Shown: piece by piece, positions 1-64,000 of the stretch | How the letters are laid out: each line of letters opens with the position of its first letter | How positions within the stretch are numbered: the stretch's first letter is position 1 | Source of the DNA: a virus | Direction: 5' to 3' (one strand) | DNA: 64,000 nucleotides | Virus record (IMG/VR): IMGVR_UViG_3300036795_000116 | Coordinates: 5,318 to 69,317 of that record | Translations under genes and position numbers: made by a program | Notes under the pieces: model-generated | Databases searched by the model: none | Seen by the model: only the letters and a program-made list of their open reading frames with translations | What the model was told of the DNA's origin: nothing

Positions 1-711
1 GCCGCGCCCTGGCCCGCGTTCACGTACTCCGTCACCGGCGCCACGACGGCCTACGACCTGCGCCTCCTGAACACCTCGATCGGCACCACGAGCACCTCGA
101 CGATCACCCTGAACGGAACCTGGAACACCATGGGCACCCCGATCACCATGCAGCCGGGCACGATCGTCAACGCGGACTACCCGACTCCCCAGGTTCGGCA
201 CACCTACGCTCCCCCCACTCCCCGCACCCCCGAGGAGTTGGCCGCCAACGCCGCGCGCAGACTGCGGCAGCAGGAGCAGCGCGAGGAAGCCCACCGTCGT
301 AGGATCACCGCCCAGGACCGCGCCCGCGCCACCCTGCTGGAGTTCCTGACTCCCGAGCAGCGCGCGGACTACGCCCAGTACGAGTACTTCTACGTCGAGG
401 GCAGCGCCGGCAACCTCTACCGGATCGACCTCGGTAACGCCGGCAACGTCATGTACTGCGACCGGGCGACTCTGCGGCCCCTGGGCAGCATCTGCGCGCA
501 CCCGTCGATGGCCGAGCACTGGCTGCCGAACCAGGACGTGCAGCTCGCCCAGAAGCTCGCGCTGGAGTTCGACGAGCCTGGGTTCACCGCGATCGCCAAC
601 GTCCACTGGGGCATCCGGCCGCCGAACGCCGACCTGACTCGCCGGGGCGGACCTACCCCAGCGGATGCCCGCCTGCACGTCGCCGGTCCCCAACCGCTCA
701 TCGCCGCCTAA
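1..711 (+). CDS. hypothetical phage protein, 5'-truncated (frame open from base 1)
   Basis: Frame 1 has no stop from base 1 to TAA at 709-711; high GC3 codon usage; followed by a terminator. Confidence 0.7.
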   Translation, partial: AAPWPAFTYSVTGATTAYDLRLLNTSIGTTSTSTITLNGTWNTMGTPITMQPGTIVNADYPTPQVRHTYAPPTPRTPEELAANAARRLRQQEQREEAHRRRITAQDRARATLLEFLTPEQRADYAQYEYFYVEGSAGNLYRIDLGNAGNVMYCDRATLRPLGSICAHPSMAEHWLPNQDVQLAQKLALEFDEPGFTAIANVHWGIRPPNADLTRRGGPTPADARLHVAGPQPLIAA

Positions 712-736
712 AACAGGCCCTGAAATGCAAAAATGC

Positions 737-813
737 GCCCCACCCTGATCGCCGTGAGCCACGCCCTTATGACAGTAAGGGGGCTACGAACGGCGATCAG
801 GGTGGGGCTTTTT
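737..813 (+). terminator. intrinsic terminator with long stem
   Basis: 19-bp perfect inverted repeat GCCCCACCCTGATCGCCGT/ACGGCGATCAGGGTGGGGC, nested CCCTTA/TAAGGG stem, followed by TTTTT. Confidence 0.85.
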
Positions 814-850
814 CTACGCCCCCCGCGAGCATCGGGAGACGTAGGTCTAG

Positions 851-899
851 TGTGTAGTGCACTTGACACAGTGCGTCGTAGGTGCAAGACTTGCAAGAG
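851..899 (+). promoter_or_regulatory. sigma70/HrdB-like promoter, copy 1
   Basis: TTGACA (863-868), 17 nt, AAGACT with upstream TG; flanks TGTGTAGTGCnCTTGACACAGTG and TTGCAAGAG recur at 6055-6103. Confidence 0.7.
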
Positions 900-930
900 C
901 TTGTAAGCCCCAGCCGAACAAGGAGAACAG

Positions 931-1212
931 GTGACCACCACCCACATCACCAACATCGCCCACCGACTCGACATCAGCGACTACGCCGGTGCTCTGGTCG
1001 AGGACTACGACATGGAGAAGATCAACGCAGAGTACCTGGCGAAGATCAACGGATTGCTGCCGGTCGGGATCGAGGTCTTCGAGAACGGCGACGTGATCTC
1101 GGACCTGGACGTCGCGGGTTGGGCGCGGGAGATCTACTGGGACGAAATCACCGCGGCGATCGACGTCGACGAGATCTTCGAGCGCAACGACAACCTGGCG
1201 ACCCACAACTAA
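931..1212 (+). CDS. small acidic hypothetical protein
   Basis: RBS AGGAG before GTG; first gene after the promoter. Confidence 0.75.
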   Translation: MTTTHITNIAHRLDISDYAGALVEDYDMEKINAEYLAKINGLLPVGIEVFENGDVISDLDVAGWAREIYWDEITAAIDVDEIFERNDNLATHN

Positions 1213-1222
1213 GGAGAACAGC

Positions 1223-1426
1223 ATGGCTTTCGGACGACACAGCCAGCAAGATCTGCGTACCCGCGACGCCGAACACGCGTTAGACGTTAAGCAGAAGCGT
1301 GACGAGCGCGATGGCCGCCAGCCGCAGGCCCACCTCGACAAGCTCAAGGAGATCCGCGAGCGCGAGGTCGGCAAGCAGAAATCAGGCTGGGGCGGCGGCA
1401 GCGACAACGTGAGAAAGGTGAAGTAG
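1223..1426 (+). CDS. small basic hypothetical protein
   Basis: RBS AAGGAG before ATG; abuts the previous gene. Confidence 0.7.
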   Translation: MAFGRHSQQDLRTRDAEHALDVKQKRDERDGRQPQAHLDKLKEIREREVGKQKSGWGGGSDNVRKVK

Positions 1427-1686
1427 TTGGACCCGACCGAGGAAGAACTCGCCCAGGAAGAGTACGACAATGGAGGCCAGGGTTACGACTGGTTCGACAA
1501 GTAGGAGAGGAAAGAGAAACCCGCTATGAACGCTCCCCGACTCGCCAGGCTCACGCTCGCCCTGGTGTTCGCTACGATCGCCGACTACGCCACCCGGATC
1601 GCGGTCAAGCTCGGTGGTCTCAACGCCACTGACACGGTCGCCTCGATGACCGACGACGACATCGAGCGTTTCCTGCGGGAGCGACC

Positions 1687-2307
1687 ATGCTGCCGCGGCT
1701 GATCCTGGTCTTCACCGCCGTCTTCCTGGTGGCGTGCGGCGCGGTCAGCCCGATCCAGCGCGGCACCCTTGGCAGCGGGGGGCTCTTCGTCGACTCGGTC
1801 AAGAAGCTCCCGACAAGCCGCCACGTGACCGGGCTCCCGTACCCGAGCAAGTGCACGACCGGGAACTTCAACGGGCACGCGCTGCCGGACAGGGTCTGCA
1901 CACCCGGGGCCGTCGACGCGGAGGTGATCGCGCCCTCGCTGGGCAACCCCGGCAACCTGCGGGGCACGATCTGCGCACGGGGTTGGGCACAGTCCGCGCG
2001 AGCCCCGCAGCAGGAGACCGAGCCCGTGAAGCGCACCGCGATGGGGGCCTACGGTGTCCGCATCCCGATGAACACCGTCGAGCTGGACCACCTGGTGCCG
2101 CTGGAGCTGGGCGGCAGCAACGACGTCAGCAATCTCTGGCCGGAACCCTCCGACTTGCCGGGTCAGAGCTACCACAACACCAAGGACACCGTCGAGAACA
2201 CCCTGAACAGGGCGGTCTGCGTCGGCACCGTCTCACTCGGCGCGGCACAGAACGCGATCGCCAACAACTGGACGACGGCGACGCAGGTGCTCGGGTTGAG
2301 CAGATGA
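1687..2307 (+). CDS. secreted/lipoprotein HNH-endonuclease-like protein
   Basis: Lipobox-like LVAC after a hydrophobic N-terminus; ELDHLVPLELGGSNDVSNLWPE is an HNH motif. Confidence 0.75.
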   Translation: MLPRLILVFTAVFLVACGAVSPIQRGTLGSGGLFVDSVKKLPTSRHVTGLPYPSKCTTGNFNGHALPDRVCTPGAVDAEVIAPSLGNPGNLRGTICARGWAQSARAPQQETEPVKRTAMGAYGVRIPMNTVELDHLVPLELGGSNDVSNLWPEPSDLPGQSYHNTKDTVENTLNRAVCVGTVSLGAAQNAIANNWTTATQVLGLSR

Positions 2308-2638
2308 GCGTGCAGGTGGCGAACTACCGACGGCATTCCGCTGACGTCACGGCCACCCGGTTGGGCAACCACGCCCAGGAGTACTACTTTTTCATGACCG
2401 ATCGGGAACGCGATCTGTTGTCGCAGGTCAAGCACGTCCTGGAAGAGATCGCCGAAGGCAAACGAAAGGCATGGGCACAGTGACCAACCCAGAAGAGCGA
2501 GAAGCCCTCAAAGATCGTTTGACGTTCGTCTCCGACGACGAACTCTTTGAGATCTTGTCCTCGGTGATCGACGCGGACATCGACGAGGTCAACCAGTTGA
2601 TCGAAGACCTGCGCGACGAGATCACCACGCAGCATTGA
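2304..2638 (+). other. two tiny coupled ORFs (2304-2483, 2480-2638)
   Basis: ATGA/GTGA start-stop overlaps with neighbours. Confidence 0.55.
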
Positions 2639-3306
2639 ACGAGGGCTCCGGAACCACCACAGACCCGGAGCCTCCGCCCAGCACCTACAACCCCTACGGA
2701 AGCGAATTTATCATGGGTCAGGCCGGCAAACACCGGATACCGATCTCAGCGTCTCAGAAGCGCCAGTTCGTCATCCTGCTGGGCGTTGTGGTGATCACCT
2801 TCATCGCCCTGGGGATCGGCGCGAACCGCAGAAGGGTCCATCACCACCGGCCGTTCTTCCCGCAGGTCGCCACGTCGTCAGCTCCCACGGGCGTCCCGTT
2901 CGTGCCGTACACGGGCACCGGTTTGCGCCCTTTTCCGCCCAGCCCCGCCCAGGTCGGCCGACTGATGACCCTGGCGCTCCAGACAGGTACACCTCTCGTG
3001 GGTCGCGTGTGGGGGGATCCACGCGAGGTGTACCGCCATCCAGTCTCAGTCCCCGACCCAGTCTCAGTCCCCGACCCAGTCTCAGTCCCTCAGCACCACG
3101 TCAATAAGCAGGCTCAAGAAACCCACGACGACTCCGAAGATCAGGGCCAGCACACCGAGCGCCAGCACCACGAGCACGATCATGCCCCCTCAGGCAAACA
3201 ACACGAGCAGCACGACGGCGGACATGAGCAGCAGCACGGTGGTGGGCACGACCATTCCAGTGGCGGACACGAGCACGGAGGCGGTCACCCCCATGGCGGA
3301 CGCTGA
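2635..3306 (+). CDS. membrane protein with Pro-rich linker, (PVSVPD)n repeat and His/Gly-rich tail; start may be ATG 2713
   Basis: TM segment FVILLGVVVITFIALGIG; 18-nt tandem repeat at about 3040-3090. Confidence 0.6.
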   Translation: MNEGSGTTTDPEPPPSTYNPYGSEFIMGQAGKHRIPISASQKRQFVILLGVVVITFIALGIGANRRRVHHHRPFFPQVATSSAPTGVPFVPYTGTGLRPFPPSPAQVGRLMTLALQTGTPLVGRVWGDPREVYRHPVSVPDPVSVPDPVSVPQHHVNKQAQETHDDSEDQGQHTERQHHEHDHAPSGKQHEQHDGGHEQQHGGGHDHSSGGHEHGGGHPHGGR

Positions 3307-3553
3307 GAACCCGTCCTACTCCGACACCTTCATGGAGATCTTTGAGCTGACGGTGACCCGGCTGCGCGCGGACTTCCCCGACTGGCGCGAGGGTCAGACC
3401 TACTACAACGCCCTACACCTGAACCGACCAGAGTGGGCTCAGGAGATCCACGGTGGCACCCTCGACACCTTCCACCGCGACGACTACCTCCCCGAGTTCC
3501 GGACCTGGCTCAGGGCCAAGTTCGACGGCGAGTGGGAGGCGATGGTCGCGTGA
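3293..3553 (+). CDS. hypothetical phage protein
   Basis: GGAGG RBS before ATG 3293; WREGQTYYNAL motif typical of small phage proteins. Confidence 0.7.
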   Translation: MADAENPSYSDTFMEIFELTVTRLRADFPDWREGQTYYNALHLNRPEWAQEIHGGTLDTFHRDDYLPEFRTWLRAKFDGEWEAMVA

Positions 3554-4586
3554 GCTGGTCCATCTGGATGCTACTGCCCGGCTTCAGCGGCGGTGCGGGC
3601 TGGTCGATGGTCTCCACTGGCCTGACGCAGGAGGACGCGGAGCGTTTCGCCGAGACGTTCCTGTTCCCCGTCCAGGCGAGGCCTACCGAACCACCTGAGG
3701 GAAACGAGGAGCCATGACCTGGACCAAAGCCGCGCTGTGGGGCCTTCCGTTCGCAGCCGCCCAGTGCGCACTCGGCCTGTGCCTGGGCACGGCCACGGGC
3801 ACCTCGATCCCGACGCCCATGGTCGTGTTCGCCACCGTCACACAGTTCGTGTTCGGAGCCCTCTTTGTCCGCTTCGCCTTCAACGGGAGATCTAATGACC
3901 ACCGCGAGTAGGAGCTGACCTGATGGTGACCATCTTCCTTTTCACCGTGGGTGTCATCCTGGCGTACCTGCTGGGTGTCGCGGTGGGAAAGGCGCGCGGT
4001 AAGGCTCCTGCTTCGTCCCCCGCGGCGCCTGTACTGAAGTGCGGCTGTGGGCATGCACTGAGCTACCACAAGAGCCTGACGGGCCCCTGCCACGCGCAGG
4101 TGACAGGCCCGGCCCCCGGCTACACCTACACGGGGAAGGACGGAACGGGCGTCGCCAAGCAGTGCCGGTGTCAGTGCTACGACGGCCCCGAGCCGCTCCC
4201 CCGCAGCTGGATCCCACCGGAGATGCCGGCATGAGCTTCTGGCTGTGGAATGAACTCGGCCGCTGGGTCGGGCGCGCGGGGCGCATGTTCTACCGCTTCG
4301 GGCTCTGGCTGTGCGGGGTGTCCGGGACCATCGACGCTATCGCGGATAGTCACACCCCGGCGCACAAGGCGTACATCAAGATGCTCAAGGAGCGGGCGTG
4401 ACCATCCACCTGCCGCCGCTCTTCACGATCCTGGGTGTCTTGGCAGCCACGGCGTTCGTGAGTTGGGTCGTGTTCGGACTGCTCATGCTGTGGGGGTTCT
4501 CCAACGATTGGGGCCCTCGATTGGCACTTCCCGTAACCGCAATCACGGCAGTCGTGACGGCCTACTTCTGCTTCAAACTCACCTAG
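3550..4586 (+). other. run of five small coupled ORFs (3550-3717, 3714-3911, 3923-4234, 4231-4401, 4398-4586), several membrane; 3923-4234 has CxCGH..H..C..CxC
   Basis: Mostly 4-nt start/stop overlaps; hydrophobic segments. Confidence 0.6.
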
Positions 4587-4593
4587 GAGAACA

Positions 4594-4992
4594 ATGCGCA
4601 AGACCCTCACTTACCTACTGCTGGCGGTGATGTCCACACTGGTGCTTGCCGGCTGCTCGACCGATGCCGACGTGGCCAGCCGGAACCTGAGCCAGGATGC
4701 CGATCAGTTCAAGGTGGCTCGTCGGGTCGTGTTCCTCAACGGCATTACCGACAAATACATCTTGTCGATCACAGGCAACTGCTCGATCACGCCCGCGCCA
4801 CGCCAGGTCGACGTAATCTGCAAGCTCCCGGACGGCACGTATATCAAGCATTCGGAGGGCCTGAGCGACAACGTCACCTGGTTCTCCCAGCAAATGACGG
4901 GCGTGGACGTGTCGACCCTGCAGTACCAGGTGGTCTTCAAGCCCGAGGTGCTGATCCCCGACTTCCAGCGGCCGGCACCGGGGTCGAAGTGA
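4594..4992 (+). CDS. phage lipoprotein (mycobacteriophage L5 gp64-like family)
   Basis: Lipobox LAGC followed by DADVASRNLSQDADQFKVARRVVFLNGITDKYIL, recognised as a widespread phage lipoprotein. Confidence 0.75.
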   Translation: MRKTLTYLLLAVMSTLVLAGCSTDADVASRNLSQDADQFKVARRVVFLNGITDKYILSITGNCSITPAPRQVDVICKLPDGTYIKHSEGLSDNVTWFSQQMTGVDVSTLQYQVVFKPEVLIPDFQRPAPGSK

Positions 4993-5240
4993 TCGAGCTA
5001 CCCGAGCACGAGTGCGCGTTCTGCAGCTGGAGCCAGGGGCTGCCCGAGGACTACCACCTCGCCACCAACGTAGTCGGCACACTGATGCGCATCGAGCAGG
5101 TCGAGGTTTGCACGTTCTGCTACCACGGGCTGGCCGCCTCAGGCTGGTTGGCAGGGCAGGACAGCCCACCGGCGGACCCGCGCGACATGGCCATCTTCGC
5201 CAACCTGCTACTCGCCGAGATCAGGAAGCTCGCGCGATGA
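4989..5240 (+). CDS. small CxxC-CxxC zinc-finger-like protein
   Basis: CAFC and CTFC; GTGA overlap. Confidence 0.65.
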   Translation: MIELPEHECAFCSWSQGLPEDYHLATNVVGTLMRIEQVEVCTFCYHGLAASGWLAGQDSPPADPRDMAIFANLLLAEIRKLAR

Positions 5241-5479
5241 GCAGCCCGCTGCTGTTCTTCGTCTCGATCGCCGTCGCCGGGGCCACCCTGTTCCTGGTCT
5301 GGGCCTGGGACAGCCGCCGATGAAACCCGAAGCAAACGCGATCCTGATGTGCCACTGCTTCACCATCGCCCGCGGCTTCTCGAAGGACCCAGGCATGGTG
5401 CTGGCGTTCGGGATGATCCTGCTGATGGCCACCCTGCAGCAACTCAGCGAACAACACTGTATCTAAAGGAGAGATCACT

Positions 5480-5827
5480 ATGGATGAGCTTTACAACATC
5501 AACCCAGACATCCAGGCCGCCCTCGACGAGCACCTCGACAAGCTCGCGGCCATCGGTACCGCCGGTCAGCTCGCGGTCCACTTCCAGAGCCAGGGCCTGA
5601 AGGCCGTGTGCGGACAAGCCCACACCTGCGCGATCGCTGAGTCCGTCGGGGGCGCGCTGGGCCTACCCGCCAGATTGCTGCAGCCCGCGGTGTCGTATAG
5701 CTCTGTCGCCGTCTGGACCGAGGGCAATCAGGTCGTCGCCAAGGCAGACCTCAGCGATGACATCAAGGAGTTCATCCAGAGCTTCGACGCCCAGCTGTAC
5801 CCCGAGCTGATCAAGCAGAGCTACTAA
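5480..5827 (+). CDS. hypothetical phage protein
   Basis: AAGGAG RBS; C-terminal FIQSFDAQLYPEL; hairpin 5840-5879 follows. Confidence 0.75.
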   Translation: MDELYNINPDIQAALDEHLDKLAAIGTAGQLAVHFQSQGLKAVCGQAHTCAIAESVGGALGLPARLLQPAVSYSSVAVWTEGNQVVAKADLSDDIKEFIQSFDAQLYPELIKQSY

Positions 5828-5890
5828 GCCCCCAAGCAGCCGGCGTCCTGGGTTAAACCCCCCGGACCTGGGGCGCCGGTGTTGTACTTC

Positions 5891-5965
5891 GGTGGAGTCG
5901 GCGTGACTCGAACACGCCACCTTCTGCCTGCCGAGCAGATGCTCTACCTGATGAGCTACGACCCC
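5891..5965 (-). tRNA. tRNA-Ala(GGC)
   Basis: Cloverleaf; acceptor GGGGTCG/CGACTCC with G3:U70, A73; anticodon arm TCTGC-TCGGCAG-GCAGA (C33 instead of U33). Confidence 0.85.
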
Positions 5966-5966
5966 G

Positions 5967-6039
5967 TGGTGGACCTGACGGGGATGGGACCCCGCGACCT
6001 CCGGCTGAAACCCGGTGCTCTGCCCTGAGCTACAGGCCC
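5967..6039 (-). tRNA. aberrant tRNA-like gene (Ala-type acceptor, apparent TTC anticodon, degenerate T-loop)
   Basis: GGGCCTG/CAGGTCC-ACCA with G3:U70; intact D arm; 4-bp anticodon stem CCGG-GTTTCAG-CCGG; T-loop lacks TTCRA. Confidence 0.65.
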
Positions 6040-6054
6040 GGCATCAGCGTAGCA

Positions 6055-6103
6055 TGTGTAGTGCCCTTGACACAGTGGGTTAGTCATGCGACAGTTGCAA
6101 GAG
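6055..6103 (+). promoter_or_regulatory. sigma70/HrdB-like promoter, copy 2
   Basis: TTGACA (6067-6072), 17 nt, GACAGT with upstream TG; near-duplicate of 851-899. Confidence 0.7.
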
Positions 6104-6136
6104 TCAAGCAACTCCCACTACAGAAACCGAGCGATC

Positions 6137-6553
6137 ATGACCACCACAGCCCCAGCCCCGACCAAGACCTTCTACCCCATTGCCATCGCCCTCGTGGCCG
6201 TCGCCATCGCCACCATGGCCGTCGTCGCGGTCTACCTGGGCCAGCACACCCCCACCCCGGCGGCCCCGGCCAGCTCCACAGCGGGCCTCCGAACGTGTGA
6301 TTCGAGTGTCGCCGTCGCCTACCCGGCCTTGGATGGTGGCGTGCAGGTACACGTGCTCGCCCCAGGACCGGACGTGGTCCGCGTGGGCATCATCGCCGGC
6401 CCCATGGCCTACGAGCGCGTGCTGCAACAGCAGGTGACCAAGAACGGTGCCGGAGCTGATTTCAGCTGGGTACACGCGCACGGCGTCTCCGCGATCACCG
6501 TGAGCACGAAGAAGCTCGGTATCTGCGCGATCCCCGCCCCCGCAACCCGGTGA
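6137..6553 (+). CDS. membrane-anchored hypothetical protein
   Basis: GATCATG start context; N-terminal TM helix. Confidence 0.7.
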   Translation: MTTTAPAPTKTFYPIAIALVAVAIATMAVVAVYLGQHTPTPAAPASSTAGLRTCDSSVAVAYPALDGGVQVHVLAPGPDVVRVGIIAGPMAYERVLQQQVTKNGAGADFSWVHAHGVSAITVSTKKLGICAIPAPATR

Positions 6554-6867
6554 GTGGTTTCTGGATCAGCCCGACGGAAGAGCCGGTGCTGAAGACCTAC
6601 ACCGTGTTCGGACTGATCCACAACGGACAACAGCACTTGACCATCGCGGGCGTCGCCAAGGGCAAGATCGAGCACGAGGATATGGCGTACATCAGCGAGT
6701 ACGGGTACCTGCGATTCTCCACCACGGTCGAGGCACGCAACCCGTCCCACGCGGAAGACCTCGCACACAAACTCGTGCGCGAGACGTTCGCCAAGACCCC
6801 GCCCGAGCGGCGAAAGTACCTGGCCTGGCACATGATCGGAAGGCAGGCAAATGCTGACCCCCAGTAA
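6550..6867 (+). CDS. hypothetical protein
   Basis: GTGA overlap; phage-like codon usage. Confidence 0.65.
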   Translation: MSGFWISPTEEPVLKTYTVFGLIHNGQQHLTIAGVAKGKIEHEDMAYISEYGYLRFSTTVEARNPSHAEDLAHKLVRETFAKTPPERRKYLAWHMIGRQANADPQ

Positions 6868-7192
6868 GAGGCAGCAGCTCCTCGATGACGTCGACGACGC
6901 CCGCTACGAGCTGAAGGTCTACAAGATCAAGCGCAATCTGCTGATCGTCGGGATCGTGTTCTCTTTCTTCTGGACGATGGGCGACATCACCTTCGGGGTG
7001 TTCTCCACCGTGACCGCCACGTTCAACCACTCTGACCTGGGCGGTCTCGTCGCCGGGCTGCTGCTGTTGGGGGTCTTCGGCGTCATTGGCACCAGCGCCG
7101 GGTTGGCCAACGTAATCGGGCAGAACGCGGGCAACAAGCTCAGGAAGAAGATTCGCAAAGCCGAGCGCCAGCTGCACCAGGACGCATGGTAA
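6851..7192 (+). CDS. two-TM membrane protein
   Basis: Two hydrophobic helices and a basic tail. Confidence 0.7.
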   Translation: MLTPSKRQQLLDDVDDARYELKVYKIKRNLLIVGIVFSFFWTMGDITFGVFSTVTATFNHSDLGGLVAGLLLLGVFGVIGTSAGLANVIGQNAGNKLRKKIRKAERQLHQDAW

Positions 7193-7260
7193 CCAAACCA
7201 AGTTGCTAGTCGTTTACATATAGCGCACACTTGTGCACCGAATCAGAGAGGAAGTTCGTG

Positions 7261-7554
7261 ATGTCCCCGCACTACACCGGCCATTGGAGGGAGTGGGTCG
7301 CCTGCTCCAACGAGGATCCGGAACTGTTCTTCCCGATCGCTGGCCGTGGCACCCCAGCCTACGCCGAGCAGGTCACCGAGGCCAAGTTCGTCTGCTCGTT
7401 CTGCCCCGTGCGCGAGCAGTGCCTGGAGTTCGCCCTGGAGCGCATCCAGACCGGGGTGGCCGGCGGCCTCGACGAGTACGAGCGGGCCGCTCTGCGCAAG
7501 GCTAGGGGGCAAGAAGCGCATCTCCCCAGTGAGCGCGTCCTGTCCACCCGATGA
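7261..7554 (+). CDS. whiB: WhiB-family Fe-S transcription factor
   Basis: W..AC..EDPELFFP, AKFVCSFCPVREQCLEFAL, GVAGG (canonical GVWGG), ER.AL. Confidence 0.92.
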   Translation: MSPHYTGHWREWVACSNEDPELFFPIAGRGTPAYAEQVTEAKFVCSFCPVREQCLEFALERIQTGVAGGLDEYERAALRKARGQEAHLPSERVLSTR

Positions 7555-7941
7555 CCCACTTACTGGAAGATCTTTAAAGGGAGGTTGCACGCGTGTCACC
7601 CACATATGGTGGTAGCGGCCACACTTCTGAGACGCTACTGTCAGCGACGCCCAAATCCGAGGGAGCCCAGACCACTGCCGACGCGGACTTCATGTACGTA
7701 ACCAGTCCGCGAGAGGCCCATGGTCGACGCACGCTATTACTACACGCCTGTCAGCTACCGGGACATCACCCGGTTCTACTACGTCAAATGCCGTACCGAG
7801 CTGCATCTACGGCGGCTCCGTCGTCGTGGGATCGAGAACAGAAGTGCCCCGGTTGTGGTGTCGACGCTCCCGCCGGTGCCGGTGCTCCCCCTCACACCAA
7901 GCATTGTCACTGGAAGTAGTAGACACCGCCCCTGAAGTGTG

Positions 7942-7991
7942 GGGTGGCGGGCACGGGGCTTAACACGAACGCGCTGGCCCACCCGCCACCC
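7942..7991. terminator. hairpin between convergent transcription units
   Basis: GGGTGGCGGG/CCCGCCACCC inverted repeat at the 3' end of the tRNA array. Confidence 0.6.
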
Positions 7992-7993
7992 TG

Positions 7994-8064
7994 CTCCCCG
8001 CCCAGGACTCGAACCTAGATAACCGACTCCAAAGGCCGGCATGCTACCATTGCATCACCGGGGA
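7994..8064 (-). tRNA. tRNA-Gln(TTG)
   Basis: Anticodon arm CCGGC-CTTTGGA-GTCGG; T-loop TTCGAGT; U1-A72. Confidence 0.88.
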
Positions 8065-8065
8065 C

Positions 8066-8141
8066 TGGCTGCCTCGCCAGGATTCGAACCTGAAATTCCG
8101 CGTCCAGAGCGCGACGTAGTTGCCAGTTACACCACGAGGCA
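8066..8141 (-). tRNA. tRNA-Gln(CTG)
   Basis: TCGCG-CTCTGGA-CGCGG; encoded CCA. Confidence 0.9.
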
Positions 8142-8152
8142 AAGAGTGTGCG

Positions 8153-8226
8153 TGCCCTAGGTGCGATTCGAACGCACGCCTGTACGGAGTTTGAGTCCGT
8201 TACCTCTACCGTTGGGTTACTAGGGC
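8153..8226 (-). tRNA. tRNA-Leu(CAA), short variable arm
   Basis: ACGGA-CTCAAAC-TCCGT; acceptor GCCCTAG/CTAGGGC-A. Confidence 0.88.
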
Positions 8227-8232
8227 CTAACG

Positions 8233-8305
8233 TGCACCTACCAGGAGTCGAACCTGGTGCTCGAAGTTCGTAGCCTCGCGTGGTAATCCGGTCCACTATA
8301 GGTGC
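8233..8305 (-). tRNA. tRNA-Arg(ACG)
   Basis: CGAGG-CTACGAA-CTTCG; acceptor GCACCTA/TAGGTGC. Confidence 0.88.
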
Positions 8306-8309
8306 TCGG

Positions 8310-8382
8310 TCGTCGGGGCTGGACTTGAACCAGCAACCCCCGGCTCTTCAGACCAGTGCTCTCCCAGTTGAGCTACCCGACG
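8310..8382 (-). tRNA. tRNA-Phe(GAA)
   Basis: CTGGT-CTGAAGA-GCCGG; acceptor CGTCGGG/CCCGACG-A. Confidence 0.88.
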
Positions 8383-8434
8383 ATTGTCCGAATGTCCTAA
8401 CCTAGCACTGAGGTAACGCTGTTAGGATAGGTAC

Positions 8435-8475
8435 GCCCCAGACCCTGGCGACCTTTGAACGTCAGGGCCTGGGGC
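8435..8475 (-). terminator. hairpin downstream of 8486-8791
   Basis: GCCCCAG.CCCTG.CG/CGTCAGGG.CTGGGGC inverted repeat. Confidence 0.55.
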
Positions 8476-8485
8476 ACCCCTTCAC

Positions 8486-8791
8486 CTAGTAGTCACGTCG
8501 CCCGTCGTGACGGTCATACCGGTCGTGCCTGTTGTACCGGTCGTGCCTGTCATGCCGACCGTACTTGTTGTGCCGATCGTGGCGGCTGTACCGGTCGTAC
8601 CGATCGTGGCGGCTGTACCGGTCGTGGCGGTCATCACCACGCCAACCGCCCGCCTTCACCAGGGCAACTGGCGCAACCGCGCTGGTCACCATGGTCGGCG
8701 CACTGGGTGCTGCGTTAGCCACCCCGCTGCTTCCCCCCACGAGCAGCGCCGTGCTGAGCAGCCCGGCTGTCAGCAACTTCGTGATTATCAT
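8486..8791 (-). CDS. secreted low-complexity peptide with (RHDRY)n-type repeats
   Basis: GAAGGGAG RBS; signal peptide ending VANA; C-terminal DRHDRYSRH repeats. Confidence 0.8.
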   Translation of the reverse strand: MIITKLLTAGLLSTALLVGGSSGVANAAPSAPTMVTSAVAPVALVKAGGWRGDDRHDRYSRHDRYDRYSRHDRHNKYGRHDRHDRYNRHDRYDRHDGRRDY

Positions 8792-8901
8792 CCCTGAACT
8801 CCCTTCAGTTGACTGCCAGGGAGCGCCGAAGTTACCTGAGGATCCTGCCAGGTACTGCCGCCAATCAGGGTGACCCCGAATGCTGGAGTTAGCTCCATTC
8901 G

Positions 8902-8971
8902 AGGCACTGGCGGGACTTGCACCCGCGTACACGGTTTTGCAGACCGCGTCGACCAGCTCGGTCACAGCGCC
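8902..8971 (-). tRNA. tRNA-Cys(GCA)
   Basis: GCGGT-CTGCAAA-ACCGT; U73; atypical T-loop TGCAAGT and short D-loop. Confidence 0.8.
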
Positions 8972-8980
8972 GTGCGTGCG

Positions 8981-9054
8981 TGCCCCCTGAGAGATTCGAA
9001 CTCATCACTGTCAGGTTCCTAAAACCTGTGCCTCTACCGTTGGGCTAAAGGGGC
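8981..9054 (-). tRNA. tRNA-Leu(TAG), short variable arm
   Basis: CAGGT-TTTAGGA-ACCTG; A73. Confidence 0.85.
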
Positions 9055-9057
9055 TTG

Positions 9058-9131
9058 CTGGCCAGGTAGGATTCGAACCTACAACATCCTCCTTAACAGG
9101 GAGGCGCTCTGCCGGATTGAGCTACAAGCCA
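9058..9131 (-). tRNA. tRNA-Asn(GTT)
   Basis: CCTCC-CTGTTAA-GGAGG; G73. Confidence 0.9.
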
Positions 9132-9147
9132 ATGTAATTGTTGTGCG

Positions 9148-9220
9148 TGCCGGTAGCTGGAATCGAACCAACCTATCACTGATTTACAGTCAGTTGCCTA
9201 CCCAGTCGAGCCTCACCGGC
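9148..9220 (-). tRNA. tRNA-Tyr(GTA), short variable arm
   Basis: ACTGA-CTGTAAA-TCAGT; variable region only GATAG. Confidence 0.8.
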
Positions 9221-9224
9221 GGAG

Positions 9225-9309
9225 CGGAAGCTGCAGGGATCGAACCTGCGCGGGTGTCACCCCGACTGCCATTTTCGAGACGGCTGCCTTACCTCTCGGC
9301 CAAGCTTCC
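9225..9309 (-). tRNA. tRNA-Ser(CGA)
   Basis: GCCGT-CTCGAAA-ATGGC; long variable arm; G73. Confidence 0.9.
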
Positions 9310-9696
9310 CCGTGGTGCGTAACCCGGACACTCCCGAGATTTCGCGTCCGTGAGGATCTTACCGCAGCTGGTGCAGGTGTGGACGTGCTTGCAGGAGTAG
9401 TACCACTCTCCGTTGCCGACGAACTGACGGAGCCGCTGCCCCTCGACGTGCTCCCAGCGGCCCTTCTGGAACCAGCCGCAGCGCCAGTGCTGAGGGTAGC
9501 GGTCCGCGTCGGGGCGAGCCTGGAAGTGCAGGGCCCACTTGTCTATCTTGAGCGTGGTGACGTGCTCGATCCCGACCTTCCCGCGGCACCAACGACGCCG
9601 GTCCTTGCGGGCACGGTGTACGGGCACCTCGGGAGCCAGGACGCGGGCTTCGTCGAGCTTCGGGCCGGCGTTCCACCCGTCATAGCTGTGTCCCAC
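9289..9696 (-). CDS. Cys/His-rich hypothetical protein inside the tRNA array
   Basis: GGAAGGAG RBS before GTG; CxH, CxxC; stop lies within tRNA-Ser. Confidence 0.65.
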   Translation of the reverse strand: MGHSYDGWNAGPKLDEARVLAPEVPVHRARKDRRRWCRGKVGIEHVTTLKIDKWALHFQARPDADRYPQHWRCGWFQKGRWEHVEGQRLRQFVGNGEWYYSCKHVHTCTSCGKILTDAKSRECPGYAPRGSLAER

Positions 9697-9714
9697 GATC
9701 TGCTCCTTCCGTTG

Positions 9715-9788
9715 CGGTACCGACGGGACTCGAACCCGCGACCTCCGCCGTGACAGGGCGGCGCTCTAACCAGCTGAGCTACGACACC
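9715..9788 (-). tRNA. tRNA-Asp(GTC)
   Basis: CCGCC-CTGTCAC-GGCGG; canonical D and T arms. Confidence 0.93.
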
Positions 9789-9789
9789 G

Positions 9790-9894
9790 TGGAGCATGCG
9801 CCAGGACTCGAACCTGGAACCTCCGGATTTTATACCGGCGCTCTACCGTATCCCCGGGCGTCCCCGGGCGGTGTTCCCCTTGAGCTACGCACGC
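9790..9894 (-). tRNA. 105-nt tRNA-like RNA with about 30-nt D-loop insertion and non-canonical anticodon arm
   Basis: Acceptor GCGTGCG/CGCATGC-T-CCA; perfect T arm CCAGG-TTCGAGT-CCTGG; D stem GCTC/GAGC encloses 38 nt; CCGG-TATAAAAT-CCGG. Confidence 0.75.
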
Positions 9895-9896
9895 AG

Positions 9897-9970
9897 TCGG
9901 CCATGCTGGAGTCGAACCAGCGGTCTTCTGCTCCCAAAGCAGACGGATTACCAAGCTTTCCCAATGGCCG
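9897..9970 (-). tRNA. tRNA-Pro(TGG)
   Basis: TCTGC-TTTGGGA-GCAGA; C1-G72, A73. Confidence 0.9.
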
Positions 9971-10220
9971 TTCTAAGAGGCGGCTAGGCGCGCAGAGGGC
10001 CCCGCAATACCTAACCCTTACCGGTCCCCGGCCTCCCAGGTCAGACCCTACCCCTACCGACGCTTCGCCCGCATCCGGATTCCCTCAGCGAGCGCGTGCT
10101 GGTTGGCGACGAACTTGGCCAGCTCGAAGTCGTCCTCGGTGTAGGCGGACGCGATCAGCTGCAGCGAGGCGTTCATCTGGGCGAGGTGCACCCAGATCTC
10201 GGTGAGCTTGTCGTCAGCGT

Positions 10221-10481
10221 TCACCCGACGCGCTCGGGCCAGTGCCAGGTGCCGCCCGTTTCGCCGGTCCGGTCGTGTTCGACCCCGCGGTTGAAGAACG
10301 TCCCAGTGGGGTTGAGCACCGCGAGCCCGACTAGCTTGCCGAAGCCCGTCTCCTCGGAGACCTCGGTGATGATCGCCGCGCGGCACTCGCTGGTGAAGGC
10401 CTGCGAGCCGTTGGGCTGTACCGGGGTGCCGTAGCTGACGTAGTGAACTATTCGACCCACCGAGGGCTGCTGTTCGCTCAC
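10221..10481 (-). CDS. conserved phage hypothetical protein
   Basis: PSVGRIVHYV...RAAIITEV...GTWHWPER pattern common in phages. Confidence 0.8.
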   Translation of the reverse strand: MSEQQPSVGRIVHYVSYGTPVQPNGSQAFTSECRAAIITEVSEETGFGKLVGLAVLNPTGTFFNRGVEHDRTGETGGTWHWPERVG

Positions 10482-10861
10482 GACAGGACGTGCCGCCCGC
10501 CCCGGCTCACCGCGTCAGGCCCGATCGGCGCGGTGACCACGGTGCGCAGGTAGAACGCCACCACGGCGACCACGAAGGCCATGATTGAGCCCTGCAACTG
10601 AGGAGTCAGCTGGAAGCCGAAGGAGAGCGCGACGGCCAGCATGGCCTGCACGACACCCGCGATCAGAGGCGCGGCCTTCTCCGCGGACACCGAGAGGGCG
10701 GTCAGCACGCCGAGGAGGACGACGACCAGAGCGTTGAGCGCACCCTGCTCATCCACCGTGAAGCCGAGCGTCAGCGCCCCGATGAGCTGGATCAGGCCGG
10801 CGACGACGGCCGCGATCTGGGCGGTCTCACGGGCGATGTAGGCGAGAACCTTGTTGAACAT
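10478..10861 (-). CDS. holin-like 4-TM protein
   Basis: Internally duplicated TM pairs, R..VT.P C-terminal motif, near the endolysin. Confidence 0.75.
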   Translation of the reverse strand: MFNKVLAYIARETAQIAAVVAGLIQLIGALTLGFTVDEQGALNALVVVLLGVLTALSVSAEKAAPLIAGVVQAMLAVALSFGFQLTPQLQGSIMAFVVAVVAFYLRTVVTAPIGPDAVSRGGRHVLS

Positions 10862-11039
10862 GACGGATTCCTTTACCGCTTGGTCCAGAACTGCTCAACC
10901 CAGGGTTCCGAAGGGTTGCCTCGGCTAAAACGACGGACAGATCCGTCAGCGAAGTAGTAGGCGCGCTCCATGGACGGGTTCGGGTTGGACGAGGCCATGG
11001 TCTCGATGCGGATCGCGTCCTCGACCCCGAGCGGATGGA

Positions 11040-11195
11040 TCACCACCAGTGCCGTCGGTTGCCAACGGGGTGCCCGACGCCACCGAGCAGCAGGAGCACG
11101 AGGCCGACGACGAGCAGGATGACCCCGATGGTGTAGAAGATGGAGATGCCGAGCAGATAGCCCAGCAGCACGAGGATTACGCCAAGGACAATCAC
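11040..11195 (-). CDS. small membrane protein (DUF6131-like)
   Basis: MIVLGVILVLLG...IFYTIGVILLVVG...GHPVGNRRHWW; AAAGGAG RBS; absent from the ORF track. Confidence 0.75.
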   Translation of the reverse strand: MIVLGVILVLLGYLLGISIFYTIGVILLVVGLVLLLLGGVGHPVGNRRHWW

Positions 11196-11206
11196 GAGGG
11201 GCTCCT

Positions 11207-11508
11207 TTAGCTCCGGTAGTCCTGCCGGTTGTTCCAGGTCTTCGTCATGTCGTGACGGGCGCGCCCGATCTCAGCGGTCCATCGGCCCACGAAGAAACCG
11301 GGGACTGAGCCGGCGCCGAGCAGGAGGAAGAGCTGCAGGGTGGTCACGAATGGATCCCGCCTGAGCTGATGAACAGGGCGACGATGACCAGCAGAAGCCC
11401 GACCGGGGTCAGCAGGACGCGGTTGTAGGTCGCCACCGCGTTCCACAGGATGATGTCGAAGAGGACCAGGATGAACGCGATGACGAGGAGGATCATGTTG
11501 ATGCTCAC
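11207..11508 (-). other. two small membrane ORFs (11344-11508, 11207-11347)
   Basis: GTGA overlaps following the endolysin; hydrophobic. Confidence 0.55.
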
Positions 11509-12248
11509 GAGCCGCTCCTTTGCTGAAGCTTCTTCGTCGCGGTCTGCAGTTCGGCGATCGCCGCCGCCAATGCCACGAGCTGCACATTCGCCCGACGCAG
11601 ATAGTCGGTCGCGGTCAGGTCTTCATCGGTGCCGCCCGGCCATGTGGGCCAACCCGGCCAGTCCGTTCCTTGGGGTACCACCGTCGCCGAACCGCTGATG
11701 TATTGGTAGACGGCCGTGAGCATTGCGTCCTGCTCTGGAGTCAAGTCATCCTCCTGGATACCCTGGAGTCTCTGCTGCCACACCGCGTATTTGGCCATCG
11801 CGTCGTTTGCGTATGCCTCGGCGGCCGGACCACTGCCGTTGTAATGCACGAATCCTCCGCGCACGCCGTACCTGCGGATCAGCGCCTGAATGCCCCGGAA
11901 ACCGGAGCGCATGTTCGGGATGGGCAACCAGCAGCCGCCGAGTGAATCCGCCGAGTTCTGGTAGCCCGCAGACGTGCATTGCGCGGGGCCGACACCCTGG
12001 CGACCAATGCGCCCAGCCTGCACGGCGGTGCGATAGGCGAGGTAGCTGGCCTGGGTAACGACTGTGCCTTTGATGTAGGTGCCGCCGGTCGACACCCCAT
12101 CGGAGCCCCAGACGTTGCGGCCCCCGCTCTCTTTCTGAATGACCGTTGCCGCCACCGCGAGGTCGATGCCTTCTAACTGGGCGGCTTCCACGATTTCGCT
12201 GGCGAGGCCGAGTCCGTACATGCTCAGGACACTCGTCGCGCTCACCAC
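11505..12248 (-). CDS. endolysin, lysozyme/lytic-transglycosylase fold
   Basis: Catalytic-Glu motif IQKESGG, GVGPAQ, YNGSG; upstream of holin candidates. Confidence 0.8.
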   Translation of the reverse strand: MVSATSVLSMYGLGLASEIVEAAQLEGIDLAVAATVIQKESGGRNVWGSDGVSTGGTYIKGTVVTQASYLAYRTAVQAGRIGRQGVGPAQCTSAGYQNSADSLGGCWLPIPNMRSGFRGIQALIRRYGVRGGFVHYNGSGPAAEAYANDAMAKYAVWQQRLQGIQEDDLTPEQDAMLTAVYQYISGSATVVPQGTDWPGWPTWPGGTDEDLTATDYLRRANVQLVALAAAIAELQTATKKLQQRSGS

Positions 12249-12517
12249 GGGTTGAAACTGTCGGGTCGGACGTACGTCATCTTCTTCAAGCGCCAGACAC
12301 CTCGCCAGTCCTGGTTCAGCCGCAGCCCATAAGCAATGGAGAGCCCGTGCGCTTCGGCGATCCAGTTGGTCGTGTCCGCCGGAAACACCATGTCTTCATG
12401 CAGCTCGCGCCAGATGCCGGTGCGGATCTCGGTGACCGCCTCCGGGTCCGCGCGCATAATCATTTCCCGGATCGCCGCCCGAGCGCTCATCCCGGCGGGG
12501 AAGGTCACGATGCGCAT
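12242..12517 (-). CDS. hypothetical protein
   Basis: ORF overlapping the endolysin start; hairpin 12524-12576 upstream. Confidence 0.55.
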   Translation of the reverse strand: MRIVTFPAGMSARAAIREMIMRADPEAVTEIRTGIWRELHEDMVFPADTTNWIAEAHGLSIAYGLRLNQDWRGVWRLKKMTYVRPDSFNPW

Positions 12518-12590
12518 AGAAAGGCCCTCCGGCCAGGGACAAGGCTGCCCACGATTGGTGTCCCTGGCCAGAGGGCTCTCATCTAACTAC

Positions 12591-12854
12591 TTACTCACTC
12601 GGCGGGGTGACTGCCGGTGGAACCAGCGCGGCGGCCGCGGCGACACCCGCGGCAACTGCGTCGGCGGTGGACTGAGCTGCCGCCACCGCCGCGGTGAGCC
12701 CGCTGAGGTCCAGCTCTGGCTGCGCCGCCTGGAGGGCAGCGATCTCAGCCTGGATGTTGTTCACGTCGCCAGCAAGGTCGGACACCGCGGTACCCAGCTG
12801 GGCGTTGGTGTCGGATAGGGCGGCGGTCAGGGCGTCAATATCGGACTGAGCCAC
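12591..12854 (-). CDS. Ala-rich coiled-coil protein
   Basis: AAAGGGAG RBS before GTG 12854; heptad pattern. Confidence 0.7.
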   Translation of the reverse strand: MAQSDIDALTAALSDTNAQLGTAVSDLAGDVNNIQAEIAALQAAQPELDLSGLTAAVAAAQSTADAVAAGVAAAAALVPPAVTPPSE

Positions 12855-13243
12855 GGAGATCTCCCTTTGCATGCGCTGCTGGTTATGTCCCAGCTGCCGT
12901 TGATTGTCCTCTAGCTCCTCAAGACGCTGGAGGATTTGCCATGGACGGGCACCAGGACCAAAGGATTCTGTATCAGCTTCATCAGCCATACCGCGGTGCC
13001 TTTGATCGACGTGGAGTGTTCCGTGTGGGAACACGAGGGTTGGGTACTGCCTGAATCAGGGCGTCGTGGGCGCACTGATACAGCCGGCAGGGCCACCGAA
13101 ATTGCTCGACAGCCCCTTGGTGCATGCACCAACCGTGATCGTCGGGAATGTGCTGGTGAAGCATCCAACGGGCCCTGCGCGGGTCCGCTTTCAGGAACCA
13201 GATAACCCCGAGATTGACGGTTTCTACCGGATCGAGGTCGGCC

Positions 13244-13996
13244 TCAACTGCCGACGGTAGGACGGAGAGAGATAAGGTCCGCAAAGACCACCTCCTGCGA
13301 CGTGAGCCCCGAGCAGGTGATGAGTCGAAGTTCCGGACCCGGCGTATTGCCATAAACGGCCTGTGCTTCTGAGTTGAAGTTCGCCTTCGGGACCGTGAGA
13401 TTCTGGGTTACCCGAAAGGTTGCCGTCTGACCGTCGGACCGATCAATTTCCACCACACCACCCACTCCGAGCTGACCCAAATTCCAGAAGAGCCCGTGGT
13501 GACCTTGCTGGTCGACATGAGCCAGCACGACAGCGGGACCCATCGCCCCAGGGACGGGGGAGAAGCGATACCAACCCAGCTCGCCCACTTTGCTCAGGGG
13601 AGGGACTTGCAGGGTGTGATCGGTGTTGCGCCCCACGGGGATGACATCGCGGGACGATACGGCAATGGCTGGGATCCGAATCGCCGTCGGGACGACAGCT
13701 TTCGCTGGAGGGGCGGTCACCGTCGACGAGCGGTCAGATACAAGGGCCGGAGCTGTAGGTGCGGACATTGTCACTGGAACTGGTGTCCTGGTGACCGTCA
13801 CCTGCTGGATTACGACACGCGGCGGAGTCGTTGGCTGGGGAACGCTGGTAGAAAGAACAACGCCCGGTGACGTCAGATCTGGAGGATCCACAGACGCGGG
13901 AGCGGGGGTGGCGCTAACCCCTCGAATTAGCGCCACCCCCACTACCACTCCGAGGATCAGGGGGGCAACACACCCCAGTACCCTCGGCGTCTTCAT
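13244..13996 (-). CDS. class F sortase
   Basis: TM anchor, Pro/Thr linker, PTAIRIPAI, LGWY, PG..GPAVVLAHVD (His), LRLITC (Cys). Confidence 0.9.
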   Translation of the reverse strand: MKTPRVLGCVAPLILGVVVGVALIRGVSATPAPASVDPPDLTSPGVVLSTSVPQPTTPPRVVIQQVTVTRTPVPVTMSAPTAPALVSDRSSTVTAPPAKAVVPTAIRIPAIAVSSRDVIPVGRNTDHTLQVPPLSKVGELGWYRFSPVPGAMGPAVVLAHVDQQGHHGLFWNLGQLGVGGVVEIDRSDGQTATFRVTQNLTVPKANFNSEAQAVYGNTPGPELRLITCSGLTSQEVVFADLISLRPTVGS

Positions 13997-14490
13997 CAGC
14001 GCCGGAAGAACCGAGCGCCGCGCCGGAAGCCAGGCAGGCCCCAGTTGACCGAGGTCAGGGTCTGGCAGCTGCCGTCACCGGTGGCAACCGCGCCCACCGG
14101 GATCTCGGTGACCTGCACGAGCTGCGGCTCCTGGACCAGCGTGTAGCCAAGCGAGACCGGGTCGCCGGAGCAACCGCACGAGCTGGCGACCTGGCTGTAC
14201 GGGAAGATGGTGCCCCCGCGCTGCCAGAAGGTCCCGCCGAAGTTGCCCCCACGGAAGGAGCCGAAGCCTCCGCCGAAGTTACCCCCACGGAAACCGCCGA
14301 AGTTGCCGCCGCGGAAGTGGTCACCCCGGTGGTCACCGCCAGTGGATGGGGTACACACGACGGGAAGTGCAACGGTTCCACAAAGAGTGGGCCGCTGAGT
14401 CGGTGCCGGAGTCGCCGCGTTCGCCACGCCGACGGAGCCGGCGCCAATGGCAGCCATCACGGCCACGACGGTTAGGGACTTACGGAGCAT
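13996..14490 (-). CDS. secreted protein, probable class F sortase substrate
   Basis: Signal peptide ending VANA; (FRGGNFGG)n repeats; C-terminal QVTEIPVGAVATGDGS; TGATG coupling to the sortase. Confidence 0.75.
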   Translation of the reverse strand: MLRKSLTVVAVMAAIGAGSVGVANAATPAPTQRPTLCGTVALPVVCTPSTGGDHRGDHFRGGNFGGFRGGNFGGGFGSFRGGNFGGTFWQRGGTIFPYSQVASSCGCSGDPVSLGYTLVQEPQLVQVTEIPVGAVATGDGSCQTLTSVNWGLPGFRRGARFFRR

Positions 14491-14640
14491 GATCAAACCC
14501 TTCGATTCGGTTTTGACAGCCCCCCGGCCGCCTCCGACATTTGGTCGGCTTGCCTGTCACAACGAGAGACGCTCAGCGTGGTCACGGGTTGCGTTCAGAT
14601 TCGTCTTAGTTTCACGGAGGGTAGTGACAGCGTTCGTCAC

Positions 14641-15441
14641 TCACTGACCGTTCCCGAGGCCGTTGAGCAGGCCTCCCACCCCGTTGAGCAGCGGAGTTCC
14701 CTGGTTAGCGGGTGCTGCTGGTGCCACCGGCTGAGCTGCCTGGACGGGTTGCTCGACCGTCTGGGTCACCGGCGCCGGCTGCGTCACTGTCTGCGTGACC
14801 GGGGGTTGTTGCGTGACCGTCACCGGGGGCGGGGGAGCTTGCTCGGTGACCGTGACCTGGCGCGGGCTTTGATACCGGTAGGGCGGCGCCGGGTAGCGAT
14901 ACGGAGCCTGGCGTTCAGAAGGAAGCGGCGGGCGCTCATCCCGCGTCGGCGGAGGTTGCTGCTGCAGGTAGCGGTTATCGGGTGCGGCTGGCCCCGCATA
15001 GACGCCCTTATCTGGCTGACCAGCAACACCAGGGGCTGAGGTGGGGCCCGACGACGCAGGAGCACCCCCCTCGACGGGCACCGCGACCTTCGGCAGCGAG
15101 CGCGCGATCTCCGCTCGGATCATGGCGTCGATCTGCTGCGTGGTCAGCGGCGTCGAGATGGGTGCCGCGGCCAGCGGAGTCGACTGCACCTGCTGCGCGA
15201 GCGGGCAGGCGCCGATGGAGATCAGCGGAGCGGCGGTCTCACCGCCCTGGTGACAGACCTCTAGCACCTTGCTCGCTAGATCCTGGCTCTGCGCGATCGC
15301 GTTCTGGCGCTCCACGGAGGCCTCGTGCGCGGGGACGGCGATGAGAACGCCGAGCGCGAACACGACCAGTACCGCGAGCACCGTGGCGATCGCCGAGCGT
15401 GGGGTGATGGGGCGCGCCGCGTGCCGCCCCGGAGAGCCCAC
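14641..15441 (-). CDS. membrane-anchored Pro/Gln-rich protein
   Basis: TM helix, paired Cys, (PVTQTVTQ)-like repeats; typical pre-lysis actinophage gene. Confidence 0.75.
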   Translation of the reverse strand: MGSPGRHAARPITPRSAIATVLAVLVVFALGVLIAVPAHEASVERQNAIAQSQDLASKVLEVCHQGGETAAPLISIGACPLAQQVQSTPLAAAPISTPLTTQQIDAMIRAEIARSLPKVAVPVEGGAPASSGPTSAPGVAGQPDKGVYAGPAAPDNRYLQQQPPPTRDERPPLPSERQAPYRYPAPPYRYQSPRQVTVTEQAPPPPVTVTQQPPVTQTVTQPAPVTQTVEQPVQAAQPVAPAAPANQGTPLLNGVGGLLNGLGNGQ

Positions 15442-15899
15442 TAGTTACCAACGGTCGGAGCGGCGGTGGGCGGATGCGCGGCGCCGGGCACGATCGGGTA
15501 GTCCGGACCGCAGCCCATATCCACAAACTTAGTTCGCGTCTTCTCGAACCACTGGGTGTACTGCTCACGGTCAGGCCCCGCCGATCGACTCTGGGGGGCG
15601 TAGCTGCCGATGGCCCACGTATACAGCGGGCACACCGCGTCGAGCCGGCTATTCGTCTCGAAGAGAGTGAAGCCCAAGTAGAACCCCATCACCGTGAGCA
15701 GCATATCGAAAATCAGCAGAACACGCAGCAGGTTGGCCTTACGCTCATTGCTCTTAACGCGCCGCGTGTTGACCTTAGCCAGTTCCTCGGTGTCCTGGAG
15801 TCGGTCGCCCAGCTCCTCTACGACCTGGGCCAATGCACCAACCTGCTCGGTCAGCCTTGTCGCTGCATTAGCGAGGATCCGAGCCCGCTCGTCAGGCAT
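15441..15899 (-). CDS. coiled-coil membrane protein
   Basis: RBS before ATG 15899; coiled coil then TM. Confidence 0.7.
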   Translation of the reverse strand: MPDERARILANAATRLTEQVGALAQVVEELGDRLQDTEELAKVNTRRVKSNERKANLLRVLLIFDMLLTVMGFYLGFTLFETNSRLDAVCPLYTWAIGSYAPQSRSAGPDREQYTQWFEKTRTKFVDMGCGPDYPIVPGAAHPPTAAPTVGN

Positions 15900-16061
15900 C
15901 AGATGGTCCCTCTTCCTCGTCTTCTTGCTCGTCAATCTCGCTGCTGAGAGTCTGGACGAAAGCATTCAGTTCCGTGATGAAAGACTCCAGCTCTACGCGC
16001 GTCTTCTCAGCTCGCTCAATGATACGAGCAGTGTCGGGAGCGTCTCGCCAGAGTTGGGCCA

Positions 16062-16346
16062 TCATCCGTCATCCCGCCGTGAGATCAGGCGCAATGCACG
16101 CTCTACCGTCTGGGAGGAGCGCTCCAGCGCGGGGACGAACTTGTCTTGGATGGTCTCGTTCAGCTTGCGTAGCTCTTCCTGCAGCTTGTCCGCACGCTCC
16201 CGCTCCAGGTCCAGGGCCTTCGTTTCCCTGGTGAAAAGTACCCGGACGGCGGCGAGCGCAACCACAGAAAGGAAAAGTAGACCTCCATACTGATAAAGCA
16301 GGGAGAGGTCTACCCCCGCGCCGGCTACCCCCTGAGTCAGTAGCAC
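16062..16346 (-). CDS. small membrane protein (holin-like/DUF-type)
   Basis: QYGGL TM followed by LERERADKLQEEL coiled coil. Confidence 0.7.
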   Translation of the reverse strand: MLLTQGVAGAGVDLSLLYQYGGLLFLSVVALAAVRVLFTRETKALDLERERADKLQEELRKLNETIQDKFVPALERSSQTVERALRLISRRDDG

Positions 16347-16516
16347 GGCAGTCCCTTCCTACGCGGCGTCGTCGTCAGGATCGTCTTCCACCCTCGGCCA
16401 TAAAGGCTGTACCACCTCGGCCAAGGTCGGATTGTCGCGCAGCTCCATTGCGGCGATCGGGACGTAACGCGTGCGGTACTCATCCAACGACGTAATCTCG
16501 GGCATCAGACTCCTAC

Positions 16517-17380
16517 TCAGCCGGACTGAACGACGACGATGCCGGGCGCACCAGTCCCCCCGACGCCTGTGTTGTGCGTGTTGATGGTCGATCCGCCGCC
16601 GCCGCCACCAGCACCGTAGCTACCGCCACCACCGCCGGCACCACCTGTGGTCGTGTTGGATCCAGCACCTCCACCACCGCCCGAACCGGCGATGACCAGC
16701 GCGGCGGCTGACGTGCTCGCACCACCGGCACCGGCACCGCTCGCGGTACCCCCCGACCCACCGGCCGCGTTGTTGTTCTGCAGCGAACCGCCACCAACGC
16801 CACCGGCAAGCGATGAAGCGGTGGTTGCCATGCCTCCGCCGGCCCCGCCCCCAGGTGCACCGTAGGCCGTACCCGCAGCCGCGGCCCCAAGGACGCCTGA
16901 GGCGCTCGACGCGCCCGCACCACCGGCCGCGAGGCCCGCGCCGCCTGCACCGCCCGTGCCGGCGACGCCGCTCAGACCCCCACCGCCTCCGGCGCCGCCA
17001 CCGTTGGCGACAACCTTGATAGGGCTGCCAAACGAGGAGGCACTCCCAGCGACGCCTGCGTTTCCAGCGTGCGAAGCGGTCGCGTTCGCCGCTCCACCGC
17101 TGCCACCACCGCCAACCGTCACGCCTTCGGTGGCGCCAAGATCCCCGGCCCGGAACATGTTCATGGAGAACGCTCCGCCGCCACCTCCAGCGCCGCCCGA
17201 GTTTGCAGTCCCGGACGCGGTCATCGCGCCCGAGCCGCCACCCCCGCCGCCGCCGAACATCATGACGCGCACCCAGGTCGCGCCCGAGGGCTTCGTCCAG
17301 GTGCCGGAGTTGGTGAAGATCTGGATGTCGGTCTGATAGTTCGGGTCGAGCAGGGTGTGGATACCGGCGAGCAGGCTCAT
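16517..17380 (-). CDS. glycine-rich tail-associated protein
   Basis: FTNSGTWTKPSGATWVRV..GGGGGG..G..GIVVV glycine-rich domain. Confidence 0.85.
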   Translation of the reverse strand: MSLLAGIHTLLDPNYQTDIQIFTNSGTWTKPSGATWVRVMMFGGGGGGGSGAMTASGTANSGGAGGGGGAFSMNMFRAGDLGATEGVTVGGGGSGGAANATASHAGNAGVAGSASSFGSPIKVVANGGGAGGGGGLSGVAGTGGAGGAGLAAGGAGASSASGVLGAAAAGTAYGAPGGGAGGGMATTASSLAGGVGGGSLQNNNAAGGSGGTASGAGAGGASTSAAALVIAGSGGGGGAGSNTTTGGAGGGGGSYGAGGGGGGSTINTHNTGVGGTGAPGIVVVQSG

Positions 17381-17745
17381 GAGGACACCGCCCCGGTGAT
17401 CACCACATCCACCGCGCTAGCGGTACCAGCGGTGACCGCGATCGCCTCTCCGGTAGCCATCATCGCGCCGCCGAGGTAGTCGCGCAGCGAGAGCGTGTCC
17501 CCCGCGCCGAGGTTGTAGCCGGAGATGATCGCGTGCGTACCGTCGGCGGTGTCTCCCACCTTCAGCAGGTGCACGGTGACGGGGACAGCGGATCCCGTGA
17601 CGTTGCACAGGGTCATGGTGGCGACCTTGGCAGTGGTGTTCGAGGGCACCGTGTAGAGCGTGGTCGTGGAGGTGGTCGAGAGCTGCCCGGAGTAGAGGAT
17701 CTGGCCGAGCATCTGGGCGAGTGCCAGGTATGACGGGTTAGGCAA
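17377..17745 (-). CDS. minor tail/fibre-associated protein
   Basis: TTLYTVPS..TA..MTLCN motif; position among tail genes. Confidence 0.75.
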   Translation of the reverse strand: MPNPSYLALAQMLGQILYSGQLSTTSTTTLYTVPSNTTAKVATMTLCNVTGSAVPVTVHLLKVGDTADGTHAIISGYNLGAGDTLSLRDYLGGAMMATGEAIAVTAGTASAVDVVITGAVSS

Positions 17746-17757
17746 GGTAGCGGCCTT

Positions 17758-18255
17758 TCAGGGAGAGAATGCGCCGAGGACCATCGACATGGCGATGGAG
17801 CGCGCCGTGGTCTGGCTCAGTGGGGTGTCCTCGGAGATGACGATCCACAGGCCCTGCGCGTCGACGTACTGCAGCAGCGCGGACTGGCTCAAGCTCGGAA
17901 GGCTGATGACGACGGGCCCCGTCGAGGTGTTGAAGGTGTCCGAGCCGGCGGCAGCGATCGTCACCGCGTTCGATCCGAGCCGAGCCACGTGCTTGACGCC
18001 GATCTGGGTCAAGTCCGGCGGAGAGGCCGGCAGCGTGATGGTCACAGGCCCGGCGACGGTGGACACCGGCACGAACTGCTGCGCCAACGCGGTGTAGTTC
18101 GAGGTCGCCACCGTGGTGACGGTCAGCACCGACGCCGCCTGCGCGACCCGGTCATCGAGGTCGTTGATCGCGGCGTTGTAGAGCAGCATGTTCGACGCGG
18201 TCAGCGGAGTCGCCTCGGACGGCTCATCCTGCCAGTTCGTCAGTGTGTAGGACAT
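17758..18255 (-). CDS. tail fibre adaptor
   Basis: W.D.PS..TPL.A.N N-terminal anchor; TITLPASP motif. Confidence 0.75.
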   Translation of the reverse strand: MSYTLTNWQDEPSEATPLTASNMLLYNAAINDLDDRVAQAASVLTVTTVATSNYTALAQQFVPVSTVAGPVTITLPASPPDLTQIGVKHVARLGSNAVTIAAAGSDTFNTSTGPVVISLPSLSQSALLQYVDAQGLWIVISEDTPLSQTTARSIAMSMVLGAFSP

Positions 18256-18264
18256 AGGCCTTCC

Positions 18265-20052
18265 TTAGCTCGCTGCTCGTAGCCAACGACGGTGCTTCCT
18301 GGCCGGTGCGATGGTGAACAGCAAGCCCCAGCCCTTGCCGACCGTCGTGAGCGTGGAGGGCTTATTCGCGTCCCCGCTGATCGTGGCCGACGCTGACTTG
18401 GCGGGGATGGCCTGGCCGGCACTGGATGGCACAATCGCCCAGTCATGTGCCCAAGCTGGCTCATCACATTCCGAGCCGGACGATGCTGCAGTAGTAGCAG
18501 CGGCCGGGTTCACAGTAGTGGTGTCCGCGTGTCCCCCTGTTGCCCAGGTAAGCCCGTCAGAGCCCCCTGTCACCGTGCCATATGTAGTGTTAGTCGAGTT
18601 GGTTTCGTGATACACACACGCAATAGCCAACGCTCCTGCGACACAGTTACTGGCCAGCGCGGCGGTAGGCCCAACTGCGGTAGTACTAGTCGAGCTGGCA
18701 TAGGTAATACCAGTGATGGTGTTAGTGTTATCCGCCGGATTAGACAGGTCTAGCCCGTTGGGCTCCTGGTCGAGAAACTCTGAAATCTGGCTTGACCACT
18801 TCGCACCGGAACACTTGAAGATCTGCGCAGTCATGGTGTCCGTAGGAGTGGACGACGAGTAAGTCAACGTCGGAGCAGTATCTCCAGATGCCCACGGCTT
18901 CACCCAGAGCTGCCACCGTACAGTGTGATCCTGCAAAAGGGGACTAGTTGGATAGGAGCTGTTCGTCCCCACGGCGAAAGGCATATGCGTACTAATGGCC
19001 TTCGTCCATCCGGTGGCAATAGCCGGCGAGCTAGGCGCAGTGGTTGGCTGTGGCGCGGCCGACGTCGCGGCAGAAGTACTCGTAGTGTTGATCCCGCGAC
19101 TAGCTCGCGCGATGCAGAACATCATGTCGCCAGCGGTCAAACCCGTTGGAAGAGCCGGCGTCAACGACGTAAGCGTCGTTCCACCTGTGTTGTGACCGGA
19201 CGTCTTCGTGCCCCACGCCACACCCGAGATCGTGTCCGGGCTATTGGTCCCACGCACCTGAACCGAAGTGGCGGTCTCTCCGTTGTGGCTGGTCCGAAAG
19301 TCGCGGTACCCAGCCTCGCCGTACTCATTCCTATCCGTCTCTAGCCCAAGCGGTGGACTCGGCATTCCGGTCCACTTGGTTTGCAAATACATACCACATT
19401 TGAAATAGGAGTTGGCCCCTGAGGCGACCAGCGCTGGCATGCCTGAATCAGATGAGAGCATGGTATTATCATTGACCGAGCACTCATAGCCGGCGGACCC
19501 AGAGATAATGGCACCAACATGAATCCTGCAGCGGTACCAGGTGTTAAGCTGGGCACTGCTCACGAGCTTAGGGACGCCCGATGAGGTGCCGTTGATCCGC
19601 AGCACGATCTCCTGCTTGCCATCGGTGGCGAACGTGGACGCCGGCTGCCAGGCAATCTCGATGAGGTCGTCACTGTTGTCGTGCATCTGGATCATGACAA
19701 ACGACGGATGCACAGGGGGTAGATGCGTCGGGAAGATCCAGCACTCGACCCAGTGATCCCCGGTCGTAGGGTTGAACGCGCGCAACGTGGTGCCGTCCTG
19801 CTGGCGCTCCCGGAACTCAGAGCGGGGATAGCCGTTGGTGGCGATGGTGTCTACGTCCACGTCCGAGCGCAGCATCATGTGGGAATTGCTGGCGTCGGCG
19901 TAGAGGATGTTGCTGATGCCGGTCGAGGACGCGAGCGTGGACGGAGTGGCCGTCGTAATGCCGGCGCCACTCGCTGTTGAGTAGTCGATCTGGTAGTTGC
20001 TTTTGCCGGCCCCGACGCCGATGTTGCACCAGTCAGCCGCTGGAGTAGCCAC
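18265..20052 (-). CDS. tail-associated polysaccharide lyase family 7 (alginate-lyase-like) depolymerase
   Basis: PL7 motifs YPRSEFRE, IQMHD, YFKCGMYLQ, plus a C-terminal beta domain. Confidence 0.8.
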   Translation of the reverse strand: MATPAADWCNIGVGAGKSNYQIDYSTASGAGITTATPSTLASSTGISNILYADASNSHMMLRSDVDVDTIATNGYPRSEFRERQQDGTTLRAFNPTTGDHWVECWIFPTHLPPVHPSFVMIQMHDNSDDLIEIAWQPASTFATDGKQEIVLRINGTSSGVPKLVSSAQLNTWYRCRIHVGAIISGSAGYECSVNDNTMLSSDSGMPALVASGANSYFKCGMYLQTKWTGMPSPPLGLETDRNEYGEAGYRDFRTSHNGETATSVQVRGTNSPDTISGVAWGTKTSGHNTGGTTLTSLTPALPTGLTAGDMMFCIARASRGINTTSTSAATSAAPQPTTAPSSPAIATGWTKAISTHMPFAVGTNSSYPTSPLLQDHTVRWQLWVKPWASGDTAPTLTYSSSTPTDTMTAQIFKCSGAKWSSQISEFLDQEPNGLDLSNPADNTNTITGITYASSTSTTAVGPTAALASNCVAGALAIACVYHETNSTNTTYGTVTGGSDGLTWATGGHADTTTVNPAAATTAASSGSECDEPAWAHDWAIVPSSAGQAIPAKSASATISGDANKPSTLTTVGKGWGLLFTIAPARKHRRWLRAAS

Positions 20053-20065
20053 AGGTCAGCTCCGC

Positions 20066-21634
20066 TCAGGCTTGCAGGGTGTAGCCGCCGTACAGCCAGC
20101 CGGCGCCGCAGTACTCGCCGAGGATGCTGACCGTCTTGCCGGTCGGGAGGCTGATGGTCGCGGTGGAGTTGTCGGTGGTGCCGACCCAGCCCGAGAGCGT
20201 GATGACCCAGGGGCCGGTGCCGCTCGCGGTGAGCTGAGCCCGGTAGGTCGCGCCCACGTATCCGTTCGCGGGAGCGTTGAGCGTGGTGCTCTGGCTCAGC
20301 GACGTGCAGGAGCCGACCTTGGTGTTGCCGCTGTTGGCGTTCGGCGAGACCGTGGCGCCATCTGCCAGCGTCTCTACCTGGGTGGACCAACTGCCGCCGG
20401 GCGCGTCGCCCCAGATCACGCCCAGGGTCTGCGACGAATCAGCGAGGAGAACCTGGCCATCCGTGCCGACGTTCAACGTGTCAGGCGTGGCTGCGGCGGC
20501 CCCGACGACCAAATCACCGGTCGCAGTGATCAAGCCGGCGTCGACAGCCCCGATATCCGACGGGTTGATCGGGTCAGACCCGGCAGAAGCATGCGTGGAG
20601 GCGTGCGTGGTTGGCGTCCGAGCGTCGGAGAGACGGCTGTCGTTGCCGGCGCAAGCCTGCGCGGATCCGGTGCCGAGCGTGCGCAGTCCGGCGGTCGCCG
20701 CGACCGGGTCCTTGATTGCTGAGGCAACCTCAGTACCAGTGATGGCGCTGGCCGCGATCGTCGGGTTTGGGTAACTACCAGCCAGGGAGCCGCCGGCAGT
20801 TCCGGACGGTGCGCGCGAATTCGACAGCCGACTGTCGTCGTTGCGGACAGGGTTACCGGAGGCTCCTGGGCTGGGCACCACCGGCGCCGAGGAGAACGTT
20901 TTGATGCCGGCGACGGTCTCCGCGCCCGTGTTGTGCACGACCGCCGAGTCCGTCGCCTTGTTGCCCAGGTCGCCGACCAGGGAGGTGACGTCGGACTCGG
21001 CGTGCGTGTGGGTAGTGCTGGCCTTCCCCGACACAGCGGTGGTCAAGGTGGACAGATCGGTGGTCAGGCTGGTGACGTCACCCTCGGCGTGCGTGTGAGA
21101 GGCATCGGCTTTCCCGGCCACGTCGGTGGTGAGCGTGCCAAGATCGGTAACCAGCGACGTCACGTCAGACTCGGCGTGCGTGTGAGAGCTGCTCGCCTTC
21201 CCAGACAGATCCGTCGTCAGCCCGGTGACCTGCGACTCGGCGAGGACCAGGTTCGCCTGAACGACGGTGATCGTCGGGTTAGCTGGGTCGGTGTTGTCCA
21301 CATCGACCGAGCTATCTCCGGCGTCCACCGTCGTGACACCGCCAGGTGCTGGGTCCGCCCAGTCCACGCCCAAAGGCTGCGAGGAGTCAGCGGTCAGCAC
21401 CTGGCCGTCGGTCCCGACGTCGAGCGTCCCGAAGGTGTCGTTGTTGCTGGCTACCAGCATGTCGCCGGTGGCGGTGGCCAGCGTGTTAGCTACGGTGCCC
21501 TCGACCAGGGCGAGAGTTCCCGTTTCCCGGTCGTCCAGGTCGTTGATCGCCGCGTTGATCAGCAGTAGGTTTTCCGCGTCCAAGGGGCTGGATGTGGACG
21601 GGTTGTTCGTCCACTCGGGCAGGTCGTACGCCAT
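20066..21634 (-). CDS. tail fibre protein
   Basis: SHTHAESDVTSL repeats; duplicated GD.LV...VGTDGQVL.ADSS motif; GNDSRLSDARTPT. Confidence 0.85.
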   Translation of the reverse strand: MAYDLPEWTNNPSTSSPLDAENLLLINAAINDLDDRETGTLALVEGTVANTLATATGDMLVASNNDTFGTLDVGTDGQVLTADSSQPLGVDWADPAPGGVTTVDAGDSSVDVDNTDPANPTITVVQANLVLAESQVTGLTTDLSGKASSSHTHAESDVTSLVTDLGTLTTDVAGKADASHTHAEGDVTSLTTDLSTLTTAVSGKASTTHTHAESDVTSLVGDLGNKATDSAVVHNTGAETVAGIKTFSSAPVVPSPGASGNPVRNDDSRLSNSRAPSGTAGGSLAGSYPNPTIAASAITGTEVASAIKDPVAATAGLRTLGTGSAQACAGNDSRLSDARTPTTHASTHASAGSDPINPSDIGAVDAGLITATGDLVVGAAAATPDTLNVGTDGQVLLADSSQTLGVIWGDAPGGSWSTQVETLADGATVSPNANSGNTKVGSCTSLSQSTTLNAPANGYVGATYRAQLTASGTGPWVITLSGWVGTTDNSTATISLPTGKTVSILGEYCGAGWLYGGYTLQA

Positions 21635-21646
21635 TCGGCCAGCTCC

Positions 21647-24600
21647 TTACCGTAGAACCGGGCTCGGGGGATCGGACTCGGGACCGCGCACGGGCACCGC
21701 GCAGGCGGCGGTCGTGACTTCTAGCGGCCACGCGTCCCTTGCCGTTGGCCCTCGTTGTGCCTCGCCAGTCGCGGCGGTGATCGTCGCCAGCACGATGGCC
21801 TGGAGGCTGTGCACCCCCGCCTGCAAGCTCGGGTTGACCGAGAAGGCTTCCCAGGGCCGCAGGTGGCCCGTGGCGGTGAGCACCGTGAGTGCGTGCAGCA
21901 CCGCTTCTGGGTAGATCGTGTCCCGCGAACCAGCGGTGAGATGAGACGCCGCGACCAGCGTCGCCCGCACCACGACCGTGATCTGTTCGGTCGCGGTCAT
22001 CCCGGCGTGCGCGGACAACGTCGCGCGACCAAACGTCTGCGGAGTCGCCACGGCGTGCAGAGCCGCAACAGCAGCCAACGCGGCCTGCACGTGATAGCCC
22101 AACGAGGCACTCGCGTGCAGCGACGTGGTCTCGCTGAGATGAGCACTCGGCAAGACCGTCTTGAAGGCACTGCTGGTCAACCCGGCATGCGCCGCCAAGG
22201 TGGCGGACGGCCGCTTGATCAGCTTCGCCGACGAGGTCAGCCCAGCGCTGGCCGCCAGGGTGGCGGAGGGGCGCTGAGTGACCTTGGCCGCCGAGGTCAT
22301 TCCGGTGCTGGCATGCAGCGTCACTACGGACGCCCGGACGACCACAATCGCGGTAGCCGTCAGGTGCGCGACTCCAGCAAGAGCGGCGTCCGCCGGCAGC
22401 GCGACAGTCGGGATCTCGGCGGCGGCCGTGGTGACCGCATGCAGCGTCGCGCGCGGCTTAACGACGATATACGCCGCCGAGGTCAGCCCGGTGCTAGCCG
22501 ACAGAGTGGCGGATGGCCGCTTGGTCAGCTTCGCCGCCGCGATCAGCCCGGCGTGGGCGGACAGCGTCGCGCTGGGCAGGTGTACTGGCGTCGACGACGC
22601 GGTCAGCCCAGCGTGTGCGGCCAGCGTCGCGCGGACGAAGCTGTTCGCGCCTGGTGTGGTCGCGGTCAGCCCAGCAACAGCGTGCAGCGTCGCGGACGGA
22701 CGCTTGGTGAGCTTCGCCGCAGAGGTCAGCCCAGTGCTGGCCGCCAGGGTGGCGGAGGGGCGTTGGGTGAGCTTCGCGGCAGCGTGCAGAGCAGCACTGG
22801 CGGACAGCGACGCCGCCGACAGCTTGATCGTGCCCGCCGCGACGGTCAGCCCCGCGGTCGCGTGCAGAACCGCGGCCGGGCGCTCGGTGTCGAACGCCGC
22901 AGAGGTCAGTCCCGCACTGGCGTGCATCGTCGCGGACGGACGCTGGGTCAGCTTCGCGGCTGCCGTGAGTCCAGCGGTCGCGGCCAGCGTGGTCACGACC
23001 GGGCGCACGATGACGCGCGCCGACGAGGTCAACCCCGCGTGGGCCGCCAACGTCGCGCTGGGCAGGTGCGTCAGGAACGTCGACGCGGTCAGCCCAGCGC
23101 TAGCGTGCAGCCCCGCCGCCGGCCGCTGAGTACCAGCCGCCGACGAGGTGAGCCCAGCGGTCGCGTGCAGAACCGCGGCCGGGCGCTGGGTGAGCTTCGC
23201 CGATGCCGTGAGCCCAGTGCTGGCCGCCAGGGTGGCGGAGGGGCGCTGGGTGATCTTCGCAGCGGCGTGCAGACTGGCAGTCGCCGTGAGCGTCGCGCTG
23301 GGCAGGTGCGTCAGTGACGTCGACGCGGTCAGTCCAGCGCTGGCGTGCAGCGTCGCGGATGGACGTTGCGTGTCGGTAGCGGTCGCGGTCAGCCCGACCC
23401 CAGCGTGCAGGGCCGCCGCCGGACGTTCGGTATCGCGCGCTGCCGAGGTGAGCCCAGTGCTGGCCGCCAGGGTGGCGGACGGTCGCTGGGTAATCTTCGC
23501 GGCGGCGTGCAGCGATGCGGTGGCCTGTGCGGTGACCGCCGGCAAGATGACATCGGTGGCGGTCGCGGTCAGCCCAGCATGCGCCGACAGTGCGGCCGAC
23601 GGGCGCTTCGTCAGGACGGCTGCAGCGGTCAGCCCAGCAGAGGCGTGCAGCGTCGCGGACGGACGAATGGTGTCGCGTGGCGTCGTCGCGGTCAGACCAG
23701 CGGTCGCCGAGAGTGCTGCGGACCCAGAGGTGACGACCGTGGGCGCCTTGTTGACCACGACCAGAGAGGTCGCGGCGGACATGGTGCCGGCCACCGGGTA
23801 GAACTGGACAGCGAACGACGTCAGCCCAGCGTGCGCCGCCAGGGTGGCGGACGGGCGATGAGTGACCAGAGGTGAAGTCGCGGTCAGACTCGTGCTGGCC
23901 GACAGGGAGGCCGACGGACGCTGGGTTACCTTCGTGGCAGCCGTGAGACCGGTGTGCGCCGCCATCGGGGTCACGGTGACCGGGACGGTGTTGCGGACCT
24001 GCGCGCTCAGGTGTGCGGTAGCCGTCAGGTTGGCGGCGCCCGAGGTAGTGTCGACAGCCGTCGTGGAGAGTCCGGCATGCGCCGCCAGGGTGGCGGATGG
24101 CCGCTTGGTCAGCTTCGCGGCGGCAACCAGAGCTGCAGAAACAGACAGACTCGCCGCCGGACGCTGCGTGACCTTGGCCGCCGAGGCGAGTCCGGCATGG
24201 GCCGCGAAAGTCGCACTCGGGAGAATGGTCTTCTTGACGGCTGCGGTCAGCCCAGCGCTGGCGTGCAGTGAGGCGGCCGGACGGATGGTGTCGGTCGGCG
24301 CAGTCGCCGTGAACCCGACGGAGGCGTGCAGCGTCGCGCGTGGGAGGTAGCGGATCGTGGCGTTCGCCGTCAGCGTCGGCGAGGCGTTGAAGATCGCGCC
24401 CTCGGCGTGAATAACCGCTACCTTCAGCGCCATCCCCGCGGTGGCACTCAGGTCAGCTTCAACGAAGATCTCGCCGCCGGAACAGAAGGCGGTCAGCCCC
24501 GTGGACGCGGAGAGATCAGCGGACGGGAAGGTGGTGACCGTGGTGCCGGTGGACGGGTAGAGCCCCGGGTCCGGGATGACGCCCACGCCAGGGGTCAGCG

Positions 24601-25462
24601 TGTAGGGCCCGATGAAGAGCCCAGACTCACCGGAGAGCGTCGCGTCCAGAAGAGGGCCGGTGATCGCGGACACCGTGATACTGCTGGTGGCCGATAGGGT
24701 GGCCGTACCGGCGTCGCTCAGGACGGTGGCGTCAGCCGTCAGTCCAGCGGTCGCGCTCAGTGTCGCCGCGGCATGCGCGGTCGGCGTCAAAGACGGGTTG
24801 ACCTGGGTAAGCGCGGTCAGCTGAGTGACGACCGGCCGCACGATGACCTTGGCCGCCGAGGTCAGCCCCGTGCTGGCGGACAGCGTGACGGCGAGGTTCT
24901 CGGTGGTGTGCGTCGCCGTCGCGGACAGGCTGGCGTGCGCGGCTAGCGTGACCGACGGAAGCTTCGTCAGGACAGCGACCGCGGACAGACCGGTGGTAGC
25001 CGAGAGAGCCGCCGCCGCCGGTTCCGTGACCTTCGTGGCGCTGGTCAGACCTGTGGCTACGGACAGAGCTGCCGCGACAGGGATGGTGTCGCGCGCGGTG
25101 GCCGTGAACCCTGTGGAGGCGCTCAGCGTCGCAGCGGGCAGCTTGGTGAGCTGGGCTGCCGCGGTCAGAGAGATGGTCGCCGAAAGGGTGGCGGCCGGGT
25201 TGTAGTTGATCGTCGCGGTAGCGGTCAGCCCCGCGCTCGCCGCCAGCGTGGAGGTGCCACCGGGCAGGAAGACGGAAGGGGCGGTGGTGCTCAGGCCGGC
25301 GGTGGCCGACAGCGTCGCGGACGGGTGCTCAGTGACGGCAGCGCTGGCGGTCAGAGAGGAGGTCGCGGCGAGCGTGGCCGTCCCGGGATCCCGGACCGTG
25401 GGTTGAGGCCGCTGCCTAATCCAGATCGCGTGGCTCGGGAATCCCCTACCGAAACGAGCCAT
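21647..25462 (-). CDS. long Ala/Thr-rich repeat virion protein (about 21-aa repeats)
   Basis: Dozens of PSATL(A/S/H)A.AGLT..AK.T.R units; MARFGR N-terminus. Confidence 0.85.
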   Translation of the reverse strand: MARFGRGFPSHAIWIRQRPQPTVRDPGTATLAATSSLTASAAVTEHPSATLSATAGLSTTAPSVFLPGGTSTLAASAGLTATATINYNPAATLSATISLTAAAQLTKLPAATLSASTGFTATARDTIPVAAALSVATGLTSATKVTEPAAAALSATTGLSAVAVLTKLPSVTLAAHASLSATATHTTENLAVTLSASTGLTSAAKVIVRPVVTQLTALTQVNPSLTPTAHAAATLSATAGLTADATVLSDAGTATLSATSSITVSAITGPLLDATLSGESGLFIGPYTLTPGVGVIPDPGLYPSTGTTVTTFPSADLSASTGLTAFCSGGEIFVEADLSATAGMALKVAVIHAEGAIFNASPTLTANATIRYLPRATLHASVGFTATAPTDTIRPAASLHASAGLTAAVKKTILPSATFAAHAGLASAAKVTQRPAASLSVSAALVAAAKLTKRPSATLAAHAGLSTTAVDTTSGAANLTATAHLSAQVRNTVPVTVTPMAAHTGLTAATKVTQRPSASLSASTSLTATSPLVTHRPSATLAAHAGLTSFAVQFYPVAGTMSAATSLVVVNKAPTVVTSGSAALSATAGLTATTPRDTIRPSATLHASAGLTAAAVLTKRPSAALSAHAGLTATATDVILPAVTAQATASLHAAAKITQRPSATLAASTGLTSAARDTERPAAALHAGVGLTATATDTQRPSATLHASAGLTASTSLTHLPSATLTATASLHAAAKITQRPSATLAASTGLTASAKLTQRPAAVLHATAGLTSSAAGTQRPAAGLHASAGLTASTFLTHLPSATLAAHAGLTSSARVIVRPVVTTLAATAGLTAAAKLTQRPSATMHASAGLTSAAFDTERPAAVLHATAGLTVAAGTIKLSAASLSASAALHAAAKLTQRPSATLAASTGLTSAAKLTKRPSATLHAVAGLTATTPGANSFVRATLAAHAGLTASSTPVHLPSATLSAHAGLIAAAKLTKRPSATLSASTGLTSAAYIVVKPRATLHAVTTAAAEIPTVALPADAALAGVAHLTATAIVVVRASVVTLHASTGMTSAAKVTQRPSATLAASAGLTSSAKLIKRPSATLAAHAGLTSSAFKTVLPSAHLSETTSLHASASLGYHVQAALAAVAALHAVATPQTFGRATLSAHAGMTATEQITVVVRATLVAASHLTAGSRDTIYPEAVLHALTVLTATGHLRPWEAFSVNPSLQAGVHSLQAIVLATITAATGEAQRGPTARDAWPLEVTTAACAVPVRGPESDPPSPVLR

Positions 25463-25493
25463 CCCGAACCCTCCTAGCTAGTCGAGTTCGAGG

Positions 25494-25967
25494 TCATTCC
25501 GTCCAAACCATGTAGCTATTAACAGATACCGCGGCTGGAGCGTTAACTTGAATGCCCAAACCGGAGTTAGTCGTAGCTGGACCGTCAGGCTCCTGGCTTA
25601 GTGGGAACTGAATAACGAGGCCACTGGTAGGCGACACGTACCACGTACGCAAAATGACGCCCACTGTCGGTGCGGTTGTCCAGGAGGCGGCCGTCGACGG
25701 CATATAAGCGGTACACGATGATGCAGGGGCTGCCGAGTCCAGCGGGGTCGCCGCCTGTGTAATAGTGCTACCACTCGTCGTGCCGCTTGTGCGCACCAAT
25801 CTAACAATCGCGGGTACTGCACTGGAGGAGGTGCCGTTGAACGACACACCTAGCTCGTTGAGAGCTATGCGGTGAGCTGCCGCTGTGGACGCAATATCAA
25901 GCGTCACGACCGCGGTTGCGGCAACAACGGCGATCGCCTCGGACGCGGCTACGTACTGGTCAGCCAC
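25494..25967 (-). CDS. minor virion protein
   Basis: Beta-rich; C-terminal ..WTE; position in tail region. Confidence 0.7.
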   Translation of the reverse strand: MADQYVAASEAIAVVAATAVVTLDIASTAAAHRIALNELGVSFNGTSSSAVPAIVRLVRTSGTTSGSTITQAATPLDSAAPASSCTAYMPSTAASWTTAPTVGVILRTWYVSPTSGLVIQFPLSQEPDGPATTNSGLGIQVNAPAAVSVNSYMVWTE

Positions 25968-25976
25968 AAGAACTCC

Positions 25977-26732
25977 CTAATAGGATGCCGCGCGGTTGAC
26001 CGCCTGGTTGATACTCAACAGCCGGCGACTGGACCCTGGGTTAGTCGCGGTAAACAGCACCCCGAACATGTCAGAGGTACTGGCTGGAGACTGCTGGGCG
26101 CTCGGGGACTGTGCCGAGTTCGCGCAGTTCGGGTTGTAGAGAACTGGGTTGCTGTTCGCGTCGAGCAGCACTGTGTAGCCAGCCGTTTGACCGGTGGTGA
26201 GTGCGAGCTGCCCGACGAAGCCGTGCGCTATGTAGGCGCGCAGCGTGCCGCCCGGAGTGAGTGTCGGTCCAGCAACGGTGGTAGTGCTGGTCGTAGTGTT
26301 CTTGGCGACGCCAACACCCTCAGCGGCCCAAACAGTGCCCGCGCCGCCGCCAGAACTAAATTGCTTACAGCGCAGGAATGTAGCCTTAGTGCCAATCGTG
26401 CTCGCCCACGTAATAGTAAGGGTGGCTGACCCCGTCGTGGTAACCGTGCCAATCCACATCTCATACTTGTGGAGAACGCTGCCGTTGGTGATGGTCGTCG
26501 GCGTGGTAAGTGCCGTCCAGGCCCCCGGCAGCCCCGAGTTACTCGCAGGGCAACCGCCCCCGGACAACACGGAGATGCTGGGTAGCGTGGCAGCGGTGCC
26601 GATGATCGACATAAACACAAGAGAATCGCCAATGGCATTCGGCACGACCGCCAGACTGGTCAGTCCGGTGGCGTTAGACGCTGACTTCCAGAATAGGCTT
26701 GTACCGGGGTCGCTGATTGCAGAGAATGCCAT
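25977..26732 (-). CDS. minor virion protein
   Basis: Ser/Thr-rich; C-terminal QAVNRAASY motif. Confidence 0.7.
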   Translation of the reverse strand: MAFSAISDPGTSLFWKSASNATGLTSLAVVPNAIGDSLVFMSIIGTAATLPSISVLSGGGCPASNSGLPGAWTALTTPTTITNGSVLHKYEMWIGTVTTTGSATLTITWASTIGTKATFLRCKQFSSGGGAGTVWAAEGVGVAKNTTTSTTTVAGPTLTPGGTLRAYIAHGFVGQLALTTGQTAGYTVLLDANSNPVLYNPNCANSAQSPSAQQSPASTSDMFGVLFTATNPGSSRRLLSINQAVNRAASY

Positions 26733-26739
26733 TAGCTAA

Positions 26740-27372
26740 TTACGACAGAGTGATCGAAATGCTGGACGTAGCGAAGGTCACCGTGTCCCCAGCGTTCACC
26801 GTCTTACTCGCGCTCAATGCACCAAACCAACGCCGCACCGGAGTGGTGATGGTGAATACCGTGGAGGAGCCAGTGGTGCCAGTGAAGGCCACAGCCAACA
26901 CCGCGTGAGTCGAGTCAGTAACAGAGGCAATCGTGGTGAAACCGCCGGGGATGCCGGTAGCGGCAATCTTCTGGCCGACGTCGGCGGAGGTGAAGTTTCC
27001 GGTAGCCGAGGAGATGTTCGCCGACAGGTTGGTAACCACGCCATCCGCCGAGGTGACGCGAGTAGCCGAGTCCCACAACTCGATGCTCTTGATCGTGCAC
27101 GCCGGCATGACGTTGAAGCTCGCCGTTCCAACGCTGTTGGTGACCGAGCCGGCGCTCGCGGTGCCCCAGATTGAGGTACCTGTGGTGGTGTCGAAGCGGG
27201 CGTAGGTCGAACCGCCCGTGTTGGCCACCTCGCTACCCTTGAGGACAGCGGTCGGGTCCGTGACGTCGGTGATCAGCGCCAGGGTGATCGGCTTAGTGGG
27301 GTTGGGGTAAGTGACCCCAGCCACGCTGGCAGCCAGGATCGCGTTCGCCTCGACGGTGACAATGTTGCCCAT
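26740..27372 (-). CDS. phage tail fibre-type structural protein with internal insertion
   Basis: G.EV..GSTYAR, IELWD, WFGAL..SKTVNAGDTVTF motifs. Confidence 0.75.
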   Translation of the reverse strand: MGNIVTVEANAILAASVAGVTYPNPTKPITLALITDVTDPTAVLKGSEVANTGGSTYARFDTTTGTSIWGTASAGSVTNSVGTASFNVMPACTIKSIELWDSATRVTSADGVVTNLSANISSATGNFTSADVGQKIAATGIPGGFTTIASVTDSTHAVLAVAFTGTTGSSTVFTITTPVRRWFGALSASKTVNAGDTVTFATSSISITLS

Positions 27373-27376
27373 GGAG

Positions 27377-27589
27377 TCAGCCCTTTCCGTTCAAAATGTG
27401 AGCGCGAAGGTCATCTCCACGCTTGCCGTTCGCGCCCTCGACCTGCGGGCCACACAAGGGGCAGTCGGTCACCTGTGCGCAACAATCCTTATGCGCATAC
27501 ACCGACACCATCCCGGGGTGAATCTGTTCGTGCTTGGGATGATCATCCGTCTGACTGCAGTAAATGCACTGACGTTCAACACCGCTCAA
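27377..27589 (-). CDS. small Cys/His-rich protein
   Basis: RQCIYCSQTDDHPKH..HKDC..CPLC; TTGA overlap. Confidence 0.7.
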   Translation of the reverse strand: MSGVERQCIYCSQTDDHPKHEQIHPGMVSVYAHKDCCAQVTDCPLCGPQVEGANGKRGDDLRAHILNGKG

Positions 27590-27969
27590 AATGTCACCTC
27601 TTGGGATACGGTCACGGAACCCATCGCTACTCGGGACACCTGCAATCCAACAGGCGCCGCGGGGTTGGTCAGCAAAATGTCGTAGGCGCCCAAGGTGAAC
27701 GTCCACGGCAGCGATTCGGGAGCGAGCACGCGTAGGTTGAGCGTGGTCCCGGACAATGTGATGAGCCCTTGACCCTCGGTGGGGGTCGTGGACCAGGTGA
27801 AGAACAGCTCGTCAGCAGCGGGGGAGGGCCGAATCTCCGCCTTCGCGCTACAGCCCGTCAGGTCGTAGGGGCTTCCGTCCGGGCCGACGATTGGATAGTC
27901 GATCCCGGGCCAGTCAGCCGCCTGCGGAATGACGATGTTGTAGACCAGTACGGCCAGCGTCTTCGTCAC
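27586..27969 (-). CDS. minor tail protein (BppU/LtfC-like)
   Basis: PYDLTGCSAKAEIR, YDILLT, G.VTVSQEVT. Confidence 0.8.
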   Translation of the reverse strand: MTKTLAVLVYNIVIPQAADWPGIDYPIVGPDGSPYDLTGCSAKAEIRPSPAADELFFTWSTTPTEGQGLITLSGTTLNLRVLAPESLPWTFTLGAYDILLTNPAAPVGLQVSRVAMGSVTVSQEVTF

Positions 27970-27971
27970 CC

Positions 27972-28283
27972 TTATGGAATCAGGAAGTTGGTAGGCACGA
28001 TGTGCTGGCCGACAATCATCGGGTCGGTACCGTACATCTGCATCCAGACCGTATGCCCCTCAGCTGGCAAATTGGTCGCGCTGTAGGCCTGCAGAAACCG
28101 GACCCCCGGCACAATGATTCCGGACGGATCAGCGAATTGAAAATCGGCCACCCCGTTACCGAGGTCGACGCCGCTCAGCGTTCCCTGGTGCATCGTGATC
28201 TGTGGCGTACGCGGTAGCCATGCGGGGTTGCCGCTGCTCTTGATTGCACGCCCGAGCCGACTCAGAGAATTTCCAGATGCCAT
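27972..28283 (-). CDS. minor tail protein (OB-fold spike-like)
   Basis: Follows the hub gene; P..G.TVW..IVG pattern. Confidence 0.7.
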   Translation of the reverse strand: MASGNSLSRLGRAIKSSGNPAWLPRTPQITMHQGTLSGVDLGNGVADFQFADPSGIIVPGVRFLQAYSATNLPAEGHTVWMQMYGTDPMIVGQHIVPTNFLIP

Positions 28284-28294
28284 GGCTCCTCCTT

Positions 28295-30667
28295 CTACGT
28301 CGAGCTAGACGACTGGCGGAAGCAGGTCAGAACCATCGGGTCAGCCGGCGACATAGGAGTCGTCATGCTGTTGATCATGTAAGTCCCGTTGACCCTGACG
28401 TTGCTGCAATTGACCTTGATAATGTCGCCCGGTTCGAGCGCCGGCATCGGAACAACTGTCAGCGTCACCGTGTCCGCGCCGCCGAGTGAGTTGTAGAGCG
28501 TCGCGTTCGCGGTATCCTGGGCCTGGTCCTGACTCGTGATCAGCGAGAACGTCAGCCGCTGAGTCACACGCCCATAGGGCCCCAGCACATATGTCGGGCT
28601 GGACGGGTCATCATCGAAAGCCTCAGCGGAGAACGGATTCGCCGTGGACGTCGACTGTCCGACCACCACAATGTCGTTGAACGTCTGCTCAGAGGAGAGT
28701 TCGCGCTCCGCCTCGGAAACGAGCTGAATGGCGTCCTCATCGAACTGCCAGACGGGGTCCCCGACACGCGGATCCGGCACCGGACGGCACACGAAGGTGC
28801 CGACCGCATCGAAGTACGCTTCGTAGCCGATGGCCTGCGCGAGTTCCTGGATGTCCTGCCAGGGATCGCCACCCTGCTGCGCTCCGTAGACCAGCAGTGG
28901 ACACACACGAGTGGTGGTGGAAATGTTGAACGCGGTCTGACTCGGGAGCCTGTTCAGCACCATTGCCTTAATGGCGTCGGAATAGAGCGTACCGCCCGGC
29001 AATGTGAAAGGCATTTGCCAGACATTCCTTTTGATGGCGTAACTCATGTCATTAACATGAATCTTTATTGAGGTGCCGCCACCGGTCTGACCGCCACCAC
29101 GGCTCACCACGCCTGTGGAACCCACAACGTTGGTGGAGGAACCACTACCCGTGGTGCCGGCGGTGGCGTGCACCGTGACCTTGTCGATCATGCCGAAGCC
29201 AATGGGGACGAGTTCATCGTTACTGGCGTCCGTGGAGACGTCGATCTCGAATGAGGTCACCCGGGGTGGCGAGCCATTCAAGAACAGGCGAGGCCCAAGA
29301 AAGACCGTCGGCCCCGGATAGAGCGTCGGAGGCTTCGGCCGTGTCAGGGTGATCTTCGCCAGGACGGACGGGGTGGTGGTGTCACCCTCGCGCAACCGGG
29401 GGATCGGCTGATCGTTGCCCGCCTTATCCCAGCTCGCCCCGTTGTTGATCGAGGTCTCTACGCCAACCGTGGAACCCTCCGGGGTGACGGCGATCCAGCG
29501 CACGATGGAGCCAGTGATCGGCGCACCCGTCAGCGTCACAGGGTCGCTGATCCAATAGCCCAGGTTCGAGTTGAACGCGGTGCTCACGGTGTTGGTAGTG
29601 GTGATGTCGCCGGCCGCGCCGATGACGTTGGGCGAACTGCTGAACGTCGCCCCGGTCACGGTGTTGGTGGTGGTGACGTTGCCCGCGGTGGCGATGACGT
29701 CCGGAGCGGCCTTGAACCAGATCCAGGGCCCGTCGAAGATCGGGTTCACCGCTGGCCCCGCGGTGATGGAGACCGAACCGGTGGACCCCGCGCCCGTGTA
29801 CGACTTCGCCATCGCCATCGCGGATGCGTTCGAGTAGAACGGGAAGTAGGTGGTGCCCGAGCTGCTGGTAGCGACGAGGTTCGTCCACCCGGTCGGGGCG
29901 TCCATCGAAGCGCCCGTGTTCTGGGCGGCCACCCAGGGCGCGCTCGCGCTGTTGTTGCCCGCCGGAGCCGGGTAGCTCGTGACGATATAGACCATCGTGC
30001 CCGCGCCCGGAATGGAGACAGAAGAGGCGGTGTTGATCGAGGACGAGTTCGGGAAGGAGAGCAATCCCCAATCGACCCCAGACCCTGTCCAGGCCGGGTC
30101 TACCCCGCGCACCGTGAAAAAGCACGTGGAGAAGACGCTCATTGCCGCCGGCAGCGAATAGACGATAAAGGTGTTGGTGTCACCCGCGAGTAGTCGCCGC
30201 CACGAGACGCTATACCCGAGTTCCTGATCCCCATCCGTGGGCAGGATGCTCCCCTTGGTATTGAACCCGGGTGGCAGCATCAAGAAGTTAGGCCCGAAGA
30301 AAGTAGTCGGGTTGTCCTGGCTAGCCCTGGTCGCGCCCCAGGACGACGAACCGGAGCCGGAGTCGCTGGTGGACACATTTACGAAACAGCTACCGGACAT
30401 AGACGAACCGCCAGGAGTTCCCGACACGTTGACAGAGCCAGAACCCGAGCCGTGCCCCGAGCCGCTAAAGTTAGCCGAGCCCGCACCAGCCGAGGAGCCG
30501 GTGATCTGCATGTGATACAGATAGAGCGGCTGAAACCACAGCTGGGCGAAAACCCGGATATCGCCGGGTTGCCAGTTAGCCCCTGTCGTGACCGGAATTG
30601 GCTGATCGACGGCCTGCGCGGCTGGCAGGTTCACTTCCATATCGAAGAACTGCAGCTGTGCGGGCAT
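28295..30667 (-). CDS. minor tail/baseplate hub (DUF5047-like C-terminal part) with N-terminal accessory domains
   Basis: ELVPIG, DPWQDIQELAQAIG..YFD..G.FV, NDIVVVG, GPYGRV, PALEPGDII. Confidence 0.8.
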   Translation of the reverse strand: MPAQLQFFDMEVNLPAAQAVDQPIPVTTGANWQPGDIRVFAQLWFQPLYLYHMQITGSSAGAGSANFSGSGHGSGSGSVNVSGTPGGSSMSGSCFVNVSTSDSGSGSSSWGATRASQDNPTTFFGPNFLMLPPGFNTKGSILPTDGDQELGYSVSWRRLLAGDTNTFIVYSLPAAMSVFSTCFFTVRGVDPAWTGSGVDWGLLSFPNSSSINTASSVSIPGAGTMVYIVTSYPAPAGNNSASAPWVAAQNTGASMDAPTGWTNLVATSSSGTTYFPFYSNASAMAMAKSYTGAGSTGSVSITAGPAVNPIFDGPWIWFKAAPDVIATAGNVTTTNTVTGATFSSSPNVIGAAGDITTTNTVSTAFNSNLGYWISDPVTLTGAPITGSIVRWIAVTPEGSTVGVETSINNGASWDKAGNDQPIPRLREGDTTTPSVLAKITLTRPKPPTLYPGPTVFLGPRLFLNGSPPRVTSFEIDVSTDASNDELVPIGFGMIDKVTVHATAGTTGSGSSTNVVGSTGVVSRGGGQTGGGTSIKIHVNDMSYAIKRNVWQMPFTLPGGTLYSDAIKAMVLNRLPSQTAFNISTTTRVCPLLVYGAQQGGDPWQDIQELAQAIGYEAYFDAVGTFVCRPVPDPRVGDPVWQFDEDAIQLVSEAERELSSEQTFNDIVVVGQSTSTANPFSAEAFDDDPSSPTYVLGPYGRVTQRLTFSLITSQDQAQDTANATLYNSLGGADTVTLTVVPMPALEPGDIIKVNCSNVRVNGTYMINSMTTPMSPADPMVLTCFRQSSSST

Positions 30668-30670
30668 TCC

Positions 30671-31129
30671 TCACGCGTCCGTCCAGGTGCCGAGGGTGAC
30701 TTGAAAGGAACCACCCGTGGTAGTGCCGCTGTAATCCATGGTGGCCAGCACTAGACAGCCGGTGTCAGCGGTATCACTAGTGGGCTGGTAGACGAGCGCA
30801 ACCTTGGAGATGGTGTTGTTCACCGCGCCACCAGCGGAATTCCAGATCTGCAGGGCGAACGTGACAGAGACGTTCGTCGGAGAACTACCTGTATTGTGTG
30901 AAACCAGAATCGACGAGGAAGTCAGATTCTTCCGCACATAGTTGTCGAAAGTGGCCTCCTGGGATGTCCCCGCAAGGAGTGCCCCCAGGCTCTGATAATT
31001 CACCAGCGTCGCATCAGCGGCCAAGCCCGTGTTCTGCAACAACACGACCATAATACTGTCGGTGCCTTGCAGTAGCATGCACTTCTCGACGAACCGGCCC
31101 TTGGCGAATGTATTAGCGAGGCTTGCGAT
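30671..31129 (-). CDS. virion structural protein; likely start upstream of ATG 31078
   Basis: Frame open to ATC at 31129 giving ASLANTFAKGR; EATFDNYVRK motif. Confidence 0.7.
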   Translation of the reverse strand: MASLANTFAKGRFVEKCMLLQGTDSIMVVLLQNTGLAADATLVNYQSLGALLAGTSQEATFDNYVRKNLTSSSILVSHNTGSSPTNVSVTFALQIWNSAGGAVNNTISKVALVYQPTSDTADTGCLVLATMDYSGTTTGGSFQVTLGTWTDA

Positions 31130-31142
31130 CTGAACTCACCCC

Positions 31143-31532
31143 TCAAGGGCCGAGCGTAAGCGAACCATCGAATGGGTCGATCTTCACGCTATTCAACATT
31201 CCAGTGGGAGTAGTCGGGGTCCACGAATTCGCCTGGTTATAGACCACACTGAGGATCGACTCGCTCCGGATCCGCACCCCTCGTTTCACCTGCACGAGGG
31301 CCCCGAACGGGGCGAGTGGTGAGGTCATCCCGGTCGGCGCCAAGGTCCCATCGCGGTCGATGACCTCGAACTCGAAGGATCGCATCTGCGCGGCGGTACG
31401 GTCCGCGGTCACCGATCCCGCATGGCACTCCAGGTTGATGGCCAGCTTGCCTTCCCTAAAGACGCTGGCATCAATCACGGCGGTGTGTGACTTCTGAACG
31501 GTCACATCGAACTGCTCGGAACGTCCTTGCAT
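31143..31532 (-). CDS. minor tail protein (DUF5047-like N-terminal part)
   Basis: SEQF...SH, GSVTADRTA..R, LAPFG..V.RGV. Confidence 0.7.
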   Translation of the reverse strand: MQGRSEQFDVTVQKSHTAVIDASVFREGKLAINLECHAGSVTADRTAAQMRSFEFEVIDRDGTLAPTGMTSPLAPFGALVQVKRGVRIRSESILSVVYNQANSWTPTTPTGMLNSVKIDPFDGSLTLGP

Positions 31533-31560
31533 GCACGCCCCTTAATTCAGGCTGATGGGT

Positions 31561-31830
31561 TTAGGCAGGCACGGTGCCCACGAGCACCTGGACGTTCGCG
31601 GACCCGGAGGCGCTGTTATAGAACCCATAGATCTCATCGCCCGCTACCAGGTTGAACGACATCTGGAAGTTCGGCAGCGGCCAGCCGCTGGCGCCCACGC
31701 CCGAATCTCCAATAGTGACGCCCGGAGTGGTGGCTGTCTGGACGTACACGATGGTGTTAGTCGCCTGCGCGGAGACAAGCACAGTGGCAGTTCCGTGCGG
31801 AACAGCGACCGTCTGGCTGAAAAATGCCAT
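31561..31830 (-). CDS. small virion protein
   Basis: Beta-rich, GDEIYG motif. Confidence 0.65.
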   Translation of the reverse strand: MAFFSQTVAVPHGTATVLVSAQATNTIVYVQTATTPGVTIGDSGVGASGWPLPNFQMSFNLVAGDEIYGFYNSASGSANVQVLVGTVPA

Positions 31831-31843
31831 GGTCGAACCTTCC

Positions 31844-33505
31844 CTAGTAGAACGGTGGTGGATCTACCTGCGTGAGAACGAGCTTCCGACGGCGCCAATG
31901 GGTAAGCGTCGGATCGCCAGGAAGCGCGTTGTAGGTCTCTTCCGTGTCCTGGCCACTCGCTCCAGGCCCGGTCACCACCCAGAGTTCGGTGCCGTCCGGC
32001 TTCTGCAGCAGCAAGGTGCCACCGGTCCGGTCGAGTTCATCCACCACAGCCCAGTTCGTCATCGGGTAGTTGGGATCGCCTTCGATGAAAATCAGCTCGA
32101 TCTCATATTCATCGCCATAGGTCGGACCTGAGACAATGAAGGGCAGAACCTGCGAGCCGGCGCCCCCGAGCAGCTGGAAGGCACCTTGCATGCGCCGCTT
32201 AGTAATCTTGATGCCGGCGTCGCTCTGCTTCGGAGCCGCAATCGGAAGAATAACGTTCAACAACGGGTTCGTCGGATCCTTGAGCCAGAACCTGTTATCT
32301 ACCGGCGTCGCGGACAACACATTCGACGGAGCACTCGCGGCCTGCAGTGGATCTCCACCGTAGGAAATCACCCGATACGACGACGTGGTGTTCAAAGGCG
32401 CCACATAATCGTAGGCGGTGACCGACGAGTTCGCATTCGCCGGGAAGTAGGTAAGGCTCGGGATAGCCAACCAGGACTGCCCGCCATCACGGCTGGCCTG
32501 CACCGTGAAGGAAGCCGTCGGGGGGCTCGAACCGCTCGGGATGAACGTGAGCCCGACGCGGTTGTTGGTGTTGTCGTAGATCGCCGACTGCAGGATCGCG
32601 CCCGGCGGTGGTCCTGTGGCGCTTCGGGTCCAGCTCGTCGAGCCGACGGAGGACAGGAATTTGCCGGGCCCACTCCAGGCCGCCTGTGTTTGCACGTAGG
32701 CCACATACTGGCCGTTGGTGAGGTCGATCGTGAGCGTCCACTGCTGAGCTTCGCCAAGTGCGAAACCGTTGGTGCCGTCGATCGGCGTCGTCACGAATGG
32801 GGTGAATCCGGACGCCGTCGTCTGCGCCTGGGTGTAGACAGCGACTTGATAACCCTGTTGTGGCTGGCTGTCCGCCGAGAAGTAGGTCCAGTGCACCGTC
32901 GGCTGGGTGTCCGGGATGACGCCCGTGGGCGCGGTGACCGCCACCGAGGAGACCTGCTGGTAGGTGACGTCGAGATAGACCTCGGAGATGCGCAGCGGCG
33001 AGAACAGGAAAGAGTCACCACGCCCGACGTCGTAGAAGAAGTTGCCCGACTTCAGGTTCGACAGCAGATTCCAGGACTGACCGTCAGGCCCGATCGTGGC
33101 CGTGAAGACGCTCTCGTTCACGAAGGTGTTGGTGTGAGGGTCCGTGGGGCAGTTGGACTGGAAATAAGTCTTGAAGACCTGCGGCGCCTGCCCGACAACG
33201 GAGATCTCCCCGACCAGACACCGGAACCAGTGCAGGCACTGCGGAATCTGGTGGCCGGCCACGATGGTCTGAATGCGACGTCGCAGCCCCACCGAGTAGA
33301 TCTGGGAGCCAAGCGGAACGGTGATCGCGGGGAAGCCGAAGCGCAGCACCTGCGAGTCCAGCCGGCAGAGCCCCGCGTTCAGCTGAACATAGGTGTTGTC
33401 CGAGCCGTCGGAGACCGCCTGCCAGGCGCTGGATGCGGTGACGAATCCCCAGATGCCCAGCTGAACAGCGGAGTTGGGCTGCACGGTGACGGTGGACAGT
33501 GCCAC
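31844..33505 (-). CDS. minor tail (distal-tail-like) protein with Fn3-like domains
   Basis: Directly after the tape measure; DYVAPLN..YRV, WLKDP..P, LLLQ.PDG motifs. Confidence 0.8.
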   Translation of the reverse strand: MALSTVTVQPNSAVQLGIWGFVTASSAWQAVSDGSDNTYVQLNAGLCRLDSQVLRFGFPAITVPLGSQIYSVGLRRRIQTIVAGHQIPQCLHWFRCLVGEISVVGQAPQVFKTYFQSNCPTDPHTNTFVNESVFTATIGPDGQSWNLLSNLKSGNFFYDVGRGDSFLFSPLRISEVYLDVTYQQVSSVAVTAPTGVIPDTQPTVHWTYFSADSQPQQGYQVAVYTQAQTTASGFTPFVTTPIDGTNGFALGEAQQWTLTIDLTNGQYVAYVQTQAAWSGPGKFLSSVGSTSWTRSATGPPPGAILQSAIYDNTNNRVGLTFIPSGSSPPTASFTVQASRDGGQSWLAIPSLTYFPANANSSVTAYDYVAPLNTTSSYRVISYGGDPLQAASAPSNVLSATPVDNRFWLKDPTNPLLNVILPIAAPKQSDAGIKITKRRMQGAFQLLGGAGSQVLPFIVSGPTYGDEYEIELIFIEGDPNYPMTNWAVVDELDRTGGTLLLQKPDGTELWVVTGPGASGQDTEETYNALPGDPTLTHWRRRKLVLTQVDPPPFY

Positions 33506-33536
33506 AGAAAGCCCCCTATCAAGTTGTGAACGGGCA

Positions 33537-33573
33537 CGGCTGGCCTCTGGGACGAGTCGCCAGAGGCCAGCCG
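33537..33573 (-). terminator. hairpin after tape measure gene
   Basis: 14-bp inverted repeat CGGCTGGCCTCTGG/CCAGAGGCCAGCCG. Confidence 0.7.
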
Positions 33574-33576
33574 CTA

Positions 33577-36500
33577 TTAGCCGCGCTGAGACAGAATTGA
33601 ATTCACGATATCGTTGTTGTTCGAGTTGATCGCCGTATTAATCTTCGTGTCGATCAACTGACCATCCAGATAAACGTGGTTCGTCACCTGAACGGGCTGC
33701 GCCGCATTACCACCCATGCTCACCATGCCGGCACTACCAGAAGCGGTGTTGTAGTACTCCGCACCTGATCCCGCCGGGCCGAGCAGTCCCGCCTTACCCA
33801 GCGCGGTCACGGCCGTCGACGACCCGACCGCCGGGCTAGTCAGCGCCGAATACATCGAGGTAGACAGGGTAGTGTCGATGCCGGTGGTCATGCTGCGCGC
33901 CCAGATCGAGCCAACCATCAGCCCGGAGCTGTCCGCGAGGCCCTTGGTGCCATCCGAGGCCGCCTGCACAGCGGACCCAAAACCACCCACCATGTTCTCG
34001 TCGAACAACCAGTCAGAGAACGGGATGAAGTTCGGCTGGACCTTGAGCCCATTCAGCCAGCGGGTGAGCCCGATCGAATAGCCCTGATTGACAGCGCCGG
34101 TCGAGAGCCCCTGCTGGAGCTGCATGGATGCGATCTGCCCGAGCGACGCACTGCCTTCGGCCATCACCGAAACACCATTCTTCAGACCGTGACTGAAGCC
34201 CTTGACCGCGTTGCCACCGATCTCATAGAAGACCTTCGAAGGCGACGCGATCCCGAGTGAGTTGCGCACCGTGGAGACGGCACTTTGAGCCATCATCGCG
34301 GCGGCCTCAGTCACCTGGGCCTGGTTCTGCTGCATGCCCTGGCTCATGCCCTGAGCAACAGCCTGACCCATCTGATGCGACTGGTTGTGGATCTCCGGCA
34401 TGTTGTCCGCGGCGAGATGGTCGATACTCCCCATGTGCTCATGCTCTTCGTGGCGGTCCCGATCGTGGCGCCGACGACCGTGACGGCCCCCATGGTGGCC
34501 ACCTCGGCCGTCATGGTCATCATCGTCGTGATCACCATGGCCGCCGTGTCGGTCGTGATCGCCGTGATGACCGTGTCCGCGACCGCCGGGGTGTTCCGCC
34601 CACCAGGGGTTGTACCCGGTGTAGGGCGGGTTACCGCCGCTGCCGGAACCACTGCCGGAGCCGCCGCCGGAGCCGCTGCCGAACATCCAGCCCATGTGGT
34701 CCTCGTGACGACCCCAGTCGCCGCCACCCCAGCCGCCGCCGCGACCCCAGCCGCCGTGGCCGCCGCCGTCGTGACCGCCGCCCCAACCGCGCCCGAAGCC
34801 GCGATCAGCTAGCCGGTCAGCGAAACGTTCGGCCATTCGGTCGCCGTCGTCGCCCCAGCCACCGCCGCCACCGCCGCCGTGACCACCACCGTGGTGATCA
34901 TCGTCGTCGCGGTCATGGCGTCCGTGGTGACGACCGTGGTGGCCATCGTGATCGTCGTCGTCGTGGTCGCCGTGGTGGCCGCCGTGATGACCCCAGCCGT
35001 GACGCCCGTGACCCCAGCCGTGGATGCCGTGACTCCGGCCCCAGGGACCGCCAAGGCCTGAACCGCCCCCACTACCCGAGCCGCCGCCGCCTCCCGAGCT
35101 GCCTCCGCCGCCGCCGGAACCACCAGGACCCCCCATGCCCCAGTCGTTCCACCAGTCACGGCCCCACTCATCGCGGCCATGACTGATCGCGTCGCGGATC
35201 ATGTCCCGCATCGCGCGACCCGGACCGTGGTTGTCCCGGATGCCGCGAGCGAAGCCCTCCGAGGTTTCCCAACCGTGTCCCATCGTGACCCGCGAAGGCG
35301 ACTTGATGCCCAGCGCCGTGGCCAGCGCGACACCCGAGTTGGCACCCAGGTTGGCAGCGGCTGTCACACCAGCACCAGCACCGCCGTCGACACCAGCGGT
35401 GAAGCCTGTGGCGAACTCGCCGCCCGCCTTGCCGCCCGCGGTGCCTGGGTCACTACCCGCCGGGGAACCCGCAACCTTACCGGCGGAGCCATCGACGGCC
35501 GCACCCTTAGCGGGAGGTGCCTCACCACCGGACTTGTTGAAGGTAGTGGAGTTCTGGCCCCTAGTCGGGTCACCCCACCCCTGCGGCTTCGTGGCGGGAT
35601 TGAACCCCGACGCGAGCGTGCCGGGCGCGGAGTTGGTTGGCCCCATGCCGAGTGCGGCGTTGTTGCGGTCGTCCTTGATCTGTTGCGGCGTCTTACCCTG
35701 CATCACGGCCAGGGTCGAATCCGACTGATCAGCCAGATGCTTGTTCATCTGGCCTTGCTTGTAGGCCTGCATCGAGGTCTGACCCCCGACCGGATTGATA
35801 TCCATGCCGGCCGCATTCATCGCCTGGTTGCGGTTATCTTCCTCCGTCTTATTATTCTTGTCCTGAATCGCTTGCTTGGTCTGCATGTAGCCCGCGACGG
35901 AGTCAATGGTGCTCTGGTTCCAACCGCGCCCCACCGCCATGGCCTGAGCCGTGACCATCGCCCTCTCTTCAGGCGTGAGCTGCTTCCCTGAAGAGGTAGT
36001 CGTGGGCGGAGGCTGAGTTGCCGCCGTCGCGGTCGGCGTGGTCGTCAATGCTGGCGGCATGTTCGCCAAGTTCTGCTGGGCCAGCGTCGAGTTCAGGCTA
36101 TTCATGTTGTCGGTCGCCGCTGGCGGCGGCGGTGGCGGGGTTTCCACGCCCGGCATCTTGACCGGGTCCGGGTTCCAGGCGTTCTCGTGCGCGGTCTGCA
36201 TGTCGTTGGTCAGGTTCGTGACCGCGGAGATCGTGCCGTCCGAGTTGCGCATCAGGCCAAGCTGCAGACCCGAGCCCGCCGACTGGCCAAGGGCCATGAA
36301 CTCTTGCGACGGCGAGTGAGCGTCCAGACCCTTCGCACCCGCCGAGATCATGCCCTGCGCCATCTCGTGAGTCGCATCAGCGGCATCGCCCGCGCCACCC
36401 CGAACACCCAGAGCCATACCCTGTGCGGTGAACGCGCCAAGTGCCTGGAACACCTTCGATGGCGACGCGACGCCCAGAGGCTTGGTAGCACAGTTGACCA

Positions 36501-39408
36501 TGGAACTCGACATCTGAGCGGTGGCGTTACACGCGGCGCTAGTGTTACTAGTGACACCAGCGCCGATGTTGGCCGGCAGCGCCGCACCGATTGCCGCACC
36601 GCCGGAACTGACGGTGCTCGTCGCCGAGGTGACAGCCGCCGCTGCCGCCGGTGCAACCTGCTGTACCGCCTGCGTGGCCGCTGGCGCCGACGAGGCGAGT
36701 GTCGAGGCCGCCTTGGTCGCGGCCTGGGTCTGCGTGGTCGACTGCTGCAGAGCGGGCTGCGCACTGGACGCCTGCTGATTCAGCCCCGACATAGCTTGGG
36801 TCTGGTCGTTGATGTGCTGCGTCGTCTGCGCCATTCCCGTGCTCGACGACGAAGCGGAAGAGCCAATCGCGTTGAAGCTGCTCGCCACAGACGTGTTGGC
36901 CCCCACCAGCCCGAGTGAGGCCTGGGTCTGGGCAGAGATCTGCGTCCCGCCGCCGCCTTGGAGTCCCGTGCCAGATCCGCTGCCTGCGCCGCCGGGAATC
37001 CGCATCGGAGCTGGCGTGCCGGGAGCGGCCGTCGGAGGAGCACCTGTATCGTTGAAAACGCCCTGGCCAAACCGAGACTGCCCAGCGGACGTACCAGTAG
37101 CTACGAACCCCGGCATTCCCGCCAGCGCCTTACCGGCCTGACTCGGGTCGATCTGCGTGCCGCCAGCACCCGCGAGAGACTGATCCGTCGTGTACTGCTT
37201 AGCGGCGTTGTTAGCGTAAGCCTGCGACATCGGGCTAGTAGCCGGCGTCAGGTTGCCCTGCGCATCCGCGTTCCATCCGTAAGGTGAGCCACCGGCCGGA
37301 GTGGCGTCCGGGAACTGGTAGGGCGCCGACGAGGTGGTAGAAGGGCCACTGCTGCTGCTGGGGGTGCTGACAGCGCCGTAGAGGGCACCCAGGCCACCAC
37401 CAGCCAGCATGGCGAGCGGGGCGAGTTCCGGCGCCCCCAACATCATGGCGAGGCCACCCGCGTCCATCGCGCCCGCCCATGCATCGGAAGCGATCTGACC
37501 GCCCTTGCCAGGGATCTGGTTCAACCCAGCGCCGACGAGGTTCGCCCCCACGCCCCCGATGACGGCACCCTTACCGCCCTTTAGTCCGGGGAGTCCCGGG
37601 ATCCCGCCCTTGAAGCCGAGCGCGGCACCACCGGCCTCAGCCGCGATGCTGGCGGTCGGGTCTTCGCCCGCTTGCTGCTGCAGAGATCCTGTCAGGCCGG
37701 CGACACCTCCTAGGGCACCAGCAACCCCGAAGCCCGCCGCGCCCTGTCCGAACATCTGGTGGAAGTTCAGCGCGCCCAGCGCGGCGCCGGTAAGAGTCGG
37801 TGAGGCTGCCTGCGAACCCCCTGGGCCCAGCAAGCCGTTCAGTACACTGCCCACCGCGCCCGTGGCGTCCGCCGCGACCTGGGTGACAATGCCACCGGCA
37901 GAGAGCAGACCTGTGGTCAAGTCGCTAATCCCCGAGGAGACAGCCGCGCCCTGCAGCGACTCTCCGACGCTCTTCACCGCGGCGACAACCTCCGGGCTAC
38001 CTACGCCCTTGAGCAGCGCGTTACCCAGGTTGGTCGCACCCACAACAGCGGGCCCGATCGCGGGCTCCAGGTTGTGCAACGCGGTGGTCGCGCCGCCGGC
38101 CAGCTGCGTCGCGCCGCCCAGCACATTGCTCATCTGCTGCGCGCCGACAGCGCCAACCTCCTGACCCAGCCCGCCCAGCGCCTGCCCTAGCTGGTGCAGG
38201 GCTGGTACGCCCGTTGCCACGGCACTCTGGGAGGCTTGCTGGACGCCGGAGCTGAAGGACTGCATCGCCTGCTTGCCAGCGGCGGCCAGCGCGGCGTTGT
38301 CCTTGATCGCCTCGTTGACCGCGAACAGGCCGGCGCCAGCGCCGATCATCTCGTCGACGGCACCGGCCATCAGACCAACACGGGCGATGTTATCCATGCG
38401 GTGCCCGAAGCTGCCGCTACTTTCGTCGTCTTTCGGAGTCGACGGGGTCGAGCTAGGTGGTGGTCCACTGCGGCCACCACCGCCCCCGCCTCCACCACCG
38501 CCACCGCCAGGCGGAGTAGGTGGCCCGACACCCGCACGCGCGTAGTTGGCCGCGGCCGTACGGGTGTAGGAGGGCAGGTCGTCGAGGCTGCCGGCACTGG
38601 CGCGGGGACTGCCCACGCTGCTGCCCCTGGTGCCCGGAGGACCGGGAGCACGAGCCATCGCTGACGCATAGCTGTTCAGGTTCTGGGTCGCGTTGACAAC
38701 CGCCTTGTCGGAGCTGGCGATCGCGGCCTCAGTCTTGCCCACCGACGCGGTGACCAGATCGCTCGCTCCGGCGGCCTGAACGCCGGCCGAGGCATGGGCG
38801 GTAAGGCTTCCCGCGGACTGGTCGAAGGAGGCAGAGATCCGGGTACCCTGCTGCTCCAGCGCCCGCCCAGCCGCCGTCGCCTGCGTCATCGAGGTGGTCG
38901 CGGTCGAGCCCATGGTGCTGATCGAGCGCGTAGCCGAGGTGGCCTCAGCCTCCGCCGAGCGCGAGCTGGTGGCGATGCTCTGGATGCTGGCGTTGACCCC
39001 GGACAGCTGCTTGGACGAGGCCCCGACGCTCTCCATCTGCCGTTGCAGACCCGCGAGCCCGCTGGCGGCGCGAGTGATAGAGCCATCCTCCTGGACGCCC
39101 ATGATCGCGCCAGCACTCGCGCCCGCCATCTGACGGTTCAGGGAGCGAACATCAGACTCCAGGCCCTGAACTTCGCCACGCCCCGCGGTGACCGCCGACG
39201 CGTCGAACCCGATGTTGACGCTGCCACTCGCACTGTCACGAGCGGCGGTGACCTTCTGCAGGCCACTGTGGGCAGCGTCCGCACCGGACAGGTTGATGGC
39301 GACGCCAGCGGTCGAACCGTCAAGAGAGGAGATCGCGGCCTTGGCATTATTCGCCGCACTGACGAGGTTACTACAATCGCCAGTGAAGTCGATGTGCAGA
39401 TTTGCCAT
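33577..39408 (-). CDS. tape measure protein
   Basis: 1943 aa, Ala/Gly-rich, follows tail chaperones; four LG(I/V)xSPS(K/R/Q)-type repeats; V.LDG C-terminus. Confidence 0.9.
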   Translation of the reverse strand: MANLHIDFTGDCSNLVSAANNAKAAISSLDGSTAGVAINLSGADAAHSGLQKVTAARDSASGSVNIGFDASAVTAGRGEVQGLESDVRSLNRQMAGASAGAIMGVQEDGSITRAASGLAGLQRQMESVGASSKQLSGVNASIQSIATSSRSAEAEATSATRSISTMGSTATTSMTQATAAGRALEQQGTRISASFDQSAGSLTAHASAGVQAAGASDLVTASVGKTEAAIASSDKAVVNATQNLNSYASAMARAPGPPGTRGSSVGSPRASAGSLDDLPSYTRTAAANYARAGVGPPTPPGGGGGGGGGGGGRSGPPPSSTPSTPKDDESSGSFGHRMDNIARVGLMAGAVDEMIGAGAGLFAVNEAIKDNAALAAAGKQAMQSFSSGVQQASQSAVATGVPALHQLGQALGGLGQEVGAVGAQQMSNVLGGATQLAGGATTALHNLEPAIGPAVVGATNLGNALLKGVGSPEVVAAVKSVGESLQGAAVSSGISDLTTGLLSAGGIVTQVAADATGAVGSVLNGLLGPGGSQAASPTLTGAALGALNFHQMFGQGAAGFGVAGALGGVAGLTGSLQQQAGEDPTASIAAEAGGAALGFKGGIPGLPGLKGGKGAVIGGVGANLVGAGLNQIPGKGGQIASDAWAGAMDAGGLAMMLGAPELAPLAMLAGGGLGALYGAVSTPSSSSGPSTTSSAPYQFPDATPAGGSPYGWNADAQGNLTPATSPMSQAYANNAAKQYTTDQSLAGAGGTQIDPSQAGKALAGMPGFVATGTSAGQSRFGQGVFNDTGAPPTAAPGTPAPMRIPGGAGSGSGTGLQGGGGTQISAQTQASLGLVGANTSVASSFNAIGSSASSSSTGMAQTTQHINDQTQAMSGLNQQASSAQPALQQSTTQTQAATKAASTLASSAPAATQAVQQVAPAAAAAVTSATSTVSSGGAAIGAALPANIGAGVTSNTSAACNATAQMSSSMVNCATKPLGVASPSKVFQALGAFTAQGMALGVRGGAGDAADATHEMAQGMISAGAKGLDAHSPSQEFMALGQSAGSGLQLGLMRNSDGTISAVTNLTNDMQTAHENAWNPDPVKMPGVETPPPPPPAATDNMNSLNSTLAQQNLANMPPALTTTPTATAATQPPPTTTSSGKQLTPEERAMVTAQAMAVGRGWNQSTIDSVAGYMQTKQAIQDKNNKTEEDNRNQAMNAAGMDINPVGGQTSMQAYKQGQMNKHLADQSDSTLAVMQGKTPQQIKDDRNNAALGMGPTNSAPGTLASGFNPATKPQGWGDPTRGQNSTTFNKSGGEAPPAKGAAVDGSAGKVAGSPAGSDPGTAGGKAGGEFATGFTAGVDGGAGAGVTAAANLGANSGVALATALGIKSPSRVTMGHGWETSEGFARGIRDNHGPGRAMRDMIRDAISHGRDEWGRDWWNDWGMGGPGGSGGGGGSSGGGGGSGSGGGSGLGGPWGRSHGIHGWGHGRHGWGHHGGHHGDHDDDDHDGHHGRHHGRHDRDDDDHHGGGHGGGGGGGWGDDGDRMAERFADRLADRGFGRGWGGGHDGGGHGGWGRGGGWGGGDWGRHEDHMGWMFGSGSGGGSGSGSGSGGNPPYTGYNPWWAEHPGGRGHGHHGDHDRHGGHGDHDDDDHDGRGGHHGGRHGRRRHDRDRHEEHEHMGSIDHLAADNMPEIHNQSHQMGQAVAQGMSQGMQQNQAQVTEAAAMMAQSAVSTVRNSLGIASPSKVFYEIGGNAVKGFSHGLKNGVSVMAEGSASLGQIASMQLQQGLSTGAVNQGYSIGLTRWLNGLKVQPNFIPFSDWLFDENMVGGFGSAVQAASDGTKGLADSSGLMVGSIWARSMTTGIDTTLSTSMYSALTSPAVGSSTAVTALGKAGLLGPAGSGAEYYNTASGSAGMVSMGGNAAQPVQVTNHVYLDGQLIDTKINTAINSNNNDIVNSILSQRG

Positions 39409-39423
39409 AACCGCGCTCCAATC

Positions 39424-40133
39424 TTAATCGTCCTCGTTTTGCAGGTCCGCCTCAGCGACAGCCCACGGCATCATTTCCATGAACTTGGCTACGTCCGCGT
39501 CTGTGCCGAACTGGCGGCCATCGTGCAGAATCGTGTTAGCCAAGTACGCCGTGTAGAAGTCCTGGCGCTGCGGACCGATTTCCCCTCTGATCTTCATCCA
39601 GGAAAGCCACCCCAACCACTGCGACCGAGTCAGAGAAGCCTGGAGAATGTCAGGGTGCAGAGATTTGAGACCAAAAGCGAGGTCGTACGCCGCTAGACGC
39701 TCTCGGTCTCGTCGGAGTTTCCCTCAGAGTCCGCTTCCCGAGCCATGTTCACCTTGTTAGCGGTGCCCATGAGCAGGTTCAGAGTCGCCTTGCCGAGACC
39801 GCCCAGCTGGCTGTTCGCCGAATCAGTCGTGGTGAAGATCCGGTTCCCGTGCGCATCACGGATGACGTAGCCCAAGAACCGGAAGTCCTCAGACTTGTTG
39901 TCATAGCGCTTCCGGCTGCCGTCCTTGTTGTACGTCCAACCAGACTCCAGGAAATCCGCGTAGTCCGACGCCGTCAGCTCCCAGAGCAGGAACCGAGCGG
40001 ACTTCCCAGACTTGGTCTTCCACTCCGCTACGGTGACGGCTTCTTTCCGCAACGGTGGGGGTGCGGCGAGCTGCTTGAAGTTGGTGACTAGCTCAAAGTC
40101 GATGTCTTCGTCGACAGAAACGGCGTCGGGCAT
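39424..40133 (-). CDS. tail assembly chaperones G (39693-40133) and G-T via -1 frameshift
   Basis: Slippery G-GGA-AAC at 39717-39723; the -1 frame reads without stops into the 39424-39615 ORF. Confidence 0.9.
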
Positions 40134-40469
40134 GTTGCTCCTACTTAAGACTAACTGCTCGGAGACTAGCTTTCGGCTTAAAAGATCGTTTGGTCGAAGG
40201 TGAGGAAATCATCTCGACGACATCTACAGCCCACGTGCATAGGTAGCTTTTCGCAGTCATTATTAGCGGCACACGGAGCGCAACAGTCCGGGTGTTTGAG
40301 GACCTTGCAGTCGAACTCCGTGAGCCGCTGTGGGTCGAGCTGTTTCTTGACGTCATCAGACTTCTGCGAGTCCGTCACCGCTGAATACATGCACCGAGCG
40401 TCGACAGACTGACTGCGTGTGCCCGTGTCCAGCCTGGAGCCGGTATTCAGCGGTGACGACACGGAGAAC

Positions 40470-41249
40470 TCAGACGTCCAGGTCGATGCCGCGGGCAAAG
40501 CCGAGCAGCACCTGCACGTCGGTCGGCGAACCCGAGGTGGTCCAGGACGCCCGCACCTGCGTGTTGACCGTGGACGTGGACGGCAGCACGATGCGCGCCG
40601 AGCCAATCGCGGTCATCGCCGGGAAGCTGATCAGCGGCGTCCACGTGGTGCCATCGGGCGAGTGCTCCACGGTCACGGTCACCGACGCGCTGGTGCCACC
40701 GTCGATCGCCCAAACGTGCAGCTGAGCGGTCGCACCAGTAGTGGTGGCCCCGCCGAAGCCAGCGTTCAGGTCCACCGAGCCGGTGCCGGACGCGCCAGCC
40801 AGCAGGTGCTGCGGCGACAGCAGGATCACGCCGTCGTCGTAGGCGCCACGAGCATCCAGCTCCAGGCTGAAGTCGACGGCATCCTTGAGCTTGGCGGTGA
40901 TCGAGGCGTCGATGATCGAGCTGGGCTGCATGGTGATCGGCTGCAGCGGCTCCATGCCCTCCAGGCAGAACCAGGCGTTAACCGGGCTCTTGCGCCCGAA
41001 CCACTGGTTGAGCTGCCAGTTCAACTGACCCTTATCCATGACGGCCAGGCCCTTAACCTTCAAGGAGCCTTCCTGCATGCCGGGCAGCGAGTTGCGGACG
41101 CGGGTTCCGAAGCCGGAACCATCAATCTTGTCCGCCTTGCGGGAGTGCTCAATGTCATTACCCTGGGCACCGAACAAATACTGCTCAAGCCCCCACTGCG
41201 CCTTGTAGCCTGGGTAGGCCAAGGTCACCTGGTTGAGGTCAACAGCCAT
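40470..41249 (-). CDS. major tail protein
   Basis: D...FG...PG...GS..V.G motif; position upstream of chaperones. Confidence 0.85.
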   Translation of the reverse strand: MAVDLNQVTLAYPGYKAQWGLEQYLFGAQGNDIEHSRKADKIDGSGFGTRVRNSLPGMQEGSLKVKGLAVMDKGQLNWQLNQWFGRKSPVNAWFCLEGMEPLQPITMQPSSIIDASITAKLKDAVDFSLELDARGAYDDGVILLSPQHLLAGASGTGSVDLNAGFGGATTTGATAQLHVWAIDGGTSASVTVTVEHSPDGTTWTPLISFPAMTAIGSARIVLPSTSTVNTQVRASWTTSGSPTDVQVLLGFARGIDLDV

Positions 41250-41251
41250 GA

Positions 41252-41473
41252 TTAGCTCTTCTCCTTGCTGCTGGAGTCGCTAGAAACGGGAGCGGGGGAC
41301 GACTTCTCGGCAAGAAGCGGACCCTTGCCGTCGGGACCTTGGGGGTCGAGGTATGAAGGGTCAACCGGGCCGGAATAAGGGTCGTTCTGCTTGTAGGGCG
41401 TGTTAGCGCCCGTCTTCGGGTCGGTTCGACTAAAATCCCGGAGAATTACGTACTGCTTTCCAGGCGTTGGCAC
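41252..41473 (-). CDS. small hypothetical virion-operon protein
   Basis: AGGAAGG RBS; precedes the major tail gene. Confidence 0.65.
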   Translation of the reverse strand: MPTPGKQYVILRDFSRTDPKTGANTPYKQNDPYSGPVDPSYLDPQGPDGKGPLLAEKSSPAPVSSDSSSKEKS

Positions 41474-41498
41474 AGCGCACCTTCCTGTTCGAGGGCAT

Positions 41499-41520
41499 AA
41501 AAAAAGCCCCGTGAAGGGGC
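41499..41520 (-). terminator. intrinsic terminator
   Basis: GCCCC-TTCAC-GGGGC followed by T7 on the minus strand. Confidence 0.8.
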
Positions 41521-41536
41521 GACTGGTGGGACAGGG

Positions 41537-41941
41537 CTACGCCTTCACTACGACGCTTAGTTCGGCGTACGTGTACAGACCCTGGTCGAACATCATCTGG
41601 GAGATGCCGCCTTCAATGACTTGCGCATAACCGTTGAGCTTGATGTCCTGGAGTGCCCGGATAAGGGGCGACCCTGGAGTGATCAGATCTCCGGCTTGCT
41701 CCTGAGCGGCCTCTTCATCGACCTGGCCAACCACGATCATGATGTTGAAGCGCCACAGCGCGAAACTCCCCCGACCCTCGACCTGCGTGTAGTCGATAGT
41801 GCGGTGGGGCGCGGGCTGGACAATCGCCGCTGGTGGGATAATGGACCGCGGCACGTAGTTGTAGGTATTCAGGGCCAAGGCCGGCGAGTAGACGCTCATG
41901 GCTTCACCCAACGCGGCCCTGACGTCGTTGTAGTTAGCCAC
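41537..41941 (-). CDS. tail terminator
   Basis: Size and position; P..I.PPAAIV.P motif. Confidence 0.75.
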   Translation of the reverse strand: MANYNDVRAALGEAMSVYSPALALNTYNYVPRSIIPPAAIVQPAPHRTIDYTQVEGRGSFALWRFNIMIVVGQVDEEAAQEQAGDLITPGSPLIRALQDIKLNGYAQVIEGGISQMMFDQGLYTYAELSVVVKA

Positions 41942-42808
41942 TCACCAGACCCTTCGATACGGCGACAGAATCACGCCGGGGTCGCAGAGGAAGCGAGTCC
42001 CGATGCCCGGAGCGTTCGGGTTCTTCCGGGCGCCGGTGCCGTCGTGCGTAATGGCACCCATGGCGAGACTCCAGGTGTTGTGCAGCCGAGAAATCAGGAT
42101 CAGGGCGGCTTCCTGGATGTCGTACGGGAGCGCGTTGACGCCGACGCCAGCCGCATGCGGGAACATCAAGGGCGCCACCATCAGCGCGTTGCCGTTCACC
42201 GCGACCGGCGTGGTCAACTCGCGGAACTTGCCGTCCTCGATCGTCAGGTTGGTCTCGCCGGCAATGATTCCAGTGGGGTCCTTGACGGTGATCTCGGTGG
42301 CACCCGCGGTCACGGGTTCGGTGAGCGTGGTGACCGGGTAGCCGTTGATGTAGGTCCACTTGGCCCACATCCGGCGCCGACGTACCCCGAACGGGCCGCC
42401 GATCCCCTGCATCGCCTGCGGTGGGATCGTGATGCGCCACGGATCAGTCAGGACGAACCTCAGGTCACTGATCGCGGTCGTGTTGTAGGGGCTCTCCCCC
42501 ACCTCGACCGACAGCACCTCGGTGATCGGGCTGCAGCGGGTGTGGATACGCAGCTCACCGTCGTCGGACATCCGGCACCAGCCAGCTTCGGTGTCCACCG
42601 TCGAGGCGAGGTTCTGGCGCACCTCACCGTTGATCATCGCGGAGACGCGCTGGATGATCTGAGCGAGTTCAGCGTCGTTGTCCGCCTGCGAGCCGTTCGG
42701 CACGAGCTTCTGCAGCTGCGTGTAGATCGGGCTGCGCTTCAGCTCCGCGATCGTCAGATACGGAGTCGCCAGATTGGTAGGGATTGGCGCGAGGGTCGTG
42801 GACACCAC
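41942..42808 (-). CDS. head-tail adaptor
   Basis: PYLT..EL N-terminus, Y.NGY, LP.DI.EA, L.PYRR C-terminus. Confidence 0.8.
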   Translation of the reverse strand: MVSTTLAPIPTNLATPYLTIAELKRSPIYTQLQKLVPNGSQADNDAELAQIIQRVSAMINGEVRQNLASTVDTEAGWCRMSDDGELRIHTRCSPITEVLSVEVGESPYNTTAISDLRFVLTDPWRITIPPQAMQGIGGPFGVRRRRMWAKWTYINGYPVTTLTEPVTAGATEITVKDPTGIIAGETNLTIEDGKFRELTTPVAVNGNALMVAPLMFPHAAGVGVNALPYDIQEAALILISRLHNTWSLAMGAITHDGTGARKNPNAPGIGTRFLCDPGVILSPYRRVW

Positions 42809-42849
42809 AGCTGAACCTCCCCACAAGAGTTATGCGTCGTCGATGTCAA

Positions 42850-43406
42850 TCACGGGGTATAGGCCGTGTACAAGCTGTTGACGCCGCCGGCCAGCTTCGC
42901 GGGCACGTACTGCGACCAGGTCCCCTGGTTGTAGCCAACCCAGTTGTTCAGCGGCACCGAGAACACGAGCTGGTCATTCACGACGACCAGCGCGTTCCCG
43001 CTAACCGAGGCGTCAGTGAAGACCTGAATAGTCACGGTGGTGTACGCCGCCACCAGTGCGGTCTGCAGACCGGAGACACCTCCACCGCTGGTGTACTGGA
43101 AGAACGTGAAGACGGGCGTCACGTTCGCGGTAGGCAAGTAGGTAGCCATCAGGACTCCTTCTCGTTCGAACGGCCACACCGACCGCACTTGCGGAAAAAC
43201 GAACTGAACCCGCACTCACAGTCGTAGCCGCGCGCACGGGACGGACCGCCCCCGATATCGGCCTGTACGTAGCCGATCTCCTTGAGCATGCGGGCGTGCA
43301 CAGGGTTGGAGACGTCGATGGTCTTGCCGTCGTATTGGCGCGCGCCCTCGTAGGTGGGCACCTTGACAGAAATGCACGCGTCATCGGGAGAAAGTAGACG
43401 AGGCAT
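42850..43406 (-). other. two small ORFs (43149-43406 with CxC..CxxC; 42850-43149)
   Basis: TGATG coupling; Cys motif. Confidence 0.65.
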
Positions 43407-43411
43407 TTTTT

Positions 43412-43804
43412 CTACTCCTCAAAAAATGGGGTGATACGCATACTCACAGAAGCGCTCGTAGCAACTATCCACAACGCACTACCAGCTAAAATAGTGAGAT
43501 CTGCTGCCAGCTCAAACGACGCTCTGTCGACTGCTTGCAGCCGCCAGCGGTCAATAATCTGAGGAGCTGTCCCACTGATTGAAAAGCTTCCTTGGTACGC
43601 CGTACTGAGTGCTGCTGGCCCGCCACCCGTAAGTAGCGAGGGGGTACTCACACTGCCACCTGTCAAAACTGCCGCCGGGTATACCCACAACTCCAGATCA
43701 CTGACAGTTCCCGAACTTGATGCGTCAATCCTCAATAGACGCAGACCGCTCGATCCAGCAACGATGGCCACCTGGTCGAGTACGGGCACGCTAAAAGCGG
43801 CCAT
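43412..43804 (-). CDS. hypothetical protein, visibly AT-richer than neighbours
   Basis: TGATG overlap with 43804-44031; ends FFEE like 25494-25967 (WTE). Confidence 0.65.
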   Translation of the reverse strand: MAAFSVPVLDQVAIVAGSSGLRLLRIDASSSGTVSDLELWVYPAAVLTGGSVSTPSLLTGGGPAALSTAYQGSFSISGTAPQIIDRWRLQAVDRASFELAADLTILAGSALWIVATSASVSMRITPFFEE

Positions 43805-44031
43805 CAGAAGTAAACCCTCTCCACGATCACACCGTCTTCGCAGCGGTAGGTGGTGCCATCGCCGTAGCCGACGTTGCTCCAGCCCACAGGGCATTCCTGA
43901 CCAATTCGAGAGTCGTCCGGATCTGACGGACGTTCGACCTTCAGCTCCGGCTGGGCAGGCTCAGTCTCCTGCACTTTCCGGGGCCGACCAGGCCCACGCC
44001 TTACTGGTGCGCTCTTGTCGTCCTCGGGCAC
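43804..44031 (-). CDS. AT-hook-like small protein
   Basis: RRGPGRPRK motif. Confidence 0.7.
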   Translation of the reverse strand: MPEDDKSAPVRRGPGRPRKVQETEPAQPELKVERPSDPDDSRIGQECPVGWSNVGYGDGTTYRCEDGVIVERVYF

Positions 44032-44067
44032 GGGAAGACCCTTTCAATTAATGTGTTCAGTGGGACG

Positions 44068-44105
44068 CCAGAAAGGGCGCCTACCGAAGCAGACGCCCTT
44101 TCTGG
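44068..44105 (-). terminator. hairpin after major capsid gene
   Basis: CCAGAAAGGGCG/CGCCCTTTCTGG inverted repeat. Confidence 0.75.
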
Positions 44106-44112
44106 TTAACGC

Positions 44113-45819
44113 TTAGACCTTGGTGATTCCGGTGATAGCAGCCTGCCAAGCAGGTGCATAACACACGAATGTACCGTACCAGTAAGAGCTCGTCTCATAG
44201 GCGAACTGCGTGACTGGCCACTCAATTGCCATATAGTCCTGTACGTTGTATACCGCGAAGACGTCGGAGATGTTGCTGTCCGGCAGCGGAAGCGTCCAGG
44301 AGATGATTGGCATATTGCCCTGGGGCAGCCACGGATGCACCGTGACATTCACCATCTTGCCGGTGACCTCGTTCTGCAGACCAGTCACCAACGAGCCCAG
44401 GTGCGCGTCGTGCACGCCTTCAGTTCCGGGCGCGTTGATCAGGCTGATCTGGTAGTTCGAGGAACTAGCGGTCTTGAGCAAGTCACTGAGCTGCTTGCGG
44501 TCGTTACCGTTGGCGAGTACCTCGTCCGGGTCCGCCTTCACGCTGTCGTACAGCGACGCGAAGGCAGAGAAGAACTCCGCACCCGGGTTATTGACGTTCA
44601 GCCCGCCATTGACGGCGCTGGTCGCCCCATTCGAGATACCCGAGATGTTCTTGACGTATCCCGAGTTCGCACCCGTGCAGTACGACAAGATGCCGTCGTA
44701 GTCCGTCGCAGACGCTGAGGTGTCCGCGGCCGGTGGGGTGCTACCGGTGGTCGGCAGCGCACCCTGGATGATAACCGGGGTGGCACCACTCGACACGCGC
44801 CCAACGAAGAAACTCGCCGTGACGCCAGGGTCAGACGCACCCGTGCCCACGTAGACCTTCATGCCAGTCGCACCCTGTGGGAGGGTCGCGGTCACCGAGA
44901 TGTAGCGGCTCGCGGCGGCAGTCACGGTCGCAACCGTGGAAACAGACTCGCCCCACACCGACTCCGCCGTCACTCGGACGTAGATGTTGGTGGTGTAGCC
45001 GGTGATAGCAGCGAAGCCAGTCGAGGTATTGTCCGCGATGGGCGCGGTAACCCCAGTCGGGGCAGCCAACGCACCAGTGAACCCGGAGCCCGTACCGCGG
45101 CCACCAAGCAGCATGCGCTCTTCCAGCAGCATCGAAGACCACAAAACCGAGGTCTGCGAGAGCTGACGAATGTCCTGGTAGCCCTGGCCGGAGAACTGAG
45201 CCGCCCAGCTGACCTGGTCCGACACGCCATACTGCATGTAGGGCACGGACGCCTGGTCACCAGCGTAGCTGATCTTCGGACCACGCAGGTAGTTGATCTG
45301 GCCGAACTGCTCTACCGAGGACTCGGTAATGCCAGGCCGCATCAGGGAAAGGCCGCCAGTGCCGGTACCGGTAAAGCCGGTGATCCTCTTGTACTGGTGG
45401 GCCGTACCGACGCCCTTGCGGCGCGCGATGCGGTTACGCAGTGGGGTCGGCCGCGGCGCCAGCAGCTTCGCCGGGGCCTCCAGGTCGTACGCCTGCAGAC
45501 CGCCGGTACCACCCAGGTTGCCGCCGGTGCCGGCGAGGATGCCGAGGTTGGTCTTGCCGAGGTCGGTGTTAGCCAGCGAATTGCGCACCGACTCCAGCAG
45601 CTCAGGAGAGAGCGCCTTCTGCACGATGTCCGAGCCCAGCGACTTCTGCAGCTCAAGCAGCGGGTTAACCGCCTGGCCTTCGAGGGTGGGCACCCCCGGC
45701 GTCGGTAGTGGGCTCTCGGCAGACTTGTTCAGGCTTGCCTTATACGATTCGAAACGCTCGGCGATCTCAAGCGAGTTTTCCGCATCGCCGAACATATCCC
45801 CAGTCTTGGGAATTGGCAT
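44113..45819 (-). CDS. major capsid protein with inserted Fn3/Ig-like domain
   Basis: YDLEAPAKLL.P..TPLRNRI.R, EERMLLGG; position after protease. Confidence 0.88.
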   Translation of the reverse strand: MPIPKTGDMFGDAENSLEIAERFESYKASLNKSAESPLPTPGVPTLEGQAVNPLLELQKSLGSDIVQKALSPELLESVRNSLANTDLGKTNLGILAGTGGNLGGTGGLQAYDLEAPAKLLAPRPTPLRNRIARRKGVGTAHQYKRITGFTGTGTGGLSLMRPGITESSVEQFGQINYLRGPKISYAGDQASVPYMQYGVSDQVSWAAQFSGQGYQDIRQLSQTSVLWSSMLLEERMLLGGRGTGSGFTGALAAPTGVTAPIADNTSTGFAAITGYTTNIYVRVTAESVWGESVSTVATVTAAASRYISVTATLPQGATGMKVYVGTGASDPGVTASFFVGRVSSGATPVIIQGALPTTGSTPPAADTSASATDYDGILSYCTGANSGYVKNISGISNGATSAVNGGLNVNNPGAEFFSAFASLYDSVKADPDEVLANGNDRKQLSDLLKTASSSNYQISLINAPGTEGVHDAHLGSLVTGLQNEVTGKMVNVTVHPWLPQGNMPIISWTLPLPDSNISDVFAVYNVQDYMAIEWPVTQFAYETSSYWYGTFVCYAPAWQAAITGITKV

Positions 45820-45859
45820 CTCTTGTCCTTAAAAAGTAAGTGGATAGAGCGTGGGAGAC

Positions 45860-47635
45860 TTACAGGGCCTTGAACTCAGCCTCAACCTGCAGGGCCTTCT
45901 GCATGTAGCCCTTCCGCAGATCCGGGTCTTCCGCCGCAGACGCCATGGACTTATAGCGCATGACCTCACGGCCTAGATCGGACTTGCGTGCGTTGACGCG
46001 CTCAACCTCGGTCCGACGCAGGGTCGGGCCTCCGGGAGTGGCCATCTGCTCGACCTTTTCCAGCCGCGCACCCAGCTCAGTGCTGAGTGCCTCCGCGACG
46101 GACTTCGTCGAAGCCTCTACGATGTCCACGAACATCTTGCGAATTGGTGAATCCTCCTCGCTGAGGGCGGCAGTAAACGCCTTCACGAGGGAGTCCTGGT
46201 CAGGTGCGGCGCCTACGGCCTTGGTGGCCTCGGGCTGCTCGGCAACCTCTTCGGTCGGCTCATCGGTCGCCACGTCGGTGGCGGCCTTCTCGACCGGCTC
46301 GACATTCTCAACATCCGCCACGTCAGCGGAATCGCTGGTCAGAGTGTCACTCACATTGTCCGCCTTCGTAGTCGTGGCTTCAGCCATCTTGGTCCAGCTT
46401 TCGGGGATCATGTCCGACGCACCTAGCGCGCTCGCGCGACGCTTGATATACGACCGGATCGAGTCGTGGTCACCGGAACCGCGGCCCACGGCGTGGATCG
46501 CATTCGACAAGTCGGACTTGTCGCCGATCGGGTAGGACGGGTCGCCATTCGGATTCTTCATGGCCTTACCCGCCTTGAGCATCGCCTTCAATTCGTCGGC
46601 GGAGTACTTGGCCTTGACCAGCTCGCCGCGAGTGTTGACGGTTCCGGGGAGCGCGTCCGCCCCGACAGCCAGGTAGATCACGCTGTCCGGATCGACGGCG
46701 TTCTGCTCCATCTGCTCCCGGCGAGCGAAGCACCGCAATGCGTCGACAGCGCTCATCAGGAGGTGAATGTCGCAACTCTGGGCGGGCATCTCGGCCAAAT
46801 CCTTGGCCTCAGAGATGATCAGCTGCGCGATTGCGGCGATGGCCGCGTTCGCACCCGCGATATCGCCCGTCTCGTCCTGCCCGAGCCCATCCGTGGCCTT
46901 GTTGACCAGCGCGATCGCGGCCTCACGGTCGAACTCGGGCTCGTCGCTGACCGCGGTCTTGCCAGCATCAGAGAAGGTCGGGTTCTGCGGAGCCTTCGAC
47001 TCGGCGGGGGCGAAGCTCACCTGCGGCGCGTCCACCTCAGCCTGCGCCTGTTCGACGGGCTCGATCGGCTCCGAGACGGTCTTGAGCCTGATCTCGTTCT
47101 CCGGGTAGAAGTTCAAGTCTTCGCACTTCACCAGGCCGCGCTCCGCGTCGAAGTCCGACGTGCGCCCCTCCCAGCCCGACGCCGCCGCCTTGCAGAGCAT
47201 CAGCGTGCAGGCCGGGTTCGCGGGGCGATCGCAGAGGCTGACCTCGGTGATCATGCCGCCGTTGATCAGCCCGTTCGGAGCGGTCGGGCTCTTCACGATC
47301 TTCGGGCGGCGGATGCCGATCGAGAAGCCGGTGAAGATGCCCGCCCGGGTCTTGGCGATCGCGTCCCGGTCGACGATCCGAGCGGTGATGTAGTGACCGT
47401 CCGCGTCGAAGGTGTGCTCGGTCGCCTTACCGACGGCGGAGTCCGCCCGGTGCTGAGCGCGAATGTTGCCGGCGGAGGAGAACCACTCCGGCATCGCGGT
47501 ACTCAGCCAGGTCGGATCACACCGCTGGTCATCAAGGTCAAGACCCCCGTCTGTGGCCTTGCCATAGACGAGCAAGCTTCCATCGTCTTGTTCCACCGTC
47601 TTGGCGATCGGCGCGAAGGTAGACGTTAGGTCCAT
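45860..47635 (-). CDS. prohead protease-scaffold fusion
   Basis: VYG.AT, NIRAQH, GFSIG, EVSLCDRPANP; acidic C-terminus; internal SYPI...NAI...IKRRA..LG domain. Confidence 0.88.
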   Translation of the reverse strand: MDLTSTFAPIAKTVEQDDGSLLVYGKATDGGLDLDDQRCDPTWLSTAMPEWFSSAGNIRAQHRADSAVGKATEHTFDADGHYITARIVDRDAIAKTRAGIFTGFSIGIRRPKIVKSPTAPNGLINGGMITEVSLCDRPANPACTLMLCKAAASGWEGRTSDFDAERGLVKCEDLNFYPENEIRLKTVSEPIEPVEQAQAEVDAPQVSFAPAESKAPQNPTFSDAGKTAVSDEPEFDREAAIALVNKATDGLGQDETGDIAGANAAIAAIAQLIISEAKDLAEMPAQSCDIHLLMSAVDALRCFARREQMEQNAVDPDSVIYLAVGADALPGTVNTRGELVKAKYSADELKAMLKAGKAMKNPNGDPSYPIGDKSDLSNAIHAVGRGSGDHDSIRSYIKRRASALGASDMIPESWTKMAEATTTKADNVSDTLTSDSADVADVENVEPVEKAATDVATDEPTEEVAEQPEATKAVGAAPDQDSLVKAFTAALSEEDSPIRKMFVDIVEASTKSVAEALSTELGARLEKVEQMATPGGPTLRRTEVERVNARKSDLGREVMRYKSMASAAEDPDLRKGYMQKALQVEAEFKAL

Positions 47636-47722
47636 TTCTCCCCTATTTCGACAGCGCGCAACGACGCGTCAGCTCTATGGGCTTCTTGTCGGCGGCCGTG
47701 CGCGACATGAGGTTGATGGCCG

Positions 47723-48421
47723 CTAAAAGTTCGGACTGTGTTGCTGGAATAGCGGCCCAACCCAAGCCACCGCGTAGCACCGACACTTCGGGTGCGCGGC
47801 TCCCGGGTAGACCCCGTCTGGAGGGTTGTCGATCGTGAAGAGGCGGTGATCCAACATCGCGCAGCGCGCCTCAACCTTGCTGTCCTCCTGGGTGCGCCAG
47901 ACCAGGAGTTGGGACTTGAGGGCGTCGACCTTCTTCGCGGCGGCCCGACGTCCCCGACCGGCGGCAACGTGCATGTCGAGATACCGACGTTCCCGCGTCA
48001 TCGCGCTGGTCGAGTTGTCGTCCTCCGCCGCCACGGTCAGCCGCTTAGAGGCCGCCAGCACGTAGAGCGCGCGCATCTGGGGTTCCTCTGAGGCCACCCG
48101 ACGCATCGCGGCCATATGGTCTTGAGCGCTGGGCGCCCCGTGGCGGGTTCGTCCGGTCATCGGCTTCGCCAGCACCATGTGACCCACCTGCTCGGCCACT
48201 TCGCGCTTGATCCCGGTGGCGACCAGCAGCTCGATCAGGTAGTCGGGCAGCTCGGTCGCCTTCACCGCGTCCGGGGAGGCGAACCAGTTCGTCAGCGCGG
48301 TGACCAGGTGCTGATCAGCGACGTACGGGATGCTGTGGTCGACCTTGGTGAGCTGGGCTGACGCCGCCTTCGCCCGAGCGAGGGCCATCAGCGCCCGAAC
48401 GGTGGCCTCATTCGTCATCAC
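47723..48421 (-). CDS. MuF-like minor head protein
   Basis: W.T..D..V...C, PGAAHPKCRC. Confidence 0.8.
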   Translation of the reverse strand: MMTNEATVRALMALARAKAASAQLTKVDHSIPYVADQHLVTALTNWFASPDAVKATELPDYLIELLVATGIKREVAEQVGHMVLAKPMTGRTRHGAPSAQDHMAAMRRVASEEPQMRALYVLAASKRLTVAAEDDNSTSAMTRERRYLDMHVAAGRGRRAAAKKVDALKSQLLVWRTQEDSKVEARCAMLDHRLFTIDNPPDGVYPGAAHPKCRCYAVAWVGPLFQQHSPNF

Positions 48422-50387
48422 GCATCTCGAACAACGCCTTGACCGCGTCGAGGTCCCCAGCGGCGGCCAGGCGGTTCGCGGCCTCCCCGGTCTCGGTGTC
48501 CAGCGCCTCGAACTCGAAGTCCCGCCAGGCGGAGGTGCCCGCGCGCTTGGTCATGAAGGCCGTGAACGCGCGCTGCTCCGCCTTCTTCGCCAGGGCGGGG
48601 GCTTTCGCCGGAGCCTGCTTCGCGGGACGGGGCTTCGCCGGAGCGGACGCCGGCCGAGGGGTCTCCTGCGGGTTCGGCGCCTTCGCGGTCGGTTCGTTGT
48701 TGTAGCCAGGCTGGTTCTGCGCCGCGGAAGGCAGGTTGCCCGGCATCCCGACCGGCTGCACCTCGACGTTGAGCCACGCCGGCCCCGTCGGAGTCGCCAG
48801 GAAGGGCTCATCCGCCTCGGGGAAGGTGTAGCGCGGCAGGTTCAGCTGGTCGCGGCCCTCGTTGAGGGTCTGCAGCGCCGAAGAGATATACCCGGTCAAT
48901 AGGGTCGCCTCTCGCTGCTCGTCCTCATCGTCCAAGCCGTGGAACTGGAACGTGACTTCCGGAGGCATGCCGAGGTAGTGCGTCGAGACCTCGTTAATCA
49001 TGTCCGTCACCCAGGCCGCGGTCGGCTTCGTGGCGCGCGTCAGCTGGGTCTCCTGCTCACCCTCCTGAATCGCGGAGCCGGCCATACCGGAGTTGCCGTT
49101 CGGTACGAAACCGAGCGAAGTCGGCATGACGTCGAATGCCACGCAGATCAGCCTAATCAGGTGCAGGTCGAAGTCGGAAGTGAACTTGGCGTCGTGGTTA
49201 TCCGGGTAGGTAGCGGCGAAGCCAGCGGGCAGGAAGCGAGCGCGATGGCGTTCCGCGTTCTGGCCGGAAAGATCATCGTTGAAGACAGCCTCATACTCCC
49301 TCAGCTGCTCAGGGGTCATGTTGGTGTCCACCGAGACGAGCATCTCCGGCGCGACGCCGGCCGTGTACTCACTGCGCAGCCAGTCGAAGCGCTTGAGCCA
49401 GAGATCGACATCCACCAACGCCTGCTCGACGTTGGAGAAGCCGTAGGGGCCTCGTGACCGACGATTCTTGACCTTATAGATCAGCGTGTCGGTGTTCGCG
49501 TTGACGCCTTCGGGCTTGCCGTAGACAGCGGATATGAATTGCCCGTCGACCTCTTCGTGCGGCGACGCGTCGTATTCTCCGCGTGGGAATCCCCAAAGAA
49601 TTTGTTGATAGGCGGCATACGGCGGCTGCGGTGTCGCTCCGCGATAGTCGAGCAGCGGCTTGATGGTCGTGGCATCCAGCAATTCCAGCGAATGAAGGTC
49701 TCCATTCATCTGAAGGTGCGGGTAGAGCGCGACCGCGTCCAGGACGAGCTGGTCCTCCATCAAGGCGCCGAGCCACTCCGCGAAGTTCCAGCCGTTGATC
49801 TTGTCCGGCTTCGACCACCACCGATGGAGCTTCTCGATCTTGTCGGAAAACTTGTCCTGCAGGTCGCTGGTCACCGTCTGCCGGGAGACGCCGCTGCGCT
49901 GAGCGAGGTGCTTGGCCCGCGCGGCGTCGATGCCGAAGCTCCACTCCAACCCGGTCAGCGCGGCCTTGTTGACCTCGATGCAGGCCCGCATGATGGAGAC
50001 CGTGTCGGCGGTATCGCGCAGCACCGACCAGGGCACCGAGCGGGTCGTCGTCGTCTGAAGGTTCCACGTAGCCGGGTATTCCCAGCGTCGGGGTGCCGGG
50101 CGCCCGGAGCGCAGCGGCTGATCCAGCGGCGCCGGGTAGAGCGGGATCCCCGGTCCGAAGCTGTTCTCGGCGTAGGGGTCGCGGGTCAGGGCGGCGGCCG
50201 GGTTCGGACGCGCGTTGCGCTGCTGCAGTTGCTGCAGGTACTGGGTGGTGATCTGGGTGGTCTGGGTACCCGGGGGCAGCTGGAGGGCCTTGTTCAGCTC
50301 TTCGCGGATGATCCCCCGAACGTCAGCTGCCGGAGCCGGATCAGGCGCGATGGGATAGCTCTGACGCGGCCGACGACGCTTTGCCAC
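48408..50387 (-). CDS. portal protein
   Basis: ED.LVLDA, L...TIKP, YGFS.VEQ, I..AF.V.P..LG, NEGR..LNL; GTG start with GGGGG RBS. Confidence 0.92.
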   Translation of the reverse strand: MAKRRRPRQSYPIAPDPAPAADVRGIIREELNKALQLPPGTQTTQITTQYLQQLQQRNARPNPAAALTRDPYAENSFGPGIPLYPAPLDQPLRSGRPAPRRWEYPATWNLQTTTTRSVPWSVLRDTADTVSIMRACIEVNKAALTGLEWSFGIDAARAKHLAQRSGVSRQTVTSDLQDKFSDKIEKLHRWWSKPDKINGWNFAEWLGALMEDQLVLDAVALYPHLQMNGDLHSLELLDATTIKPLLDYRGATPQPPYAAYQQILWGFPRGEYDASPHEEVDGQFISAVYGKPEGVNANTDTLIYKVKNRRSRGPYGFSNVEQALVDVDLWLKRFDWLRSEYTAGVAPEMLVSVDTNMTPEQLREYEAVFNDDLSGQNAERHRARFLPAGFAATYPDNHDAKFTSDFDLHLIRLICVAFDVMPTSLGFVPNGNSGMAGSAIQEGEQETQLTRATKPTAAWVTDMINEVSTHYLGMPPEVTFQFHGLDDEDEQREATLLTGYISSALQTLNEGRDQLNLPRYTFPEADEPFLATPTGPAWLNVEVQPVGMPGNLPSAAQNQPGYNNEPTAKAPNPQETPRPASAPAKPRPAKQAPAKAPALAKKAEQRAFTAFMTKRAGTSAWRDFEFEALDTETGEAANRLAAAGDLDAVKALFEMRDDE

Positions 50388-50469
50388 GGACTCACCCCCT
50401 TCCGAGTTGTCATGGCGAGGCGGCGGAGATCGCAGCCCTTGCAGGTGCCGAGCGGGCACCGTCGTAATT

Positions 50470-50949
50470 TCACGAGGTGCGTACTTGGTTCTCGTCGATG
50501 ATCAGATTGAGCGCGACCCGCTGGCGCCCGGTCGGGACGCGATCCGCCCACCCGTTCTCGGTCGCGCCGTCGTCGGTCTCTGCCGAGCGGTGCACCGAGA
50601 AGGCTTCCGCGCCATGCCGGCGGACCTTCGCGGCGAGTTCGTCGAGGGACTCCGCTAGGGACTCGTCGAGATCGACCGGGGGTGCTTCGAGGTCGGTCTG
50701 CGCGGGCGGGGTCCAGCCGTGGCGGATCAGCATCTCGCGGGTGCCCTCGTACGGCATCCGGATCTCGTTGACGCCCTCGAACTCGATCTCGACCACGACC
50801 GCTTCCATCTCGACCTTGACCGCGTCCTTCAGGCCGACGACGACCTTGAGATCGGTGAAACAGTTCGAGACGTCCACGTCGTCAATAAAGATCTGCGTCT
50901 GGAAACCAACGCCGGACTTGTTGACGATGCGCATACGGGGTTCGGTCAC
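50470..50949 (-). CDS. hypothetical protein between terminase and portal
   Basis: Intact ORF abutting the terL stop. Confidence 0.65.
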   Translation of the reverse strand: MTEPRMRIVNKSGVGFQTQIFIDDVDVSNCFTDLKVVVGLKDAVKVEMEAVVVEIEFEGVNEIRMPYEGTREMLIRHGWTPPAQTDLEAPPVDLDESLAESLDELAAKVRRHGAEAFSVHRSAETDDGATENGWADRVPTGRQRVALNLIIDENQVRTS

Positions 50950-52377
50950 TTACGCCGCCTCAGAAAGCTTAGTGCCGCACTTCTTACAATGAGTCGAGCG
51001 GCGAAGGTTGGGAAGTTCACAGTCCGCGTTGGGACACTGCTTGCTGATAGCGGACAAATAAGCCAGGGCGCTCGTGCCCATATTCAGCTCAGTCGCCGCC
51101 CAGACCATAGCGTCGAGGTTGTCCGGGCTCTCGGGAGAGTCGGTGGTGAACGTGCACATCTGGTCTTCTAGATGCGGCTGAGAGCCAACGATATGGCCGC
51201 GTCCCTGTTCCCAGAGCGCCGCGATCGGTTCCGCGCGCACCAACTTGCCTCGGGTCGCGCGTACCGACTTATAAGCGACACTCGGGTCAATGGTCCGAAT
51301 GACCTGCTCAATATAGTCGCCACCATTGTTGACCTCACCGATTACTCGGTCGGCGTGCCAATTGTGGTAGGCCTTCACGGCCTTACTCATCGCGTTGCGC
51401 GGCGTCCCCCGGGTGGTGCAGTCCTCCAGGATGTAGAAGTGGCCATCCGCGCTACGCCCCGCGACCACGATGCCGGTCGAGTCGGCCTTCTCCCCGCTAG
51501 TGACCGCCGGGTCGACCCCGACCACCACCCGCACCATCTGCGGGGCCTTATCCACCCGGGTGGCGTCAATGACATCCCGGCTCCACAAGGCGCCTTCGAT
51601 ATCATCGAGCAATTCCCCTTCCAGCTCTTGTCGGCCGAGCCGGGTGCCTTCGTGGGTAGCCCGTAGGTTCGCCAGCGCCACCCGAGAGAGGTTCGCGGCG
51701 TTATCCCAGGTAGACCCCCGGACGACCGCGACCGAGCTGTCCTCATTGGAGCGCTTGAGCAGATCCTTGAGGAACTTCACCGGCCGCGGCGTCGTCGTGA
51801 TCAGCATCCGGGGGTTGACCCCGATCCGCAGCGCCGGCATCAGCGCCTCATTGAAGAGCTGATCGGCGTGTTGCATCGCGGCGGCCTCATCGACCCAGGC
51901 GCCGGAAAGGTTGGTGCCACGCAGCCGGTCCGGGCGGTCCGCCGAATACCCATAAATCTTGCTGCCGTTGGTCAAGCGCACGATCAGATCGGAGGAGTTC
52001 TTGCTTTCCAGCTCGCCGGGCAACATCGCCTGCAGCAGGCCGGATTCGCCCTCGATACAGACCTTGCCGCAGTCTCGCCAGGTGGGGGAGACGACCGCCC
52101 ATTCGGTGCCGGGGTTGCGGGCGGCCTGCTCGGCGAGCCATTCCGCGCCCGTGCGGGTCTTGCCGAAACCACGCCCGGCCAGAATGAGCCAGGTGCTCCA
52201 GTCACCCTCGGGTGGGAGCTGATTCGCGCGCGCCTGCTGGTGCCAGGGCCGGGGCCGCGGTGGCGCGAGGATCGCCATCTGACGGTTCAGCCAGATCTGC
52301 TGTTCCTGCAGTTTCGCCAGCAGCTGGAGCTTGTCCATGGGGGCTTCGACGAGGGTCTCTTTGCCGATCTGGGCCAT
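50950..52377 (-). CDS. terL: terminase large subunit
   Basis: Walker A AGRGFGKT, Walker B WVDEAA, TTTP, GVDPA, SPDNLDA; C-terminal Cys finger. Confidence 0.96.
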   Translation of the reverse strand: MAQIGKETLVEAPMDKLQLLAKLQEQQIWLNRQMAILAPPRPRPWHQQARANQLPPEGDWSTWLILAGRGFGKTRTGAEWLAEQAARNPGTEWAVVSPTWRDCGKVCIEGESGLLQAMLPGELESKNSSDLIVRLTNGSKIYGYSADRPDRLRGTNLSGAWVDEAAAMQHADQLFNEALMPALRIGVNPRMLITTTPRPVKFLKDLLKRSNEDSSVAVVRGSTWDNAANLSRVALANLRATHEGTRLGRQELEGELLDDIEGALWSRDVIDATRVDKAPQMVRVVVGVDPAVTSGEKADSTGIVVAGRSADGHFYILEDCTTRGTPRNAMSKAVKAYHNWHADRVIGEVNNGGDYIEQVIRTIDPSVAYKSVRATRGKLVRAEPIAALWEQGRGHIVGSQPHLEDQMCTFTTDSPESPDNLDAMVWAATELNMGTSALAYLSAISKQCPNADCELPNLRRSTHCKKCGTKLSEAA

Positions 52378-52458
52378 CGTCACCACCTCCATGTGTAGTT
52401 AGGTCGTTGCGGGGGAACCCTCTTCGTGCTCGCCCTTACCCCGAGTTGAGGAGTCACC

Positions 52459-52692
52459 GTGCCCGACACCCAGGAGAAGACCGAGAAGGAGACCGCTGAT
52501 CAGCGCAAGGAGCGCGAGGCGGCCGAGAAGGAAGCTGAAGCCCAGGCCGAGAAGGACGCCGCCGACGTCGATGCGTTCTGGGCGTCCTATCGCGGCGAGG
52601 TGCTGGTGCGCTCGCAGACCAACGGAGCCTTCGACCACAACATCGCGCTAGCCGACCACGAAGCCAAGAAGGCCGCGGAGAAGGAAGAGTAA
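52459..52692 (+). CDS. small acidic protein, divergent from terL
   Basis: GAGGAG RBS; terminator follows. Confidence 0.7.
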   Translation: MPDTQEKTEKETADQRKEREAAEKEAEAQAEKDAADVDAFWASYRGEVLVRSQTNGAFDHNIALADHEAKKAAEKEE

Positions 52693-52707
52693 AGAGCTAG
52701 CTAACAG

Positions 52708-52748
52708 CACAACGCCCCAGCCGTTTCGATGCCGGCTGGGGCGTTGTG
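52708..52748. terminator. bidirectional hairpin terminator
   Basis: CACAACGCCCCAGCCG/CGGCTGGGGCGTTGTG between convergent genes. Confidence 0.8.
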
Positions 52749-52768
52749 GCGTTCGCTGAAGGGTTAGG

Positions 52769-53488
52769 TTAGCTGAGCGTGATCTTGTGTTGCTCGCGCA
52801 GCACGATGCCCCGGATCGTCATCGGGGAGGACCAGCGCGCCGCTCGGCGAGGTTTGATGCCCTCGGCGTCGAGCTGGGCGCCGATCTCCCGGAAGCTCAG
52901 CCCCGAGGCGTGCAGGGCCAGGATCCGAACGACCGCCAGACGCTCTCCGTCGTGAGGCCCGGCGTCGCGCTCGCGTCCGGTCCCGGTGCCGGTGGTGCCG
53001 AATTTGTACTGTCCCACGGCGTGTTTCCCTTCGGCTGCCTTGATCCGGCGACCGTCGCGCAGGCGCTTCGTGATCATCGCGCGCTCCAGCTGCTGGAAGA
53101 CACCCTGCATCTGGCGCATCGCGGTGCGCATCGGGTCGTCGGGGTCATCCTTGAGGATCTCACCCTGATCGGCGCCGAACACCTTCCGGTTCATGCCCCA
53201 GATGTGCGCGAGGATCGCCTCTTGGATGGTCAGCTCACGCGCGAGACGGCCGAGGTTCGCCACCACCAGACCGTCGATCTTCGGTGAGGCGGCCAGCTCG
53301 TCGAGGACTTCGACCATCTTCGGCCGGGCCGCGAAGCCCGACTTGCCGGTGATGTCGTCGGTCTTGACGTCCACGATCTGGTGTTTGCCGTACTTCGCCC
53401 ACTTCTTGATGTCGGCGAGCTGGGCAGCGGGCCCGTAGGCATCCAGCTGGGGCGTCGACGAGACCCGGAGGTAGGCGATGAGCTTCAT
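52769..53488 (-). CDS. serine recombinase (resolvase domain plus short recombinase-like tail)
   Basis: YLRVSS..Q (catalytic Ser), D..TG...RP, RLAR, LER..I..R, G.S.REI...L...G. Confidence 0.92.
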   Translation of the reverse strand: MKLIAYLRVSSTPQLDAYGPAAQLADIKKWAKYGKHQIVDVKTDDITGKSGFAARPKMVEVLDELAASPKIDGLVVANLGRLARELTIQEAILAHIWGMNRKVFGADQGEILKDDPDDPMRTAMRQMQGVFQQLERAMITKRLRDGRRIKAAEGKHAVGQYKFGTTGTGTGRERDAGPHDGERLAVVRILALHASGLSFREIGAQLDAEGIKPRRAARWSSPMTIRGIVLREQHKITLS

Positions 53489-53583
53489 GGCTCAAATGTA
53501 CAGGCTCTGACCTGCGGTGTACATACTTTTAGGGTGTTTGGAGGGGGTTGCTCGTATACACGGTCCGGTGCTATATTGGGGTT

Positions 53584-53937
53584 ATGACCACCACTGAGTT
53601 TGATGCCTTCGACGACGACCCCGGCGAGAAGTACCGCGACAACGACGTCCTGGCCGGCTGCCCGCTGCCGGGTTGCTCGAAGATGTTCTGGCAGCGCGGT
53701 TACCTCGTCAACGGGAAGCCCTCGCCGGAAACCTGCTGCTACCGCCACGGGCAGCTGCTGCGCGCCCAACGAGAAGGCACCGGCGGCCGGGGTCTCACCC
53801 CTCGGGAGCAGCAGATCCACCAGCTCGCCCAGGCCGGGTTGGCCAACAAAGAGATCGCCGCGCGCCTGGGCATCTCCGCCAACACCGTGAAGGCCACCAC
53901 GACCAACATCCGCCGCAAGCTCGAACAGAGGGGTTGA
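53584..53937 (+). CDS. LuxR-type HTH protein with N-terminal Cys/His finger
   Basis: LTPREQQI..L...G.ANKEIA..LGIS.NTVK..I.RKL. Confidence 0.88.
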   Translation: MTTTEFDAFDDDPGEKYRDNDVLAGCPLPGCSKMFWQRGYLVNGKPSPETCCYRHGQLLRAQREGTGGRGLTPREQQIHQLAQAGLANKEIAARLGISANTVKATTTNIRRKLEQRG

Positions 53938-53938
53938 G

Positions 53939-54262
53939 ATGTGCCATCGTTGCCAGCCCCATCAGGGCTATGTGGTGGGCGCGGTGCTCGCGGTGGTGCC
54001 GTTCGTGGTCGTCGACATCTGGCTGGTGCAGGCCGGCCTCAACCCGTTCGTCGCGGTGGCCGCGCTCTTCGTCGTCGGCGTCGTCGGCTGGTGGGCCTGG
54101 GACCGACACCGCGGCGTCCGCTGGACCGAAAAGCCGCCTCCGTCGTCGGGCTCGGGGGGTGGGCGCTCGGTTGGTCCGTTAGGGTCGCCTAGGCCAAATG
54201 GGGGTCGCGGGGGTGGTAGCGGTCGACCGCGCTCACAGGCCTACTGGTCGAACCGACGGTGA
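53939..54262 (+). CDS. two-TM membrane protein
   Basis: Hydrophobic hairpin; follows the LuxR gene. Confidence 0.55.
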   Translation: MCHRCQPHQGYVVGAVLAVVPFVVVDIWLVQAGLNPFVAVAALFVVGVVGWWAWDRHRGVRWTEKPPPSSGSGGGRSVGPLGSPRPNGGRGGGSGRPRSQAYWSNRR

Positions 54263-54341
54263 TACGCTGACGACGGTTCCTTTGCGGGGAGCCAGTCCAG
54301 TAGTGGGTAGTTGGTGGGTTCCGTTGCCGCGGGGCTCACCA

Positions 54342-54456
54342 GGAGAACGGGTCCTTTTCGCGGGGGCCCGTTCTTTTATTTCGTGGTAACCTGGCCGAGC
54401 CCTTCACCGGGGGCGGGAGAACGGGTCCTCATTGGGTTGGGGCCCGTTCTTTTTAT
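54342..54456 (+). terminator. two tandem paralogous terminators
   Basis: GGAGAACGGGTCC..GGGCCCGTTCTTTT at 54342-54381 and 54416-54456. Confidence 0.7.
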
Positions 54457-54743
54457 GTCTTGGGTCGGCCGCAGTTCCCGCAGGCTTCGAAGTCCGCTGG
54501 CCGATGCTTCCAGGGGCGCCTGAACTCTTCTTCACCAGGCTGCCGACGCCAAACCCCGCGCCAGCGATGCCGGCCCACCAGGCAGAACGTGTAGGCCATC
54601 AGCTCGGGCTTACGACGGTAACGCCACGTCAGCGCCAGGTGGTTGCGGGTGCCGCCGTACAGCGACCTGCAGTCCGGGGTGCCAGGCCAGTGATCGAGCG
54701 GGTGAAACTGACTGAAATCGAGCTTGCGGGGTGGTTCGCTCAA
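54453..54743 (-). CDS. hypothetical protein with C..GRH.W..CxxC motif
   Basis: ORF track; Cys motif. Confidence 0.55.
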   Translation of the reverse strand: MSEPPRKLDFSQFHPLDHWPGTPDCRSLYGGTRNHLALTWRYRRKPELMAYTFCLVGRHRWRGVWRRQPGEEEFRRPWKHRPADFEACGNCGRPKT

Positions 54744-54769
54744 AGTGGGTGGCCCGTGTCGGGGGCTAG

Positions 54770-54885
54770 TCGGTGCGGGGAGTGGCCGGACCCTGCTCCT
54801 CGGTAGTGAACAGGGGCCGGCTCACCCTCGGTGCGGGGAGTGGCCGGACCCTGCTCGCTGATAACAAGCAGGGGCCAGCTCACCC
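54770..54885. repeat. 2 x 58-nt tandem hairpin repeat with variable loop
   Basis: TCGGTGCGGGGAGTGGCCGGACCCTGCTC-N12-CAGGGGCCRGCTCACCC twice. Confidence 0.85.
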
Positions 54886-55282
54886 CTTGGAGACCACTCT
54901 CCTTGACGAAGAGGCCGCCAGCGTATCAGTCGAGGAGTTGGCCCTGCTCCTGCTTCGGGGGTTTCAGCAGCTCGGCCAGCATCTCCCGCTGCACCTCGCT
55001 GAGCCCACAGCCTTGCTCTAGCGACGGCCCGCCCCGGGGACCCAGGATGAAGATGCCCTTCGCGGACGCGGATTCGATGAGGTCGCAACCTTCGCAGCAG
55101 TTATGACGATTCATGATCAACTTTCACTCCCGCAAAAATTTTTGCCGCGAAAAAATCGCTCTGACCAGGGGCTTTCGCCCACACTAGCGCGAGCGCCAAT
55201 TTCGAGCGGCGCTTACCATGATCAACTTCTCGCTCCGGAAAAAATCTCGCCCACACAAACGCTGGTGAACCCGTGCCCCAAA

Positions 55283-55430
55283 TGTCACACCTGTGTGACA
55301 CTTAGGGGGGGATGTGTCACAGTTGATCATCACCCGTTTGGTCGTCACCCACTTGGCCTAGTTCACCCACATGCGAGTTGATCATCACCCATATGCGTCA
55401 CCCGTTTGGCGGTACCCATCACCCGTTTGC
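55283..55430. repeat. palindrome plus TCACCC iteron-like cluster
   Basis: TGTCACAC-CT-GTGTGACA (55283-55300); TCACCC at 55330, 55345, 55363, 55385, 55398, 55419; AGTTGATCATCACCC twice. Confidence 0.75.
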
Positions 55431-56047
55431 GGCGCTAGACTGGCCGTAGGCCAGTTCGACAAGATCAACAACGAGAGGAGAGGTGGGCCGTGCGCGGGCG
55501 TGAGCCTGCTCACTTTCCGGGAAAGCCCCCGCGGGAGAGTATGCCCAAAGGACGTCGCTACCCGGCCCCGTGCTGTCAGTCGCGGGATGATGATCTCACC
55601 GCCGAGTAAAGAGAGGCTTAGCCTCCGCGCGGCTGGTAGCTCAGGCTACCCCGCGTGACTCCCCGGAGTCCGTTGAGCGTCCGGAACGCCGCGACGCGAG
55701 CCCACCTGCAACGGTGGCACGGTGCCGGGTCGACCCTAACTCGGGCTGTCCACGGAGACGTGGGCGATAGGTGATCCAGATCTCATCCATGCCTCAATGA
55801 TCCAGACGGGTAGATCAAATACGTTCAAGATCCAAATACGTTTGAAGATCAACTATGCCACGTGCGAGAGGATGATGATCATGAAGACTACGTCACTACA
55901 GATTGTCCATCGCCGTGGCTCCCAGCTATGGGATCATGCGCAGAGTAGTCACTCTGCCGGGCCGGTCACGGCCACCCTAGCGAAACGGTCACGTCGGCAA
56001 CGGCGAGCCGCTCGGGTGAGTACCCCCCGATAGCAAGATCACCCGTT

Positions 56048-56088
56048 GGTCACGGGCATGATCCTTTACTGTGATCATGCCCGTGACC
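56048..56088 (-). terminator. 16-bp inverted repeat downstream of 56127-56660
   Basis: GGTCACGGGCATGATC/GATCATGCCCGTGACC. Confidence 0.7.
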
Positions 56089-56126
56089 TGCGGTGTATGC
56101 GAATCGACAGATACATGTACAGCGCG

Positions 56127-56660
56127 CTAGACACCTAGCGCAGGCAGCTTGACTCCAGAAGCGGCCGCTTGCGCCTCTAGTTGCGTCTGTAGGTCACGAA
56201 TGGCTTGGTCGACAGTGGATTCGGTGATGACCGAAACCTCCTGTCGCACGGGCGCATTCAGCCCTAGCAAGCGTGCCCGCTGATCGGAGATCTTCAACAT
56301 CCGGTCGATAGCCCAGTGTTGATTGGTTGATCCACTTGCCAGGCATTGCTGCCAGATAGCGGCCTGTAGTTGGTCTAGTCGATCTAGTTCAACCTGTCGA
56401 GCATCGTCGATCGACTCTCGCGGGTACTCACGCATGTACACCATGAAACTCTTGTGAGCATGCGAGCTATCCGAGTAGCCAAGGGCACGCGCGATAGCGT
56501 CCCAGCTCACACCAGCACGGCGCATATCTACGGCGCGCTGATCGCGCTCTCGCCTGGCAATCACCTCGGGTGCGGACGGTGAGTCGATCCGCCGCGGCCG
56601 TCGCTTACCACTCTGCGGAGTCGGAAGCGCAGTTGCGCGGTTAGGCCCCTGATCAGGCAC
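56127..56660 (-). CDS. terminase small subunit-like HTH protein
   Basis: AVDMRRAGVSWDAIARALGY HTH; ELDRLDQLQ..W; AIDR.LKI..RARLLGL.AP pattern typical of actinophage TerS. Confidence 0.75.
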   Translation of the reverse strand: MPDQGPNRATALPTPQSGKRRPRRIDSPSAPEVIARRERDQRAVDMRRAGVSWDAIARALGYSDSSHAHKSFMVYMREYPRESIDDARQVELDRLDQLQAAIWQQCLASGSTNQHWAIDRMLKISDQRARLLGLNAPVRQEVSVITESTVDQAIRDLQTQLEAQAAASGVKLPALGV

Positions 56661-56754
56661 GTTGTGACCTCCCTAAGGGTTGTAGGTCGCACCCAAGATT
56701 TCCGGACACACTGCCCGGATAGCACGATCAGCACCTACGAACGGAAAAACGATC

Positions 56755-57029
56755 ATGACCTCTGCAACTAGCTCGCGGACGTTCTACAGCGACGATGACT
56801 CGATCCCGGTCACCGACGCCGCGGTGGATACGTACAACGTCAGTCAGGCCAGGCCCGATGAGGATGACATTCGGCTAGGCGTACTCGGCCAGGTCGAAAC
56901 CGCGCATGCTGAGTTCTACCGGAACCACTGATGATCACCGACAGAGAAAATAGGTACATGATCGCGGGCAGTTTCGCCCTGTTGATCTTGATCTGGGTGA
57001 TCTTGTTTAGCTTCTGTCCTTGGTACTGA
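56755..57029 (+). other. first cassette: two tiny ORFs (56755-56931; 56931-57029 membrane peptide)
   Basis: GGAAAAACGATCATG start; TGATG coupling; second stop falls in repeat copy 1. Confidence 0.65.
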
Positions 57030-57110
57030 GAGCGCTAGCAGAGCGGCTGGTGGTGAGTCCAGCCGTTCGATAGTCCACTCAGGACTACCCGCACAACGTT
57101 AGGAACGATC

Positions 57111-57329
57111 ATGCCAAGTATCAGCGCTAGCTTGCACGTGTACGCCGGTGACGCGGTTGCGGTGCGCGGCTCGACAGTTGACTCAGACAGGGTCACGGTG
57201 CAAGTCGGTGAATACGGTGAAGTGAGCAGCCATATCTACCTGGATCGAACGTCCGCCGTCCGAATCGCACAAAGCATTCTGGCGTTCTACGAAATGCCAG
57301 GTGGAGTGACCTACAGCGACTCTGAGTGA
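57111..57329 (+). CDS. cassette hypothetical protein
   Basis: Bounded by repeats 1 and 2. Confidence 0.8.
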   Translation: MPSISASLHVYAGDAVAVRGSTVDSDRVTVQVGEYGEVSSHIYLDRTSAVRIAQSILAFYEMPGGVTYSDSE

Positions 57330-57407
57330 GCTAGTCGACCAGCCGGAATGCGAACGGCTGGTCTGTAGTCCACTCAGGACTAGCCCCACCAATGAACGGA
57401 CACGATC

Positions 57408-57826
57408 ATGCTTGAAACGACGCTGGAAACAATCGACGTTCGTGACTTTGCGGTCACGGTATGGATCATGACAGGAGATCTCACCGGCGCTCTGATCACC
57501 GAGGCGCGTGGTTGGCTAAGCGACTGCTACTGGGACGACATGGAAGCGGACGAAATCGCCGAACTGTCGAGCATCACCGTTCAGCGCGCGATCGCACAGC
57601 ACTACGACGGCGGTATCGGCCAGTTCGTATCGGACGGTAGTTGATCATGGACCCCGACGCAAACCTCGCCGAGCAACTCGAAATCGCACGTGAAATGCAG
57701 GACCTAGACGATGTTGACTTGCCGGTTAGTCAGGATGACGCACAACGCCTGGCAGAGCTAGTCATCGCGTTGAACGAATGGCTAGCCAAGGGTGGTTACC
57801 CGCCGAAAGCCTGGCAACGTAACTGA
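57408..57826 (+). other. cassette with two acidic ORFs (57408-57644; 57647-57826)
   Basis: Between repeats 2 and 3; MDPDANL..L..W...GG..P..W pattern in the second. Confidence 0.75.
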
Positions 57827-57907
57827 GTGATCTAGCAGAGCGGCTGGTGGTGAGTCCAGCCGTTCGATAGTCCACTCAGGACTAACCGCACAACGTTAGG
57901 AACGATC

Positions 57908-58174
57908 ATGCATGTCTCACATGAACTTGACGTCTGCTCTGATTGCCGGCAGCTGATTGCCAACGGAGACATTGAGGACGGTACCGATACCGGAGAGCGC
58001 GTCGCCGCGGCGCAAGTACAGATTTGGGGTCCACTCGCCTGGCACATGGTGCTGAGTGGGACCGAGGACGAACCGCGATTCATGACCTCGGAATGCGACG
58101 GTTGCGGCGAGACTGCTCACGGTGATCGGTGGTACGCGTCCATTATCGAGAATGGCGATTCTGTCATCGCCTGA
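57908..58174 (+). CDS. cassette protein, CxxC..CxxC
   Basis: CSDC and CDGC..GDR; between repeats 3 and 4. Confidence 0.8.
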   Translation: MHVSHELDVCSDCRQLIANGDIEDGTDTGERVAAAQVQIWGPLAWHMVLSGTEDEPRFMTSECDGCGETAHGDRWYASIIENGDSVIA

Positions 58175-58257
58175 CTGAGAGAGCTAGCAGAGCGGCCGGT
58201 GGTGAGTCCGACCGTTCGATAGTCCACTCAGGACTAAGCCAACGTAGGGAAACGATC

Positions 58258-58515
58258 ATGCGTAGCGTGGAATTCAAGATCAAAGGCAACCCGGACACGT
58301 ACCTGCTACCCGTGGCCGACGATGTCACCGTATACAGCGCGATGACAGAGGTACTGTCGATCATGGGTCACGAGTGGGCGGACGTGATGCCCGGTCACGA
58401 CTTCAAGATCATCGACCCTAGCCCGTGCCAGTTCTGCTCACAAGCTTCGGGCCCCGACGCGTACATGCGTAAACCCATATGTGCGAGTTGCCTGGCCGCA
58501 CGTGAGACTGACTGA
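58258..58515 (+). CDS. cassette protein, C-terminal CxxC..CxxC
   Basis: Start at GATCATG after repeat 4. Confidence 0.8.
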   Translation: MRSVEFKIKGNPDTYLLPVADDVTVYSAMTEVLSIMGHEWADVMPGHDFKIIDPSPCQFCSQASGPDAYMRKPICASCLAARETD

Positions 58516-58598
58516 GTGATCTAGCAGAGCGGCCGGTGGTGAGTCCGGCCGTTCGATAGTCCACTCAGGACTAACCGCACAACTGTTAGGAAACGATC

Positions 58599-59120
58599 AT
58601 GAGTGAGCCGCTCTACACATTCCCTGCACTCACAGAGGCCGACATCACGGCGGTTAAGGGTGCACTCACAACGCTCACGGATTCCAACCTGGCCAACCTG
58701 GCCACACTCGCCACCGGTGAATCGCCACTCTATGGCCTGATTGGTGAGGAGATGGAACGCCGCGGCTACGAAGATCGAAAGCTCGCCGATGAGGCGAGAG
58801 ACCGTCGCCGCGAGCTGTACGCGGGTCGCGCACTATTGCGCGGTGAAATCAGACTGCAATGGGACAGCGGCGACATCAAGGCAAGCGCGCTGTCCCCCGA
58901 ATTCGATCTGTGCGAGGTGATGACCTTTCTAGAGATCGACGTACCGCCCGAGGTCGGATACTCGCAGGGCTGGATAGGTGAGCCTGACAGCGAATGGTCA
59001 CAAGATCTCATCCTCTGGCACGCGGGTGATCTGATCGACGGTGACGACATGATCTATTGGGTGCGCGTGCTCGATAGGTATATGGATGTGTGCGTGCGCG
59101 GCACGGAGCGCGACTACTGA
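58599..59120 (+). CDS. cassette acidic hypothetical protein
   Basis: Between repeats 5 and 6. Confidence 0.8.
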   Translation: MSEPLYTFPALTEADITAVKGALTTLTDSNLANLATLATGESPLYGLIGEEMERRGYEDRKLADEARDRRRELYAGRALLRGEIRLQWDSGDIKASALSPEFDLCEVMTFLEIDVPPEVGYSQGWIGEPDSEWSQDLILWHAGDLIDGDDMIYWVRVLDRYMDVCVRGTERDY

Positions 59121-59201
59121 GAGAGCTAGCAGAGCGGCCGGTGGTGAGTCCGGCCGTTCGATAGTCCACTCAGGACTAAGCCCCAGCCAAGGGAATTGAT
59201 C

Positions 59202-59594
59202 ATGACAACTGCACTGCAAGAGTCTGTCCTGATGACCGAGCTACGCGCGGTAGGTGGGTTTACGTTCAACCCGCATACGTCGCGGCTGGTCGACTATGGC
59301 AGCGCCACCGGATACATGATCGCGGTTCCGGGTACCGAACGCATCCTCGGATTCGGCGGTATGAGTTCCGCTGAATTCGATCAGGCGTTCTATTCGGCCG
59401 TACGTGATGCCGAACTGTCCGATTACACATTCGTAGGTGGCTGGTATTCCAGCGATCGGAATGTGTACATGATCGAACTGTCAGAGCTGCACGACGTCAC
59501 GCGTCGCCAGGCGGTACGCCTCGGAATCGAGCGCGGGCAGGAAGCAATTTTCGACATGCGCGGCGAGGTCATCAATCTGAAAGTGAGTGTCTGA
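59202..59594 (+). CDS. conserved phage protein (GGFT..GYM..GGW..Q.AIFD family)
   Basis: Recurrent phage motif set; function not established. Confidence 0.8.
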   Translation: MTTALQESVLMTELRAVGGFTFNPHTSRLVDYGSATGYMIAVPGTERILGFGGMSSAEFDQAFYSAVRDAELSDYTFVGGWYSSDRNVYMIELSELHDVTRRQAVRLGIERGQEAIFDMRGEVINLKVSV

Positions 59595-59920
59595 TGTTCC
59601 TGAATGAGTACGAAATCGACGACTACCGTCACCAATACCGCGATCATGCAGTGCTCGGGCCCGCTACCGCGACGCTGTCCGCGCTTGTGGAGGCAGTGAA
59701 CGCGAATTCGGACGGGTGGCCCTACTGGCAGAAGCCCAACCGCGCCGCGCGCAAGCTACAGGAATTCATCCGGGGTGACTGGCCTGCCAGCCGCTTTGAT
59801 GACGAGCGCAAGGACGCGACACCCGCGCTACTCCGGCAGGCCTACGGACCCTTGCGAGCATTCCGGACCCGTTGGGGTGTCCAGTTCATGATCACCGAGG
59901 TATCAGGCAAGGGGAAATGA
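59594..59920 (+). CDS. cassette protein (NSDGWPYW motif)
   Basis: TGATG coupling. Confidence 0.8.
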   Translation: MFLNEYEIDDYRHQYRDHAVLGPATATLSALVEAVNANSDGWPYWQKPNRAARKLQEFIRGDWPASRFDDERKDATPALLRQAYGPLRAFRTRWGVQFMITEVSGKGK

Positions 59921-60120
59921 TCATGACCGTAACCAACGTCAAGTTTCAGCTACACATCAACACTGGCAACGCCGCGGTTGCAGACGAGCCGTTCATCGCC
60001 GTCGCCGAACAATTGGAGGCAGCGGCGGCCAGACTTCGTGACTACTTCGCAGACGGCACGATGCGGGACGCCAATGGCCAACCAATCGGCAATTGGTACC
60101 TCAGCACTCTCTCTGAGTGA
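59917..60120 (+). CDS. cassette protein (I.T.NAA..D.NG..IG.W motif)
   Basis: ATGA overlap; stop in repeat 7. Confidence 0.8.
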   Translation: MIMTVTNVKFQLHINTGNAAVADEPFIAVAEQLEAAAARLRDYFADGTMRDANGQPIGNWYLSTLSE

Positions 60121-60196
60121 GCTAGCAGAGCTACCGGTGGTGAGTCCGGTAGTTCAATAGTCCACTCAGGACTAGCCCCAGCCACGTTAGGACCGA

Positions 60197-60811
60197 ATGA
60201 TGATCCCAACAAAAGCGGACGATGAGACGCAAGAACTCTATGTCCGCAATATCGTCACGCGGTGGAATGCCGCGACGCCCGAGCAGATCGCAGTCGGGCG
60301 CAATTGGTACTACTGCGCCAATGAACTAGCGCAGAAGATCGCGCCCACCACCCGCGTAGGTGCCGGAGTGCTCGCGGCGTTGTCCCCTCAGAAGTCCTGG
60401 CAGGCCAACGTCAAGATCGCAAAGGCAACGTTCGCCTCGGGTGCCGCACGCGGCCAGGTAGGCAACGCCTGCAAGAAAGCGGATGACATCCTGTCCGGTA
60501 AAGATCCACTCACGGTGCTGCCCAAGGGTAGTAAGACGTGGCACTTTTACCGGTGCATCGTCGATCCGTCAGACTCCGAAGCGGTAGTGATCGACCGTCA
60601 CGCGCACGACATCGCGGCGGATGAGATCTACGGCGCGGCAGACCGAGGACTCAGCAATCCGAATAGGTACCACACACTCGCCGAAGCCTACCGGCGAGCC
60701 GCTGAACTACTCGGCGAGATCCCGAGTGTTGTGCAGGCGGTCACCTGGACAGTGCAGGTTGACGCAACCGAGCATCTCCCGTATCGCGCGGGCAGGCGCC
60801 CGAAAGCGTAA
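60197..60811 (+). CDS. HhH-GPD DNA-glycosylase-like phage protein (DUF7178-like)
   Basis: G..WY, AALSP..W..N, K...FY, VVIDRHA, QAVTW. Confidence 0.65.
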   Translation: MMIPTKADDETQELYVRNIVTRWNAATPEQIAVGRNWYYCANELAQKIAPTTRVGAGVLAALSPQKSWQANVKIAKATFASGAARGQVGNACKKADDILSGKDPLTVLPKGSKTWHFYRCIVDPSDSEAVVIDRHAHDIAADEIYGAADRGLSNPNRYHTLAEAYRRAAELLGEIPSVVQAVTWTVQVDATEHLPYRAGRRPKA

Positions 60812-60925
60812 GATAGGAGGCTCGGACATGCCCGGATTCTGAATCACACAGCGGCCGGTAGGGAATGCGACCCTATCGAGCCGCGGGCGATTCAGCCCAC
60901 TAGCCCCAGCCAAGTTAGGAACATC

Positions 60926-61306
60926 ATGTCTGAAACCGAATTCGACCTGACCGTGTTCACCGAGGAAGACATCGCACGATGGGACAGTGTGGATCTTCGC
61001 CGGTGGGCGGCCAACCTGGACCTGTACAACAGGAAGACCGACGTTGCAACATTCCGACTCTCGTCCGAGGTGATCGGTACCGCGGGCGCACTGACCGCGA
61101 TCGACAAGCTAGTCAACGTGCTCAAAGTTGCCTACGCGGACCGCGAGCCCGACGTGACGAACGCCTACGGCAGTCAGATCGAAGTCAAGGTCTGGGAGAC
61201 CGACGAGGGGCTGCGGACCAGCTTGAAGTACAGGCTGCGCCGTGACCTCGAAGCCAAGGTGAAGGAGGAAATCAGCAACGAATTCGGCACCTACGCGACT
61301 ACCTGA
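60926..61306 (+). CDS. cassette hypothetical protein
   Basis: Between repeats 8 and 9. Confidence 0.8.
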   Translation: MSETEFDLTVFTEEDIARWDSVDLRRWAANLDLYNRKTDVATFRLSSEVIGTAGALTAIDKLVNVLKVAYADREPDVTNAYGSQIEVKVWETDEGLRTSLKYRLRRDLEAKVKEEISNEFGTYATT

Positions 61307-61389
61307 GTGATCTAGCAGAGCGGCCAGTGGTGAGTCTGGCCGTTCGATAGTCCACTCAGGACTAGCCCCAGCCACGTTAGGAAACGATC

Positions 61390-62108
61390 ATGGGCGAGAA
61401 CGATTTCGAACTACCGGACTGTGAGTGCAATGCGTGCTCACCAGACCCCGATGCGATCACGGTGCCCGTAGGGCTCTACATGATCAAGAACCGCAACGGC
61501 GCGGAAGAGCGCTATCACATCGGCGAGTACGGCTCGGTCACAGAGGTTTTGGGTGATCAATTCCAGCTGGTCACCGTCGAGCTGGATCGAGAGTTGATCT
61601 TGCTCCGGATCGCCACCGCGCTCGGGCGCGCCTGATGAGCCGCAAGCCAAAGGTCGGGACCGCTTATCCAGCGGACCGCTACGCGGCACCCGAGGAAAGG
61701 ATCATGGAGGTCAGCCACGAACTGGGTGGCTGTCTCATCTCGGTCAGGCCAGTGAACGACCGACTGTTGATCGAGATCTACCGGGCCGATGACACGATCG
61801 ACGTCAGGGGGCCAGGCGGACGTCAGGAAGCCCAACGGGCAACACTCGCCTGGACAGGTGACAACCCCGACGAGCCGCTCGATCAGAACGCGGACTCGCT
61901 CGCGGTGCCGCACGGATTCTGGGCCATCGGGATCGACACCATGACCAACATGTGGACCGTCGATCTCTATGAGATCCCGAACATCGAGACGCCCGGCGTC
62001 GTGATCGACGCGCTCGCACTGCCCGACCAGCCCACCGAGGCACTAGCCAAGGACGCCGCCCAGCGGACGGAGGAATGGCTGCTGAAGAAGATCATGCGCG
62101 CTCACTGA
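61390..62108 (+). other. cassette with two ORFs (61390-61635; 61635-62108)
   Basis: TGATG coupling; between repeats 9 and 10. Confidence 0.75.
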
Positions 62109-62188
62109 GTGACCTAGCAGAGCGGCCGGTGGTGAGTCCGGCCGTTCGATAGTCCACTCAGGACATGGAACAACGTTAGGAAACGATC

Positions 62189-62616
62189 ATGAAGTACAAC
62201 GTACTGACACGAGTCGTCTCGATCGTCGAGGCCGACTCACCAGCGGAAGCGCGCACCAAGGCGGAAGATCAAATTACCCGTCTGCTCGGCGACCCTGACG
62301 AGAACCTGGCCGAGGTCTACCGAGAGAAGGACCGCCCCGGCGATGTTCAGGAAGTGGATTGATGAAGATCACCCAGACGTTCTACTGCCGTGGCAACGAT
62401 TCCGGGCCCTACGTAGACGCGCACTACTACAGCGATTGGGAGACCGCAAAGGAAGCGGCCGATGAGAACGGAGAGTGTGTGTATGAGGTAACCGGAACGC
62501 TTGACCCGGATACAGCAAAACTGCTTGACGATGTTCAGGAAGTGGAGGCGTATTGCAACCACGACCCGGCGGCAGTAGTCAACGGGCGTTGTGAGTGCGG
62601 TGCCGTAATCAACTGA
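62189..62616 (+). other. cassette with two ORFs (62189-62362; 62362-62616)
   Basis: VEADS..EA motif; TGATG coupling; between repeats 10 and 11. Confidence 0.75.
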
Positions 62617-62702
62617 GTGACCTAGCAGAGCGGCCGGTGGTGAGTCCGGCCGTTCGATAGTCCACTCAGGACTAGCCCCAGCCCATCGAGAGAAGTGATC
62701 AT

Positions 62703-63863
62703 GTGAAGGAGTACCCACTGCCAGACCGGGACCCCGGTGAAGATCTACTGAATGAGACCCGCGCATTCGTGCGGCGATTCTGGGCGCCCCCGAGTGAGGT
62801 TGCTCTGGACGCGTTCACGTTGTGGCTGGTCCACACCCACGCGGTGAATGATGACCGCCTAGTGTTCGAAACCTCCCCGCGTATGGGGCTGTTCTCGATC
62901 GGTCCGGCGTCGGGCAAGTCCACCGCGCTGGAGATGTTGGAATTGCTGTGTGGTCGCGGCAAGCGCATTGCTGACCCGACCGCGCCCGCATTGATGGGGC
63001 TGCTCAGTCACGAGCGAGCAACAATCCTCATTGATGAGCTGGACACCCTGATGGGTTCCGGTGCAGGTGGGCGTTCCACCCGGACGATCATGCTTGAGGG
63101 TTACTCCGAAGGCGGCACGATCGCACGCGGTACGCAGGTGCGCGGCTACACGGAAGTTTCGTGTTTCGCGCCTATGGCGTTCGCGGGTATGCGGCAGAAC
63201 TTCATCTCTAACCCGAGGCTCGATGCACTACGTACCCGGACAATCATGCTGCTCTGTAAGCCGCGTGGTCCTGGTCAGGTCGTCGAGAGCTACCGTCGCC
63301 GGCTGCACTCTGGTCAGGCGCGGGCGCTGAATGCGGCCCTGGTCAAGTGGGGCTCACGCAATGCCAACACGCTGTCTGACTGCTGGCCGGAACCCCCGGA
63401 CGGTATCGAAGATCGCGCGGCGGAACTGTGGGAGCCACTGCTCGCCATTGGTGAGGTCGTCGGCGGTACGTGGGCTGAACGAGCCCGCAACGCCTGCCGG
63501 GTAATCGCGCTCGGCGAACCGGAAGAAGACGATGAGGAGCCCGACACTCCGGTGGAGATGTTGCTGGCCGATATGGGCCAGATCTTCATGGGTGAAGAGC
63601 GGTTGGCAACACGAACCATCGTGGAGCGACTGCTACTGCTACCCGGCTCAGCATGGAAGCGGTTCCCGAACATGATCGCGGCGGGTAAGGAGATTGCCGC
63701 GATGTTGGAGCCGCGCGGTGTCGCGCCCCGACCGGTCAAGCTCGACGGCACCACGGTCCGGGGTTATGACAGGGCAGATCTCGAAGCGGCCGGCATGCCT
63801 GTGCTGGACAACATCACGGAAGGAGGCCCGTCCAGCGAAGAGCTAGCGGAACTCCCGATCTGA
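62703..63863 (+). CDS. DUF3631-type P-loop replication protein
   Basis: LW..HTH, TSPR, Walker A GPASGKST, Walker B TILIDE, DRAAELWEPLLAI, RGY.R.DL. Confidence 0.85.
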   Translation: MKEYPLPDRDPGEDLLNETRAFVRRFWAPPSEVALDAFTLWLVHTHAVNDDRLVFETSPRMGLFSIGPASGKSTALEMLELLCGRGKRIADPTAPALMGLLSHERATILIDELDTLMGSGAGGRSTRTIMLEGYSEGGTIARGTQVRGYTEVSCFAPMAFAGMRQNFISNPRLDALRTRTIMLLCKPRGPGQVVESYRRRLHSGQARALNAALVKWGSRNANTLSDCWPEPPDGIEDRAAELWEPLLAIGEVVGGTWAERARNACRVIALGEPEEDDEEPDTPVEMLLADMGQIFMGEERLATRTIVERLLLLPGSAWKRFPNMIAAGKEIAAMLEPRGVAPRPVKLDGTTVRGYDRADLEAAGMPVLDNITEGGPSSEELAELPI

Positions 63864-63874
63864 GACCAAGATCA

Positions 63875-63947
63875 GGTTACAGGTCGCGGAGAGTAACCAC
63901 CGTTTGTGCTGGTCAGAGCGTTGATCCAGTTACGGGTTACGGGTTAC
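63875..63947. repeat. GGTTAC/GTAACC repeats downstream of DUF3631 gene
   Basis: GGTTAC 63875, GTAACC 63893, GTTACGGGTTACGGGTTAC 63929-63947. Confidence 0.65.
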
Positions 63948-64000
63948 GTTTGCGTTAGTCGCGCGCGATACCAACTGCATGTACAGTTCACTGCACAACG

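Follow-up and report, generated by a model that had tools for sequence, protein, structure and literature searches.

An array of small genes in a soil phage is punctuated by eleven copies of a structured module, and the modules were shown to occupy slots equivalent to those of the type II hammerhead ribozymes in related phages. Because hammerheads lie in the same slots of these relatives, the modules are most likely mRNA punctuation sites.

A repeated module between the genes of the array

We analyzed a 64,000-nt stretch of DNA (the window) from a phage record of 69,317 nt, which is a fragment estimated to be 66% complete. The initial annotation had described eleven structured elements between small genes, and both the repeat search and a 15-mer search recovered them: ten near-identical modules and one divergent one, all on the gene strand between 57026 and 62674 and none elsewhere in the 69-kb record. 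The 15-mer core, TAGTCCACTCAGGAC, occurred 10 times in the window, on the + strand only (shuffled controls averaged 1.6, and none of the 100 reached 10), and the full record held 10 forward and 0 reverse occurrences. The repeat search returned a 102-nt family of 9 copies and a 26-nt family of 10 copies that includes the divergent copy at 60847. When the ten similar copies were aligned, the mean column identity was 92%.

The module folds into an irregular hairpin of 56-57 nt, with 19-22 bp in the window's 11 elements. This hairpin has a closing helix of 5-7 bp that contains UGA (P1), two small internal loops, and an apical helix of 9-10 bp (P2); a second, small hairpin (P3) is the alternative to P1. 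The features are listed below.

56127-56660, - strand: 177-aa helix-turn-helix gene, diverging from the array
56755-63863, + strand: small-gene array, 18 genes in 12 units of 1-3 genes each
57026-57087, + strand: module e1, hairpin at 57026-57082 (P1 CTGAG/CTCAG, and P2) plus the 3' strand of P3; P1 includes the stop codon of the 32-aa gene, 57027-57029
57322-57382, + strand: module e2, 56-nt hairpin; P2 sequence wholly different, pairing kept; the gene ends at the second TGA (57327-57329)
57823-57884, + strand: module e3
58175-58236, + strand: module e4, one P2 mismatch; upstream stop (58172-58174) directly before the module
58512-58573, + strand: module e5
58574-58601, + strand: linker, ribosome-binding site and GATCATG start that follow e5, listed as an example
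59117-59178, + strand: module e6
60113-60174, + strand: module e7, P2 variant GCTACC/GGTAGT; directly 5' of the DUF7178 gene
60197-60811, + strand: DUF7178 gene, an early gene and the marker for finding relatives
60815-60842, + strand: AGGAGG (60815-60820) and a 4-codon mini-ORF from ATG 60828 to TGA 60842, read from the sequence
60839-60898, + strand: module e8, divergent; P1 CTGAATC/GATTCAG, P3 GGGC/GCCC
61303-61364, + strand: module e9, P2 variant GGCCAG/CTGGCC
62105-62164, + strand: module e10, P3 of 4 bp only
62613-62674, + strand: module e11, GATCATG kept downstream; the gene start is the overlapping GTG 62703

The length of 57 nt (56 in one copy) originally assigned to the element equals the P1-closed hairpin, columns 1-57 of the ten-copy alignment with one gap in copy 2, but the conserved unit is larger, about 90-100 nt overall, and includes the second hairpin strand, the linker, the ribosome-binding site and GATCATG. 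The linker, about 25 nt long and C-rich, provides the next gene with its ribosome-binding site and GAUCAUG start. This layout was found after 11 of 11 modules and GATCATG itself after 9 of 11, and the start codon, counted over the modules, lay 26-33 nt 3' of the hairpin, a correction of the earlier 28-32 nt. Stop codon, fold, linker, ribosome-binding site and start recur as a standard layout, in agreement with the plug-in expression unit that had been suggested.

The upstream TGA, as first reported, lies in the first 8 nt of the element in ten copies and immediately before it in e4. Among those ten, the relevant TGA is the first in eight copies, including e8 by way of the mini-ORF, and the second in e2 and e7. 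At e8, the large upstream gene, DUF7178, ends at a TAA (60809-60811), and it is the mini-ORF stop (TGA 60840-60842) that falls in P1; the frame of the mini-ORF belongs to a listed ORF, 60621-60842. Among 33 repeat-family elements examined by automatic pick, 29 met the architecture, and 24 of these had a stop triplet in the 5' strand of P1; one such triplet, in the relative L285, is a UAA paired with UUA.

The last gene of the array is a DUF3631 gene, and the contig ends 137 nt beyond it. Relatives of the 177-aa helix-turn-helix gene carry the database labels terminase small subunit, 'Rnase E' or HTH. The phage record has no RNase III gene, and the tyrosine recombinase family PF00589 gave 0 matches in this 69-kb, 66% complete fragment (the same search gave matches in 14 of 14 control genomes). 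The modules were also rejected as intrinsic terminators: the array's gene strand yielded no G+C-rich hairpin with a U-tract, and the two terminator-like sites detected were both on the - strand, neither at a module.

Pairing within the module

The ends of the module are CTGAGTG/CACTCAG and variants of these. Minimum-energy folding gave the long hairpin in 9 of 11 elements and P2 together with P3 in the other two, e1 and e8; z-scores were -3.3 or lower in 8 of 11. The inner stem had been noted to covary, and the four variants quoted for it were all present, together with a fifth, ACCAGCCG/CGGCTGGT, in copy 2. In the 10 copies, compensatory changes occurred at 5 of 10 P2 pairs, a score reached by 0 of 500 shuffles, and in 15 copies from three phages they occurred at 6 of 10 pairs (18 cells). 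P1 was analyzed in 16 elements of five phages, where 97.2% of 108 cells were paired (12-38% in slid controls) and 3 of 7 pairs changed on both sides (20 cells; matched by 0 of 500 shuffles). The covariation of P2 and P1 bears out the earlier claim that the structure of the module is under selection.

P1 and P3 are mutually exclusive because the 3' strand of P1 is the loop of P3; P3 can form only once P1 has opened or lost its 5' strand. P3 occurs in two main types with differing alignment registers, in which 84% and 67% of cells are paired, and within the window type its only variation lies in G-U and unpaired cells. A single genome carries two or three P3 types in the cases of the window and the relatives L164 and L165, and the sequence type of e8 is the dominant one in L164 and L285. 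Both P1 and P3 keep their pairing across sequence types, although the support for P3 is weaker than that for P1. In the 22 elements computed, the long hairpin had 19-24 bp and the length through P3 was 56-65 nt; in 21 of them the long form was favored over the P3 form by 2-10 kcal/mol.

A G-U pair stands at P2 position 3 in 9 of 10 copies, and the model of the module scored 75-98 bits on the + strand versus 18-33 bits on the - strand, suggesting that the module acts as RNA and not as DNA. The modules share no conserved cleavage motif, and no consistent case of a freed strand pairing with the ribosome-binding site was found. As the initial annotation had anticipated, Rfam gave no match for the modules: positions 54000-64000 gave 0 matches at E values up to 1, and a search with 116 nt at E values up to 10 returned only one miRNA and two antitoxin models, at 10-16 bits.

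Hammerheads and gene order in related phages

Relatives were defined as phages sharing the DUF7178 early gene. Type II hammerheads above the Rfam gathering score numbered 9 in L336, 10 in L326 and 6 in L288 (25 in total), and Streptomyces phage Caelum carries 5. In L336, the upstream TGA adjoins the hammerhead in 8 of 9 cases and a ribosome-binding site lies downstream in 9 of 9. Hammerhead-like motifs numbered 264 on the gene strand versus 3 on the other strand in 1.79 Mb of loci. The slot just 5' of DUF7178 was surveyed at 125 loci and held a hammerhead at 30, a window-like module at 4 and something else at 89, the remaining 2 being too near a contig end; a control site inside the gene gave 0 of 125. 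Furthermore, the junction between DUF7178 and a 126-aa gene is occupied by e8 in the window and by a hammerhead in L336. Clustered hammerheads are described as flanking prophage genes and as cutting polycistronic RNAs of about 2 kb in vitro (PMC3088659).

The modules are not themselves hammerheads, since the covariance models of RF02276 and its clan did not match them though they found 25 in the relatives. The conserved blocks of the hammerhead are given as CUGAnGA and GAAA (PMC10085705). The window type carries CUGAGUGA or CUGAGAG, the other types carry CUGAACC, CUGAAUC or CUGAUCG, and GAAA adjoins a stem in no module type. The absence of both blocks from most types argues against a permuted hammerhead as well.

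The initial annotation had supposed that the genes are shuffled and had called for gene order to be compared among relatives, and this comparison agreed with it: order differs, with breaks at modules. A close relative, L422, shares the modules but not the gene order, and its homology breaks all coincide with modules; its order is g57647, module, a new gene, module, g59923, module, g58599. The L422 break positions are scattered between the start of the module and the ATG, a spread expected for homologous exchange. A contig joint from 62191 to 59595 was present in 2 runs, and L164, L285 and L336 hold shared genes in differing orders. The module of about 90 nt is the sole sequence common to unrelated genes and could therefore supply the homology for recombination, so that genes would move as cassettes. 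Judged from sequence comparison, cassettes are probably shuffled by homologous recombination, and the module joints are most likely where genes are swapped.

Some modules of L164, L165 and L285 lie 5-50 nt past a stop codon or after a putative promoter, and in L164 and L285 some are 3' of a TATACT motif resembling a -10 element. The L164 array also contains a small, putative tyrosine-recombinase-like gene, read from the sequence. The module 15-mer is found near gene ends in several Pseudonocardiaceae genomes.

Function of the modules and comparison with known systems

We consider the chances about even that the modules are cis-acting punctuation of one long early transcript cut by a host endoribonuclease. 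We infer the cleavage, its enzyme and a protective part for P2 and P3, as follows. A host endoribonuclease would cut at or beside the module fold, our best guess being a double-strand-specific enzyme of the RNase III type and the alternative being RNase E acting in the C-rich linker. The early message would thereby be split into gene-sized mRNAs; P2 would cap the upstream fragment at its 3' end, and P3 the downstream fragment at its 5' end. Each cistron would receive an identical, self-contained leader and its translation start would thus be insulated from whichever gene lies upstream, and the module would be an enzyme-dependent counterpart of the type II hammerheads in related phages. Because relatives hold hammerheads in the same slots, RNA processing or insulation is likely what the modules chiefly do, and recombination would probably follow as a by-product of the repeated homology. 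The modules preceded by TATACT count against punctuation, since a primary transcript would carry them at its 5' end, with no cistron before them to be cut off. The pairing of the stop codon in P1, the exclusivity of P1 and P3 and the e8 mini-ORF are superfluous to the punctuation model and hint that translation is involved.

It is possible, though unlikely, that the modules are uncut structural spacers that block 3'-exonucleases, weakly attenuate transcription and shield the next ribosome-binding site from upstream RNA. REP-like intercistronic hairpins offer a comparison for such spacers. Stable folds directly 3' of stop codons, one leader before every gene and the lack of a conserved cleavage motif would all fit, and the promoter-proximal copies in L164 and L285 would be 5' stabilizers. 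However, the self-cleaving ribozymes in the same slots of relatives argue that cutting matters, P3 is left unexplained, and the modules lack a U-tract, which mycobacterial RNA polymerase is reported to require for intrinsic termination (PMC3993855). We also regard as doubtful a new RNA processing device that replaced hammerheads, be it a bistable P1/P3 switch or a self-cleaver of a new class that needs no protein; in the case of the switch, both the occurrence and the timing of the cut at the junction, and with it the release of the next cistron, would depend on a ribosome terminating on the P1 UGA. A ribosome-gated switch in the wider sense, in which the terminating ribosome opens P1, P3 forms and what happens at the junction, whether cutting, stability or initiation downstream, is coupled to upstream translation, seems to us quite improbable. 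It would account for the translated frame that ends inside P1 at 10 of 11 window modules and one codon earlier at e4, for the e8 mini-ORF that supplies a stop with its own AGGAGG, for the stop triplets in P1 of most elements, and for two exclusive helices that both stay paired across sequence types. But the L336 hammerheads adjoin a stop codon too, so the stop position may reflect mere compaction; the modules 5-50 nt past a stop or after a putative promoter do not fit, nor does the lack of a consistent pairing between freed strand and ribosome-binding site, and UGA is the usual stop here anyway, in 7 of 8 array genes that have no module downstream.

That the modules took over from the hammerhead as self-cleaving ribozymes of a new class is very unlikely, even though they sit in hammerhead slots, have competing or pseudoknot-like pairings and match nothing in Rfam. 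Other ribozyme classes were found by such genomic-association logic. In the modules, however, no unpaired nucleotide is conserved from one sequence type to another (neither in the P2 loop nor in the junctions), the CUGAnGA and GAAA blocks are missing from most types, and the simple two-turn helix resembles the substrate of a protein enzyme. We hold it equally improbable that the primary function is that of attC-like sites for site-specific DNA recombination, an analogy drawn by the initial annotation. The elements are imperfect palindromes located at gene ends, all copies share one orientation, the fold is kept while sequences vary, cassette order differs among relatives, and the putative recombinase gene lies inside the L164 array; against this stand the absence of a PF00589 match from the fragmentary record, the G-U pairs and the strand asymmetry that favor RNA, hammerheads in the same slots that cannot be recombination sites, and breaks in L422 spread from module start to ATG. 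Finally, the P3 palindrome could be an operator bound by a DNA- or RNA-binding regulator of phage or host, which we think extremely unlikely. Stoperators are the comparison in this case. The P3 region is identical in all 10 window-type copies while the P2 loop is variable, and the 15-mer recurs in Pseudonocardiaceae genomes; yet about 1100 chance matches are expected by arithmetic for a 15-mer in 596 Gb, so those genome matches may be noise, and both the G-U pairs within P3 and the two or three P3 types per genome speak against an operator.

Among known systems, T7 early genes have RNase III processing hairpins between cistrons, which are irregular, about two helical turns long and have internal loops. 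The modules resemble these sites in being irregular intercistronic hairpins of about 20 bp (19-24 bp in 22 elements), but differ in having a stop codon inside the closing helix, a conserved second, exclusive hairpin and near-identical copies that are part of a 90-nt module, with cleavage only predicted. Integron attC sites are imperfect palindromes that close promoterless cassettes at their 3' end, and their fold is better conserved than their sequence. The modules are alike in these respects and similar in size; unlike attC, they have RNA-type G-U pairs, a strand bias and ribosome-binding sites built into the repeat, and they form an array in a phage operon whose fragmentary record contains no integrase.

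The PeSL of T4-type phages, described as a sigma-70-like promoter with a terminator stem-loop (Arbiol et al. 2010, PMC2839356), likewise recur as small regulatory units between genes that are non-essential and of unknown function, and recombination between copies shuffles genes, as L422 and the contig joint indicate for the modules. Unlike PeSL, the modules have neither a sigma-70-like promoter nor a U-tract terminator and lie inside one operon. We rejected a PeSL with an early promoter because a scan of 54500-64000, which covered only the sigma-70 consensus, found 0 promoter-like sites on the array gene strand versus 3.2 expected in shuffles. The SAS/ESAS of Cluster K mycobacteriophages (Pope et al. 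2011, PMC3203893), as presented there, are also actinophage elements that accompany only non-structural genes in one orientation, the ESAS being an imperfect inverted repeat with a variable spacer, 5' of a conserved start-associated sequence, at varied gene families. The 13-nt SAS, GGGATAGGAGCCC, is absent from start codons here; the window has 1 match with 2 mismatches, in a tRNA region (1.8 expected; 85 of 100 shuffles equaled this). The module fold, unlike ESAS, extends back to the upstream stop codon.

Clustered hammerheads that flank genes are described from prophages (Perreault et al. 2011, PMC3088659). The hammerheads of the related phages share with the modules the gene-strand slot, the upstream stop and the downstream ribosome-binding site, and the presumed role, turning a long phage transcript into gene-sized mRNAs, is common to both. 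In contrast to hammerheads, the module has no hammerhead core, forms a long hairpin with an alternative small hairpin in place of a three-way junction, and would probably require a protein enzyme for any cleavage. Of the candidate new system claimed at the outset, the lack of an Rfam match stands, and the modules are a candidate new processing signal; they are no categorically new system, because the clustered ribozymes of prophages, PeSL cassettes and ESAS repeats are their published relatives in kind.

The array and its repeated module

The source record is linear, 69,317 nt long (the window being its bases 5318-69317) and estimated to be 66% complete. The array starts at 56755 and occupies the right end of the record, where 137 nt separate its last gene, the DUF3631 gene, from the contig end. 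In cultured Streptomyces phages and ~50 kb mycobacteriophages, the DUF7178 gene is on the reverse strand close to the right end, and from this position we infer that the array is the start of the early operon. Relatives of the divergently encoded 177-aa protein are labelled in public records as terminase small subunit, 'Rnase E' or HTH protein.

Genes of the window referred to in the text
56127-56660, minus strand: 177-aa helix-turn-helix (HTH) gene, divergent neighbour just before the array start
60197-60811, plus strand: DUF7178 gene, within the array

As initially noted, eleven intergenic modules (e1-e11) separate units of array genes. Their core 15-mer occurs 10 times, always on the plus strand and nowhere else in the record, against 1.6 expected, and a count of 10 was reached in 0 of 100 shuffles. 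A covariance model of the ten copies matched only those ten in the whole record, with 75-98 bits, and their reverse strands scored 25-33 bits with the same model. The eleventh copy (e8, 60839-60898) is of a different sequence type. The initial description of the element was accurate as to its copies and stem variants; its spacing to the start codon and its length for the full module had to be revised, and a mini-ORF was added at copy 8. The proposed covariation of the inner stem was borne out, with all quoted stem variants present: in the apical helix P2, 5 of 10 pairs show compensation (7 cells), a score reached in 0 of 500 shuffles, and slid controls were only 26-40% paired.

The predicted RNA fold is a single long irregular hairpin in 9 of the 11 copies and P2 plus an alternative hairpin, P3, in e1 and e8, with folding z-scores of -3.3 or lower in 8 of the 11. 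The closing helix, P1, pairs CUGAGUG with CACUCAG and has the upstream stop codon inside it; it is followed by a 3-bp helix (CUA with UAG) and then by the 10-bp P2. P3 is a 6-bp hairpin (UAGUCC and GGACUA) whose loop, ACUCA, is the 3' strand of P1. Because no nucleotide lies between the 3' strands of P1 and P3, the modelled geometry suggests that the two cannot coexist in full. The energies of 22 of 27 elements from the window and its relatives were compared; the long form has 19-24 bp across these 22 (19-22 for the window's 11) and is favoured over the P2-plus-P3 form by ~2-10 kcal/mol in 21 of them. We also considered whether the freed strand of the long-hairpin form masks the ribosome-binding site, and rejected this because it was inconsistent among copies.

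On the 3' side of the fold there is a linker, often AGCCCCAGCCA, then a ribosome-binding site and GATCATG, which is present in 9 of the 11 copies. GATCATG is enriched in the window: 46 matches were counted where 7.4 are expected, and 0 of 100 shuffles had as many. It is densest at 55100-63700 and frames most start codons of the array, those of genes without a preceding module included; it also frames starts in five related loci (L164, L165, L285, L318 and L336). At e11 it is retained although the gene starts at an overlapping GTG.

Several other features of the record were observed. A cluster of 14 tRNA genes lies on the minus strand at 5891-9970, and a 58-nt unit with an internal hairpin occurs in two tandem copies (84% identical) at 54770-54885. 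Upstream of the array, the window and three relatives carry clustered repeats that contain TGATCA, along with a 21-nt inverted repeat; in L163 and L164 a conserved gtaagcttaggg stretch comes next. This region could be an operator, an origin or a packaging region.

TGATCA repeats and 21-nt inverted repeat upstream of arrays
Window: 55100-55430, 56043-56093
L163: 3290-3420
L164: 5910-6100
L165: 6404-6588

Related modules and hammerhead ribozymes in other phages

Using the DUF3631 and DUF7178 genes as protein queries, we recruited relatives: first L163, L164 and L165, then 125 further loci. Five of them (L163, L164, L165, L285 and L318) carry arrays of elements with the same architecture and other sequences. 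P1 takes the forms CUGAACC/GGUUCAG, CUGAAUC/GAUUCAG, CUGAUCG/CGAUCAG, CUGAGCG/CGCUCAG, GUGAGU/ACUCAC and, once, CUAAG/CUUAG, and P3 the forms GGGC/GCCC, GGAC/GUCC, UGUCC/GGACA, CGGGU/ACCCG and GGGU/GCCC. When 16 elements of five phages were aligned, P1 was 97.2% paired over 108 cells, with double-sided changes at 3 of 7 pairs (20 cells) that 0 of 500 shuffles matched; the MAFFT alignment A3, in which the L163 elements were misplaced, was left out of the counts. P1 and P3 types combine freely; the element at L165:15837, for example, joins the window's P1 to a GGGC P3. Every P3 type is a perfect helix of 4-6 bp, and the L164a element shows a double change from GGGC/GCCC to GGAC/GUCC relative to a sister copy of 91% identity. 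Under a single structure line, 84.4% and 67.2% of P3 cells were paired across types, the two main types being one column out of register. Support for P3 is weaker than that for P1. Not one unpaired nucleotide is conserved among the module types.

The architecture was present in 29 of 33 repeat-family elements and in 108 of 660 shuffles, although in about six elements the automatic pick was a spurious alternative to the helices identified by eye. A free P1/P2/P3 structural descriptor was unspecific in this G+C-rich DNA (239 matches on the window's plus strand), as was a stop-anchored one (224 matches on the plus strand against 251 on the minus strand of 1.79 Mb); therefore, we relied on repeat families and model matches. 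None of 50,697 phage records matched the array in a megablast search. Exact scans with the 15-mer hit 35 stretches of viral_contigs, with one match in each, and at least 119 stretches of genome_contigs, and both sets were taken as chance single matches; the 14-mer GGGCGGTTCAGCCC hit 119 stretches, with more than one match only in the contigs of L164 and L165. Many exact TAGTCCACTCAGGAC matches from the genome_contigs scan (L044-L162) lie in Pseudonocardiaceae genomes, often at the very end of a gene whose stop is TAG, and one stretch, L155, has two similar copies ahead of a start codon. Chance combined with orthologous sites may explain them, or they may be a host motif.

Screening the DUF7178 loci by k-mers uncovered repeats with CUGAUGAG and CGAAAC, and Rfam type II hammerheads form arrays on the gene strand of L336 (nine), L326 (ten) and L288 (six). 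Caelum (L410, NC_054666), a cultured Streptomyces phage, has five at 1398-6971 that are unannotated in its record; because one of them (3291-3355) lies under the 30-aa CDS gp79 (3277-3369), gp79 is doubtful. Arrays of 5-10 such hammerheads divide up the operon at the right end in cultured Streptomyces phages and in many metagenomic relatives, these four loci and about 50 other DUF7178 loci among them. Across all loci, a simple hammerhead pattern had 264 matches on the gene strand and 3 on the opposite strand. In L336, the A of the upstream TGA is the first nucleotide of eight of the nine ribozymes, and all nine have a ribosome-binding site downstream. In 30 of the 125 loci, a hammerhead occupies the slot upstream of the DUF7178 gene; in four (the window, L164, L165 and L380), a window-like module does. 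The junction between the DUF7178 gene and the gene for a 126-aa protein holds e8 in the window versus a hammerhead in L336. Thus, we regard the window's module as a non-ribozyme occupant of a ribozyme slot. It is not itself a known or permuted hammerhead, since the conserved hammerhead blocks are absent and Rfam gave no match; an HDV-like nested fold was also rejected, because it requires a second helix (CUAG with CUAG) that shows no covariation and that e10 lacks.

The intergenic slots of other DUF7178 phages are filled by further repeated folds, none of which, in the three loci listed, matched Rfam. Short tandem repeats with an iteron-like look separate the DUF3631 gene from the module upstream of the DUF7178 gene in L164 (9810-9904, a 19-nt unit repeated about four and a half times) and L165 (about 9850-9910, a related unit). 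Streptomyces contigs with a DUF7178 gene also contain 61-nt-period repeats (38-52 copies) that look like CRISPR arrays.

Other repeats in DUF7178 loci
L289 7552-9180: UUCG-tetraloop hairpin plus long hairpin, repeated intergenic fold
L318 4850-13700: long hairpins of ~12-18 bp, repeated intergenic fold
L333 7531-9862: small hairpin adjoining the ribosome-binding site, repeated intergenic fold
L386 3360 onward; L388 430 onward; L391 3786 onward: 61-nt-period repeats

Gene order and breakpoints at the modules

Of 18 query frames from the array, 16 were used, with 56959-57029 and 59925-60120 left out as mis-set; six of these 16 proteins have a homologue in the 128 related loci and ten have none. 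The genes that are shared stand in different orders in the window, L285 and L164: the window has the order 173-aa gene, DUF7178, 126-aa gene, DUF3631; L285 has 126-aa, 173-aa, DUF7178; and L164 has DUF3631, DUF7178, a recombinase-like gene, the HTH gene, 126-aa gene. L422, a contig of 1220 nt, comes from a close relative (nucleotide identity 73-93%) and contains three modules of the window type. The first separates the end of g57647 from a 70-aa gene that the window lacks, the second stands between this gene and a homologue of g59923, and the third between that homologue and one of g58599 (g numbers are array genes named by window coordinate). The initial suggestion of shuffling at the elements is supported here at nucleotide resolution, as all breaks in homology fall between a module start and the next ATG, making the modules the joints of cassette exchange. 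In contigs from two soil runs of another study, the end of an e10-like module is joined directly to the start of g59594, and in contigs of two runs e11 is gone together with the end of the gene upstream of it, with 84 other letters in their place. Joints whose match on one side spans 28-39 letters (57314 to 58512 or 62613; 57911 to 60160 or 61350) were left out because the repeated modules make them ambiguous.

No tyrosine recombinase was found in the 69,317-nt record, itself an estimated 66% complete, and the breaks lie at modules; therefore, we attribute the shuffling to homologous exchange between the ~90-nt modules. The P2 variant of all three L422 modules is one that only e7 carries in the window, suggesting that modules are homogenised within each genome. 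The arrays of the relatives L164 and L163 contain, at different places, a small gene that resembles tyrosine recombinases and a counterpart of the 177-aa HTH gene of the window, the HTH gene behaving like a movable minus-strand cassette.

Recombinase-like genes and HTH homologues inside arrays
L164: 10736-11311, plus strand; 11320-11790, minus strand
L163: 5355-5930, minus strand

Possible role of the module and comparison with known systems

The best reading of the module is that it would serve as RNA punctuation between early genes. Support comes from its irregular helix of two turns, the absence of any conserved core, a scan of the array that found neither promoters nor U-tract terminators, and the hammerheads of the relatives; Perreault et al. 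(PMC3088659) describe clustered hammerheads in prophages and propose that they turn long transcripts into gene-length mRNAs. A host RNase would cut the early message at the fold or within the linker; the RNA ends so made would be capped by P2 and P3, and each gene would get a standard, self-folding leader. A ribosome-gated switch, in which translation termination has a role at the module, is less likely; in its favour, the stop codon itself is base-paired, P1 and P3 are mutually exclusive, and the mini-ORF delivers a stop into e8. Less likely than punctuation, too, is that the module is a new self-cleaver.

Phage early operons rich in small uncharacterised genes are where anti-defence and host-takeover genes accumulate, and how such genes are evenly expressed and easily exchanged is poorly understood for actinophages. 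A hairpin module and hammerheads in the same slots amount to a natural experiment on the purpose of ribozyme arrays, and we nominate the module as a compact, portable intercistronic insulator for high-G+C hosts. The novelty claimed for the family held in that it had no match in Rfam, from which both the family and its bistable architecture are absent, and this RNA is directly testable for enzymatic or self-cleavage. We found no description of the module or of actinophage hammerhead arrays in the literature, with the proviso that the supplementary lists of PMC3088659 and PMC10085705 might already contain the motif or these ribozymes. Ribozyme arrays, PeSL cassettes, ESAS repeats and the processing or regulatory repeats between cistrons of phage early regions are already known, and in kind the module belongs with them. 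Its module-based cassette exchange is an actinophage counterpart of PeSL shuffling.

What the first reader, a model, noticed from the sequence alone, without database searches (positions are those of the whole stretch)
57823..57910. The element encodes two mutually exclusive folds: possible ribosome-triggered translational relay switch
Seen: fold A pairs 5' CTGAGTG with 3' CACTCAG (long hairpin), leaving CTA(A/G)C free to pair with GTTAG, which overlaps the AGGA RBS (copies 3, 5, 7, 8, 9). Fold B is TAGTCC-ACTCA-GGACTA, which removes the anti-RBS strand; its ACTCA loop is also complementary to TGAGT in the apical loop. The divergent copy 60839-60899 keeps both pairings by compensatory change (CTGAATC/GATTCAG and GGGC-GATTCA-GCCC). 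Inference: a ribosome terminating at the TGA in the 5' arm could flip A to B and free the next RBS; a pseudoknotted self-cleaving RNA is an alternative.
Basis: partly seen in the sequence, partly recalled or inferred. Interest (0 to 1): 0.82.

Follow-up and report, generated by a model that had tools for sequence, protein, structure and literature searches.

The report
Stop-codon hairpin modules between phage genes
A repeated 88-base RNA module sits between the small early genes of an uncultured soil phage: it buries the upstream stop codon in a long hairpin and can refold into a second small hairpin, a design also present in cluster M mycobacteriophages, but its function is untested.

Summary
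Window 57823-57910 is one of 11 stop-to-start modules on the + strand (57026-62705). Each has a 57-nt hairpin (fold A) that holds the upstream TGA in its 5' base. A 17-nt hairpin (fold B) reuses the 3' base strand. A C/A-rich leader, SD and GATC-ATG follow.

Fold A is backed by compensatory changes. Fold B recurs with at least 12 different stem sequences in relatives. I found the same design in three metagenomic contigs (L036, L020, L009) and in cluster M mycobacteriophages Bongo and GenevaB15. There it corresponds to the published but uncharacterised stem-loops upstream of repeats CR3/CR4.

A ribosome on the stop codon would flip A to B. However, the next RBS is predicted to be open in both states (34 elements), the CTAAC/GTTAG helix is poorly kept, and the loop-loop pairing is not conserved. 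No Rfam family matches, ribozymes included.

My best reading (0.4) is a translation-tolerant punctuation or insulator module. Hairpin A caps the upstream cistron, and B parks the strand that the ribosome releases. The repeats are also the joints where relatives have swapped gene cassettes. This scan has noted similar arrays on other DNA. It is a new variant of a known kind; interest 0.6.

The parts
57647..57826 (+). Upstream ORF (59 aa) whose TGA stop (57824-57826) lies in the 5' basal strand of the hairpin
   Evidence: A homologue in L036 ends in the same way.
57823..57879 (+). Fold A, a 57-nt hairpin. Closing helix CTGAGTG/CACTCAG (57823-29 with 57873-79). Middle helix CTA/TAG (57832-34 with 57868-70). 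Inner helix 57838-47 with 57856-65. Apical loop TGGTGAGT 57848-55.
   Evidence: MFE. Pair counts and compensatory changes. Covariance model R1 scores it 105.9 bits.
57868..57884 (+). Fold B, the alternative hairpin TAGTCC-ACTCA-GGACTA. It reuses the 3' strands of the middle and closing helices of fold A.
   Evidence: tail fold -7.4 kcal/mol, p 0.007 against shuffles.
57880..57907 (+). C/A-rich leader holding CTAAC (57882-86), GTTAG (57895-99), SD AGGA (57898-57901) and GATC (57904-07)
   Evidence: The CTAAC/GTTAG helix is weakly kept.
57908..58174 (+). Downstream ORF (88 aa) that starts at the module's ATG
57026..62705 (+). The whole array of 11 modules. They start at 57026, 57322, 57823, 58175, 58512, 59117, 60113, 60839, 61303, 62105 and 62613. 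They fill every gap longer than 2 nt between the 18 genes of the operon 56755-63863. The other 6 junctions are TGATG or TGATCATG overlaps.
60815..60842 (+). AGGAGG (60815-20), 7 nt, then ATG CCC GGA TTC TGA (60828-42). This 4-codon ORF puts a stop codon in the 5' arm of divergent copy 8. The preceding DUF7178 gene ends in TAA at 60809-11.
Evidence: Sequence.

Best explanation
The 88 bases are one copy of a portable stop-to-start intercistronic RNA module in the early or accessory operon of an uncultured high-GC soil phage.

Shown:
- On the mRNA-sense strand it folds into a 20-bp interrupted hairpin (A) whose 5' base contains the upstream stop codon.
- The 3' base strand plus the next 5-6 nt can instead form a small hairpin (B).
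- Both folds are kept by compensatory change across a family that includes cluster M mycobacteriophages.
- Related phages have different gene orders, and the breaks lie at the modules.

Inferred mechanism:
- At rest, hairpin A closes off the upstream cistron. It shields its 3' side and may act as a double-strand processing site. The standard leader and RBS stay open.
- Each ribosome that reaches the stop codon melts the two basal helices. It does not melt the inner hairpin, which begins 12 nt after the stop.
- The released 3' strand is parked in hairpin B, so it cannot invade the next RBS.
- When the ribosome leaves, the more stable fold A re-forms.

On this reading the module keeps downstream initiation largely independent of upstream translation. 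It is punctuation or an insulator, not an on-switch. This is what makes the gene cassettes exchangeable.
For: - **Fold A.** It is the MFE in 18 of 20 elements folded with their context and in 21 of 21 hairpins folded alone. On 17 aligned sequences, 88.6% of cells are paired against 22-40% with slid partners. Ten pairs changed on both sides against 4.4 +/- 1.4 in shuffles (0 of 500 reach it).
- **Stop codon pairing.** The stop codon is fully paired in 30 of 43 elements: UGA/UCA 26, UAG/CUA 3, UAA/UUA 1. For c2, c7 and L036 e3 I scored the first TGA, whereas the ORF uses the second.
- **Fold B.** The 26-nt tail after the inner hairpin folds better than shuffles (p<=0.05) in 26 of 39 elements, with at least 12 different stem sequences. 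The chance of a hairpin of 4 bp or more centred on the 3' arm is 6-10%, and of 6 bp or more 0.3-0.45%.
- **RBS open in both states.** The mean difference between free and 5'-masked is +0.85 (11 window copies), -0.12 (20 elements) and -0.82 kcal/mol (14 cluster M elements).
- **B as a buffer.** Penalising only the B pairs in the masked state raises the RBS opening energy by 1.05 kcal/mol on average. It rises by more than 0.5 in 19 of 30 elements and falls by more than 0.5 in 4 of 30.
- **The hairpin is separable from the leader.** L020 has the leader without a hairpin at 1325-1363. The window has the leader after a promoter-like site at 904-915. L009 has a hairpin at 5160-5260 with no gene after it.
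- **Strand.** The sense strand folds better than the antisense in 17 of 21 hairpins.
- **Cassette joints.** L036 has the order g5|X|g11|g8, and metagenome contigs join at the modules.
- **Conservation.** Modules are 93.5-95.2% identical between L036 and the window, while the flanking genes are 70-77% identical.
Against: - Nothing here shows RNA, cleavage, stability or translation effects. No RNA run holds the sequence, and all energies are predictions.
- The buffering effect of B is about 1 kcal/mol and is absent or reversed in 11 of 30 elements.
- The 4-codon ORF before copy 8, and the strict placement of stops in or at the 5' arm (16 of 17 in the window, L036 and L020), point to a need for a terminating ribosome. 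An insulator explains that only indirectly, as a way to avoid naked RNA before the hairpin.
- In GenevaB15, 3 of 9 gaps have the stop 2-9 nt upstream of the arm.
- The three L020 hairpins and L009 element c fold better on the antisense strand.
- Within the alignable set, fold B shows conservation but no covariation.
Confidence: 0.4

Rival explanations
1. Fold A, helped by CTAAC/GTTAG, keeps the next RBS poorly accessible, or keeps ribosomes away. A ribosome terminating in the 5' arm flips A to B. It then licenses, or is handed over to, the next start, so the array is translated as a chain.
For: - The stop lies in or at the 5' arm in 16 of 17 elements of the window, L036 and L020, and copy 8 has a 4-codon ORF that restores this geometry.
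- All other junctions of the operon are TGATG or TGATCATG overlaps, the classic layout for coupling.
- The hairpin brings the stop and the leader together, and the stop-to-start distance is a narrow 83-90 nt.
- In window copies the B state has the most open RBS: 4.4 kcal/mol, against 5.3 free and 5.8 without B.
Against: - The RBS is predicted to be open in fold A, and the free-versus-masked difference is about zero or negative over 34 elements.
- The anti-RBS helix is only 68.8% paired and is absent from c2, c4, c6, c10 and c11.
- The same RBS design drives the first gene of the operon with no element upstream.
- A review reports that structure just after a stop codon correlated negatively with coupling in E. 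coli screens (PMC12548453, passages seen).
- L009 element c has no downstream gene.
Confidence: 0.2
2. A T7-like processing signal. Fold A is a substrate for a double-strand-specific RNase such as host RNase III. Cleavage leaves the inner hairpin as a 3' cap on the upstream message. The 3' strand refolds into hairpin B as a 5' cap on the downstream message.
For: - A 20-bp helix interrupted by two internal loops sits in every gap of an early operon, as in the T7 early region (recalled, not read here).
- It explains why B lies at the exact 5' edge of the downstream part and persists where no RBS follows (L009 element c).
- A tRNA-like minihelix occupies the equivalent gap in L009 at 4377-4412.
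- Earlier follow-ups of similar arrays reached the same analogy.
Against: - There is no cleavage evidence of any kind.
- It does not explain stop-codon pairing or the mini-ORF.
- The tRNA-like piece is not recognised by ARAGORN or Rfam, and its fold is no better than shuffles (z -0.35).
Confidence: 0.15
3. A DNA-level element. The 17-bp palindrome would be an operator for a phage DNA-binding protein (stoperator- or CIR-like) or part of a phage-specific promoter, and the repeats would exist mainly as recombination sites for cassette exchange (PeSL-like).
For: - The palindrome is perfectly conserved in 9 of 11 copies, with half-sites one helical turn apart.
- An HTH gene lies divergently next to the operon.
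- Gene order differs between relatives exactly at the modules.
- PeSLs have the same stop / stem-loop / SD / start layout and mediate shuffling (PMC2839356, sections 13 and 16 read).
Against: - No copy of the palindrome (3 mismatches or fewer) lies outside the array, and none at the operon's promoter region.
- Within one genome (Bongo) the B stems all differ, which fits structure rather than a protein's sequence code.
- There is covariation with the distant 5' arm.
- There are G-U pairs on the sense strand.
- No sigma-70-like promoter was found in 54500-64000: 0 found against 3.2 expected.
- Recombination at any 90-bp repeat is expected as a by-product.
Confidence: 0.1
4. A transcription attenuator. 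Fold A pauses or terminates RNA polymerase unless a closely following ribosome holds the 5' arm, in which case fold B acts as the antiterminator.
For: Two exclusive folds selected by ribosome position form the logic of classical attenuation (general knowledge; also the PMC12548453 passages).
Against: No U-tract follows fold A in any copy. The scan found 0 terminator-like sites on the + strand of 54500-64000.
Confidence: 0.05

Closest known systems
Stem-loops upstream of conserved repeats CR3/CR4 in cluster M mycobacteriophages (Pope et al. 2014, J Virol 88:2461). The paper is not held here. I saw only what PMC7953290 says of it and the phage sequences themselves.
   Same: - Gaps of 77-99 nt lie between small co-oriented non-structural genes.
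- The stop codon sits in the 5' arm of a long hairpin, with a variable GC-rich inner stem and a small alternative hairpin on the 3' arm.
- A conserved C/A-rich leader with SD and start follows.
- The window's covariance model hits these gaps end to end: Bongo 28.4 bits (E 9e-6) and 24.4 bits; GenevaB15 17.6 bits.
- Genome layout is similar: a tRNA array, and an operon of small genes opposed to the structural genes.
   Different: - There is no nucleotide similarity between the phages, and the portal is only about 30% identical to any isolate's.
- The window's leader (TAGCCCCAGCC or TAACCGCACAAC, then GTTAGGAAACGATC) is not the ACACACGGAGAAGGGAA that I read in cluster M. L009's leader is close to it.
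- In the window the B hairpin is sequence-invariant; in cluster M it differs from copy to copy.
- I cannot tell whether the 2014 paper noted the stop-codon pairing or the alternative fold.
PeSLs (promoter-early stem-loops) of T4-type phages (Arbiol 2010, PMC2839356, abstract and sections 13 and 16 read; Comeau 2014, PMC4122927, abstract read)
   Same: - Intergenic cassettes of about 100 bp run from the upstream stop codon through a stem-loop to the SD and start codon.
- They are concentrated among small accessory genes.
- They are joints of insertion, deletion and shuffling between close relatives.
   Different: - PeSLs contain a consensus sigma-70 promoter, and their stem-loop acts as a terminator. 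No promoter or U-tract terminator is detectable here.
- Two exclusive folds and stop-codon pairing are not part of the PeSL description I read.
RNase III processing hairpins of the T7 early mRNA (recalled, not read here)
   Same: Homologous interrupted hairpins of about 20 bp lie between the genes of a phage early operon.
   Different: Cleavage is not shown here. I know of no stop-codon pairing or conserved alternative 3' hairpin in the T7 sites.
SAS/ESAS of cluster K mycobacteriophages (Pope 2011, PMC3203893, passages read)
   Same: A repeated motif containing the SD lies a few bases before start codons of non-structural genes. It is often preceded by an inverted repeat, and the upstream stop is sometimes inside the motif. 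Function is unknown.
   Different: The authors report that departures in the ESAS arms do not support RNA pairing, and they favour DNA-binding sites. Here the arms covary.
Translational coupling by RNA unfolding (rpmI-rplT, f1 genes VII/IX, MS2 coat/lysis; review PMC12548453, passages read), and MIRU intercistronic repeats of mycobacteria (same review)
   Same: A ribosome finishing the upstream gene remodels an intercistronic structure. MIRUs are portable intercistronic repeats that preserve expression of the next gene.
   Different: In the known cases the downstream RBS is sequestered, whereas here it is predicted to be open. MIRUs work through a bridging small ORF, which these modules lack: TGA is followed by an in-frame TAG 9 nt on.

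Membership tests
Cluster M stem-loop + CR3/CR4 modules | A gap of about 80-100 nt between small co-oriented non-structural genes, filled by a stem-loop followed by a conserved repeat that abuts the start codon | tested here: met
   The window's stop-to-start distance is 83-90 nt. The corresponding gaps are 76-94 nt in GenevaB15 and 78-115 nt in Bongo, with the same order of parts.
Cluster M stem-loop + CR3/CR4 modules | The CR3/CR4 repeat sequence itself. I took it as the ACACACGGAGAAGGGAA motif that I read in the two genomes; the published consensus was not seen. | tested here: not met
   The window's leaders differ. L009's GCACACACGGAGGGCAAC resembles it.
Cluster M stem-loop + CR3/CR4 modules | Detectable sequence and structure similarity of the modules | tested here: met
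   Model R1, built from window copies only, hits intergenic gaps of Bongo (28.4, 24.4, 17.9 bits) and GenevaB15 (17.6, 16.1 bits) over model positions 1-90. E-values are rough.
Cluster M stem-loop + CR3/CR4 modules | The phage belongs to cluster M by nucleotide similarity | tested here: not met
   Megablast found no match in the phage collection. blastn hit only Streptomyces phages, over one gene.
PeSL (T4-type) | Sigma-70 consensus promoter inside the cassette | tested here: not met
   0 promoter-like sites in 54500-64000, against 3.2 +/- 1.7 in shuffles.
PeSL (T4-type) | The cassettes are the joints of gene gain, loss and shuffling between close relatives | tested here: met
   L036 gene order. 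Contig joints at 57314>62613, 59506>58509, 59506>60113 and 62191>59595.
RNase III site, T7 type | About two turns of interrupted double helix in an intercistronic hairpin | tested here: met
   7+3+10 bp with 2x2 and 3x2 internal loops.
RNase III site, T7 type | Endonucleolytic cleavage in the hairpin | not testable with these tools
   No RNA run holds the stretch.
Translational coupling by RNA unfolding | The downstream RBS is sequestered unless the upstream gene is translated | tested here: not met
   Predicted opening energy, free minus masked: +0.85 (11 window copies), -0.12 (20 elements), -0.82 kcal/mol (14 elements). This is prediction only.
Self-cleaving ribozymes or any Rfam family | A match to a curated covariance model | tested here: not met
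   No non-tRNA match at gathering score in the window. None at E<=5 in 56600-63000. None in L009, L020 or L036 at E<=1 apart from tRNAs and one chance lncRNA hit.
Intrinsic terminator | A GC-rich hairpin followed by a U-tract | tested here: not met
   Both terminator-like sites found lie on the - strand. Fold A is followed by GACTA(A/G)CC.
Multi-copy operator (stoperator or CIR type) | The same sequence at the early promoter and at many intergenic sites within one genome | tested here: not met
   No copy lies outside the array in the 69-kb record. In Bongo the equivalent hairpins differ in sequence.
Integron attC array | An IntI-type tyrosine recombinase, with R/L boxes at the crossover | tested here: inconclusive
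   Of the 20 ORFs I scanned against Pfam, only a resolvase-type serine recombinase (52769-53488, - strand) appeared. The record is about 66% complete. Crossover points could not be resolved from the contig tables.

The most novel reading that the evidence does not exclude
The modules are a prokaryotic counterpart of ribosome shunting, or termination-dependent relay. A ribosome that terminates in the base of hairpin A flips it to fold B and is passed across the compacted RNA to the next SD and start. If so, a chain of swappable cassettes is translated as one relay, and the 4-codon ORF before copy 8 exists only to feed a ribosome into it.
Probability: 0.2. Interest if true: 0.85.

Novelty: new variant of a known kind. 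Interest (0 to 1): 0.6.

Why it matters
Repeats between the non-structural genes of cluster K and M mycobacteriophages have been on record since 2011-2014 without a function.

This analysis gives them a concrete, testable RNA model:
- The stop codon is paired in the base of a long hairpin.
- A second, exclusive hairpin sits on the released strand.
- Both folds are held by compensatory change in dozens of copies.

It also shows that the design extends to unrelated soil phages, where it marks the joints of exchanged gene cassettes. Bongo and its relatives grow on M. smegmatis, so reporters, structure probing and end mapping can decide between insulator, relay and processing signal.

Whichever holds, it would be an uncatalogued class of cis-acting phage RNA. 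It could also serve as a portable part for building operons in actinobacteria.

Tried and rejected
- **Known RNA families.** None matched.
- **Sigma-70 promoter or intrinsic terminator in the modules.** None found on the + strand.
- **Pseudoknot between the B loop and the apical loop.** The complementarity is not kept in c2, c8, L036 e2, L020 or L009.
- **Apical loop GGUGA as a 16S tether.** It is not conserved in relatives.
- **Translational bypass or SECIS.** The last sense codons differ between copies, and an in-frame TAG follows the TGA 9 nt on.
- **MITE-like insertion.** There are no consistent target duplications.
- **Donor origin of the mini-ORF.** The sequence downstream of the DUF7178 gene of Streptomyces phage Andris is unrelated.
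- **Relatives by protein.**
  - The DUF3631 protein found only L009, and two distant loci without such repeats (L054, L055).
  - Scans of metagenome and genome contigs with the protein alignment found nothing.
  - 32 homologues exist in the large protein set, but their contigs could not be fetched.
- **17-mer scans.**
  - Viral contigs: 0 hits.
  - Metagenome contigs: 29 loci, of which only L036 and L020 carry modules by the covariance model.
  - Genome contigs: 9 loci, all single matches. The one I read, L039, lies inside a coding region.
  - The L009-type motif scan gave only chance coding hits outside L009's own contig.
- **L009 elements.** They are only marginal by model R1 (11.9 and 8.7 bits). 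I class them by architecture, not by score.
- **RNA evidence.** No RNA holder is listed for the stretch.
- **Parts of the window without contig cover.** Not interpreted.
- **tRNA-like minihelix in L009.** Not recognised by ARAGORN or Rfam.
- **Pope et al. 2014.** It could not be read by DOI, PMC id or PubMed id. What it says about CR3/CR4 is known to me only through PMC7953290 and from memory of its abstract. Searches for other descriptions found none of stop-codon pairing or alternative folds in these repeats. Supplementary files were not consulted.
- **An early statement I corrected.** I first assumed that every copy uses the first TGA. Checking ORF ends showed that c2, c7 and L036 e3 use the second.
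Full report
**Setting.** The window is the last 64 kb of a 69-kb linear virus record estimated to be 66% complete. It is a high-GC tailed phage.
- Structural genes lie on the - strand. The large terminase is at 50950-52392, the portal at 48408-50459 (about 30% identical to the best isolate), and the tape measure at 33577-39408. There are 14 tRNA genes.
- No isolated phage matches it at the nucleotide level. The one exception is a gene that resembles Streptomyces phages.
- From 56755 to 63863 the + strand carries an operon of 18 mostly small genes. It lies divergent from a weak HTH gene at 56127-56660. The finding lies in this operon.

**The observation.**
- The 101 nt around the finding fold into a 7+3+10-bp hairpin plus CUAAC/GUUAG. 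The energy is -38.6 kcal/mol, z is -3.84, and 0 of 200 shuffles fold as well.
- The core TAGTCCACTCAGGACTA occurs 9 times exactly and once with 2 mismatches, all on the + strand, against 0.07 expected.
- I count 11 modules. They fill all 11 gaps longer than 2 nt in the operon. The other 6 junctions are TGATG or TGATCATG overlaps.
- The distance from the C before the stop to the start codon is 83-90 nt.
- The stop actually used is the first TGA of CTGAGTGA in 8 copies, the second in c2 and c7, and a TGA immediately before the element in c4.
- In copy 8 the preceding DUF7178 gene ends in TAA 27 nt earlier.

**Relatives.** A covariance model built from 10 window copies scores the 10 at 90-113 bits and copy 8 at 23.6 bits.
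- **L036.** Among 29 metagenome loci that hold the 17-mer, this 1.2-kb contig has three modules at 96-102 bits.
  - Its genes are homologues of window genes g5, g11 and g8, at 66-83% amino-acid and 70-77% nucleotide identity. Their order is g5 | new gene | g11 | g8.
  - Its modules are 93.5-95.2% identical to the window's.
- **L020.** This 2.9-kb contig has three divergent modules at 23.6-27.3 bits.
- **L009.** This contig carries a DUF3631 protein 79-82% identical to the window's. It has four elements of the same architecture but different sequence. They consist of TGAGTGAGTGA, CTGTC, a variable stem of 12-14 bp, then GGGT-nCTC-ACCC and a CACACA leader. They are only marginal by the model.
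- **Soil metagenome contigs.** Contigs of one study, laid on the operon at 80% identity or more, join different genes at the modules. Examples are 57314>62613, 59506>58509, 59506>60113 and 62191>59595. In all four runs they replace module 11 by 84 other letters.

**The link to a known feature.** A genome announcement says that cluster M mycobacteriophages have conserved repeats between many genes of the rightmost region. [quoted passage not shown] I therefore read those regions in GenevaB15 and Bongo.
- Their 76-115-nt gaps have the same order of parts:
  - a stop codon in a 5' arm (CTGAACA, CTGAATC, CTGAGTC, CTAGACA, CTAAGC);
  - a variable GC-rich inner hairpin;
  - a complementary 3' arm;
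  - a small hairpin that overlaps that arm;
  - then ACACACGGAGAAGGGAA and the start codon.
- The window-derived model hits these gaps over its full length: Bongo 28.4 bits (E 9e-6) and 24.4 bits, GenevaB15 17.6 bits (E-values are rough).
- The paper that described CR3/CR4 (Pope et al. 2014) is not held. I cannot say which of the features below it already reports.

**Fold A.**
- On 17 aligned modules, 88.6% of cells pair, against 22-40% when partners are slid. Ten pairs show changes on both sides, against 4.4 +/- 1.4 in shuffles (0 of 500 reach that).
- In the closing helix, pair 5-58 is GC in 15 sequences and AU in 2. Pair 7-56 is GC in 13, CG in 1 and unpaired in 3. Pair 6-57 is broken in 3.
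- Over 43 elements from six sources, the stop codon is fully paired to a distant triplet in 30: UGA/UCA 26, UAG/CUA 3, UAA/UUA 1. In three rows I scored the first TGA although the ORF uses the second. So the 3' arm follows the identity of the stop codon.
- The sense strand folds better than the antisense in 17 of 21 hairpins. The exceptions are the three L020 hairpins and L009 element c.

**Fold B.**
- Within the alignable set, B is 92% paired but shows no change on both sides.
- Its support comes from out-of-register variants: GGGC/GCCC in copy 8, CGGGU/ACCCG in L009, and many different stems in cluster M. Examples are GGUCU/AGACC, UGCUC/GAGCA, UGGUC/GACCA and UGCUGC/GCAGCA.
- The 26 nt after the inner hairpin fold better than 300 shuffles (p<=0.05) in 26 of 39 elements. 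The 13 misses include 5 gaps of other types and 2 in which my automatic cut truncated the hairpin.
- A hairpin of 4 bp or more centred on the arm arises by chance in 6-10% of trials. One of 6 bp or more arises in 0.3-0.45%.
- Because the B stems differ between copies within a single phage, a sequence-specific DNA operator is unlikely for the family as a whole.

**The proposed mechanism.** Masking the 16 nt that a ribosome on the stop codon would cover makes B appear in the MFE of all 11 window copies (4 bp in c10). The flip is therefore plausible.
- The energy to open the 21 nt around the SD and start differs between the free and masked states by:
  - +0.85 kcal/mol on average in the window (range -0.01 to 1.7);
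  - -0.12 +/- 1.7 over 20 elements;
  - -0.82 +/- 1.26 over 14 cluster M elements.
- The CTAAC/GTTAG helix is 68.8% paired.
- The first gene of the operon, which has no module upstream, uses the same AGGA/GGA...GATC-ATG design.
- If only the B pairs are penalised in the masked state, the opening energy rises by 1.05 kcal/mol on average. It rises by more than 0.5 in 19 of 30 elements and falls by more than 0.5 in 4 of 30.
- I read this as B parking the released strand, so that the RBS stays as open as it was.
- The hairpin and the leader are separable. There is a leader without a hairpin in L020 and after a promoter-like site at window 851-915. There is a hairpin without a downstream gene in L009.

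**Verdict on function.** I favour a translation-tolerant punctuation or insulator module (0.4).
- The rivals are the relay (0.2), a T7-like processing signal with B as a 5' cap (0.15), a DNA-level site (0.1) and an attenuator (0.05).
- The strict placement of stops at the hairpin base, and the mini-ORF, are the best arguments for the relay. They remain only indirectly explained by my reading.
- All structural energies are predictions. No RNA data exist for this phage.

**Comparison and novelty.**
- The closest known thing is the cluster M stem-loop/CR3-CR4 arrangement, which has been described but not characterised.
- In evolutionary behaviour the modules resemble T4-type PeSLs, but they lack the promoter and terminator.
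- In form they resemble the T7 RNase III sites (recalled from memory).
- They differ from cluster K ESAS, whose arms do not covary according to its authors.
- They differ from known unfolding-type coupling, in which the RBS is sequestered.
- Earlier follow-ups in this scan reported similar stop-anchored hairpin arrays in other uncultured phages. None of those notes, as shown to me, names cluster M.
- I therefore class the finding as a new variant of a known kind. The added points are that two exclusive folds and stop-codon pairing are family-wide and covarying, and that the question can be tested in M. smegmatis.

Noticed in passing
window + strand; e.g. 56755, 57111, 57408, 57647, 57908, 58258, 58599, 59202, 59923, 61390, 62189, 6137, 55881: GATCATG occurs 33 times on the + strand against 2.3 expected, and 13 times on the - strand. 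It marks 11 start codons of the operon and two other + strand genes, with or without a module upstream. From memory of the 16S 3' tail (GAUCACCUCCUUUCU), AGGA-N3-GAUC would pair with it in register as a split, extended SD. That was not tested.
   Followed up: partly
window 55100-56100: A GATC/TGATCA-rich non-coding region with two 35-nt repeats (55112-55146 and 55217-55251) and repeated 'gttgatcatcaccc' words. L009 has a similar region at 3280-3420. It could be an origin or an immunity control region.
   Followed up: no
window 54770-54885: Two tandem 58-nt copies (84% identical), each able to form a GC-rich hairpin.
   Followed up: no
window 851-899 and 6055-6103: Two copies of GTGTAGTGC(A/C)CTTGACACAGTG, a promoter-like site with a TTGACA box, lie before + strand genes. 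The first is followed by TAAGCCCCAGCC, the same leader as in modules 6, 7, 8, 9 and 11. GCCCCAGCC occurs 12 times in the window against 1.5 expected.
   Followed up: partly
window 52769-53488 (-): A 239-aa resolvase-type serine recombinase lies next to the large terminase gene. Its role (inversion, resolution or integration) is unknown, and it has no evident link to the array.
   Followed up: no
L009 4377-4412: An intergenic gap in the equivalent operon holds a tRNA-like minihelix (acceptor-like stem stacked on a T-arm with a UUCGACU loop) in place of the usual hairpin. It could be a processing signal or an attP core. ARAGORN and Rfam do not call it.
   Followed up: partly
window 62701-62706: Module 11 ends in ATG TGA, a start-stop. 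The DUF3631 gene starts at the overlapping GTG (62703).
   Followed up: no
window 60197-60811: The DUF7178 gene is 66-74% identical at the nucleotide level to genes of about 30 Streptomyces phages. It is the only nucleotide match of the operon to isolates. It is also the only gene in the operon ending in TAA instead of TGA, which suggests recent acquisition.
   Followed up: partly
L057 (GenevaB15) 10711-11267 region and L058 (Bongo): In several cluster M modules the 5' strand of the hairpin (CTGAACACGGAGAAGGG...) is itself a copy of the CR3-like SD motif that follows the hairpin. One SD-like copy is therefore buried and one is free.
   Followed up: no
L020 1-130: Four tandem copies of a unit of about 33 nt (ccccgtacgccacgtgaggggaggcgaggcaacg) lie upstream of that phage's early operon.
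   Followed up: no
window 18265-20052 (-): A tail-region protein with an alginate lyase domain (E 1e-14), possibly a capsule or exopolysaccharide depolymerase.
   Followed up: no
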